A stretch of DNA of 54,313 bases, counting the filler, from Asterionella formosa (taxonomy: Eukaryota): the NCBI GenBank assembly GCA_002256025.1. It is 4 parts of 4 records of this genome, joined end to end, with 100 filler letters (N's around TTAATTAATTAA, not from the genome) between each part and the next. Parts side by side here need not be neighbours in the genome. Positions count along the whole stretch, not along the records: positions 27,229 to 40,721 come from NKIB01006640.1; 3 more parts are not named here. The stretch is one strand, 5' to 3'. The translations under genes and the position numbers were made by a program. Under the pieces are notes generated by a model, which did not search any database, was not told the DNA's origin, and saw only the letters and a list, made by a program, of their open reading frames with translations. Below are positions 1 through 54,313 of this stretch, piece by piece; position 1 is the stretch's first letter; each line of letters starts with the position of its first letter.

Positions 1-323
1 GTGAAAACTTCACATGAAACCGTTAAAAGTAATCTTTTTACGTGAAGAGTGGCATTAATGCATGTGAAGTACCACATAATTAACACTCGTACGTAGACGA
101 AATTTCGAAAAGTCAAATGAATTATTTGAAACATCAACTAATTCAGTCTCGCGTTCAAAATTCATTGTGAAAACTTCACATGAAGCAGTCTAAACTTCAC
201 ATGAAACCGTTAAAAGTGATCTTTTTTACGTGAAGAGTGGCATTAATGCATGTGAAGTACCACATAATTAACACTCATACGTAGACGAAATTTCGAAAAG
301 TGGCGTATATCGCGGCTTAGATG
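1..323. mobile_element. Right end of a CATCTA-terminus DNA transposon (same terminus family as 644-7440), with a ~110-bp subterminal direct duplication
   Basis: Ends ...TTCGAAAAGTGGCGTATATCGCGGCTTAGATG (323), similar to ...TTCGAAAATGTGCCGTAAATGGCGTCTTAGATG (7440). Bases ~6-113 are repeated at ~192-301. Confidence 0.55.
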
Positions 324-1367
324 CAAGTCACCAAGGAGCGTGCTCCAATAGTTCCGAGATATGCACTTGTACTTTTGCGACGAGTATCAGGGTAAATTGC
401 AATTGCACTGTCAACAACATCCATAGGGCGCATTTCTTTTGGGGTTAGCATCTTTAAATTGGATTGGGGGAAAGGTGGAAGTGAAAGCACCAATCATTGC
501 GATGATAGAATGTAGAACATTCTGTAGCCACTCAAGATATAGAAACATAGAACCATTCTTGTATAAAGTTCTAAATTTCGATCCATTTCATCCTATTTTG
601 AACAGTGATTTTGATGAGAATTACGATCAAAAAGGGAACATTGCATCTACAACGCCGATAAATAGTACAGCCTCGGCAAATAAACGCTAGTCAAATATCA
701 TCACCCAAATTAATTATTTGGGTGGCCCAATATGACGAATTTAGCTACGTACATAATTTAAGGGTATGACGACATAACATTAAAAAATATGATGTATCAT
801 ACAATATAGATGAACGGAGTGAACTAAAATAGTTTCGACAACTTCCATAATTATTTTAGAAACCCACATAATTTTTGGGGCCAACTGACAATATTTTCTG
901 GCCACACGAAGAAAAATTTGTTCAGTAATAATCTCTATAATATGGTACTTTCTCGACAATTCGCAACATTCCCGTTCACAAATTTTCTTCACTCTGACTA
1001 CCATTAATTCAGTTTAGTCGCTCCTATTTTATCTTTACTTTGATCACATTAATACCTCAAGGTTAAACAAATATATATTCAAGTCAAACAAATAATTATG
1101 TGTAACCAATCAACGTTTAAATTAAATTCTAGCTACAATCGCAAAATCAATCAAATTAATCGCTTCGCTATATATTTTATATTGATACTTTCTATAGATC
1201 GCAATTCTCAGACCAATACAACAAGCAATGGATGTTCATTCTTGCAGCTGGATGCTGTAACTAATCGCAAGATTGCTTGGCTACTCATAGTACTTGCAGG
1301 AATCCCTGTTACTACTACCGGTAGATCAATTCATAGCAAATGAGCCGGCTGCTCATTCTCATTGCTC

Positions 1368-2030
1368 AGATTGATTGTCTGTTGTAGAAAGAGGGCAACA
1401 TTTGCAGAGTGAGTTGATGAGAAAGCAAAAGTTGCGAAGCCATGATTTCGGTTCTGCTGTGCTCCTTACCATGTTCCCCAATTTCCAACCCAGCCCTAAT
1501 CAAATTGATTGTCTGCAATCAGTGAACAATGGTCGCAGAGTGATTTCATGACAAACAATTGTTACAAAGGCATTGTTCTTGTTGTGCTTACCATGCCGCC
1601 TGATTCCCAACAAATACCTTGCTCAACAGATTGATTGTTTGTAGACATAGAACAGCATTTGCACAGTGAGTTCGTGATCAACAAGTAACAAGCACTTAAT
1701 CAAGCCTTTCTTCTAATTCATTACAAATAAGCAATGCCTGCGCTAACAATTCCGAACGAAGACGAAGGAGAATTGGAGAGGAGATCCGCCCACAATAAGC
1801 AACAACAAACAATATCAGCAGAAGGCAAGAAAACATTGCACTTGCTTACCATGTATATATTTGTCCTCTATGAACCAGAGGAATCCTTTCAACAATGCGA
1901 ATAACAAATGATTGATAGCCTACCTGACACAGGATAGCCTTCCTGACACAGGCAGAGCACGACGCATTTCATTATTCCCAAGGTTCAACCCTGCCCTACC
2001 AAAAACAGATTGATTGTCTGTAGGAAAGGA
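1368..2030 (+). repeat. Degenerate ~125-bp repeats in the left arm of the element
   Basis: ATTGATTGT(C/T)TG recurs at ~1370, ~1504, ~1630 and ~2009; CTTACCATG at ~1466, ~1587 and ~1846. Confidence 0.5.
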
Positions 2031-2304
2031 ACAACGAAATTACAATAGAATAAGAACAAGAAAAATTACAGCAGAAACAACAGGGACAGCGATAAAGACA
2101 ACGAGAACACAACCATGATAGCAGAAAAGACGACAAAAACGACAACAATAACAATAATTTCTTTTTACCATGAATGTGATATTTTGTTCCTTTCGTTCCA
2201 GCAGTAGCTGTTTTTCATGACGAAAACTGGTGCGGACGGTCCTTCAGTGCTTGTGGACTGATTGTAAGTGCTGTGGCAACAAGTATTCTAAAACGCAGCT
2301 GCAA

Positions 2305-3142
2305 ATTTCTACAGCGATAACTCTAGCAAGTACAATATAGGAAAAAAAGCAAAGGATGAGCAGCTGTCTTTCGTTTATTCGTTTAGGAACAGCTGTTGCA
2401 TATTTTAACATTCAATGCATGTCGTGGTACTGAGTCAAAATTGAGATGTGCCGCAATGGCCTTCTCCGTTTCGGAGCAGCTTCAAATAGTTTACAGATAT
2501 AACTTTAGCAAGTACAATATAGAAAAAGAAGGAAAGGATGAGAAGCTGACAACAATTGAATCCGTAATTTCGTTAAGAAACAGCTGTTGCATATTTTTAA
2601 TATTCAATGCATGTCGCCGTAGTGAGTCAAAATTGAGAATGTGCCGCAATGGCCTTCTCCTTCTCGGAGCGGCTACAAATAGCCTACAGCGATAACTCTA
2701 ACAAGTATAATATAGAAAAAGAATCAGAGGATGAGCAGCTGTCATCAATTGAATTCGTAAACTTGTTTAGAAACAGCTGTTGCATATTTTAACATTCAAT
2801 GCATGTCGCCGTAGTGAGTCAAAAATGAGGGAAAGGATGAGCAGCTGTCATCGATTGAATTCGTTAATTCGTTTAGGAACAGCTGTTGCATATTTAAACA
2901 TTCAATGCATGATGCCGTAGTGAGTCGAAATTGAGATGCGTCGTAATGTCCTTCTCCGGTTTGGAGCAGATAGCAATAGTCTGAAGCGATAACTCTAGCA
3001 AGCACAATATAGAAAAAGAAGCAAAGTATGAGCAGCTGTCATCGATTGAATTCGTAAATTTGTTGAGAAACAGGAGCTGTTGCATATAGTAACATTCATT
3101 GTACGTCGCCATAGTGAGTCAAAATTGAGATGTGCCGCAATG
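2305..3142 (+). repeat. Satellite-like tandem array A, ~190-bp unit (~4.5 copies)
   Basis: AGCTGTTGCATA...CATTCAATGCATG...GTGAGTCAAAATTGAGATGTGCCGCAATGG recurs at ~2391, 2581, 2775, 2880 and 3075. Confidence 0.9.
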
Positions 3143-3519
3143 AAATATACTTTTTCCGATCGGCTAGATTACATCTAAATTGATTACTGTAGCAATAACA
3201 AATTTTTCGTTAAGGCAAGGGCCAAGGAGATGAGGACTAGTATCAGCTTTATTGAATTCAACCACTCCATGGCTAACCTGTATATTTCGCAATATTTCGC
3301 ACTTTTTCTGTACACCACCAGTCAATGCACTCCAGAAATAGTTGCTGATGTCTGATTTGACCAATTAAGCTCTTAGCAGTTTAGTAGATGGAAGCAATTT
3401 GGTAGAAAATAATAGCTTTGAGTTTTGGCGCGCCCCTGCTGATGTACTAACTATCATCACGGCATACTAGCACATCCTATGGTAGTAAATCAAAAATGAG
3501 AAGTGCCACAATCGCCATC

Positions 3520-5356
3520 TACACATCCTGATGCCTCCTCTGATCAATATATGTTCATTATGAGTATATTGACATTAGCCTTGACGGCATTGATCTTTTG
3601 TTCATCGAATACTATGCTGGATAGAAATCGGCCTTAAATTGGTGGAGAAAGATGGTTTTGAATTTTCGTTTCTACAGTATTGATCATATCAGTCCACTAC
3701 CACCGAAAAATTGCAAAATTTACTCATCCTGATACCTCCTTTTATGTTCGTTCTCATAAAATCAACATTTGCCATGACGGAATTGATCTCGTGTACATTG
3801 AATACTATGCTGGATAGAAATCGGCCTTAAAATGGTGGAGAAAGATGGTTTGGAATTTTTGTTGCCACAGCACTGATCATCAGTCCACCAGCATCCGAAA
3901 AATTACACATAAGGATGACTCCTTTGATCAGTATATGTTCGATCTCAGAATATCGGCTTTGGCCATGACGACATTGATCTCGTGGACATCGAATTCTATG
4001 CTGGATAGAAATCGGCCTTAAAATGGTGGAGCAAGATGGTTTGGAATTTTTGTTGGAACAGCACTGGTCATGCAGCAGTCCACAGCAAGCACGGAAATTT
4101 TACACACCATCCTGATGACCAATTTGATCAATATATTTTCGTTTTGAGAATATCGATATTAGAAATGACTGCACTGATCTCGTGAAAATAGAATACTTTG
4201 CCGAATAATAATCGGTCTTAAATTGGTGGAGAAAGATGGTTTTGAATTTTTGATGCCACAGCTCTGGCTGATGATCAGTCCACAAGCATCCGAAAATTTA
4301 CACATCCTGATGCCTCCATTGATCAATATATATTCGTTCTGAGACAATTGAGATTGGCCAAGAAGACATTGATCTTGTGTACATCGAATACTAGGCTGGA
4401 TAGAAATCAGCCTTAAAATGGTTGAGCAAGATGGTTAGGAATTCCGCTGCAGCAGTAAACAGCAAGCACCAAAAAATTATACACATTCCTGATGACCAAT
4501 TTGATCAATATATGATCGTTCTAATCATATCAACATTCGACATAAATGCTTTGATTTCATGTTCATCAAATACTATGCTAGATAGAAATCGGCCTTAAAT
4601 TGGTTGAGAAGGAGGGTTGTTGTTGCCACAGCTCTGATGATCAGTCCACAAGCATCCGAAAATTTTACTCATCCTGATGCCTCCATTTATTAACATATAG
4701 TCGTTCTGAGAATATCGACATTGGCCATGAAGACTTTGATCTTGTGTACATTGAAACCTTTGCTGGATATAAATCGGTCTTCAATTGGTGGAGAAAGATG
4801 GTTTGGAATACTGGTCATGCAGCAGTCCACAAGAACCGAAATTGCACACATCCTGATGACCAATTTGATCAATATATGTTCGTTTTGAAATTATCGATAT
4901 TCGTAATGACGGCACTGTTCTCGTGTACATCGAATACTTTTCTGGATATAAATCGGCCTTATATTAGTGGAGAAAGATGGTTTGGAATGTCTGTCTTATG
5001 ATCACTGCACAGCAAGCACCGAAAATTTACACACCCTCTTGGCTGATGACCAATTCGATCAATTTATGTTCGTTTTGAGAATATCGATATTCGAAATGAC
5101 GGCAATGATCTTTTGTACATCGAATACTATGCTGGATACTAGAAATCGGCCATAAAATGGTGGAGACAGATGGTTTGGAATTTTTGTAACCACAGCACTG
5201 ATGTTCAGTCCATAGCAAGTACCGATTTTTACACACCATCTTGATGACCAATTCAATTAATATATATTAATTCTAAGATTATTGCCATTCGCCATGTCGG
5301 CATTGATCTCGTGTATATCGAATACAATTCTAGATAGAAATTTGCCTTAACATGGT
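3520..5356 (+). repeat. Satellite-like tandem array B, ~190-bp unit (~10 copies)
   Basis: CATCGAATACTATGCTGGATAGAAATCGGCCTTAAAATGGTGGAGAAAGATGGTTT recurs every ~180-200 bp (~3626, 3819, 4010, 4210, 4405, 4587, 4772, 4951, 5144, 5340). Confidence 0.92.
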
Positions 5357-5985
5357 CCAAACCATCTTTCTCCACCAATTCAAGGCCGATTTCTATCCAG
5401 AATAGTATTCGATGTACGCGAGATCAATGCCGTCATGGTGAATGTTCATATTCTGAGAACGAACATATATAAATCGAATTGGTCATCAGGTAGGTTTGTA
5501 AAATCTCGGTGCTTGCTGTGAACTGAACATCACCAGTTCCGAAACGGAGAAGGCCATTGTGGCACATCTCAATTTTGACTCACTATGGCAACATGCATTG
5601 AATGTTAAAATATGCAACAGCTGTTTCTAAACAATTTTATGAATTCAATCGATGACAGCTGCTCATCCTCTGATTCTTTTTCTATATTGTATTTTCTAGA
5701 GTTATCGCTGTAGACTATTTGTAGCCGCTCCGAAAAGGAGACGGCCATTGCGGCACATCTCAATTTTGACTCACTATGGCAACATGCATTGAATATTAAA
5801 AATATGCAACAGCTGTTTCTTAACGAATTTACGGATTCAATCGATGACAGCTGCTCATCCTCTGATTCTTTTTCCATATTATACTTGTTAGAGTTATCGC
5901 TGTAAACTATTTGTAGCTGCTCCGAAACGGAGAAGGCCATTGTGGCACATCTCAATTTCGATTCACTACGGAGACATGCAATGCT
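5357..5985 (-). repeat. Inverted block: one reverse B unit (5357-5531) then ~2.3 reverse A units (5539-5985)
   Basis: CCAAACCATCTTTCTCCACC...GGCCGATTTCTATCCAG is the reverse complement of B; CCATTGTGGCACATCTCAATTTTGACTCAC...TGCAACAGCTGTTT is the reverse complement of A. Confidence 0.9.
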
Positions 5986-6397
5986 CAACAAGGACCAACG
6001 GTGCTTTATTTCTAATCTGGCAGGCTATTGTAATATCTACAATCAACAATGACTAAACAATGTGTCTACAACATCAACTACCACTACGTGTGCTGAATTC
6101 TACGTTGTGAATCTTCCTCTTGCATGTGTTGTTATTTGCCAGTTGAGATCAAAGAAATATGTCTGAGCAGAAAAAAAACGTGAATCGGAATTGGCGACTC
6201 TTTCATTCATTATATGGTGAAAGCAGCATAATATTGTAGCGGAGCTAGTTGTTCAACATATCATTTCACGAGCACACATAATTATTGGTGTGATCACATA
6301 ATTATTCGATAAGTGAAATAAATTTTTGTTTAACCCGAATAAATTAGGCAAAAAGTAACATAATATTTGAAAAAAGTAGCATAAATACGTCACTTTA

Positions 6398-7396
6398 GGA
6401 CCGTTCTTATCATTCTGTCATTGGCCGTCATTGGTGTATCATCTCCGAAATATGATACAAAAATGGCGGTTTGGTTTTTTTTGTGTATCACCAACCGTTT
6501 TTTTGGTCTGATCACCAGTGTATCATGGGTGTATCACTGATACAGTTTTTGGACCCCTGACCAATGCTGTATCAGTGATACAGCCGTTGATCACTGTGAT
6601 CACTTCCGTTGCCACTGATAAAATAACTGTAGACATGCCAGCGCCACCTATATTATTTATTTTGTGGATGGGAAAATCAACATCAGCAACACAGCGCAAC
6701 TTGAAAACGCCACTGGTGCAATCGATTGATCTAATGGCGTCTATAACACAAAGTCTAACCTAACACCACTTTTTGCAAGCATTTTTGTCATATGATAGTT
6801 TTGTTGTAGTCGTATAAGCAGTCATAGCTTTAGTCGTTGCTGTAACAAATCAATAGTTCTGTTTGCAATCATATAAAATGACGAATGTTCCTCTTCTACA
6901 TTGTTGATTCGTAATTTCTTATACAATTTTAAAGATATATCTATATTTCCTTTTCTCTTGCATCGTTCGTACAATGATATCTTAGACCGCAAAAGCGCAG
7001 CGACTCCTTTGCCATTTTGATGGAGAAATAGCTGATTATCGACATGGTCAATGTGTTGACGAGTCTCTCAATACCTGGTACCAGGGGCTAGTAGCATGTA
7101 CTGCACAGGCTCCGTAAGATGATACCGGTATGATATTTGTTAATATATTTCGGTTTTTATTTTTATTTAAGCTACGCATATGCATATTACTGCTCATATA
7201 TATCTAGATGCTCGTAGTTGGCCTGCTGTCACCGTTGACAATCCTTGTTACTCAATGATACACTGTGATACAAATTAGTGATTCAGTGTCACTTTTGGAA
7301 TGAATGAAATTCAGTTCAAATCGAGTTACTGTTGCTGATACATTTTCAAAAAAATTCAAATTCCGTGATACACGAAAAAAGTGATAAGAACAGCCC
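6398..7396. mobile_element. PIF/Harbinger-type MITE (999 bp) with TTA target-site duplication
   Basis: TTA|GGACCGTTCTTATCA ... TGATAAGAACAGCCC|TTA (15-bp TIR, 2 mismatches). The empty site is present in the paralogous arm at 41455-41466 (ATGTC TAA AGTG). Subtermini are rich in TGTATCA/TGATACA. Confidence 0.85.
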
Positions 7397-7774
7397 TTAG
7401 ACATGAATTCGAAAATGTGCCGTAAATGGCGTCTTAGATGTGGCTGTTTAACCACACAAAATGTAGAAACATAAAAATGATTTCGTGATATAACAGTAAA
7501 ATTACAATCCATTTCAACCTATTTTTAACAGCTATTTCGATTAGAGTTACCATCAAATAAGGATAGATGTATGATAAAGGAATGTACATCATAGTATAAT
7601 GTTTTGATAATTATATGGAGGTTTTTTTGATTATTATGAGTAAGCTTAGCCTGTTCACTTTCATAGTATGCATTTAGCATACGTATAACAAAATATGTAT
7701 CATGCGCAGAAAATTTCTGTGCCAGTTATCGTATGATACCCCTGATCTTTTCAGTACGATATTTTTTGTTAGCA

Positions 7775-9087
7775 GACGCTGGTGTGTGGATCAGAAAGGA
7801 ATCGCGGTCCTGGGACATGTAGCGGAAGGCAACCTTTTTCGGTTTTGCCCCTTTACTGTTCTTGGCCATTCAAATGCAGACTGTAGATTCAATAAATCAT
7901 TTAGGACCATTTCGACACAGCTCAAATTGTAGAATCATCATCACAGATGATTGTAGAGTAGATAACATTGCATTTATTAGCTACTTGTATCAACCATCAT
8001 TTCCACACCCACATCTGGTTCCATTGCCTTCGATCTTACAGTTACATGATTCTTGGAGAAAGCATGTTGCTTGATAGGTTTGCTTCTTGTACCGTATAGC
8101 CCTGTCGCACAATTTACAGACCTTTGATTTTACTCGATAGTCTAGTATCTTTCTTGTGTAGCCACTGATGGAGAATGCATGACCGCTTACGGAGCAAGCA
8201 AGTTGTACTTATTTCCACTTCATCGCTACCGCCAGCCCATATTGTAACTAAATGTCAGGCGTGGCATATTCTGCACAGCCATACGTTCAGTACCAGATAG
8301 TGACTTCCACCACTGGAAATAATGTACTTTGTCTGCATCACATGCCTCTTGCATTCCAAGAGCTGTTGTTTCCAGTTGGGCTTTCCCAACAAGCTCCTCA
8401 ACAGCACAGAAGTTTCCTTGCCTTGACCAGTACCCAACTGGAATCGGTAAGTTCATTGCAGAACAAATAAAGTCTGCATCGCCAGGTTCCAATCCCGCCT
8501 CATGACAACCCAAAATAAACTGTTGGTTGATTGAAAAGTGTTTTGCTTCAATTTCCTTATTTTTATCTCACCATTGTCTTTGGTGTTATCGCTTCTTGCA
8601 GATTCAAGTTTAGCTATCATTTTCTCACAGGTCGGACAGGTGATTTGTATTTCGCTTGCCAACCCTAAGTTCTCAGAGGACACAACAATCAATGGTTGCG
8701 GGATGCATGGGATTTCCGTGGATAGAAACGCTTTTTCCAAGAAGGATTCACATTTCTTATTTATGCTAATGTGATAGGCACTAAGTCTTGTACTGTTTGT
8801 TTAAAATATTCTTTGACATATGCATTTACACAACTTTTGCAAATCACGTCGTCATTCAGCAATCTGGTGAATGAATTACAGCCGATTAAGTGGTTCCTGT
8901 TCTGCTGTTCAGATGGTTGTTGTTTCTGTTGTTGTTTAATCGCTTTATTTGTTGGGAGAGGGGAGAGGGGAGAGGATGTTGATGACAATGACCACCAATT
9001 CTGATTTTCATCGCCGATGACATTTCGACCTCCATGTCCACCAGTTCCAATTTCGGAAACAAGATGGGCACCCTTAGAACATGGCAT
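7775..9087 (-). pseudogene. Frameshifted DDE transposase remnant of the PF20700 'Mutator-like'/Kolobok type
   Basis: Minus-strand frames joined across frameshifts and stops give GLASEIQITCPTC ... FICSAMNLP ... LTFSYNMGWR ... SGHAFSISGYTRKILDYRVKSKVCKLC ... SKAMEPD ... IICDDDST ... KGCLPLHVPGPRFLSDPH, matching the family motif order SxDxxWQ / GKxLDxxVxSKxC / SxxME / DxDS. Confidence 0.8.
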
Positions 9088-9130
9088 GTTGATGTTGCTG
9101 CCTATATTGTTTGTTGCTACTATTGAATGG

Positions 9131-9739
9131 TTAAACTATCAAACTATAGATCAATGTTAAAAAAATTACATTAAGACAAAGTCGAAGAATACATGCCACC
9201 TCATTTCTTCTTCTAAAGTATTTTGAAACGACACACTTAGGTGCATTGAAGTGATAAATAAACTGAAATGAATGAAAATAGTACCTTGATTTAGAGCGTT
9301 TAGAAACAGGTTTGAAGCCATTGTACACTTCGTTTGGGTCCTTGTTCTTCAAAAGAGATCGAACCCCCTTCAAACAACAGTCAGGAATTTGCATCTGATC
9401 ACCTTTTCCCAATGGACCAGAGAAAACTCTGATTAAAATCTTGTATAGAAGATTGCGAGCTCTTGATGCCATATTGTCTTCATCCTTCAACCTGGTAAGA
9501 ATGGATTCACCTTCGAAGAACTTCTCCACCAACTCTTCTACTTCATCCCATTGGCACTGACATTTGGGGCAACCAAAATCGAAGTATTCGCAGAAGATGT
9601 GATCCTCACATCCCTCCTCAGCCGACTCTACAATCAACCAGTCTTGACAGGTAGGACAACTGCCATGACTGTAGTTAAATTCGTCATCACCATTGTCATC
9701 ATGGTGACGTGTAATTTCGCTAATGGTGGATTGTTGCAT
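9131..9739 (-). CDS. Cys-rich protein with a KolX / P2X7 C-terminal (ballast)-like motif; probable transposon accessory gene
   Basis: CPTC, CPKCQC, then RNLLYKILIRVFSGPLGKGDQMQIPDCCLKGVRSLLKNKDPNEVYNGFK, resembling R..Y...G.LG.G.R..IP.C....IR........Y.GF. The AT-rich tail after SKSR may be intron or readthrough. Confidence 0.6.
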   Translation of the reverse strand: MQQSTISEITRHHDDNGDDEFNYSHGSCPTCQDWLIVESAEEGCEDHIFCEYFDFGCPKCQCQWDEVEELVEKFFEGESILTRLKDEDNMASRARNLLYKILIRVFSGPLGKGDQMQIPDCCLKGVRSLLKNKDPNEVYNGFKPVSKRSKSRYYFHSFQFIYHFNAPKCVVSKYFRRRNEVACILRLCLNVIFLTLIYSLIV

Positions 9740-9846
9740 TTGTTTGTTTCTTACTGGTAGTCATCAACAATATTTGCCATGCTACCAGCTTGACTTGTAT
9801 GCCACATATAGTCTATGTTGATTGTATTATCGGTATAGGTTACTAT

Positions 9847-10060
9847 AAAAATTATAAAGTAAATTTTACAGTATGCTATTGTTAAAAAGACGACGAATGT
9901 GGAGGTTGTGAAGTCGCACTTGGCCCCCAGAGGGCCTTAGACCTGCTTGTTGTCTGCATCACCACCCGGAACCCAAGGGACTACATACACAAAGCAGGTG
10001 GAGAATGCTGGAATCGAACCCACCACCTTGGAAGGTGAGCTAACCAACTAAGCTATTCCC
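9847..10060 (-). mobile_element. tRNA-derived SINE (~214 bp) with 16-bp TSD
   Basis: Minus strand starts GGGAATAGCTTAGTTGGTTAGC (A box) ... GGGTTCGATTCC (B box) and ends AT-rich. Flanked by identical CGGTATAGGTTACTAT at 9831-9846 and 10061-10076. Confidence 0.88.
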
Positions 10061-11550
10061 CGGTATAGGTTACTATGTATAAATAGAGCAATGTAGAATG
10101 TTTATATTTATTTAGCGAATTCGAAAAGGGATCTATGAATGTATGTGCAAATTTCCATTGATTGGAATATTTCAAATGGAATCATAATTATTCAAAAATA
10201 GCTCATAAAAATTCTTAGTTCCAGGAGAATTTTGGCAACCCTACTAAGCGATATTTTAATTTTTGCCTCAGGGTTGAAATGCAGGAATTTTAGTACATGG
10301 ATCTGTTGCTTAGAGCAAGCCTGCACTGAGCAATTGATCCGGAGAAAATCGTTGGAGTCCAAATGGCCCCGGAGAATTTTGAGAAATCGATGCAACTGTT
10401 TACGGACGGAAAGAGTACCTGGTACCAGTTAAAAACTGTAAGCCACCGCTATGACGACTTTTGAACTATTAGTCACCGCTAAACGGAGTAAACGCACGGT
10501 TTGAACTTAGTTTGCAAGATACGTTATTTATTGTCACGAAGTAGTTGTTCAGGTTTTATTAAGCGAGTAAATACTTATGTACTTGCATTGTTGCTTTGTG
10601 TAAGTTGTTAAATATTTATTATGGCCCAAAGGTTGCTGTCGACGCGAAATTGCGAAACATGGATTTTTCACGTTAACTCTATTGAGCTGGCATCGCCTTT
10701 TCTATACATGTACCGGCACATGTACAAGAATGATAATGTTCTTACGATAGAATCAATTTAGTAAAATTAATTAGGTGTACGATATCATCATGCTTTCGAA
10801 TACACTATGCGTCATTTGCATTTGGTGATGATGCAAGCGCAAAAAGCATATTGTATCACGCCTAACAGGTAAAGTAATACGAAAAGAGTTTCTGTACTAT
10901 AAACGGAGTAAAAATAATATCGGTTTGGGGGAAAATATAGTCCTGTAAGCAACCGCTATGCAACAATCTTAATGACTTTGAAAACATTATATCTCCATGG
11001 CTTGATACACTGAATCGAAACTGATTACTTATTCGTTGAGTAGAGTGCATCTTCGAACATACTCTTGGTACTTGCATCAGGTTTCGATTGATAATTTACT
11101 TAAGGTTGCGGCCCCGGCTTAACCCTAGTTCGGAGAAAATATCGCTAGGGTTGTAAAAACGGCGTGGAACAGGGAGTTTCCTACTATGAATTCCCATGAT
11201 TCGAGTGTCCATTTGAATATTTGAATTAAATAGGAAGCGGGGCCAGATTGATAGAGTTCCATTTGAAACAAACAAAAATGATATTTAAACGTAGATACCA
11301 TATCAATATTGCTGTATGTAGACATAATTTTGCTCAACGCCAAAACACATATATACATATTGGTAGTATACCAACATGTATGCTCATGGCTCTTGTTTAT
11401 ACGTTACATTGAATCTACGTTGCTGGATGTAGCCCACGCACAGAGGTATATGGTACACTGTATCAAACATTGGGTCACACTGTGCAATGTATACACTGTA
11501 CACTAGACTGCATATTCTGTAAATGGTCACTATTGGTTTAGCACAAGGGT

Positions 11551-12398
11551 ACAGGTTACCCGTGTACTCCATTACAAACAACACAAAACGCGACAGTTCA
11601 TACTCCGAGCACCGGTACTTCATGCTGTCCCGAAATTCAAAGCGACTTGTATTTCATACGTACATTTTCCATGGTGATCACAAAAATCAACGAAAGATAA
11701 ATTTCTGTTCTGTACTGGTCCGGAAGTATCTACTGGTAGGCAGTTCTCTCACTATTGAGTTCTGTTACATGGTACCTGGTTCCTGGTACCAGGTACCTGT
11801 TCCACACCCGCCAGTATTTGATATAACCCTATCCCTATATACATCTGTATTGAAGCGGGGGCGCTCACAATAAGGTAGTAGTAGTATACTAATTCTTCGA
11901 GATTGCTCATCTTTCGTCATCAACAATCATATTTCGTCATCAGGAGGCAGGGCTTCGTAAATGTCGCCTGCATATATAAATAATATTCCCAGGCACGACA
12001 GATGAAGACTTTACATACCGCCCTTTATATGCATTATCTATACCGGTAGACCAGTGATACTTGGTTGCCATGATACGTTTGCATGCCGATAAGACTACCG
12101 GTAGTCACGTATGACTACCAGGTACCGGGTATTGATAATCCATCTGGGCGGTTTGTTCTTGCTTTTGAGGTGAACGTATTCTATACTGACCATTGTGGAC
12201 TGTATACACTGTACAGTTCACTGCATGCACTGTACACTGAATGCGTAAGACTAGAACAGCATACTGGTTTACAAGGGTATACAGCTACCATTCACAAAAC
12301 GCGACAGTTCATATTCCGAGTACCAGTACTTCATGCTGTACAGAAATTCAAAGCGACTTCTATTTATTTGTCCACCATCACAAAAATTAACGAAAGAT
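11551..12398 (+). repeat. ~140-bp direct duplication upstream of the AAA ATPase gene (11551-11698 vs 12272-12398)
   Basis: Both copies contain CACAAAACGCGACAGTTCATA(C/T)TCCGAG...TACTTCATGCTGT...GAAATTCAAAGCGACTT...ATCACAAAAAT(C/T)AACGAAAGAT. Confidence 0.8.
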
Positions 12399-12441
12399 CA
12401 CAAGATCAATTAAAAAAATTAACGAAAGATCAATTAATACA

Positions 12442-13516
12442 ATGGAAACCATGACTCCAGAACCCCTTGTTGCGGTTGACGATGACGAGGAGCTGATCTA
12501 TATTAATAATTCGTCATCCGAAGTGATCATGACGACGGGACAAATCGAGAATAAATGGAATGTACTTCCAGAGGACGCGATCATCACGAGGCCATTACGA
12601 AATCAGTCTTCGTTGGAGAACTACGATATGAGTCTCAACCCTTCGAATGTTCATGACTTTGTCGGAAGAGATTTATTACTTTTTCCTCGTATGGCTTCTG
12701 ATGGAACTGTAATCAGCTCGCTTACAATGGGAAATTTCGACAGAGTCAACATTTTTGACAGAAAACTCTCCGTTGCAGAATCTAGGATTTATGGCAGAGA
12801 ACATGAACTCGCCCTATTGGAAAACGCATACCGGCGTATCTGCGATCCAGGGCATGATTCTGAAGTCGTCTTTGTCAAAGGATTTACAGGAACAGGGAAG
12901 AGTGCGTTGGTCGAAAGTCTTCGAAACCCAGTTCAAGTACGAGACGAAGAACCGTACTACGTGTACGGAAAGTTCGATTTGCAGGCGAAGAATGAACCCT
13001 TTTCTGCTCTCGTGAATGCTTTTACGGAAATTTGTGAAGCGATATTGCAATCCGACGAGCTTGACGAAATGAAAGATGCGATCACTGAGGCATTAGGAAA
13101 CGACAGCAAAGGAATGACATCGCTCATCTCAAACCTCTCTATAATAATAAGTGATGGAAACGAAAAGGGCTCCGCGTTTTCGGACCAGGATGTTGTACCT
13201 TACAGTGCTCCAAGCTCAACCCGCTTCCGATTGATCTGCCGTGCCTTTTTAAGGGCTGTTGCAACAGAGAAGCATCCTATAATTTTCGTTTTGGATGACA
13301 TCCATTGGGCAGACACTGCCAGTGTGGATATAATCAAAGCGCTTGTGACGGATACAAGATCGAAGCATGTGCTCATTATTCTAGTATGCAGGAGTGGTGA
13401 AGTCAAAGAAGACTCTCCGGTGGAAACTCTATTGCACTTGGAGAGCAATTGCAAACTGACGGGTGAAAAGTGCTTGGTGTCGACGGGTATTGACCTTGGG
13501 AACTTGCAAATCGATA
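12442..13516 (+). CDS. AAA_16-type P-loop ATPase (bacterial multi-sensor kinase-like family expanded in diatoms), 3'-truncated by gap
   Basis: IYGREHELALL, Walker A GFTGTGKS, GKFDL..EPFSALV.AF, Walker B IIFVLDDIHWAD. Confidence 0.85.
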
Positions 13517-13616
13517 NNNNNNNNNNNNNNNNNNNNNNNNNNNNNNNNNNNNNNNNNNNNTTAATTAATTAANNNNNNNNNNNNNNNNNNNNNNNNNNNN
13601 NNNNNNNNNNNNNNNN

Positions 13617-13841
13617 AGGAAGGGGACACGTCACTTCCAAACTTCTCGAGACCTTTCTTACCATCTCCAGCCACACCCAAATGGCCATCACCTCCATCGA
13701 ATTCATCTCCAAAGTCAGCATATTTGTCCCACTTTGCAGGTCCAAAACGATCAATATCTTCCTTCTTTTGATTGGTAACTTCTTTCTTGGTTCCTTCAAT
13801 GTGAAGGCAGAAACAGTTGTGATTCTCATGATGCCATACAT
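13617..13841 (-). other. Possible 5' fragment of a hypothetical protein, apparently frameshifted, running into a gap
   Basis: MRITTVSAFTL (resembles a plastid-targeting ASAF motif) in one frame; protein-like KWDKYADFGDEFDGGDGHLGVAGDGKKGLEKFG in another. Confidence 0.35.
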
Positions 13842-14914
13842 GTATATTTCGTGTCAAGGAAAAGATTTTTTGTGGATCGCACCACAGGATGAGGCCAGCA
13901 AAGGATTGTTGGTACATTTACCGGTGTGTACTACCATTGTACCGGTACCAGGTACCAGGTCGTTCAATGACAAGACAGCAACATCGCTCAAATTGCGGGA
14001 AAAACTAACTAATTCCCAAATGGGAATCATAATATTTCATTTATATAACTAGTCTAATAGAAATATTTTACTTTTTTTATAATGGTTTTGTCATCCTACG
14101 TCACAGTAGATGGGTGGTTGACAGCATTTAGGATTTCCCAAAAACCGATAGCATCGTTTTTTCGTCAGTTGACCAAAACCAAAACCAATCCAAAAAAAAG
14201 TTTTTGGGTTTTGGTTTGGGTCAACGGTTAGCAACGGCCTCAGGGGCAAGGAAAACACGAACCCCCCGTCCCCCCCCTCACCATTATGCATGATGACCAA
14301 CGCCTAGAACTTCTTCGAAGTTTTCTGTCCTCGCCCGTCGACCGCAAGATCCGCCAGCACATGATCGCTGAATTTCAGGCATGTTAGAAGTTTCTACCTA
14401 AACTATGCTTTTATAATTTCTAAAAATGCTCGAATTCTAGGCATCATGCAAAGCAGATCCTGTGTACCTGTCGGTAGCCGCATTCCTGGCAAGTGTGTAG
14501 TGAGACTACTGCGACATGAACTTGCCAATGTATCAGGGTATGTGCTTCGAACAGGCCAACCACATCAAACAGGATGGTGGTTGAGTATAAGCCATTTCCG
14601 TTCCAGTACAAATACAAGAAAAATACATGCTATAGGAAAGCTGTACCATGACAGGGACGCCTATCCAACCCGACATATTCACTAAAAGAACACCTAGCTG
14701 GGGTACCATCTAATGCAGCATGTTTAGCATGGTACATGCTGTACCATAAGTCATCCTATTCAATTGCTACATAGTCCCTAAGGAACCTCTAGAGTAGAGT
14801 TATTGCATTCATATGTCAAGGAAATCACTTCAAATTGCTCCATCTTCCTGGAGAGTAAAATTGAATAATTGGGCAATAAAAATTCCGCTGCATTGCAACA
14901 GTTCAATCTTGACA

Positions 14915-15667
14915 TCATGCAATCTTTGCCAAAACATATCGCTCCATTTCATCAGGATCTGGCAACAAACACAAAATACGTTCCGCAATAGTAGCCATAT
15001 CATTGTCTATCATCGCAGCCTGTTGATACAATGTGCGTCCAATCTTGAAATCAAAGACCATGCTGTCCAAATACTTGTTGTCATTATCCAAATCAGCATA
15101 CAGTGCATTGTGCTGACATCTCCTTAATGGAACGAAGCCTCTCGCCAACGCCGCCATGTGCGATGCACAGGACCATTCGCTTTCCAATTCTCCACATTGA
15201 ACGACGAAATGCTTAAGGGCTTCTATTGGATCTATATAGCGCTTTAAATGACAAAGAAACAAGTCATCCAAGACTTGAATGGCTCCTTGCAGTTGTAGGT
15301 TTGGCCCACCATTGTTCATGACAGCATCCGCTGTCCATGCATCAGATACATGATTGGGGCGTTCGACCAAAGCGCCCGCACATAGCAAACGATGGTCGGA
15401 AGAGTCAACACCAGATGCCCAGGCTTTGACAGCTTTGTGACATACTTCGCGACGGCCTTCAAGGGCGAGAGTGTGGACGTTGTCGTCACCTACAATACCA
15501 TCGTCGGCATCTTCGACCCACACACGAAGACATTCAAGTGGGATCATGCGAGCTGTATGACGATTTCTATTCAAACTTGAGAGGAATGGATGTAAGGAAG
15601 ATACCATGGTTAGGATCGCAAGCAAACAGCCAAGTTGTTTCTGGATGTTAGTACGAATTCGTGGCAT
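14915..15667 (-). CDS. Hypothetical protein (250 aa) with hydrophobic N-terminus
   Basis: Long uninterrupted ORF in more GC-rich sequence with protein-like composition; no motif recognised. Confidence 0.7.
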   Translation of the reverse strand: MPRIRTNIQKQLGCLLAILTMVSSLHPFLSSLNRNRHTARMIPLECLRVWVEDADDGIVGDDNVHTLALEGRREVCHKAVKAWASGVDSSDHRLLCAGALVERPNHVSDAWTADAVMNNGGPNLQLQGAIQVLDDLFLCHLKRYIDPIEALKHFVVQCGELESEWSCASHMAALARGFVPLRRCQHNALYADLDNDNKYLDSMVFDFKIGRTLYQQAAMIDNDMATIAERILCLLPDPDEMERYVLAKIA

Positions 15668-16907
15668 GCTTTTCTTCGCACTTTGAGGGTATGACTTGAT
15701 CGCAACGCTTGACTTCTATAGTTTCATGTACACCGCTCAATTCTGTCGTTACTGCGGTAGGCTTATCCATGCACTGTTAAGATGCTCGTCTATTAAATTG
15801 AGTACCGCTAGATAACATAATGAAGTACGAAATAATAAGGAGAAGGAAAATGAATGTTAAAATCGAAATTGTCGCCAAGGAATCTTGGACATGAGAATAG
15901 ATTCTCAACAGGTTACGACCGCTATGTAAGGTTTACAGGCATGCATCCTGTTCGTTAGATTCTCAACATCCAACCACGAAGAAAGAATGATAAATACTAC
16001 TCACTCTGTTAATTATTACTATGCGCGCAGCCAATCATGGGTGCACAAACAATCGACACGACAACCAGTCAGACGTGCGATGTATCGTACCGGTAGGACC
16101 GGTATATATGATGTAAGTACCTTGTACTTACCAGCGTACCGTTATTTGGGGTCGTGAAAAATAAGCAGCAACAAACTTTGGGGTACTGGTACTGGTACCA
16201 GGTATTTACTCCGAGTATGGACCAAGGGTACCCCCAGGTACCAGTAGCGATCAAATCAGTCGTGAGCGCCGCGTCACGGTTCGTATGAAAACTTGCGTCT
16301 ACCGGTTTACGTGGTTCTTACAAGCAAAAGTTGGAGCATAGTACAGAGCTGCCTACTGGTCCAAATATACCAGGAAGGTCCGGTGTAGCACATTTGGTCC
16401 TTAAGAGAAAACTGAGCTAAATCTCTCGATTACACGACCTTCTAGGTACCCTGAGGGTGGTACCTGGTACCTGTAAGTAGCGGTCATTTGGCCGAAAATG
16501 GAACGCGGCGCCGGCAAGCACTCATATTCGACTCCCCGGTAATATTACTTAGACAATATAAAAAATGCTAACGGTTTTGCGCTGGCCAATAAATTTCATT
16601 ATTATCAAAATATAATTTTTAGAATCATTATCTGAAAAAACCAGTTTCCGAACCTTGCTGCGATTAGGGGGTTTTGGATTTGGGTTTTTTCTCCCCAACG
16701 CAATTTTGAGTTTCAAGACTCCTTATTCCAGAAATCTCCTACTTTAAATGCATTTTTCTACTGGTATGAATGTACTGAAGTCCAAACAGTGGTTGTGGTA
16801 AATATCGGAATGCATCATACATAAGAGTACGACGTAAGATGGTACATACATCTTGCATTCCTGTATGCATACCGGCATCAACTACCGATTCATAATGGTA
16901 CCAGGTA

Positions 16908-19070
16908 CCAGTTAAAAATGGCTTTGAGCCAGTTCAAATGGCTTTGAGCCAGTTCGAATGGCTTTGAGTCAGTTCGAATGGCTTTGAGTCACTTAACGAT
17001 AAAATATTCACTATGTATACATACGTAGAATTTTTCTAATTTTCAAGCTATGACAATATTTAGTACGACAAAGCTGTTCCTGATGTTGCGCCGGATACAA
17101 CATATCTAGTTGTTGATTATGTCTTGTGTTTTAGATAATCAGATAAATGTGTCAGAAAGTAGCGATCGGCCCAAAAAAGGCAAAAAAATATTATACCATT
17201 GAGCCGGCATCTCCCGGAAATACATATACTCATTTGTGGACAAAACTTAATATCTAATCTATATATAGTTGCGTTTAACCGCCATGGACCATGTACAATA
17301 GCAATAAATGAGTAAGTTAGTCACTCTTAGTAAATGGAAGCAATATTTCTTGAAGGCCAAGAAATGGAGCCATATTTTCATGTCAGAGACCGCAATTCAC
17401 AGCAGAAATTGCTTCCGACACACCAAAAATTGAGGCGAATCGCAGTCATCTCATTAACAATGATGAAACCTATGACAGTAAGAAAACAGCCTCAACCCCC
17501 CAAAAGTACAAGGTGATACCCATTTCTTTGGATAATACAGAGTAGCATCACTTATTTCAAAAAAATAGTTTTGGAATTAGAAACTTGAAAGGCAAATAAC
17601 AATGGCAAACTACTACTAGCTATATGGTGCAATATCGAATATTGTTGCATCGAAGGCGGTTACACTGACTTGGCAAACAAAACTTATAGTCCAGTACCAT
17701 TTGTAGAAGCTGAATCAGGCGGGAAAAACAACTAATTCACTAGTGCAATTATATGCAACTATGACAATAAATGATTCACAGTCGTTGGCAGGACATAGCT
17801 CATCAATTTCTTACCTGACTATAAATTCAAGTTTAAAGAGCCAACTCACGAAATGCATGAGAGACATACTCACCCAAAAGGACAGGCACCATGCTGCATT
17901 TGCTGTTGAAAAGGAAGATATTGTTGACCTGGTGTCGAAAGCATGGGATGAATTGCCTCCTTCACCCATATCGCTACAAACCAGAAAGCTGTTGCAGAAA
18001 AGGGTTGGGGTTCATTGAACTACAACTTGTTACTCCATCCGCAAATTCAACTGACAAGTACCTCAAATCTGCAAACAGAAGCAAACAATAATCAACCCGC
18101 CTCTTCCATTCCCCCATCCAGACTAAACTTGAGCCAAGGCATCACTGCAACCCTTGTTGATCAGGTTGTACAGTACCGCAATCGTGAGGACGCTAGAAAC
18201 GGAATAAATCTGGACAAACTTGCTTGCCTGCCAACAAAAAGAAACAGTACTAATGGCGATTGCAAGCAATAAACCATACACATCTGGTCTTCATGTCGTC
18301 GCTGCAGGCAGTTACTTGTTGGGTCCGGAAGTGGTCGATGACCAGCTAAAAAGGAAGAGGTGTGCAAAAGAAGTGCAGAGTGAGCGAGAGAATCGGAAAA
18401 TAGATGCACACATGGCGCTTACAAACAAGGTTTATGCAATCAGATTGCTTAACAAACAGTCAGCTGATTGGACAGTAGCACAAACGAAAACAATGGCAAC
18501 ATGGTTCAAGCGAGCAGGCAATCTTCCATTGCCAACGACGAAACGGCTACTACTTACTAGATTCCATGACACCATGATGCTTGGCGATGCTGCAGCACCA
18601 GTTGCAACTGCTGTAACGGCGCCACTTCCTCAGCACCCTTTGGTCGCTCCTATTACACAACAAGATATGATGGGAGGACCACAATTCTAAAGAATGATTC
18701 AACAACTACTGCGAAAAAATACGAGGAGATAGAACCAACAAAAACACCATCAGTCTAAAAACGGTGCAACAACTTCCAAAAAACATGCAAATGATATATT
18801 ATTTTCTAACCATTGCCTATAAAAAAAACTACATGTATGGAAAATTTTTAATCAATGGCTTTGAGCCCCTTCGACCGTTTTTGCCACTTTAAAATGGATA
18901 GATCTCAGTTAAAATATGTTCAAGTAAAGAAATGATCTAATTCTCATGTAGCTTAATGAACTAATTAATATCGCCGTGCCAAAGGGCGGAAGAGGGGATC
19001 GATTTTAGCATACTTCTAGAATTAGTCGGAAAACGATGTAATAACGTGGCTCAAAGCCATTTATAACTGG
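16908..19070 (+). mobile_element. Tc1/mariner-superfamily (pogo-like) element, 2163 bp, internally deleted
   Basis: TA|CCAGTTAAAAATGGCTTTGAGCCA ... TGGCTCAAAGCCATTTATAACTGG|TA (24-bp TIR, 1 mismatch, TA TSD). Four 20-bp subterminal repeats AATGGCTTTGAG at 16918-16991 and another at ~18854. Confidence 0.88.
17830..18690 (+). pseudogene. Frameshifted C-terminal part of a pogo-like transposase
   Basis: DIVDLVSKAW / NQKAVAEKGWGSLNYNLLLHPQI / WTVAQTKTMATWFKR..LPLPTTK in shifting frames; no DDE core found. Confidence 0.6.
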
Positions 19071-20558
19071 TACCACCCTGGTACAATTGACTTCATGTCA
19101 GTACCGGTATATGGTTGTTAGTAAATAGGCTACAAGTATGTATGTTCTTGGAACATGATGATTGCCGGTTTGGCAGTCTACCAGTAGTAACATCATGACG
19201 ATGATGATACGCCTAGTATTGTAAACAGATAAATCACGAATTATAAACCAATTGTTGTTTTCAGCTTCTGATATTATAGAATATGTCTACTTGATGTACG
19301 GCGGTTATATATGAACTACTTGGGTTTTGATTCGGCAAGAAATCATGGAGATATTGTCGTTGCAGTCGAATTCCATGTTGCTTCCGCCGATTTTCTATTT
19401 TAGCTATATCGCAATGAATATAAAAGCTACAAGTTCGTTTCTTCAACTACTTGCTAGCGACACGTGTATTCTTCCTAAGAAACTAATAAAAGTGTTAAGC
19501 AGTTGTACAAAATCGAAAATTAACAATCATTTTATCATGGTAATGGGAAATTTCTTATGTTTGATTCATGAGCGATTGTATAATTCTTCTACCGGTACCT
19601 GGTACCCGGTGTGTAGGCAGAGAGCTGGCGGGTTCGATTACCGGTATCATGTTCTTTGGTCCCTCTCCTGTGCGCGGATCTGACCCCGACGGAATCTAGC
19701 TCTCCGGTAAACCCCCCCAATTTTTTCGGATTGGGGTTTTTTCGATTGGGGGAATCAGTTTGACCATAAAATAGTTCCTGCCAAATCAAATTCTAGCATA
19801 ATAGTATTCAAAACGATCATGCCACGAATGAAAGATAACCGTTTTCCGAGCTAGCCAGATTATGTAGTTTATTACTGGATCTCCAGGTATTTTATATCCG
19901 AGATGTCAAAATCGTCATTTCGGCAATTTTACCGCAACTTGCTGGTACATAGACATACCGCTGATATTTCTTGATTGTTGCTTCGCAAGTATCCAACATT
20001 CTTGCTTTCACGAAATGATACACATGTATTAAAAATGGGGAACCAAATTTTAGAATTATTTTAAAATCGGGACCCAATTTTTAATACTGACCACAGCAAT
20101 CACGCGTGATTGTTTTGTAGACAATGGGTTTATTCCTCACGTCATGTAAATGAGCGAACAGATGATGTTTGACCGAAAGTCTGAGTTGAGACTATGTAGT
20201 GGTGGCCGAAGGCTAACTCCGGGTAGACTGTTAATTAAGAAAATTTCTGAGTTTCTTCTCTCATCAGTTTAGGTGAATGAAGTTTCTTTGTCACATTCAG
20301 TGAATATAGGTGATCATGGTTTTGAATAGTCCGTGATGATGGGCCCTATAGGTTTGATTTTATTGTTTCATCTAAATCTATAACAGTATAGTAGTTTGTT
20401 TGCGAAGAGATTTTAGTCTGACATTTCCTCGTATAAGTGTAGCTTCATCAAACAAAATTCTTGGTCATCAATCAGTGTTCAGTTGATTACATCGGTTAAA
20501 TTGCAGCCAAAGGCTGACGCAAAAGTATTGATGCAAATATTGAAGTTTGTTATTCGTC

Positions 20559-21213
20559 CTATTTCTCTGCTGTTGAAGCCCTTTGTTGCTTGCGTGATGC
20601 ATGTCGACCTTGATATCGTTCCAAATTAGCCAACGAAGTGACATGCTTCTCCATGCCGTCCCGATAGAACGAAGCGGCCTTGGTCCAATAACGCTTCCGC
20701 AGATTCTCCGCCGCATTGTCTCCTTCAACCGCAAGTCGATGTCGTGCAAAGAACCCGCGGAGTTGTTCATTGCCGCCTTCCAGCATCTTTAGAATCTGTT
20801 CGTGCGACCAGTGATCTAGTGTAACGGACCGAACTTTGGAATACTGAGAATGATGAGCAGGGGGAAACAAACGAGTGCATTGTTAGCAATGAAAATGATA
20901 CCTTTTACTCTTCCAAAGATGCAGTAATGCAGCTTACCCGTACTCCAAGTGATCGATGTCGACCGCAACAGAGCATGCAAATGAGTGTGCCATAACTTAC
21001 GGAAGCCCAATCGGGATTCTTCGAGCCACAGTCAATGCAGAACTGGTTCCCGGGCAGAGACTTCATCAATTGAAAGCATGCTTGCGGAAAGGGATGCAAG
21101 CCATTTGAAGGCGATGATGACGACGCTTTCAAACTTCCGAGTTCACACGCGGCTCGTTCCAGAAGGGAGTCTTCGCAACTTTCATCTTCATTACCGGAAA
21201 TAAGAGGAGGCAT
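20559..21213 (-). CDS. ArfGAP-domain protein (186 aa); exons 21213-20938 and 20843-20559
   Basis: [57 protein letters not shown]; CxxC-x16-CxxC-x4-R; phase-0 intron GTAAGC...CAG. Confidence 0.93.
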
Positions 21214-22049
21214 GATATGATTACAATAAACTCGTGCGTAGCTTGTTTGCTTGGATGTTCAGCTGATGGTCGTGAATATTTTTATGAGAGCAATCAGGCG
21301 AAAGGAGACTCAACGAACGTGCAATGAAGAATGCGGGAACAATACCTTCAAGCAATAAACAAAACAAAAAATGTGCGATTATGTTAGTCGGAGTACATTA
21401 CCGGTACCGGTACCCGGAATGCTCCCAAATGAGCACCATGCTTCCGTTCAGCCGTGTCAATCTTTCCATTCCACGGAGGAGCAGGTAGGAATTCAGTCGG
21501 CTACAGGAACAGTGGTCACAAAACAGCAGCCACCACGCATGCCGGTGGTGGTGATTTTACCAATACCAGGTATCTTGTACTATCAGCGGTACGCATCAGT
21601 TACCCTGGAGACTGCTTGTACACCTGGTACGTGGTACCTGGTACCTGGTACACAAATGTACCAATCACGATACTGGTATTTCGTTTGCGGCGTGTTATTG
21701 TGCACTTCGGTATCGCATACTCACAGCGATGATTGCTGAGGCAGACTGCTGGCAAAAAGGTACCTGGTACCTGCACCAGGACCAGTAGTAGGCCAAAGTT
21801 GACCGATCATAAAATACGAACAAAACGGCGATCGCTGGCAGGCACGTTCGTGCGCTGTCGTACCAGGTACCGCTAAGTATCACTACGACTGGCACATCAT
21901 GTGTTTACTCCGACATGTCATCAGCATCTATCAGAATTTCAGATCAGCGATCACCAAAACATGTGATGAGTGCATAATAACGTACCATAGTAGGACTACC
22001 GGCACTGTCTAATTAATATTACTTTAACGAATACCGGGTATATTGCTTA

Positions 22050-22097
22050 TTGCTTGCTTGTTTGTTTGTTTGTTTGTTTGTTTGTTTGGTTGTTTGA
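22050..22097 (+). repeat. (TTGC)n/(TTTG)n microsatellite
   Basis: TTGCTTGCTTGTTTGTTTGTTTGTTTG... Confidence 0.85.
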
Positions 22098-24169
22098 TAC
22101 TCTCTTTATATAATAAGGATGTTACGACATATTACCCGGGAGCTGGTACCTGGTACCTGGTACCAGTACTGTACATAAAGACAGTAGAGTATGGAGACAA
22201 ACCAGTATAAGTAAATTTTGAATAGTACCGTAAAACCTGGTGTCTCGTATCCCCCCAGATACCTGTACCCCCCTTGGTACATCTGGCACAACACCCCCAA
22301 ATATTTCATGTCTACAGAAAAAATAACAGCATATTATTGTATTCTAGCTATTTATTAATGAATTTACTATAATTGTATTCTTACCGGTCACCATCATGAA
22401 ACAGCAATCAACAACAACACGAGTGATGCCAATGACATTTGCGATGGCGATATCCTTGTCCTGAGATCTATTTCAAAAGTCGAAGCTGCAACTTGCATGC
22501 TTGTTGTGGAGCGATTATCAAGCTGAATGCTAAAGGCTCAGGCAGTTCTGGCCTTGATGTTGTCGGCTTGCCGGAAGTGTTCACAGAATCATTTCGTCTG
22601 CTGCCTCATGATGCAGAAATATTTCGTGCATGTCATGATTCTGGTCGAATAATCATATAAGTGATGTGGTTGGCTTATATTAATTTCCATCACGATCCAA
22701 GTCGTAGAGTCTACACAAGTTAATACAGTTGTAGGATTAGGTACAAATGCGTACACACACTTGGAATTACTATTGATGCCAGCACAAAAATCGTGCGCAC
22801 CGCTGCACCAAAAATAGAAATTCTTTTGATCATAGAAACTGTTTGAACCTACAACAACAAAAAAAAACCTAAACGTAATGCGTTTGGGTAACTTATTGGG
22901 ATATGGGCACGGAATCCCCTAAACGTAATGCGTTTGCGTTGAGTTTTTCCCTCCCATTAGCATCGTTTTTTAGGGTTATCGAAACCAAAACACTGTTTGG
23001 TTTGCGTTTTGGTCCACCGTTAGCAACGGTCTTTATATATTAGATGTCTATAAAAGTGTTGCCCTGCAGGCTTATTTTCGGTTATCTTGTCAGTGACAAC
23101 GGAAATGATACCCGCGTGAAAATGTCAGTATCACTGATACCGTTTTTGGAGGGGGCAAAGTTTAGCACAAACCATGCATGGTTATTTTTAGTACCAGTAC
23201 CACGTACGTATGTAGGCCAGATGACTACCGGTAGAATATCCGTTAATGTTGCTATTTACGTTTTAGACTACGGAGAAAACGGTGGTGAAGTTGGTTTGCT
23301 CGCAGTGTTGGATTATCAAAAAAGGTCCAATGTCTTGTACTCCCCTCTAAGTAAAATCAGTCGTGGCTGTGTACATTGAGGGGTACGAGAGACCAGGTTT
23401 TACGGGTACCCAGGTACGACCAGATTAGAAAATACTGCAATCTGAACAATGTGTACATAACACTACTGGGTTGGACGTACCGCTTCAAGTACATACTTCG
23501 TGCTTGGCTGGATGGAAAAGGCAGCCGTACCGAGGCGAAGATGCATCGCAGCCAGCGAAGCGAGCAAAAAAACAGTTGGAATAATTCTCATACTTCCTTG
23601 CTCTTCAAAATTGAAGTTGAATTGTGACTGCTAGCCAATAATAAATAATACTCCGTATATTCAAAATCAAATCCTTGAGAACCCACTCTGAATCCATTTA
23701 TTTGAGAACCCTGCTACCCTCCTAATCAATCATCATACATACAAGGTATATCCGTGCTCATACTTTCAATACTGGTATCATCATTTCACGTACAGTAAAA
23801 AATCTGGTTCTCCACCCTCTGCCATGGGGTCTGTGTCGCTCTTCATACGAGCGAGATGACTATTGTACCAGTACATATGCTTACCATATATTTAGACTAC
23901 TACCTGGTGGGTACCTGGTACCTGGTGACCAAGTGAGCTCCATAACGGTATCACACTCTATATGGCTATCATAAAGGGTTGTGACATAAATAAATGTCAG
24001 CACTCGATAAAAATATCTAAATATATTTATACAATTACAAATTGTTATAAATGTATACATGGCTAACACATTTGAAATCATGTTTAAAGGTTCCTTGTCA
24101 ACATGCATGCCGGTGCACATCCTGAATTGATGGCTCTGCTGTAGGTATTGCTGATGCTGCTGGTGTCCT

Positions 24170-24625
24170 ATCTTTGTTACATTCATTGGTATATTGCCCC
24201 TCTTCTTTCATTTATTGCACATGATGGTAGCTTTCCATTTACACCTCAACTTTTCTCTACTGTTGAGCAACATTGAATCTCCTCCATTGTTATTGTTGAA
24301 TGACACCTTGTGATTTAATGGGCCCCCTTCACAAATAGCAAGTTGGCGATCCGGTTTCCAATTAGTTGATAGGTGTTAGGCAGCTGATACAGTGGTTGGG
24401 TATTTATTTCGCCTTTAAGTAATCATTTTCCATATTCTCAAAAAGTTTTCCATATCAAATGTGATCAGCACCAAGTAGGAATGCCATCGCCATTGATAAA
24501 TCCTTTATCTCTTTGTTTAGATCAATCAACTCTGCTTCAGAAACATTGGCTTTGTTTTCCTTACCCAGAATCGCCTTTTTAACTCCAACGTCTTTGCCAA
24601 TGCTTCCACCACTACAAGCTATGAA
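24170..24625 (-). mobile_element. Decayed Ty1/copia (diatom CoDi-like) gag fragment
   Basis: Minus strand reads GGSIG...MAMAFLLGADHI*YGKLL/MENDYLK../YPTTVSAA*HLSTNWK, then a broken Zn knuckle (CNK*KK.G.YTNEC). Confidence 0.7.
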
Positions 24626-25118
24626 GCTCAGCGTGGCACAACATCGGCGGAAACTGATTGTCGATTTTGGTTTTATGCCCAGTTATCTCGACGAATCTGC
24701 AAGGCTAAAAATTGGGCATTCTAAATCTTTTTTTTGGTGCAACATCACAGCAAACAGATGCTAAAGAAAGAGGGACAGTTCATGGCAAATGAATGACAAG
24801 ATATTTCAGATCCACCATCATGTGTACGCGCAAGTACTGCGGTTGCGTGACGCAAATTTTGGAAAATTTCTAACTTCCACTGATTAATTTTGATTATTAT
24901 TTTCAATGAGGATGTTGAGAACAAGTTTTAAATGCATCAGAAGTGTTAGCAATATTATAGCATTAATTTAGAATATAACTCTAGTCTCGGAATGATGAGG
25001 GCTTTGGGGAGTTCATGACATTTCCCTCACGACTTACGAAGGCAGCGGGCTGGGGAACGATGAACAACTTGCTCCTCCACGTGGTTTCTTCAAGTTAATC
25101 GTCGCCGTATTGGTCTTG

Positions 25119-25787
25119 TCATGAAACTGTTGAATTTCGTTCGTGCAACATACGGTGATTGTCACGCCGTCGCGATACTTCTCGTCCCTGGTATTCACCC
25201 GACTCTTGCACTTTCGCTACGTGAAGACTTAGTTGCTGCCTATAAAACAATGCTGCCTTTGTCTTGTATCGCATAAGTGTAACGTTTTCCTTTGTAATTA
25301 CATCATTGCTGGTTCCATTGTTCGCCTCTCGACATAATTCATGACGAGTGAAAAATTCTTGTAGTTGCTCGTTACCACCTTCGAGCATGGCCAAAATTTC
25401 GCTGTGCAACCATTCGTCCATGGCTATCGATCGAACGCAAGAAACCTACTCGATGTAAAAGAATTCGATATACATGGTCAGAGCGTCAAAATAGAAGAAA
25501 TTGAAAAGGTCACACACACTGGTTCATCTCACCTGCACTCCCAAACTTCGATGAAGTCCACTACATTGCAAACAGAGCAGTGCCCCATAACTGACAGTCG
25601 CCCATTGCGGATCACTATCGCCACAGTCTATACAGCGATTATTTCCTCTGAGAGCCTTGAGCAAAATAAGAGAAGCGGGGGGGAAATTATGACACTTTCC
25701 ACTGGTGAGCTTGATCGTCTCAAGTTCCGTGCTTGCCATTTCTAAAACAGGAGCTTGTATTTGCATTTGTTGAGAAAGATCTTCCAT
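25119..25787 (-). CDS. ArfGAP-domain protein (193 aa), paralog; exons 25787-25533 and 25445-25119
   Basis: [60 protein letters not shown]; phase-0 intron GTGAGA...TAG. Start codon uncertain. Confidence 0.92.
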
Positions 25788-26276
25788 ATTGTCTGAGCTT
25801 AACAGGTCCTCTGCCGATATTTTTCTGCTTGTGAGAAGCACACGCACAAAGAGAACTAAAGGGTAAGTTGTAAATCAGAAAAGTGTAAGTATAGCAATGA
25901 TTGAATTTGGGTTCTTGACAACTCCTTCGGGCAAGCAACTACTACCGGTACTGGAGTCTACTGGTATTACTACTGCTGGTAACCTCATACAAACAGCAAA
26001 TAGGACTCGCAGCGGTGAGTAAAATTACTCATGTGACTTGTTCGGCCGAATGCCACCCATACTAGTTACCGGTAGTATTCCGACGGAAAACAACAAACAA
26101 CCGTGCGTACGAAGAGTACACCAGTAGACACATGCTAGTAATGGTCGTTGTGTCTTGCTTTGTACCTGGTACCAGGGTACCCCGATACCAGCAAGTTGCG
26201 GTCATATTGCTTAAATAAAAAATTTAATATATAAAGGATAAAGAAGGTGGGGAATTTTAGGTTAAATTAATTGCCC

Positions 26277-26438
26277 CTGAGGGTCATTTTAGGTTATTCC
26301 GCACCTAAAATTCAGGAAATGATTGAGAATATTTTCTCGTCCTACAGACAAATGTTGGTACAAGGCTACAGACGAAGTTAAACTTCCTTTTCAGTTCTTG
26401 GAATTTTAGGTGCGGGAAAACCTAATAATGACTCCCTG
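26277..26438. mobile_element. Small MITE-like element with ~40-bp imperfect inverted repeats
   Basis: GGGTCATTTTAGGTTATTCCGCACCTAAAATTCAGGAA pairs with TTCTTGGAATTTTAGGTGCGGGAAAACCTAATAATGACTCC. Confidence 0.6.
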
Positions 26439-27679
26439 CATTCAATACTTTTGTACAGTGTAAAACGGATGACGGATTCTGATGGTTCATACCGTACTTA
26501 GCTTGAGGTCGGTACGTGATGCATTGGATGTACCGGTACCAGGCAACAGGTACCTGATAGGCACCTGACATCGAGCATTGATGTACCGGTAGATAAATAG
26601 AGAATTATACTTGACGGTACTTATGACTTACTATGATATTATGGAGTATCAATACCGGTACGAGGTACCAGGTACCTGGTACCTGATGGATGCGCATACA
26701 TACATGTCAGTACGTACCGGTGTGTTGTAGAATCTTGTCGGCATGAACTTTTCTTTGTCCTTGTCATTAAATATTGCGAAACCATATGATCGGTCTACAT
26801 TTTGCCACGGCTCACCTTTGTCATTGCTAGCAACGGATGTGCTCATTTGTATGAAGCGATGATCGATTATCGCAGCAATCAACCGAAGTCCATGCTGTCT
26901 CGTCAATCTCTGAAATACTAGCTAGTAGTATGCAGCAAAATTGCGGGTGAACTTTGGGTTGTGGTATCTTGTGACAGTTGCATGTTGGTAATGCGACCAC
27001 CATTCTAACAGCTCGTTGCATGTGTGGATGTGATTTTAAAATAGAATGTTGATGACTAGATATCATGACAGCCATGAAAATGTTCGTTTGATTATGTAGT
27101 CGTCTGATTTATTCTGTTTACCATCCATNNNNNNNNNNNNNNNNNNNNNNNNNNNNNNNNNNNNNNNNNNNNTTAATTAATTAANNNNNNNNNNNNNNNN
27201 NNNNNNNNNNNNNNNNNNNNNNNNNNNNACCAGGTACCTGTTCTATTTATACTATGGGTACCAGGTACCACCAGTACTGGTACAGGTAATATGATGACGA
27301 ACGCTCAGGGCGGATGAGGATTGAATTCGGTTGGTGTCAGCTACTTCGTACTACCGGTAGGACGATACTTGGTAGGTACTCCTACACAAGAATGCATACA
27401 CCTGGTACTCCGACCAGGGTACAAGTACCTTGAAACTTTCCCGGGGTGCCAAACATGGGAACAATCCAATCCAGTGGCTACTGTACAATGATGTTTAATA
27501 GAATCTAGAATCAACCATGTACTGGTAGTCTACTAGAAATTAGTCAGTTTTATAGCCGATTCGTACTCCACTACCGGTACAACCTGTATTTCTATAGGAA
27601 TTTATTAATCATTGTACCAGGGTACTACCTGGTACCTGCCGACAAGACGTGTGCTTCCCTAGTTTTGTTTGTGTAGGTG

Positions 27680-27917
27680 AGTCCCCAACCACCTTTCGCG
27701 AAAGGTGATCACCTCAGCCACAGCATTAGGTGAAACTCCGACTGCATAGGAAGGCGGCACACGCTGCTTGTAGACTGTTTCTTGCACACCAGGCAAGACC
27801 ATGCAGAATGTTAAGGAGTGTCAGAGGCAAACACAACAATTGCTTCTCAAAAATAGAATCGAACCACACAAGCAACCTCAGATCAAAGGCAACATGCTAA
27901 ACCACTAAGCCATTCCC
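27680..27917 (-). mobile_element. Second tRNA-headed SINE-like element (3' boundary uncertain)
   Basis: Minus strand GGGAATGGCTTAGTGGTTTAGC ... GTGGTTCGATTC (A and B boxes, head similar to 10060); body differs; no clear TSD. Confidence 0.55.
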
Positions 27918-29908
27918 TCATGTACCTGTAGTCTCATATGACCATTAACAATGGACCAAACTGCTAAACTACAAATATACACTGGTAAAAAAAATCATTG
28001 TCATCATACAGGGAACTACTGGTAAACAAACGTTGGCTGGTTCATTGCTTGTACTCCAAGTAGCTGAGGTTTTATCGTGAAGATGCAGAACATACATGAT
28101 GAAATACCGGGAGGTACAGGACATTCCATACTTCCTCGCTATGTAGAAAACTTCTTGTGTGTATCATGCACAGACCTGGCTGTTTTTTCCCAAATATCTT
28201 GCGAAATTCTAGTTGTGCACTCTTTTGTGAAGATCACAAGAACTATAATTTCTTAAAGAAAGTGTGAGCTATTCCAAATATTGATTCCCTGACAATCCAT
28301 CTACAAATCACAATTTGCCACTCCTCAATCATCGCTACACATGTCCATAGAACTACCAATTTGAAGCTTTTCTTGCCCCTGCTGATCTTTTGATTGTAGC
28401 ATTCTTGCTTAAACAAACCCTCGCCAAATGGGTCTTTTTCTGGTTGCCGATGTCTGCTTTGAAATATGTTTCTTGCTTAAACTTCCATTTCTCCGGTTCA
28501 ATTGCAAGTTAACCCATTCCTCCTCCTCATATCATCGTTATCGCTGGTTCCGCAACAAGAAAGAGGAGGTATGAAAATGTACAACTGAGTGAGATTCTGT
28601 TGGACAAAGATATTCGACAATGTCCGATTTGCTGGTCATCACTTACTGTTAGGAGGTGTCAATGTTCGTTTGCAACATGAGGGACTACAGTTACAATTAC
28701 CTCACCTCCAAGCGGCTGCCTAAGCCCAACAATCAATCTGTGTGATGTTGTGAGACATCAATCAAAGCAAACGAGATAGCAAGGGCGACAATCACTGCAA
28801 CAACAACAATACAGATGATGTGCGCCAATCTCATATTTATGGTGAACTTGTATTGTTCACTATACATATGTACTGATAGCTTTATCATGTTGTTATGAGT
28901 GGCTGGGGGGGGACAAAGTCTACAAAGGTTGCTACATAAAAATATATGAGTGATGAATCTCCAAAGTTATAAAATGGCCATGATTTGTAATTTTCGACTT
29001 TATCTGTTGGCAAATCTTGGCAGCATTTTAGACTTCAGCTTTCTTCATATGAAGAAAGCTTAAATATGGAATGCTTCCAAGATTCGCCAAGAATGAAGAA
29101 GTTGAGAATCGAAACAACAGCAATGGACCCTTCATTTTTCATCACTTGATCGGCATCATGAAACAATATTAATGTAGCTATTAAAACGTAGGACTAACTA
29201 GGATTCTGTTTACAACAATTTTCAATTGCCCACTTTATCAACAAACATTTGAAGCACACAATGTTGCAAGTAATGTGCTCGATTTTGAGTACCGGTAGAA
29301 AACTGTTGTTAATATGCAGCACATAATATGTTCAAGCAACAAATATGCGGTTAGTACACAATACTCATTGTCACATGCTCCACTGTTATCAATTTTGGTT
29401 TCAACAAAACAGCCATTGACCATTTAGCTAACCAGTAAATAATGAAGAACAAGTTTCACACTGAGAGAGATCGAACAAAAAGACTTAAAAATACCCTAAA
29501 AGTGCGAAAAAGATCTTCAAGACCATAACGGCAAACAAAAGACTGCTGAACCATGGAGACATCTACAAAGAAACCGCAAAAGAAGTGGTGAACCCAGACA
29601 TGCAACATTTTCCTGCCTTTGTCTCCAGGTTTTTGCAGTCTTAAGCATTCATGTCTGGTTTTCTGTACTCTTTTGAGGTCTTTTGCAAACTTCGCATTCT
29701 TTTTGGAAAACATGATGCAAGGTCAAGTTTAGAAAAACATAATATTTGTACGTGTCTTTTCGTACTTCTGAGTTTCCGGCACCTCCCTGGTTACAAGTAC
29801 CATTAGTCTGGATTGACAATGCGTCTATATGTTCCTGTATGTACTCAGAGTACCAGGTAGAGTACTATTATTATTAATATCACAGAGAGTCAGTCCAATG
29901 GAATTCCT

Positions 29909-30238
29909 TTACATTGGCATCAATGTATACGTCTGAGTTTCCACAGTAGTAATACCCTCAATTGCCTTGAGTTTCTCCAAAAAGTCCGACTCTGGAGCGA
30001 ACCCAGTCTCCTCCCATTTTCCAAATTTGTCAGCGGCCAAGGAAGTAATGACTTTAAAATCCAAGCAACCTCCACAAATGACCCGTTGGACTGTTCCAAT
30101 TTGCTTGAGGTCCTGTAGAATCTCCACAAGTGCTGCTTGAGCGGCAATCAACGATGCCTTGTCATTCTCAGCTGACCATTTGCAACGCCACTCACGAGCA
30201 ACTGTATCAAATTCGACGCCGTCGGCAATGGTAATCAT
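29909..30238 (-). CDS. Small conserved-looking algal protein (109 aa) with a CGGC motif
   Basis: Clean ORF: EFDTVAREWRCKWS...VQRVICGGCLDFKVI...VETQTYT. I recall similar algal proteins of unknown function; not verified. Confidence 0.8.
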   Translation of the reverse strand: MITIADGVEFDTVAREWRCKWSAENDKASLIAAQAALVEILQDLKQIGTVQRVICGGCLDFKVITSLAADKFGKWEETGFAPESDFLEKLKAIEGITTVETQTYTLMPM

Positions 30239-30339
30239 AATGAACGAATGTCACTTTTCTTTTTTAGTAATAGTGATGATCAGAACAACAAAAAAACCGA
30301 TTTGGATGACAGCAGACTGCCTTTGCTGATACATATCGG

Positions 30340-30490
30340 ATACCTGGTACCGCCCGTACCTGGTACCGGTACCAGGTACTGTTACCTGGTGAGCACCGGT
30401 ACCTGGTACTGGTACCCTGGTACCTGGTACCATGTAGTTCCAGTTACCAGGTACCCGGTGCGTATTTATCCCGGTACCTGGTACCGGTAG
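30340..30490. repeat. Densest of many intergenic TA-CC(A/T)GG-TA / GGTACC chain clusters
   Basis: TACCTGGTACC...TACCTGGTACCGGTACCAGGTAC...TACCTGGTACTGGTACCCTGGTACCTGGTACC... Confidence 0.85.
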
Positions 30491-31006
30491 TCAACGGCAG
30501 ATCTGATAAAACACGTTTTCTCCTTCGAAAAAGATATATGAATAAATATCTCAACCACTGGCCCTTCCCCGGTCGTAATTTTTGAGTTGCTGTACACCTC
30601 CCTAGATTGGGCTTTAATAACTTTATCTTACCGGCAACCGTTTCGGTAGACGCGATGATGCTATCTATTCTACAAGTCCCCTTCTGCCGGTACAGAATAT
30701 GATATACCAGTTGTGCCTGGGAGTTCCGGTAAAAGGCGGTTACTACTATGAGAAAAACACAGCTAAATCTCTCTTTCACCACAACTTGTGTTGAATTATA
30801 TGGCGCCTACTCTAGCGCGATCCAGTACTGCCCTGGAATGACCGGTCATGGTACCAGTACACACATCATACATCATACCATCCTACACCACAGGTATTTT
30901 ACTACCGGTACCCTCTAGACGACGAAAAGACAAAGCGAGTACGGTATTCAATGTTTCAAATTGTTCTTTTATTCCGGCCAAGCCTTACAACATACCAGTA
31001 TTTGCC

Positions 31007-31791
31007 ATGATGAGCATCCCCTACCGCAAGGCTACCATTGAAAAGCCAGAAATCTCCGTTGCCCGAAATCTATCAAATGACATTCGAAAGAGAGTGAGAA
31101 TGGATGATATCGGTCTTCTTGAGACAAACGATGAAGACCAGATGAGATATCCTTCTACGCCTCATCCCGCCAAAAAGCAAAAAGGAATGTCCGATGACAG
31201 CTCAAAGGAACATGTTGGAAGAGTTGAAGTGGATATTCATAGTTCATCCTATGAGGTAAGTTTCAATTGCAAATGAATACTTTTGAATCAGATTTCATTT
31301 CTCATGGAAGCTTACATCACACGAAAAATCTGCATTCAAATTTCCCGCCAACACAGTCTCCTCCAGCCATTATCATGACCACTTCTTCGGATTCAGAAAA
31401 ATTGCCAGGAATTCCCGATGAAGATCCAGAATGGGATGAACTGATCAAGCACGAGCCTGCCAAAACTGATGTTCCTATCTTTTTAGCTGCACGAGATCGT
31501 CGTGATCAGTCGGATGAGCGGTTTGCTGCCATGCTAGATGAGTTCCATGCTTCCTACAAGGCTTCGACCGATGCATTACTGCAGTTCGCTGCAGACATTT
31601 ACGATATGCACAGAGAGAAATTGGACTTTATGGAAGGCAATGTCAAGCAGTCTATGGTATGGAATAATGAAACACGAGCAAGAATGGAGCAGACCGTTGC
31701 GGAATTGGCGACGACATCGCAAGGAGCCATTGCGGGTTTGCTCATGCGCCTCAATGGAGTTATGAAAAGAAATGAACAGAAAGAAATGTGA
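31007..31791 (+). CDS. Hypothetical protein (~227 aa) with helical/coiled-coil C-terminus; exons 31007-31255 and 31357-31791
   Basis: A phase-0 intron GTAAGT...ACAG joins two adjacent ORFs in frame. Confidence 0.7.
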
Positions 31792-32105
31792 TAGTATTCG
31801 AGTTAGGTATTTTAAAAGTTGGGGCAGATCATTTGACTTTTCCGAAAAAGCTGCTTGATGTAGACTTGTGCATTGTCGGGCTTGACGTCGTTGTTATTAC
31901 CTAATTGTTTACACATTGAAAGGCTAGATACAGTCAGCTGTCACCATGTAGGCAAACTAACTTGAAGACATCGAGCGAATGGAACACAGCAAGCTGTTCG
32001 TGCATAGCAAGTATACCATATACATGAAATTTTCTTTCGGCAACTATCTTTGCCAAAAGAAGCTGCAGACCATAAAAGAAGCAAGGCGCTTTCGTGTAGG
32101 CCCCG

Positions 32106-32615
32106 CTATGTCGATACTGTATCCGACGCTTCCGCTCGTTCATCGATTGGATCCAATGCTTTGTCCTGGTTCTTCACAAGGTGAATATCAGAAAAACCAT
32201 AAAACTCTTCATCACGAGAAGATCCAGTACTTGTTGAGCTCTTAACTGCACTCTTGAACGACGTATCCACTTCAACAAAATCATCTGTTGGATGTATTTC
32301 AGCTAATCTAAACGTCACCAAATTCACATTGAAACTTCCAATGGCGTCGTACCTCCGACGCTTTTCTAACGCCTTTCTTTGTCTCTTTTGAAATAAAAGT
32401 TGTTCCCTTCGGCTTCGCCGCCGTAACCATGCTTGCTCTCTCCGATGCAGGGCATCCGCCTTGGCAATGACAGCTGACCAATCAATTTCCTCCTCGTTCA
32501 AGATCATGGCCCACAGTTGCGATTGACCTACTTCTCGTTCCTCTTCCATCTTTCGTCCACCAGCATCAGTGTCACAAACGATGCAAGTTGCTAAACTAGT
32601 ATTTATATTTCCCAT
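32106..32615 (-). CDS. Hypothetical protein (169 aa)
   Basis: ORF starting MGN (possible myristoylation), basic helical segment, convergent with the previous gene. Confidence 0.6.
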   Translation of the reverse strand: MGNINTSLATCIVCDTDAGGRKMEEEREVGQSQLWAMILNEEEIDWSAVIAKADALHRREQAWLRRRSRREQLLFQKRQRKALEKRRRYDAIGSFNVNLVTFRLAEIHPTDDFVEVDTSFKSAVKSSTSTGSSRDEEFYGFSDIHLVKNQDKALDPIDERAEASDTVST

Positions 32616-33294
32616 TTTTGAGTGAGGTTTGTTCTTGTTGTTGTTCGAACCCCTCCCCCTCCCCCCCCAAAGAAGCTTTTGTATATTGTGGATTGGTGGC
32701 CCAGACGCTGTTGTCGAAACTCAAGCCACAAAAAATCGTTGGACAACGTCGTTGATGTTCTTGTTTGCGTGCAGTCTCTTATTGCACTTTTACTGGTCGC
32801 AATGAAAGTGTGTATGTTTCAATGCCCTTGAGACTTCCTTTCACACATAAACACGAAGCGTTGAGTGACGTTGTCAAGGCAGAGGTATTAAAATAATATG
32901 TGCTTGAGACAACGATTTTGGCAACGACGACGAGCAAACCCGCTATCTCCAAATTCATCATCACTCTGGATTGGTTTGGAGTCGACCATCTATGCATTAT
33001 ATATATATATCAAAAATTACCGCCTATTTTGTGAGTTGTCCGATCTACCGTGATCAGGCGCAAGGGACCATATAAAAGTCCTCAACACTGGATATAATCA
33101 ATATGCAATGATCTGCGCTTTGTCTGTTGAGGGCATTGGCTGGGGTCGTCCCACGACTGCTATTTCCTTCTACCAGTAGCTGGACAAGGTTTGTATGATA
33201 TTGTATGTACAAACCACCATCAGACATGGGACCAGGTACCTGGTCCCAGTACCGGGGGTACCTGGTCCTCCTACAGTACCAGGTACTCCGAGTG

Positions 33295-33378
33295 CCTGCA
33301 AGTTGCGGTAATTGTCCTTTAGCAATCTTTATCCTATATTAAATTGTTTATTTAAGCCAAATGACCGCAACTTGCTGG
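33295..33378. mobile_element. 84-bp mini-MITE with CC(A/T)GCAAGTTGCGGT TIRs
   Basis: CCTGCAAGTTGCGGTAATTG ... CAAATGACCGCAACTTGCTGG. Its right half matches, inverted, 26188-26245. Related ends at 16470 and 19945. Confidence 0.7.
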
Positions 33379-33411
33379 CACCTGGTACTGGTACCAGGTA
33401 CCGGGTCCTGG

Positions 33412-35538
33412 TGAAGTATCTAACTAGAAGTAGAACATAGTATTTGTTGAATATATGAGCCTATTAGTTAATCGATCCCCTAGGTTGACAAATAAGTATT
33501 CAAATAGGTGTTAGTCAAGTTCTCTCCTGATAGAGCTCTGATATATCTATGTAAACCTAACCCTATAGGTATGTCTGTAGTTGAGCAAGATCACTCACTC
33601 TCCCACACCAAGGGAAAACCTTTCACCTATGAAAAGGTTTGATATGACAAATATTAATTCGTTCAGTAGTAGGTATGATAATTAAGTGAGATCATGCATG
33701 GGATAAATTGAATCCTGCTATGCAATTGGAATATTTCCACATTTACAAAAAAGAGCAATATTCAGACCGTAATTACCCTGTAAATAACAAATGATATCCA
33801 GGTGATGACTGACATGAGACATATTCAATGTTTTGTCATGTCTATATAATAATAGCATTGCTATTGTTGCACATGTGCAATCTGTTCAGCATTTGGCTGG
33901 TTTTTGTTAGGCACATAGGCCACTTGCTGACAAACAGGAGGGTTCATGACCACTAAAATTTAGTGGGCAGATTCATAAAAGTCAGCAGGTATGGCCCTAG
34001 GCACAGTAACCTAACCAGACATCGTGTCATAGGGTTAGCCCATGGATTTTCAGAAAGAAATGCATGCAAGGCAGAAAACATGAATAGGGTTAGCCATGTC
34101 AATATGATAATTTGCTCTGTGTAGAATTTCCATGCAAGAGGAACAATAAGTGTGTTAGCAGTGTAAGTAGTCTTAGTAATAAAAATAACTTGAGGGGCCT
34201 TGTGTTTAGCCATTGGTTCACAACTGCATGCATGGCTGGCTGCGATCATGATTGCATGTGCACTGCCACAACCGCTTTGTGTAAAAATATTGTGTACAAC
34301 TTTTTATTTATTCACACACTTGTTTTCTTGATGCATTATACAATTCGTCACACTTGGTTTCTTGAAGCATTATATGGTTGCCTTCAACTTCAACTATATA
34401 AAGAAAATTTCGTGTTAAAAATTGACACAAGTCCCGCTTGGTTTCTTGATGCATCACATGATTGCCTTCAACTTTAACTATATCACGACAATTTCGTGTT
34501 ATAAATTGACACCAGTCCCACTTGGTTTCTTGATGCATCACATGATTGCCTTCAACGCTCTTGTATCATGGTAGAATCCATGCTAGGGGGATATGCTTAA
34601 GAAGGTCTTGGAATGATTATTGACTCTCAAAGTAATTCCAAACCGAGCAAATCCATTGGTCTGTGTTGCTTTCTTTTTACAATTCAAACTGCTGCTGCCA
34701 CACATCAAGCATAGCAGAGTAAACTGCAATCATCATCAAATCTTTCTTGGTTAAAGTCTCTTGATCTTTTGGATGATACACGAGCTTGAAGAGTCTATTT
34801 CTGGTTTTGAGACAGCATCCGAAAGTCCATTAAGAAATGCTGAATGGTGTTGTCAAATATCAGAGCATCCACTGATGCTGACACTGAAAAGCTATCCTGA
34901 AGAAGAAGAAGAAAAAGTTGCACATCCAACCATATCACCATGGCATCATCAAAACTTTTATCAGGCTGATCATCTGGGAGCACGACTTCAATGTTCATCC
35001 ATTCAGACAAGGTGATTTCTGTAAGGCACCTTTGTAATAGAAAGAAGGTATTTCTTGCTGGAGGTTAGACAAACAATGTCATGGAATTAGCTCACAGCAA
35101 TCAACAAAGCTTCCACGGAGTTCCATGAATCTCATCTTGCTTCTTGCTTGAAAGACTCAAGATGTCGAACTGGTGTGAATGAATGAAAGGTGATATTCTT
35201 GATGTTTAGTAAGTTGAAATCCTAGATCAAGCCCAATGGGACCACTGGGACTTGAGAATACATCAACATTGTTAATTCTAATTTGAGTCTTTTTGACTTC
35301 AAAGTGAAGTATCTAACTAGAAGTAGTAATATTTGTTGTATATATGAGCTTAGTAGTTAATCCTTGTGTGTAACTCAAAAATCTCCTAGGTTGATACCAC
35401 TAAAGTATTCAAATAGGCATTAGTCGAGTTCTCTCCTGGTCGAGTTCTCTCCTGGTCGAGTTCTCTCCTGATAGAGTTCAGATATTTCTATGTAAACCAA
35501 ACCCTATAGGTATGTCTGTAATTGAGCAAGATCGCTCA
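33412..35538 (-). mobile_element. Non-autonomous LTR retroelement (2127 bp); LTRs 33412-33597 and 35305-35538
   Basis: Both LTRs run TGAAGTATCTAACTAGAAG...GAGCAAGATC(A/G)CTCA (TG...CA). 5-bp TSD CCTGG at 33407-33411 and 35539-35543. Minus-strand purine tract GTGGGAGAG next to the 33597 LTR. Decayed gag-like text (SAMLDVWQQQF). Internal ~84-bp repeats at 34320-34556. Confidence 0.88.
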
Positions 35539-36191
35539 CCTGGTACTCTACCTGGTAACCAGAGCACCATACAGGGTCAACTGACATTGTCATCGGCATG
35601 TCATTCAATATACACATACATGGCTTTACCTGTATGTGTGGAATATTCCACATACTGGTACTCAGTACCAGGTACTCCTTGTACCAGGTACCAGGTACCA
35701 GGTGCTCCTTGTTGATTAATTTAATTGCATGACAGAACTGAAATTTATAGTAAAGTTTTGCATAATACTGTATCTGTAGCAATAAAAATAGATACACACT
35801 TTGGAGCAACAAAAAGTGTGTTGCTGGAAGCAACATATCACTGGTATGATGGCAATTGGGCTTGCAGCATATTCTTTCAATTTATATCTCTGTTAAGACC
35901 TGCTGGCCTAATTGTGAATTTTTTAGCTTCCTAGGAAAGCCATTGCTCTTGACAACCAGTATGGATTGAAGCAAGTTGAGTTTACTCTTGACAACCACTA
36001 TGGATTGAAGCAAGTTGATTATAGTTCCGCTGAGAAACAACTTGTTGCCATTGTTGTACAATGGAAAACGTTTATGAACAAAGGTCGTTCCCTTCTAGGA
36101 GTGCGATTTCTTGATGACAAAGTGACTGCATGCTCAGATATTTATTAGCTAGTTTTCACGTATCACAGAACCCAACCTGTAACAAGCCTCT

Positions 36192-37172
36192 CTATGGATT
36201 ATAGTTTCCCTCTGCAGAACAATTCTTCCAATCTGGTTCCGACAAAGCCTTATAAACCGTTTGATTGTATGTTACATTGGTCCATGGTGGATGAACTGTA
36301 ACTTGTTCTTGAAAGCACTTCATGTAGGGACAATATTGGTCCACACTCATATAATATGCATATGCACATGTCAGTTGAGGATCTCGGCCCCACGTCGAAA
36401 CTCCATTAATGTATTGTCCCCAACACCATGCCATGGCCATTCGGGACCACCATGTGTCAAAATTAAATTGCATCCCCACTAACCAGCCAGCAAACCAATG
36501 ATGAAAATGAAAATTGGGATGAGACATTTGCGGCACGAGCCAGACACTTGCTGCAAGTGTCAGTTCCACCAACTTTCTCATGACAAGTTTGTGCTGACGA
36601 GCGTATTGTACATGAAGAGCAATAATGGCAGTGGAAATAAGTAGAGCTGCAACCAAATAGAACCAAAGAGACAAAGGCCAGTGGCAGTGCATGTCATACA
36701 GGCTGACTGAATGCTGAAGAAACCCAAATGTGTATGAGCAACTTGTGTAGATGGATGCCATCAATGTGGTCAATGTCCAGGCCAAGTGATCAACCCCTTT
36801 TTGCTTGTAAAGTCTGCCAACGACGAAAAAGACCATGACGTCTAGCATCATGTTTCCCGCATCAAAGAGTAGCATATCCTGCAGCGAGAAATTGGCATCG
36901 TGTTCCCAGTCCATGAAACGAGCCAAATGGAACATGACGACAACGGCGAGCACGGTGATGGCGGTAAACTTTAGCAGGCGCACAGCTTCCACTCCATCCA
37001 AAATTTCCACGTCGTATATGCTATACCAATGGTCCGGGATCCAGTTGCGGTGCCATAGATCCGGTGCAACGATGCAGTCTTCCTCCTCGTCTTCTTTCAA
37101 TCCCACCAACTCGTAGGGCCCTTGTTGTTTCCGAGTCGGCTCAACTGCTGCAGCTTCTTCGTCGTCCGACAT
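36192..37172 (-). CDS. Multi-pass membrane protein (326 aa), unknown function
   Basis: Long ORF with several hydrophobic segments, a His-rich HPNFHFHHWFAGW motif and a Cys-containing C-terminus. Confidence 0.85.
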   Translation of the reverse strand: MSDDEEAAAVEPTRKQQGPYELVGLKEDEEEDCIVAPDLWHRNWIPDHWYSIYDVEILDGVEAVRLLKFTAITVLAVVVMFHLARFMDWEHDANFSLQDMLLFDAGNMMLDVMVFFVVGRLYKQKGVDHLAWTLTTLMASIYTSCSYTFGFLQHSVSLYDMHCHWPLSLWFYLVAALLISTAIIALHVQYARQHKLVMRKLVELTLAASVWLVPQMSHPNFHFHHWFAGWLVGMQFNFDTWWSRMAMAWCWGQYINGVSTWGRDPQLTCAYAYYMSVDQYCPYMKCFQEQVTVHPPWTNVTYNQTVYKALSEPDWKNCSAEGNYNP

Positions 37173-37759
37173 GGCTTAGCAGTGAAAGGGAGTTCAGGGT
37201 GAGAGGAGGCGAATGGCTTGGTCTCTTTTTGTGGTTCGTTCCTGTCACTGAAGCCATGCCAAGACACGGCGTTCCGATTTTATGTACATACTAGCCAAAA
37301 TTGAAATGATTTGATCCCCCACACGTTTGTCATTTCTCTCAATAGATTTACCGGTACCGGTAGGAAAATCCGGTAAATATTAATATTCATAATTAATAAT
37401 CATATTTTAGCCTATTTCATCATAATATTAACGCTGTACTGTACTTCTACACCACCCTAACAAATGGTCGTAGCTATAATATTCAACAAGAGCAAGAGGA
37501 TGGCTGCTCGGCCGGAGGAGACTATACCTAGTATGGTACCTGGTACCAGGTACCTGGTACTCCAGGTATCCTGGAACCAGTACCAGTACCGGTATTATAT
37601 CTCATGACACCGGGTACCACGTAGTCTACCAGGTACCTGGTACCGGTATGTGAATGCACATCACCAAAGAGCACAATTCTTTCGTCGATCTCGTCGTGAT
37701 CACTCGTGGCTGATGGCTGTCTGATATTATATTTATTCAATCCACCATCAGCAGCCACG

Positions 37760-38163
37760 ATGTCAATCAACAACAAAAAGCTTCATCTTCAGGTTCAGTA
37801 TTGTGGTGGGTGAGGTGAGTCTTTGTGTGCGTGATGTTGTATCAAGTTACTGAAATATGAGTTAACGCAGGTCAATTTCTTCTGTTTGTTCCATGATACT
37901 CCAACACAGGCTACAAGAGGTATTACCATTCACTCAAGGACTATTTTTCAACCACCAATGTCGCCGAGCAGCTGGAATGGGTAGCCTTGAAAGATCGTGG
38001 TGTTACTGGTAATTTTATTGTTACGGTTCTTCCTTCTGGACACGTTTTGCACACGAACAAGGGTGGTGGCGTCAAGAAAGGAAAGGCACAAACCATGGAA
38101 GAACGTCGCGCCATTTTGACACAGATCCAAGTCTTGTTGGAAGATCAAGAGGAAGACGAATAA
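37760..38163 (+). CDS. SELENOW: Selenoprotein W-like (Rdx family) protein, 102 aa, Sec at codon 18; exons 37760-37814 and 37910-38163
   Basis: MSINNKKLHLQVQYCGG-TGA(37811-37813)-G|GTGAGT...ACAG|GC-YKRYYHSLKDYF...DRGVTGNFIVTV..GHVLHTNK. YCxxUGY and TGxFxV..G..LHxK are SelW hallmarks. Candidate SECIS downstream. Confidence 0.92.
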
Positions 38164-38200
38164 AGTATCTCTGAAAGGCAAATGTTTGTCAAAACAGCAA

Positions 38201-38276
38201 GTGGGAACGGAAGGAATGACGGCAATTGCGTGGTAACAAAGAGTTCCATAAGAATGCCTGAACGAAGGATACCCAA
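38201..38276 (+). promoter_or_regulatory. Candidate SECIS element in the 3' UTR of the SelW-like gene
   Basis: ATGAC (38216-38220)-GGCA...GTGG-T-AA (38235-38236)...CCAT...TGCC-TGAA (38259-38262): UGAN/NGAN core, helix II and apical AA; weak helix I TGGG/CCCA. Confidence 0.75.
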
Positions 38277-38915
38277 GAGATTGAGAATCTACTTCAGACC
38301 CCAACTTTGCTTATATNNNNNNNNNNNNNNNNNNNNNNNNNNNNNNNNNNNNNNNNNNNNNNNNNNNNNNNNNNNNNNNNNNNNNNNNNNNNNNNNNNNN
38401 NNNNNNNNNNNNNNNNNNNNNNNNNNNNNNNNNNNNNNNNNNNNNNNNNNNNNNNNNNNNNNNNNNNNNNNNNNNNNNNNNNNNNNNNNNNNNNNNNNNN
38501 NNNNNNNNNNNNNNNNNNNNNNNNNNNNNNNNNNNNNNNNNNNNNNNNNNNNNNNNNNNNNNNNNNNNNNNNNNNNNNNNNNNNNNNNNNNNNNNNNNNN
38601 NNNNNNNNNNNNNNNNNNNNNNNNNNNNNNNNNNNNNNNNNNNNNNNNNNNNNNNNNNNNNNNNNNNNNNNNNNNNNNNNNNNNNNNNNNNNNNNNNNNN
38701 NNNNNNNNNNNNNNNNNNNNNNNNNNNNNNNNNNNNNNNNNNNNNNNNNNNNNNNNNNNNNNNNNNNNNNNNNNNNNNNNNNNNNNNNNNNNNNNNNNNN
38801 NNNNNNNNNNNATACCAGGCACTCTTGCTGTGCACAAATTAAGTCTCAGAATAAACTACATGGAATGTTTGAGCGCAGGGGCATTGCGACAGCAGGAAGT
38901 TTGTGGAACATAAGA

Positions 38916-40721
38916 CTAATCAATTTCAATAGGGGAAACATCATGAAGGTCAAACAGAGTCCGGAATTCACCAAGGCGAAGCCGTCGAACTTCTTCTGGT
39001 TTTAACTTTTCCATGGCACCCTTACTCATGGCCGCTTTGGATTCCTGAAGATCAACCATACGTTCTTCAATGGTGTTGGCCATGACAAATCGGACAATAC
39101 GGACATTGCGTGTCTGAGAAAGACGGTGTACCCGATCCATGGCTTGCATTTCAACAGCCTTATTCCACCACGTATCCATCATAAAGACATGATTGCCTCG
39201 AGTAAGATTGATTCCAGTTCCTGCGGCATGCAAACTGCAAATCATAAAGCGAGGTCCATCACCCTTGGAGTTGAATTTTCGAATAGCATCAATTCGTTGA
39301 GGAGCAGATTTGGTTCCATCGATGCGAGCGAAGGTGTGCCCTCTAGCTCGCATGTGATTCTCAATCTCATCAAGGAACTTAGTGAATTGGCTGAAAATGA
39401 CCCCCTTCTCATCATCAAGCATCTCGTCAATGGCTACCAACAGGGCTTCAATCTTGGGTGAGACACCGATATTTTCCATCAATTTTGATGCTGTGGATTC
39501 CCCAACAGAGACATTGCAAATGGCAACAGCATTGCATGCCACACTCTTACGAATCATGTCTGCTGCAACAAAGTCCACACGACAGAATGGACACTTTCCT
39601 GAAATTTCTCCTACTTTGGAAAGGCAAGGCTGACAAAAGATATGGGAGCAAGCACGGAGTATCACACATTCACTCTCATCCATATCTGTCAAGCAGACGG
39701 CACACTCGGTTGCCTCGTCCTGAAAGGTTCCTTTGAGCTTTTCTAGCAACGCCATACCTTCGACTGCAGTCAACGGCTTAGTTTCATCCAATCCTTGAAT
39801 TTCCTGCAACACTAACTCTGCACGTTCCAGATGAGCCTTGGGAACCAACATACCACTGCAACAGGCTTGTCGAATGCGAAGCAGTGTTTCAAAGATGGAA
39901 GCATAATTCTTCAAGGCTGCATTGTCATCTGACAAAGTAGCAGCAAGGGCAAACCTAGCAGTACGAAACAATGTATCATGAATAATTTTGTGGACATTAT
40001 CTTGAGGGAACTCAACTGCTCTCAATTCAACCACCTTTTCTGGTATATTCAAATTCGCAGCTTGCTTGTTGCGTCTCAATGCCACATGAGCCATCATGAC
40101 ACGCAGACGTGACAATCCAGTAGGATCACCCTGCATCAATGGCTGAACGATTGCTCGACGAAAGACTTGTGAATCGCCAAGAGGCTCAACACCTAAAAAA
40201 CTAAACAAGGAATACAGATCATCAACCTTGTTTTGAAGAGGTGTCCCTGTCAATGCCCATTTGAGTTCTGCCTTGAGGGATGAGCATGCCTTGAACAAGC
40301 GAGTTTTGGTATTACGAATCATATGAGCTTCATCCAAAATGATGCGGTGGAAGGTGTGATCAAAAATGGATGTGCTTTTTGTTTTCTTTTTTTCAGGTTC
40401 AGTTCCACCTTGTCGGTTGAGCTTGCCAAAGTCATGGGCAACAGTATTGTATGAGGCTACCAGTACATCGATAGTGTCAAGGTTCAGAAGAACAGAAAAC
40501 CGATCTGTTCCATGATACATGCCAACCCTGAGTGTTCCATGCTGTACATGCATTTCAATCTGCTGCAACCAGTTAGATATGACGGAAACAGGGCATAGAA
40601 TGAGGGTTGTAATTGGTTGTGAAACAGTGGAAGTATGAATTGTTATTTGTCGTGGTTTGAATGCATTCAAGCCAGCATGATAAGCCTCCACTGATAGCTT
40701 GCCTGATTTGAGTGCCTCCAT
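38916..40721 (-). CDS. RAD5/HLTF (SMARCA3)-like SNF2 helicase with RING finger, 5'-truncated by gap
   Basis: TLILCPVSVISNW, RIILDEAH, WALTGTPLQN, LLRIRQACC, RING CAVC..CSHIFCQPC..CPFC, VIFSQFT, GTGINLT, QAMDRVHRLSQ. Confidence 0.93.
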   Translation of the reverse strand: MEALKSGKLSVEAYHAGLNAFKPRQITIHTSTVSQPITTLILCPVSVISNWLQQIEMHVQHGTLRVGMYHGTDRFSVLLNLDTIDVLVASYNTVAHDFGKLNRQGGTEPEKKKTKSTSIFDHTFHRIILDEAHMIRNTKTRLFKACSSLKAELKWALTGTPLQNKVDDLYSLFSFLGVEPLGDSQVFRRAIVQPLMQGDPTGLSRLRVMMAHVALRRNKQAANLNIPEKVVELRAVEFPQDNVHKIIHDTLFRTARFALAATLSDDNAALKNYASIFETLLRIRQACCSGMLVPKAHLERAELVLQEIQGLDETKPLTAVEGMALLEKLKGTFQDEATECAVCLTDMDESECVILRACSHIFCQPCLSKVGEISGKCPFCRVDFVAADMIRKSVACNAVAICNVSVGESTASKLMENIGVSPKIEALLVAIDEMLDDEKGVIFSQFTKFLDEIENHMRARGHTFARIDGTKSAPQRIDAIRKFNSKGDGPRFMICSLHAAGTGINLTRGNHVFMMDTWWNKAVEMQAMDRVHRLSQTRNVRIVRFVMANTIEERMVDLQESKAAMSKGAMEKLKPEEVRRLRLGEFRTLFDLHDVSPIEID

Positions 40722-41418
40722 NNNNNNNNNNNNNNNNNNNNNNNNNNNNNNNNNNNNNNNNNNNNTTAATTAATTAANNNNNNNNNNNNNNNNNNNNNNN
40801 NNNNNNNNNNNNNNNNNNNNNCCACCTCAAGAGTGGCTGGCACCCCGCCAGACTGGGCATTCAAACATAGTCACCTTCCTCCACTTTGTACATGCAGGCA
40901 TCACCATGTTTGTTGGGATGATCCCTATTACTTATGTCATCAAGAAGGGGAGCGGAGAGAAGCAAGAAAATTCTGGGGAACAGGAGGGGGGGGGGGTTGT
41001 TAGGAGTGGACACTCATTGTAGGCTAGTAGTGTGGCAAGAGAGTCCTCTAGAATATTTAGTTTGCCATACTTAGGGAAAGGCTGGAGTAAGGGGTGTCAC
41101 TGGTGTCCTGGTGGTTTTTGTCATGGTGGAGAATCAACTCCACTTGTAGGGAGGCAAAGACAACTTGCTTGGGTTGTGTGTACTACTAAATCCCAGTTGG
41201 GGAGATGACAAACCTGAACAGAGTAATAGTAGGCAGTGGAGCAGGTGACAAGCGCTTTGTTGTCAATGTGAGTGCAACCGGAGGTGACAGATGAAGGGAG
41301 TTGGAGGAGAGCAAAGATGGCTCCTAAATGCCCACAGCATTTGGTTCGAAAAGACAAGAGAGGATTTAATAAGGATTTGCTGGTGGGAATACATTTGAGG
41401 AAAGTTGTGGGGACACTG

Positions 41419-42320
41419 CATCTAAGACGCCAATTGTGGCAATTTTTTGAATATATGTCTAAAGTGATGTATTTATGCTACTTTTGTAAAGTATTATGTT
41501 GCTTTTCCATAATGAAAGAAAGAGTCGCCAATTCAGATTCACTTATTATATTTCTGCTAAGACATATTGTTTCTTTGATCTGAACTGCCCAAGAACAACA
41601 CATGTAAGAGGAAGATCCACACAGTACTAGAATTAATCACATTTAGCTAGAAGTAGACACATTATAGCACATTTTTTGGTCATTGTCGATTGTAGAGTTT
41701 ACACTAGCCAGCCAGATTAGTAATAAAGCATTGTTGATCCTTGCAGAGCATCATTGAGCCTTGCATGTCACAGTAGTGACTCAAAACTGAGATGTACCAC
41801 AATGACCTTCTCCTTTTCGGAGCAGATACAAATAGTCTAGTACAGTGATAACTCTAGTAAGTACAATATAGGAAAAGAAGCAAAGGACGAGGAGCGGTCA
41901 ACGATCGATTTTATATATTTATAGAGAAACAGCTGTTACATATTTTAGCATTCCTCGCATGTTGCACATGCTGTAGTGACTCGAAGTTGAAATGTGCCGC
42001 AATGGCCTTCTCCTTCTTGGAGCAGCTACAAAAAGTCCACTGCGATAACTCAAGCAAGTACAATATAGAAAAAGAAGCAAAGGATGAGGAGCGGTCAATG
42101 ATCGATTTTATATCTTTCTATAGAAACAGCTGTTGCATATTTTAGCTTTCATAGCATGTTGCCGTAGTGCTGACTCGAAATTGAGATGTGCCATAATGGC
42201 CTTCTGTGGCTACAAATATTCTACAGCAATAACTCTAGCAAGTACAACATAGAAAAAGAAGCAAAGGATGAGTAGGTGTCAACAATTAATTTTATAAATT
42301 TCTATAGAAACAGCTGTTGC
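41419..42320 (+). mobile_element. Second copy (inverted) of the right arm of the 644-7440 element: terminus, unique segment and ~3 array-A units
   Basis: Starts CATCTAAGACGCC; 41457-41800 is the reverse complement of ~5960-6397 with a deletion and without the Harbinger MITE; A units at ~41930, 42128 and 42311. Confidence 0.85.
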
Positions 42321-42489
42321 AGTAGATAACGGAATATTTGAAACTTCTCCAGGAAAGTTTGAAGCTTTCAAATTCAATCTGTAACAGTCATGTGCTCTCC
42401 AACATTTTCTGTATTAGCTTCTTGGCAAGGGTTCAGTGTCAATCTGATCCAAGGTTACCATATTTTTCTGTAGAAAATTTGATAACTGC

Positions 42490-43277
42490 AATGCCAAGAA
42501 GAGCAGGAGTTTATTTGGGAGGAATTATTTTTCATTGGAATACGGTTATGGATTTCCCTTTTATTGCAGATTTCCTATTATTACAGAATAGATGACAGGC
42601 CTTGATTGATTAAAATTGAAGTCAAGAGAACTTGAAGTGATGAAATTTTGATTATGAAACAGAAATGGAAGTCCTGGAACTCACACAGAATCCAACCAAG
42701 CAACTTGGAAAATTAAGTCATGGGCCGTTTATGATTGAATGAGTGAATTGCAATGGAACAATTACTATTCACAGGAAGGCTACTGTGGTGGATCAGATTA
42801 ATATCCAGAATGTCCAGCAATTTAAATGAGCTGCAGAGAATCATAGACAGATGTAACTGAGTTTTCAGAGAGGATTTAGGTTGGCCATGGAGAACCATCA
42901 CACGTTGGTTTTTTCAACAAGCAATTCTACCTTCAAAATATGATTCTATTCTATTCACAAGAGAAGATTAGTTATGATGCTAGCCACTTATTCCAATTAC
43001 TTTGGAAGGGAAGAGTGCAAGAGTCTAGTGACCACTGCGACTGACTTATCTGATTAGATCTGGAGTTTGGAACTCAAGGCCATTGACATTTTTATTGAGC
43101 TTCTCATTGAGGCTTCTGATTGAGGCTGCTCATTGAGGCTTCTCATGAGGTTCACCTATTGAAGCTTCTCATATTGAGGTTCACCTATTGTGGTTCAGCT
43201 CTGCGTTCACTATCTTTTTCTGTTTTTAAGTAAATTTTATAGACTGTATTACCTTAGGGTTGTGCATCTCTCTTTCA
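42490..43277 (+). mobile_element. Decayed Ty3/gypsy integrase C-terminus, PPT and probable 3' LTR (43016-~43277)
   Basis: GGIIFHWNTVMDFPFIADFLLLQNR*QALID..ENLK..FDY..EVL..NPTK..HGPFMI..VNCNGTITI..DQINI; GGAAGGGAAGAG followed by TG at 43016; short ATTGAGG repeats in the LTR. Confidence 0.7.
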
Positions 43278-43542
43278 GTCACCACAGACAAAAAAAGGAA
43301 ATGTAAGTTTGTTTCTCAATTATGTACCTGGCACTGAAACGTCATATGTAGGGACTCTCTGTCCCAGATGGTTATACCTGTTCGATGCTACGGCAAAAGG
43401 AACCGGTACATGTATTAGCTATGCTCTAATAGCTGAGTGTTTGTTCTTTATTGAATGATGTGAAAATGAGAACCATCAAGAGGCCACAAGAAATCGTTCA
43501 TAAACTTGCAATTGCATTTATTTGAAACTCGTCGTTATCACC

Positions 43543-44154
43543 ATGGCTAAGGAAGACGGAAATGAAAAGAAGGGAGCCAAAGTCTTCACGACCAAGTGCT
43601 CGCAGTGTCACACTGTGGAAGCCGGGGCTGCTCAGAAGCAGTGACCGAATCTTCATGGATTCTTTGGTCGTCAATCCGGTCAGGCGGAGGGATACTCCTA
43701 CTCAAGTGCCAACAAAAAGTCGGGAATTATTTGGGGGGACGAAACGCTCTTTGAATACTTGGAGAACCCTAAGAAGTACATCAAGGTACGCAATGTAACA
43801 CCCATTTGTTGGTTTTTGCGTGCGTGTCTTTGTGCATTGGAGGCATAGGCATGCTGTGGTGGCAGTGTTGGCCAGAATGCTACCATTCCATTGCAAAGTC
43901 AATTTGAGTGGTTGACTTTTTGCCCTTATTTTATTTTTCCTACAATAAATTCCCTCAAATCTCTGTTGGCGTTCTATTTTCGCGACGAAAAATATGGCAA
44001 TAATTTTGTCAATCTCACATCTTATTTCACCGGGTTTCTCGACATTTTCCACTCCATCCATATACAGGGAACTAAGATGGTATTCGCTGGAATCAAGAAG
44101 TCTGCCGAGCGCAAGGATCTCATTACCTACCTCAAGGTTTCCACCAGTTCATAG
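43543..44154 (+). pseudogene. CYC1: Mitochondrial-type cytochrome c gene with in-frame TGA at codon 34; exons 43543-43785 and 44068-44154
   Basis: [103 protein letters not shown]. CxxCH and axial Met intact. Identity is clear; pseudogene versus base error is unresolved. Confidence 0.8.
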
Positions 44155-44303
44155 ATATGGAGTCGATTCGATGTTGTAAAAGTAATCCTATTGCATATCC
44201 TGTGTATTATTCATTGTTCGCTTGAGTATAGAATCAGGGAACTCGTCACAAAATTACTTGTGCAGACGAAAATTTTACAAGGACTGGCAACATCGAAAAC
44301 AAC

Positions 44304-45986
44304 TTAACAGGCAATACTCACACGGCCACTGGAGTTGCCGCCAACCACAATTAGCTTCTCTGTCGATGGGTGGAAACAACATCGACTGGCCACAGCTGTC
44401 AATGCATCACCATAGATATCACGCAGTTTCGAACCCTGACTGTCAAATAGTTCAATCGCTCTGGGCCTTTGCATGCTCCCGACAACAAATACGTCGAGAG
44501 ATGGATGCCAATTGGCCTGAAAGGTGGTTAGCCACCGTCCCGTCTGATTATCATGCTTCACTCTCGTCGTAGGAGCGATCTGGTCCGTAGCTAAATGGAA
44601 GTTATTTAGTATGTCAAGTGTATTCATCTGAGTTGTCGCTACCAACTGAGATCCACTTGGAGAAAAGTAGGCACTGTTGACTGACCGCCCGGCGTGGTAG
44701 CTGGCAAGGCAGTTCGTCTTTTTCTTATCATTGCATCCAAACTTGCGAGTGTCCCAGAGTCGCACGGTGCAATCTAATCCAGCAGAAGCTAGACTGAATC
44801 CATCGGGATGAAGACTGAAACCAAAAAATAACGTTAGTACTAGGATCGGAGCAACCAACACACAAAGATTACAATCACGTACCTTAATGTATTGATTTTC
44901 TGTTCACTGAGTTCTTCCATGAACGTTACCTTCCCCTTGCGTACCCGTAGGTCGACATGCATGGCTGTTCCAACTGATGATGACATAAAGAAACACTTGT
45001 CAACGTTGAATCGATGGTCCATAGACACATGTTGAATCCAATATCGGTATCCCTGATCAATGCCTCGACCAAGGTTACCACTGAATGAGGTGGAATCATC
45101 ATATACAGCGAATATCTCTGTAAATATCTGTGATGCAACATCGAACGAGCGTACAGAACCATCGTAGGAGGACGACATTAGCTTGTCTCCTCTGGGTGTC
45201 CACTCCAAACAACAAATGGGTTTGGTATGAATACGAAACAAATGGGTTGATCCTCCATCCTCGATGGATCCATGAAGGTTCCACAAGCCCACAAAACCCT
45301 GTTTGTCACCAGCTCCAACAATGAGAGAGTCTGTCGAAGGGTGACAGACGATGGAATATATGCGGTCGGGAGTCACCTTGGCAACCCTATGATTGTCGTT
45401 AATAGACAATCTATTTATCTTCCCCTGAATCGACTCCTTGTTGAGGCTGACAACCGAGTTGGGACTAAGAACCTTCGTTTCCTTTGCAGAAGTAATGTAG
45501 GAAGCAAGGCTCGTAGTTGCAAATTGTTCGGCTTCAGCTACCGACGTTTCGTTTACCCACTTTGGACCTGCCAACTCAATAGCCTCTTTAATAGACAGGT
45601 CAGCTCCATCATTAATGCGATCATTGAAAAATTTCGGCTCGTTAGGGTATGTCTCCGAGGCTGGTGCTGTGCTGCTTCCAACCGCGGCATTTCCTCCAAT
45701 GGTAAATCGACCTGCACCTTCATGCTCCACATATATTCCATCGGACTTTACACCAGCGATTCGATTGGATGTTCGACGGGGCAATATTATTGCAGGTTCA
45801 CGTATTGCTTTGCGCTTCCTGGGCTTTGCCAGCGTAGGGCGAACAATGGCATTGCTCAATTGTTGTTTGGCTTGAATAAGCCCACACTCAATCAATCGTT
45901 GATCATTTCTCAATCGTTTGGCATCTACCATGTCCTGGTACGTTTCAAAGTGTTGACCATCAAGGGTATACATGACTTCTGACTCG
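44304..45986 (-). CDS. WDR76: WD40-repeat protein WDR76/Cmr1-like, 5'-truncated by gap; intron 44882-44815
   Basis: VAKVTPDRIYSIVCHPS..VGAGDKQGFVGLW, SSSYDGSVR, KINTLS|LHP, SVNSAYFSPSG, HDNQTGRWLTTFQANW, VVGGNSSGRV. Confidence 0.88.
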
Positions 45987-46882
45987 NNNNNNNNNNNNNN
46001 NNNNNNNNNNNNNNNNNNNNNNNNNNNNNNNNNNNNNNNNNNNNNNNNNNNNNNNNNNNNNNNNNNNNNNNNNNNNNNNNNNNNNNNNNNNNNNNNNNNN
46101 NNNNNNNNNNNNNNNNNNNNNNNNNNNNNNNNNNNNNNNNNNNNNNNNNNNNNNNNNNNNNNNNNNNNNNNNNNNNNNNNNNNNNNNNNNNNNNNNNNNN
46201 NNNNNNNNNNNNNNNNNNNNNNNNNNNNNNNNNNNNNNNNNNNNNNNNNNNNNNNNNNNNNNNNNNNNNNNNNNNNNNNNNNNNNNNNNNNNNNNNNNNN
46301 NNNNNNNNNNNNNNNNNNNNNNNNNNNNNNNNNNNNNNNNNNNNNNNNNNNNNNNNNNNNNNNNNNNNNNNNNNNNNNNNNNNNNNNNNNNNNNNNNNNN
46401 NNNNNNNNNNNNNNNNNNNNNNNNNNNNNNNNNNNNNNNNNNNNNNNNNNNNNNNNNNNNNNNNNNNNNNNNNNNNNNNNNNNNNNNNNNNNNNNNNNNN
46501 NNNNNNNNNNNNNNNNNNNNNNNNNNNNNNNNNNNNNNNNNNNNNNNNNNNNNNNNNNNNNNNNNNNNNNNNACAGGTTTATAAATACCGGTATGTTGCA
46601 GAACAAAATGACTCAGAAAGGTATTACCCGATACACGGTACCAGGTAGTGTACCATCATATCAACGTAAATAAGAGTACTGGTACATACCAGGTACCAGG
46701 TATGAATTGATCTACCGGGTACCGGTATGTGCTCTAACACCCTGGTGGTGTCCATCCTTTTTCAGAGTATCGGTAGGAATGCTACCGGTATGATAGCAAA
46801 TGCAGTACCGGTAGTTTACAAGTAATAATACAACCTGTATCACAAACTTATTTCAATGTTTCTTCACAAGTTATAGTGCTAT

Positions 46883-48339
46883 TCAAAAATCCTCCACCCC
46901 TTGTGGTGCTCCACGACCTATTCCTAAGGCAGCACCAGTTAGAGAGTCTCCTTGACGGAGATTTTGATATCTTGTTGATGACACAATTGCTAGATCCAAC
47001 TTTCGAATTCGATCTGTCAAAGTCATAAGCTCTGCAAGGTTTTCTGTTGGCATGGGTTCAGATTCAATATGATCCAAGGTTACCATATCATCCCTTTCAG
47101 TCACAACTAGGCCATCGACTTGTTGGAGAAGAGCGGGCAATTCTTCCACAGGCACACCTAGTTCTGTACTCAATTTCCCAAAAGGAATGACACTGTATAT
47201 TGATGCCAATTTCTGAACATGCCGATGCAACAGTTCTGTTTCCAATTTTTCCATTAGCCCAGTTGTTTTGTCTCTAGTCCACTGATCTGCATACTTTGAC
47301 TTGACTTGCAAAAAATTGTTTCGATCGGTGGCAAAGGCTTTGGCCACTTCCACATAAGCAGGAATACCAACACCAACTTTTGCACTGATGTTTTGAGCAT
47401 CAGTGTTGTTAGCACCTTCTTGTGCCGTCGTCGTTGTTGTATTCGTCGTTTCAGGCGCATCATTGGTCTTTGTGAGTAATCTGACCAAGGCCACGGACGC
47501 CGTCACAGGAAAGGCCACCAATTGCTGAAATGACGCCACCTTTTTCTCTGGTATGACCAAACACTGACAAAGTACCAGCTTTTTCCATGCTTCCACAGCA
47601 ATGACAGACACTCGTTCCATAGGAACCGAAAGCACGGTCCAAAAGCATCGAATGGCCACTTTGAATTCGTCACAGCCAATATGAATCATCCCTCTGAGAT
47701 AGTAGTAGCGCAATACTTGTTCTACTGAAGTCACCCTTTGAGGCCTAGGCCAATCATCACGTACCATGCGACATGCGAATCTATATTGTCCTGCCAGAAG
47801 TGCACATTGTAGGAATTCCACATGAGCTGCCATGATTGTCTGTCGATGAAGGAGCATGACTTGGTGCAGTGCTAGAAGAATGCCCGATTGGGAAATGGTG
47901 GCTCGGGGTGCTGAACAATTCGTCGCGGCGTTCCCAACGGTCTGTACAAATAAATGTTCCATTCGCAAATAAGTTAGACGGTGGAGAACAAGTGAGTGGG
48001 ACTGTGACAGAGCGTGCTACCAAACAAAAGTCAATGGCCAACAAAACGACTGCGAAAACGTACATCAATAATGAAATGAATCTGCTTCATTCGGAGAACG
48101 TCGTCTCCACCTTCGACCAGCGCAATGGTAGGTAAATGATTCGCTGTGGCTTGCAGATACAAAGCGGCTACATGCGGATTTGCATTTAGCTGCTTCATAT
48201 AGGAGCCAATCGGTGCGGCTGCCAGCAGATCCAAGGCATGAGTCGCCGTGACTGTTGACTCTCCTACCAATGGATTTAAATAGGCTACTGCTTCTTCCTT
48301 GGTATTCCAGAACCTTCCAGCACCAGCTGCTGCTGCCAT
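46883..48339 (-). CDS. CSN3: COP9 signalosome subunit 3-like PCI protein (444 aa); exons 48339-48064 and 47941-46883
   Basis: HVEFLQCALLAGQY, LRYYYLRGMIHIG, VSVIAVEAWKKLVL, VQKLASIYSVIP; phase-0 intron GTACGT...CTAAC...TACAG. Confidence 0.8.
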
Positions 48340-49230
48340 TGCAACTGTGGATTGATGTGTGGTTTTATAGAGGAGAGAGGAGCAACAGATTGATCTGTTT
48401 CATACAGATGACCAATGAACAGTGCGAATACTGTCGGAAGTCCAGTGTATCACGGAGTTTACCGGTACCAGGTACCGGTAATAAGATTAGAATCATTTGG
48501 TGTGANNNNNNNNNNNNNNNNNNNNNNNNNNNNNNNNNNNNNNNNNNNNNNNNNNNNNNNNNNNNNNNNNNNNNNNNNNNNNNNNNNNNNNNNNNNNNNN
48601 NNNNNNNNNNNNNNNNNNNNNNNNNNNNNNNNNNNNNNNNNNNNNNNNNNNNNNNNNNNNNNNNNNNNNNNNNNNNNNNNNNNNNNNNNNNNNNNNNNNN
48701 NNNNNNNNNNNNNNNNNNNNNNNNNNNNNNNNNNNNNNNNNNNNNNNNNNNNNNNNNNNNNNNNNNNNNNNNNNNNNNNNNNNNNNNNNNNNNNNNNNNN
48801 NNNNNNNNNNNNNNNNNNNNNNNNNNNNNNNNNNNNNNNNNNNNNNNNNNNNNNNNNNNNNNNNNNNNNNNNNNNNNNNNNNNNNNNNNNNNNNNNNNNN
48901 NNNNNNNNNNNNNNNNNNNNNNNNNNNNNNNNNNNNNNNNNNNNNNNNNNNNNNNNNNNNNNNNNNNNNNNNNNNNNNNNNNNNNNNNNNNNNNNNNNNN
49001 NNNNNNNNNNNNNNNNNNNNNNNNNNNNNNNNNNNNNNNNNNNNNNNNNNNNNNNNNNNNNNNNNNNNNNNNTGAAAATCAATAGTGGCTGTGTAAATAC
49101 AAGGTTCAGGGATACTTCTGTATTTTTGTAGTAACATGAGGTTGACCTAATCTATACTGCTTCATAGCTATACCATATAAGTTGAAAAAGACAAGGCAGT
49201 AGAAATGATGATTTGACATTGTCGAATTTA

Positions 49231-50615
49231 TTAAACAGTGTCCATAAAGGATTCTCCCTTCTCCTTTGTACCTGCTGGAACAGTCTTACCAGGAGGCACT
49301 TGGCAATCATTTAAATTGCAATTTTCTCCAATAGTACACCCTTCCCCAAGAATCGAATTTTGTAACACACAATTCTCTCCCACACGTACATTGTTCATCA
49401 CAACAACATTGTTCAATCGACACTTGGCAGATACAATCACATTACGACCGATGCTGCATGACTTGCACTGTACCTTATCACCCAACTCTGAATCCTTGAG
49501 AATGATAGTAAGGAACTTTGAATTTAGAGTTGCACCCTCAGGAAGAGCCACACATGGGTTCTTAGCAGTATTGTCTTCTACAGCTTTCATCACAACTTCT
49601 CGACAGGCATATAAATAGGAAGGAATGGTACTAGCACGCATCACTCCTTTGGATCCCACTACCACATGAGCACGGACAGCATACGGGTCTGTAGCTTCTT
49701 CTTCTTCGTCACGTCCAAATGTGGCTCGTATTCCTTGAAACTGTCGACCAACTAACAATGGAATCAAATCTCCTTGGACTGATACCAGTGATGATCGTAC
49801 TGCCCAAAGACGTTGCACCCATGGACTAAAGACATAGGCATGGACATCACTCCAATCCATGCGAATGGTTGTAACTCCAGAACGAAGTCGAGGTTTGGGG
49901 AGAATCAGTTTTGGGGAATTTCCCGTAAATTCTTCATCTTGTTCCACATCAATTTTACTTTGCTTCCAAACGACGCGAGGTGCGGCGATAGTAGTACTAG
50001 TTATTTGTTGCTGATGCGAGGATAGTCCAATGTATTCAATATCTTCCTCTTCTCTCCCAAGTCCTCCTTTCTTCGCCTTTGCTGATTCTTTTAACGGCAC
50101 ACCATGTTCATCTTGTTCTCCAACATCAACCAATAACATGGTACAAGCTGTTGCTGGCTCTGTCATTTTAGCAAATGTATCATTGGTTCCTTGTCGATGT
50201 GCCTGGACCAATGCCTCCAGACACGACGGTTCCACAACGACCAAATCTCCTGGCAAGACCAACACATGGCTTGTGATTGGGATATCTAATGCTTGCAATG
50301 CTTGTACTGATCCTGCACTATCCCCAACTACTGGGACACATGTAATGACAAGTGTATCCTGGAATACATACTGTTGTTGTTGTTGTCCACAAACGACCCC
50401 ATCCAGTCCCTTGATCATGGCACATGTCTTTGTATCCAAAGACGAGACACACACAAACACTTGATGAAATCCAGTCATATAGAGAGCATGAAGAAGACGA
50501 GCCAACATGGGAATTCCGCCCACTGGTAACAAATGTTTGGGATGATCTGGACATGTTAATGGGAAAAGCCGAGCACCTGTGGATGAAGCCAAAATGACAG
50601 CAACAAACTCGGGTG
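49231..50615 (-). CDS. EIF2B3: Translation initiation factor eIF2B gamma subunit, start lost in gap
   Basis: EFVAVILASSTGARLFPLT..PKHLLPVGG nucleotidyltransferase-like N-terminus, DVHAYVF, DLIPLLV..QF, C-terminal left-handed beta-helix hexapeptides. Confidence 0.88.
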
Positions 50616-51625
50616 NNNNNNNNNNNNNNNNNNNNNNNNNNNNNNNNNNNNNNNNNNNNNNNNNNNNNNNNNNNNNNNNNNNNNNNNNNNNNNNNNNNNN
50701 NNNNNNNNNNNNNNNNNNNNNNNNNNNNNNNNNNNNNNNNNNNNNNNNNNNNNNNNNNNNNNNNNNNNNNNNNNNNNNNNNNNNNNNNNNNNNNNNNNNN
50801 NNNNNNNNNNNNNNNNNNNNNNNNNNNNNNNNNNNNNNNNNNNNNNNNNNNNNNNNNNNNNNNNNNNNNNNNNNNNNNNNNNNNNNNNNNNNNNNNNNNN
50901 NNNNNNNNNNNNNNNNNNNNNNNNNNNNNNNNNNNNNNNNNNNNNNNNNNNNNNNNNNNNNNNNNNNNNNNNNNNNNNNNNNNNNNNNNNNNNNNNNNNN
51001 NNNNNNNNNNNNNNNNNNNNNNNNNNNNNNNNNNNNNNNNNNNNNNNNNNNNNNNNNNNNNNNNNNNNNNNNNNNNNNNNNNNNNNNNNNNNNNNNNNNN
51101 NNNNNNNNNNNNNNNNNNNNNNNNNNNNNNNNNNNNNNNNNNNNNNNNNNNNNNNNNNNNNNNNNNNNNNNNNNNNNNNNNNNNNNNNNNNNNNNNNNNN
51201 NNNNNNNNNNNNNNNNNNNNNNNNNNNNNNNNNNNNNNNNNNNNNNNNNNNNNNNNNNNNNNNNNNNNNNNNNNNNNNNNNNNNNNNNNNNNNNNNNNNN
51301 NNNNNNNNNNNNNNNNNNNNNNNNNNNNNNNNNNNNNNNNNNNNNNNNNNNNNNNNNNNNNNNNNNNNNNNNNNNNNNNNNNNNNNNNNNNNNNNNNNNN
51401 NNNNNNNNNNNNNNNNNNNNNNNNNNNNNNNNNNNNNNNNNNNNNNNNNNNNNNNNNNNNNNNNNNNNNNNNNNNNNNNNNNNNNNNNNNNNNNNNNNNN
51501 NNNNNNNNNNNNNNNNNNNNNNNNNNNNNNNNNNNNNNNNNNNNNNNNNNNNNNNNNNNNNNNNNNNNNNNNNNNNNNNNNNNNNNNNNNNNNNNNNNNN
51601 NNNAATATAGGAAGGGAGCGAGACC

Positions 51626-52974
51626 ATGGCACCATTGAATCCTAATCATCCTACTGATGCCAATCAGCATCGACCTGGTGGAATTTATAACGTTACCGAG
51701 AGTGGGATTTTGTTTCAACATGGAGGCGAACTTTCGACACCAAAAGATGGTGAAGAATATTTGGAACGCATGCGGTACGTTGCAAGAGAGTGTACAGTAT
51801 AGTATGTAAAGGCATTGTACCGAGACATTCATAGTTTTGCTCCACCCACTCATCTTATATTTATACCGTACAACACTTGAACAGAACTGGCTTCTCCATG
51901 AAAGTATTAGATCGACCAAATGAGAATGAAATAGTGTTTGAAATGATTGGTATTGATGCATCCTTTGCAAATGCATTACGGCGTATCCTTATTGCAGATA
52001 TTCCTACAATGGCTATTGAAAATGTCTACATGTGGGATAATACATCCATTATTCATGATGAAGTTTTAGCTCATCGACTTGGATTAATTCCTATTCATGT
52101 CGATGCACGAATGTTTGATGAATTCCCAACAATAGCAACACAAGCACTGTTAGATGACAATGGACAAGATGAGGAACATGATAATGATGAAACGGAACGA
52201 GCGACGGATAGAAATACTATTGTCTTTAAAATTGCTGTGACTTGTCGTCGATCAGAGGCACCTGCCATGCCAACATCAGCTGCCACTGGTACAGCGGGAG
52301 AGGAAGATTCAGTATTGCCTGGGCATGATACTGGGATAGATATGGATGCCATGAGAAAGGCGGCTATTGAAACTCCCAATCGACCCTATACCAAACATGT
52401 GTATTCCAGCGATATGGAATGGGTGCCACAAGGAGATCAAGAAGCTAGATTTCCAAATGGCATACGACCAGTTCATGAAGATATTTTGATTGCCAAATTA
52501 CGACCTGGACAATCAATTGAATTGGAAGCACACGCACATCAAGGGACTGGCAAGGATCATGCCAAATATTCACCTGTTGCAACGGCGTGTTATAGACTCA
52601 TGCCTCAAATTGAACTCTTAAAAGACATTTATGACGAAACAGCGGAAGAGTTGGTATACTTGCATGAACCGGGGGTGTTTACGTTGGTCAAAACAGACAA
52701 ATCAGATCCGCCAGGAACGAGGATGAAAGCTAAGATATGCAATCCCTATGCTTGTACTATGTCCAGAAACTTTATGCGGAACCCAGAATTGGCGGAAGCC
52801 ATCAAGATGACTAGAATTCCAAATCATTTTATCTTTTCAGTGGAATCAGTAGGAATGATGAAGCCTGCCGTATTGGTGGCAGAAGCGCTAAGGATCTTGC
52901 AAGCCAAATGTAATCGAATCATGCAATTAGCCCATGATACTGTCTTTGAGAATTCTGGGACCATGGGAGACTAA
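51626..52974 (+). CDS. POLR1C: RNA polymerase I/III subunit AC40 (412 aa); exons 51626-51774 and 51885-52974
   Basis: GIDASFANALRRILIADIPTMAIE, NTSIIHDEVLAHRLGLIP, DILIAKLRPGQ, GKDHAKYSPVATACYRLMP, HFIFSVESVG; phase-2 intron GTACGT...ACAG. Confidence 0.95.
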
Positions 52975-53332
52975 TAGTGACAACATACGAATCAAATGGG
53001 TATATGCTACCTGGTACGGGTTCGTCATAGCTCCTTATAAAGTACTGGTAAGCTTTTCAATTTTAAGAGCTTGTGTTAATGGCGACAACGTGGAAAGTAG
53101 AATGATTGAATATTTTGAAACTGAAGGCGTTAGTAAGTGAAGAGTGCTATACATCAACCAACCAACGCGGTTGGTTGACAAAAGAATGAATATATCTTTT
53201 TCTTGTTATTTCCTCTTTCGTAATAACCATCACGATGATTGATTACGAGACTGACTGTCATGCAAAAATCACTCTTTATTCAGCCAAAGATGAAGTTCTA
53301 AACTTTCATCAACAGCAATTGAACACATGAGT

Positions 53333-54283
53333 CTAAACTTGGAAATGGCTTTTCCTGATGATTTTATATTTTCTCCGTGACTTTTTTGAAAAGCAAATTC
53401 CCTCTCGCTTCGTGCCCATATCGCTGACACCCAGTTGAAGTGCACTGGTGACCCAGTAACTCGTCTTGCCTCGGGTTTTGTCATGGGCCTTGAGCCTCAA
53501 ATAAGTTTCACGGATCTCGTGAGGGATATGCTCGCATGCTTGGAAGTGGACTCTCTGCCAAGTACAAACAGAGCGATAGATATCCTGTAACGATTTCGGA
53601 AAAAAGCTTGCCATGTTGGGTGCGTCCGTCAAAGGTGCCCGCGCACAGTGAACACATCGAATACCAACTCTCGCAACCGCATCAAGGCTTTTGTCGTTGT
53701 CTGCGACAAATAGCTCCAAAAGTTCAGATCGAACAAAGCAATGAAGGCTATTGAGCTTGTCAGAATCTGCAGGAACTCCAAGACGCAGAGGTTTAAGGCG
53801 GTTATTGGCGGAATCAGCTTTCGACTCTGTCTCACCGCTTGACATCGAAGAGGGACTCAAGGATTCGAATGGAAGAGGTGCTAATTCGCTGACAGTTTCC
53901 TGCTTAATTCTCGTCATTCCATTTGTTTGGCTCGCAAATGTGTGCTTGTAATTATTCGCCTGTTGCTGTGCCGTAGAAGGGATAGGAAATCTCATGATCA
54001 AAAGCGCGGACGCAGCCTCGTTGATAATATTTAAATCATGCATTTCCGAAAGGTTGAGCGACGATCGAGCGATTGGCGATACATGAGCTTCTAGAGAGCT
54101 AGGGCTTGATTGTTTTGTCTGAAAAAATCCTGATCTTTTGAAACTCTGATCTGATGCCACTTCTTCCATGGCGGGCATTCGTGGACAGGTGTCACTTCCA
54201 CGAGCCTGTTCTTCGTTCTCGATGGTCGGGGGAGATACGAGAACAGTACGTACACAGTCATTTGACCAGCCGGAAGAACCCAT
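53333..54283 (-). CDS. Diatom-type Cys/His domain protein (putative regulator); 5' end may lie outside the window
   Basis: Low-complexity N-terminus, then LNSLHCFVRSELLELF...RVGIRCVHC...FPKSLQDIY...WQRVHFQAC..IP...YWVTSALQLG, a motif set I recognise from diatom hypothetical proteins. Confidence 0.8.
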   Translation of the reverse strand: MGSSGWSNDCVRTVLVSPPTIENEEQARGSDTCPRMPAMEEVASDQSFKRSGFFQTKQSSPSSLEAHVSPIARSSLNLSEMHDLNIINEAASALLIMRFPIPSTAQQQANNYKHTFASQTNGMTRIKQETVSELAPLPFESLSPSSMSSGETESKADSANNRLKPLRLGVPADSDKLNSLHCFVRSELLELFVADNDKSLDAVARVGIRCVHCARAPLTDAPNMASFFPKSLQDIYRSVCTWQRVHFQACEHIPHEIRETYLRLKAHDKTRGKTSYWVTSALQLGVSDMGTKREGICFSKKSRRKYKIIRKSHFQV

Positions 54284-54313
54284 CGTGAAGCGAAGAGGAG
54301 CAAAAGCATCCTT

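What the first reader, a model, noticed from the sequence alone, without database searches (positions are those of the whole stretch)
30340..30490. Intergenic TA-CCWGG-TA chains may be stacked excision footprints of TA|CCAG...CTGG|TA transposons
Seen: at least 15 intergenic clusters (e.g. 11771, 13940, 16190, 21625, 22140, 23905, 26655, 27230, 30340, 33230, 35680, 37530, 46640, 48460) made of TA separated by CCAGG, CCTGG, CCGG, CCAG or CTGG, and rare in the CDSs. Two TIR families here start TA|CC(A/T)G and end CTGG|TA (16908-19070; ends at 16470, 19945, 26188), and the pogo-like element sits in a GG-TA-CC site within such a chain. Known: Tc1/mariner excision leaves the duplicated TA plus a few terminal bases. 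Inference: each footprint recreates GGTACC, so repeated insertion and excision could grow the chains as self-reinforcing intergenic landing pads. The LTR element's CCTGG TSD also falls in one. An alternative is a promoter or chromatin motif, since several clusters lie upstream of genes.
Basis: partly seen in the sequence, partly recalled or inferred. Interest (0 to 1): 0.75.

Follow-up and report, generated by a model that had tools for sequence, protein, structure and literature searches.

The report
Self-renewing transposon scar chains in alga
The DNA between this alga's genes carries tens of thousands of tiny palindromes that are most likely scars left by cut-and-paste jumping genes; one family's scar rebuilds that family's favourite landing site, so scars stack into chains that other jumping genes then land in.

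Summary
The chains are real: TACCWGGTA occurs 46 times in the window against 0.4 in shuffles, and 5,576 adjacent pairs occur genome-wide against 2 for the control. The footprint reading holds, with corrections. There are two scar types with two makers. CCGG units have the unbiased flanks of CCG-ended pogo families (GG: 9/167 units, 0/24 element ends). CCWGG units have the GG|TA bias of a CCAG/CCAC-ended, Mos1-like transposase group (71/146 units, 43/65 ends). Repeat copies show both unit types as fresh insertions at a plain TA. 45% of adjacent units differ in orientation, which argues against slippage. The minor scar CCAGGG/CCCTGG (47, against 2 for its mirror) points to a 4-nt staggered cut. 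Most CCAG/CTGG spacers are probably CpG-decayed CCGG. No excision was observed, and no occupied/scar allele pair was found. The scan reported these scars before on other pieces of this genome; one such note did not find the maker. New here: the likely maker family and the flank, order and stagger tests.

The parts
30341..30489 (.). Focal chain of TA-bounded units (CCTGG, CCGG, CCAGG, CTGG, CCCTGG plus decayed units), about 100-250 bp upstream of the 109-aa gene
   Evidence: 10 perfect units; contigs of runs X5 and X6 are 6 bp shorter over 29149-30430, and the indel table lists 6 letters left out at 30403
29909..30238 (-). 109-aa gene with relatives in other organisms, no Pfam hit; the chain lies upstream of it
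   Evidence: (238 relatives, best 80 at 50-71% identity)
31273..31791 (+). 172-aa ORF on the other side; the chain lies in a divergent intergenic region
   Evidence: function not examined (no Pfam hit)
16908..19070 (+). Decayed CCAG-ended DNA transposon (family 1), TA duplication, inserted at GG-TA-CC beside a CCAGG unit inside a family-2 element; member of the proposed maker group of CCWGG scars
   Evidence: 17824-18588 matches the 779-aa DDD protein of L256 at 40.5%, E 1e-32
16474..19941 (+). Family-2 element, TIR CAAGTTGCGGT, direct 3-bp duplication CTG/CTG; inserts in the centre of C-CWG-G
33299..33374 (+). 76-bp miniature element of family 2, CTG/CTG duplication
26192..26202 (+). Family-2 end preceded by TACCAG
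33412..35538 (+). LTR element (TG...CA, LTRs about 33412-33597 and 35305-35538) with CCTGG duplication at chain edges
22228..22237 (+). End of a CCG-ended pogo family (family B), proposed maker of TACCGGTA scars
37537..37648 (.). Second large chain cluster (8 perfect units), upstream of the 327-aa ORF on the minus strand
46586..46813 (.). Chain cluster (6 perfect units near 46640)

Best explanation
The units are excision scars of TA-duplicating (IS630-Tc1-mariner type) transposons. SHOWN: a group of elements with CCAG or CCAC ends, encoding a Mos1-like DDD transposase, duplicates TA and prefers GG|TA|CC. CCG-ended pogo families duplicate TA without that preference. CCWGG and CCGG units have arisen as insertions at plain TAs and carry the flank bias of the matching group. 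INFERRED: the CCAG-end transposase cuts 4 nt inside its ends. The two CCAG 3' overhangs anneal as C:G, A.A, G:C and repair gives TA-CCAGG-TA or TA-CCTGG-TA at random. Other registers give CCAGGG/CCCTGG and some CCAG/CTGG. CCG overhangs anneal through CG and give TACCGGTA, which decays at its CpG. A CCWGG scar made at GGTACC leaves two GGTACC sites, so insertion and excision recur at the same place and chains grow. About a tenth of adjacent pairs are better explained by slippage. A CWG-duplicating miniature family and an LTR family use the CCWGG core as their target; they use the chains and do not make them.
For: Spacer spectrum in 251 kb: CCWGG 105 (expected 3.5), CCGG 97 (4.4), CCAG/CTGG 81 (15.1), CCA/TGG 48 (53.5), CCATGG 0. 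Flank match, outer flanks only: GG in 71/146 CCWGG sides vs 9/167 CCGG sides (all TA: 2094/30652); element ends GG 26/40, 6/8 and 11/17 for CCAG/CCAC families vs 0/15 and 0/9 for CCG families (Fisher p 2e-19 and 3e-9). A young CCAG family (9 copies, mostly 99.5-99.8% alike, one 95.8%) has GTA 9/9 and GGTA 7/9. TA duplication: inner +1/+2 conserved 51/52 and 49/52 vs outer 43/52 and 40/52; L248 and L253 do not fit 6- or 4-bp duplications. De novo origin: an empty paralogue exists for 22/295 CCGG units vs 8/2483 other 4-mers; empty-majority paralogues for 27/74 CCGG and 5/20 CCWGG units vs 1/46 CCA/TGG; the same TA carries CCTGG in L121 and CCAGG in L314. One homologous site in family-2 copies carries varying numbers of units in mixed orientation (up to five or six in L105), a family-1 element (window) or a CCAC-end sequence (L099). 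Order: 2,502/5,576 adjacent pairs are discordant; T-then-A 1,500 vs A-then-T 1,002, the direction predicted from element flanks before the count. Stagger: CCAGGG/CCCTGG 47 vs mirror CCCAGG/CCTGGG 2 in all 846 kb held, 9 vs 2 in the 251-kb sample. 132/187 GGTACC sites touch a unit. Fold: top six Foldseek hits are Mos1. Mechanistic precedent: PMC7827188 (passages) and PMC1925063 (passages).
Against: No excision was seen, and no site was found occupied by a CCAG element in one strain or copy with exactly one extra unit in another. Three of the 5 de novo CCWGG cases rest on one paralogue each, 22 of 23 apparent CCWGG hits were chain self-offsets and were discarded. The focal 6-bp strain difference is an exact tandem repeat and fits slippage equally. 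Concordant pairs are in excess, 55% (p 2e-14). About 29,000 CCWGG scars (extrapolated from 105 in 251 kb) against some hundreds of element remnants (626 first-look candidates) needs a long or intense history; this was not tested. The element-flank estimate for the order bias, 12:7, is not significant by itself. Elements next to a unit (9 of 26 GG-flanked family-1 ends) are not clearly above what GG preference gives (about 485/2094 GGTA half-sites, arithmetic). The transposase has no Pfam or PDB sequence hit and all fold hits have E above 0.001. Units are denser 5' than 3' of ORFs (CCGG 42 vs 9, p 8e-6; CCWGG 32 vs 17, p 0.06), which selection for a function would also give. The 846-kb set is biased to transposon loci and some CCAGGG units there are shared by descent.
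Confidence: 0.8

Rival explanations
1. The palindromes are a selected promoter or chromatin motif, and transposons merely target it.
For: Denser in divergent than convergent intergenic DNA (CCWGG 0.97 vs 0.33/kb) and 5' of ORFs. TACCGGTA is a listed high-confidence promoter motif (M94) in Phytophthora infestans (PMC3597505, passages), and the sister motif TACATGTA binds a MYB factor (PMC11134190, passages). Three unrelated element types land on it.
Against: Units arise ready-made as 6-7 bp insertions inside dead transposons. Two unit types have different flanks that match two element groups. The CCAGGG/CCCTGG asymmetry has no binding-site logic. Only 13 of 80 loci of the neighbouring gene's relatives hold any CCWGG unit, in about three lineages.
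Confidence: 0.07
2. The chains are a 7-bp minisatellite grown by replication slippage from chance seeds.
For: 10% excess of same-orientation neighbours; runs of identical units in L105, L302, L314; the focal 6-bp polymorphism is a tandem repeat.
Against: 45% of neighbours are discordant, while central transitions (CCGGG/CCCGG) are rare, 6 vs 105. 187 of 230 runs are single units. Insertions occur at TAs with no adjacent template (24 of 27 CCGG and 5 of 5 CCWGG non-tandem).
Confidence: 0.05
3. A host process other than transposon excision (break repair or template switching at GTAC/TA palindromes) writes the units, and element ends resemble them by coincidence or adaptation.
For: Scars outnumber visible elements by tens to one. 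Many other small TA-duplicating insertions exist whose makers were not identified (TA-C/G-TA, TA-GC-TA).
Against: Template switching predicts alternating orientation above 50%; observed 45% discordant, and 4 alternating among the first 50 triples listed (counted by hand). De novo units appear where the flanks offer no CCWGG template. The main products equal a prefix of the left end plus a suffix of the right end of resident families.
Confidence: 0.08

Closest known systems
Sleeping Beauty / mariner excision footprints (PMC7827188; passages read)
   Same: Staggered cut leaves terminal bases as 3' overhangs on the donor; end joining leaves them between the duplicated TAs.
   Different: There the stagger is 3 nt and the footprint equals the overhang. 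Here the 3-nt product CCA/TGG is not enriched and the products fit a 4-nt overhang joined in several registers; scars number in the tens of thousands in a natural genome.
Stowaway / Osmar5 footprints and repeated insertion at one Triticeae site (PMC1925063; passages read)
   Same: 1-4 bp TIR fragments inside the TA duplication; a new element inserted at the TA of an older footprint.
   Different: One intron site, varied footprints, no chain and no scar that doubles the preferred target. Here the scar is uniform and the effect is genome-wide.
NuwaI group of PHIS transposons (PMC4482050; passages read)
   Same: CWG target duplication, as in family 2.
   Different: NuwaI TIRs usually start GGG and were found in animals; family 2 starts CAAG and its transposase was not found.
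Phytophthora promoter motifs M93 TACATGTA and M94 TACCGGTA (PMC3597505, PMC11134190; passages read)
   Same: Identical or sister TA-bounded palindromes, abundant in promoters of another stramenopile.
   Different: Published as transcription-factor sites. The term 'transpos' occurs 0 times in the main text of the first paper and once (for ATAC-seq) in the second. Their origin was not tested here.

Membership tests
Tc1/mariner-type excision footprint | Duplicated TA enclosing bases of the element's termini | tested here: met
   CCWGG, CCAGGG/CCCTGG and CCGG equal end prefix plus end suffix of resident families
Tc1/mariner-type excision footprint | Derived insertion at a formerly single TA | tested here: met
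   27/74 CCGG and 5/20 CCWGG units have empty-majority paralogues; control 8/2483 and 1/46
Tc1/mariner-type excision footprint | Flanks match the element's target preference | tested here: met
Tc1/mariner-type excision footprint | Occupied allele and scar allele at the same site | tested here: inconclusive
   One homologous site holds elements in some copies and units in others, but no exact pair; strain contigs gave no letters for most indels
Tc1/mariner-type excision footprint | Observed product of excision | not testable with these tools
   needs an excision assay
IS630-Tc1-mariner superfamily (CCAG/CCAC-ended group) | TIRs and TA duplication | tested here: met
   6 full copies, 52 ends
IS630-Tc1-mariner superfamily (CCAG/CCAC-ended group) | DDE/D transposase of Mos1-like fold | tested here: inconclusive
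   Invariant D310, D459, D497 in 36 homologues; top Foldseek hits Mos1, SETMAR, Sleeping Beauty at probability 0.95-1.0 but E 0.003-0.09
pogo (Pfam DDE_1), CCAG/CCAC-ended group | DDE_1 domain match | tested here: not met
   no hit; hhalign to resident pogo proteins probability 8%, third-D motif only
pogo (Pfam DDE_1), CCG-ended families | DDE_1 domain, TIRs, TA duplication | tested here: met
   (L146, L149, L151)
PHIS / NuwaI (family 2) | Direct CWG duplication | tested here: met
   7 of 8 copies
PHIS / NuwaI (family 2) | TIR starting GGG | tested here: not met
   starts CAAG
PHIS / NuwaI (family 2) | DDE_Tnp_4 transposase between these TIRs | tested here: inconclusive
   150 DDE_Tnp_4 matches in the genome; among the 25 loci examined the only ends resolved start AGGG, not CAAG
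Slippage minisatellite | Neighbouring units identical, gains templated by the neighbour | tested here: not met
   45% discordant; non-tandem gains
Promoter / transcription-factor motif | Upstream bias | tested here: met
   (crude ORF calls)
Promoter / transcription-factor motif | Conservation at orthologous promoters | tested here: not met
   13 of 80 homologous loci hold any CCWGG unit; the relatives are distant, 50-71% protein identity, and many loci are short
Promoter / transcription-factor motif | Protein binding or effect on expression | not testable with these tools
   no chromatin or expression data examined

The most novel reading that the evidence does not exclude
A transposon whose scar doubles its own target has written the dominant promoter-proximal palindrome of this genome. 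The scars became the target code of two unrelated element types. The same process made the abundant TA-bounded 'promoter motifs' of other stramenopiles (TACCGGTA, TACATGTA in Phytophthora), some since adopted by host transcription factors: cis-regulatory sites born from excision scars rather than from element bodies.
Probability: 0.25. Interest if true: 0.85.

Novelty: new variant of a known kind. Interest (0 to 1): 0.6.

Why it matters
Excision scars are usually treated as rare and invisible. Here two scar types extrapolate to about 55,000 sites in a 68-Mb genome. That would be a direct record of cut-and-paste activity far beyond the surviving copies, with the enzyme's cut geometry and target preference readable from sequence alone. 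It also warns that motif finders will call such palindromes promoter elements, and it makes the origin of the published Phytophthora motifs testable by the same comparison of repeat copies. The unclassified CCAG-end transposase, with a GGTACC preference and young copies, is a candidate sequence-biased tool for algae.

Tried and rejected
DDE_3 search of the genome: 0 matches. Pfam and PDB sequence searches for the CCAG-end transposase: nothing. tblastn of resident pogo proteins did not hit family 1. First count of empty paralogues for CCWGG (23/339): 22 were offsets within one chain and were discarded. Strain comparison by laid contigs (4 of 24 runs, window 27235-38290 only): repeat contigs swamped the indel table (12 of 409 rows shown); only the 6-bp difference at 30403 and a net 7-bp difference in 30409-30816 (letters not shown) were usable. 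Metagenome search with the neighbouring gene returned other species, no strains. The far end of the CCAC-end insertion in L099 was not found in the 2.8 kb fetched, so that site is only a probable occupied allele. A 4- or 6-bp duplication (GTAC, GGTACC) for family 1 was considered, since it would give the same scar from a 3-nt CAG overhang, and rejected on conservation and two asymmetric copies. A 3-nt stagger was considered and disfavoured (CCA/TGG not enriched, CCATGG 3, CCAGGG 47). Literature searches (listings only) found no report of genome-wide scar chains or of these motifs in diatoms; the library lacks most subscription papers. Supplements of the five papers read were not opened. The look-up of family 1 by sequence among earlier scan notes gave nothing. 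Statements on Mos1's 3-bp footprint sequence, CpG hypermutability and open-chromatin preference are recalled, not from a call.

Full report
Setting. The window comes from a fragmented 68.4-Mb eukaryotic genome. Close matches occur in freshwater metagenomes, and named relatives of its transposase come from the diatom Fragilaria crotonensis, so a freshwater diatom is the likely host (inference). The focal stretch 30341-30489 lies 100-250 bp upstream of a 109-aa gene, in a divergent intergenic region.

The observation. The stretch parses as TA-separated CCTGG, CCGG, CCAGG, CTGG and CCCTGG units with decayed units between. Window counts exceed shuffles 14- to 120-fold. Genome-wide there are 5,576 adjacent CCWGG pairs and 1,141 triples, with controls 2 and 0. 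In a 251-kb sample (200 kb from three long contigs plus the window) the enriched spacers between TAs are CCWGG 105 (expected 3.5), CCGG 97 (4.4), CCAG/CTGG 81 (15.1) and CCAGGG/CCCTGG 9 (0.6); CCA/TGG is not enriched, 48 against 53.5. Units are scarce in long ORFs (0.06/kb) and densest in divergent intergenic DNA (0.97/kb). Most runs are single units: 187 single, 33 double, 10 triple. Extrapolated totals are about 29,000 CCWGG and 26,000 CCGG units.

Who could have made them. Family 1 (window 16908-19070) has TA|CCAG ends. Of 41 intact ends, 37 have G and 30 have GG just outside the TA, against 891 and 251 of 3,302 window TAs. Related families have the same bias: a young CCAG family, GTA 9/9 and GGTA 7/9, and a CCAC-ended family. 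They share one type of transposase. The 779-aa frame of L256 lies behind a CTGG-TA|CCAG end and has an invariant D-D-37-D triad in 36 homologues. It has no Pfam or PDB sequence match, but its model's six best fold hits are Mos1, with SETMAR and Sleeping Beauty close behind, at E 0.003-0.07. The duplication is TA and not GTAC or GGTACC: inner positions are better conserved than outer ones, and two full copies are asymmetric (p about 0.02). Separately, true pogo families (93 DDE_1 matches) include two with TA|CCG ends, one of them young, and these show no flank bias.

Test 1, flanks. If units are scars, each type should carry its maker's target bias. Counting only sides not next to another unit, CCWGG units have GG on 71/146 sides and CCGG units on 9/167; all TAs have 6.8%. 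Ends of CCAG/CCAC elements have GG in 43/65, ends of CCG elements in 0/24. The match is two-way. CCAG/CTGG units have GG on 18/147 sides, nearer the CCGG value. They are the CpG-transition neighbours of TACCGGTA (81, against 7-18 for the other neighbours) in a sample with CpG observed/expected 0.71, so most are probably decay products (inference).

Test 2, de novo origin. In repeat copies, 22 of 295 CCGG units have a paralogue with a plain TA, against 8 of 2,483 other 4-mers. In an alignment-based recount on 846 kb, 27 of 74 CCGG and 5 of 20 CCWGG units in paralogous context have empty-majority paralogues, nearly all without an adjacent template; CCA/TGG has 1 of 46. All five CCWGG gains have G or C beside the TA, three have GG or CC, and one TA carries CCTGG in one copy and CCAGG in another. 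Three of the five rest on a single paralogue. One site inside family 2 shows the whole range: varying unit numbers in mixed orientation, up to five or six in L105, a family-1 element beside one unit (the window), a CCAC-end sequence at the first TA, and LTR insertions at CCWGG. No copy pair of exactly 'occupied' and 'one more unit' was found.

Test 3, order within chains. Slippage copies the neighbour; independent repair picks A or T at random. Of 5,576 pairs, 1,485 are AA, 1,589 TT, 1,500 T-then-A and, by subtraction, 1,002 A-then-T. 45% discordance implies that about 90% of neighbours arose independently and 10% by copying. Point mutation cannot supply the discordance, since central transitions are rare (6 against 105). 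The excess of T-then-A was predicted from the elements' preference for T at -3 after seeing 16:6 in the first 50 rows and before the genome-wide count; the element sample itself (12:7) is too small to be significant.

Test 4, cut geometry. In Sleeping Beauty and mariner the cut leaves 3-nt 3' overhangs that end joining preserves (PMC7827188, passages). With CCA overhangs the expected scars CCA/TGG or CCATGG are not enriched. With 4-nt CCAG overhangs, overlap by three gives two pairs around an A.A mismatch and yields CCAGG or CCTGG; overlap by two yields CCAGGG or CCCTGG. The latter occur 47 times with GG-rich flanks (49/94), their mirror forms CCCAGG/CCTGGG twice. Run slippage would give both equally. 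The 4-nt stagger is inferred, not observed; 1-4 bp footprints are known from Osmar5 and Stowaway (PMC1925063, passages).

The feedback. A CCWGG scar made at GGTACC leaves two GGTACC sites; 132 of 187 such sites in the sample touch a unit and 46 lie between two. This is partly true by construction, and element ends are not next to units much more often than their GG preference predicts. So the landing-pad effect needs nothing beyond sequence preference.

Family 2 has TIRs CAAGTTG...CAACTTG and a direct CWG duplication in 7 of 8 copies, like the NuwaI group (PMC4482050, passages) but without its GGG start. It splits a unit and cannot make one. The LTR element at 33412-35538 has a CCTGG duplication, and other junctions of that family in the fetched loci often lie at CCWGG or one-letter variants. 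Both are tenants.

What stays open. No excision was observed. The focal 6-bp strain difference is an exact tandem repeat. The ratio of scars to surviving elements is high. The 5' bias could reflect insertion into open chromatin or selection. The motif is not kept at homologous genes in distant relatives (13 of 80 loci hold a CCWGG unit), though a few other organisms carry the same units, including upstream of this gene. TACCGGTA and TACATGTA are published Phytophthora promoter motifs, one with a MYB binder; whether they are scars is untested.

Prior notes and verdict. Earlier scan notes on other pieces of this genome reached the scar reading, the CWG correction and the LTR targeting; they are leads and not independent evidence. 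One of them said the maker was not found. Eight literature searches found no report of such chains. Verdict: a real feature, best read as stacked Tc1/mariner-type scars with a self-renewing target (confidence 0.8); a new variant of a known kind; interest 0.6.

Noticed in passing
L256:353-2689 (G000:C14068); window 17824-18588: Unclassified DD37D transposase group with CCAG/CCAC ends, 262 homologues, no Pfam domain among the 120 listed, Mos1-like fold; a young family has at least 9 near-identical copies.
   Followed up: partly
repeat copies across L001-L328: Other frequent TA-duplicating insertions: TA-C/G-TA (79 of 529 with empty-majority paralogues) and TA-GC-TA (23 of 98); makers not identified.
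   Followed up: no
L285-L300 and more than 30 contig ends: A very young PIF/Harbinger family (AGGG ends, copies up to 100% identical, TWA/TNA-like flanks), probably active and breaking the assembly.
   Followed up: partly
L129-L138: Young CCG-ended pogo family, copies 99.2-100% identical with open frames of about 367 aa; likely current source of TACCGGTA.
   Followed up: partly
L250:2287: A family-1 element abuts a CCAC-ended element at a shared dinucleotide, i.e. stacking of two elements at one target.
   Followed up: no
window 2300-6000 and 41700-42320: Arrays of about 190-bp diverged tandem repeats in both orientations.
   Followed up: no
L156, L158-L161, L162-L171: Other organisms carry the same TA-CCWGG-TA units, 335 bp (L158) and 461 bp (L162) upstream of the homologous gene.
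   Followed up: partly
window 38916-40720, 46883-48016, 51835-52974: Ordinary genes: SNF2/RING helicase, COP9 subunit-like PCI protein, RNA polymerase Rpb3-type subunit.
   Followed up: no
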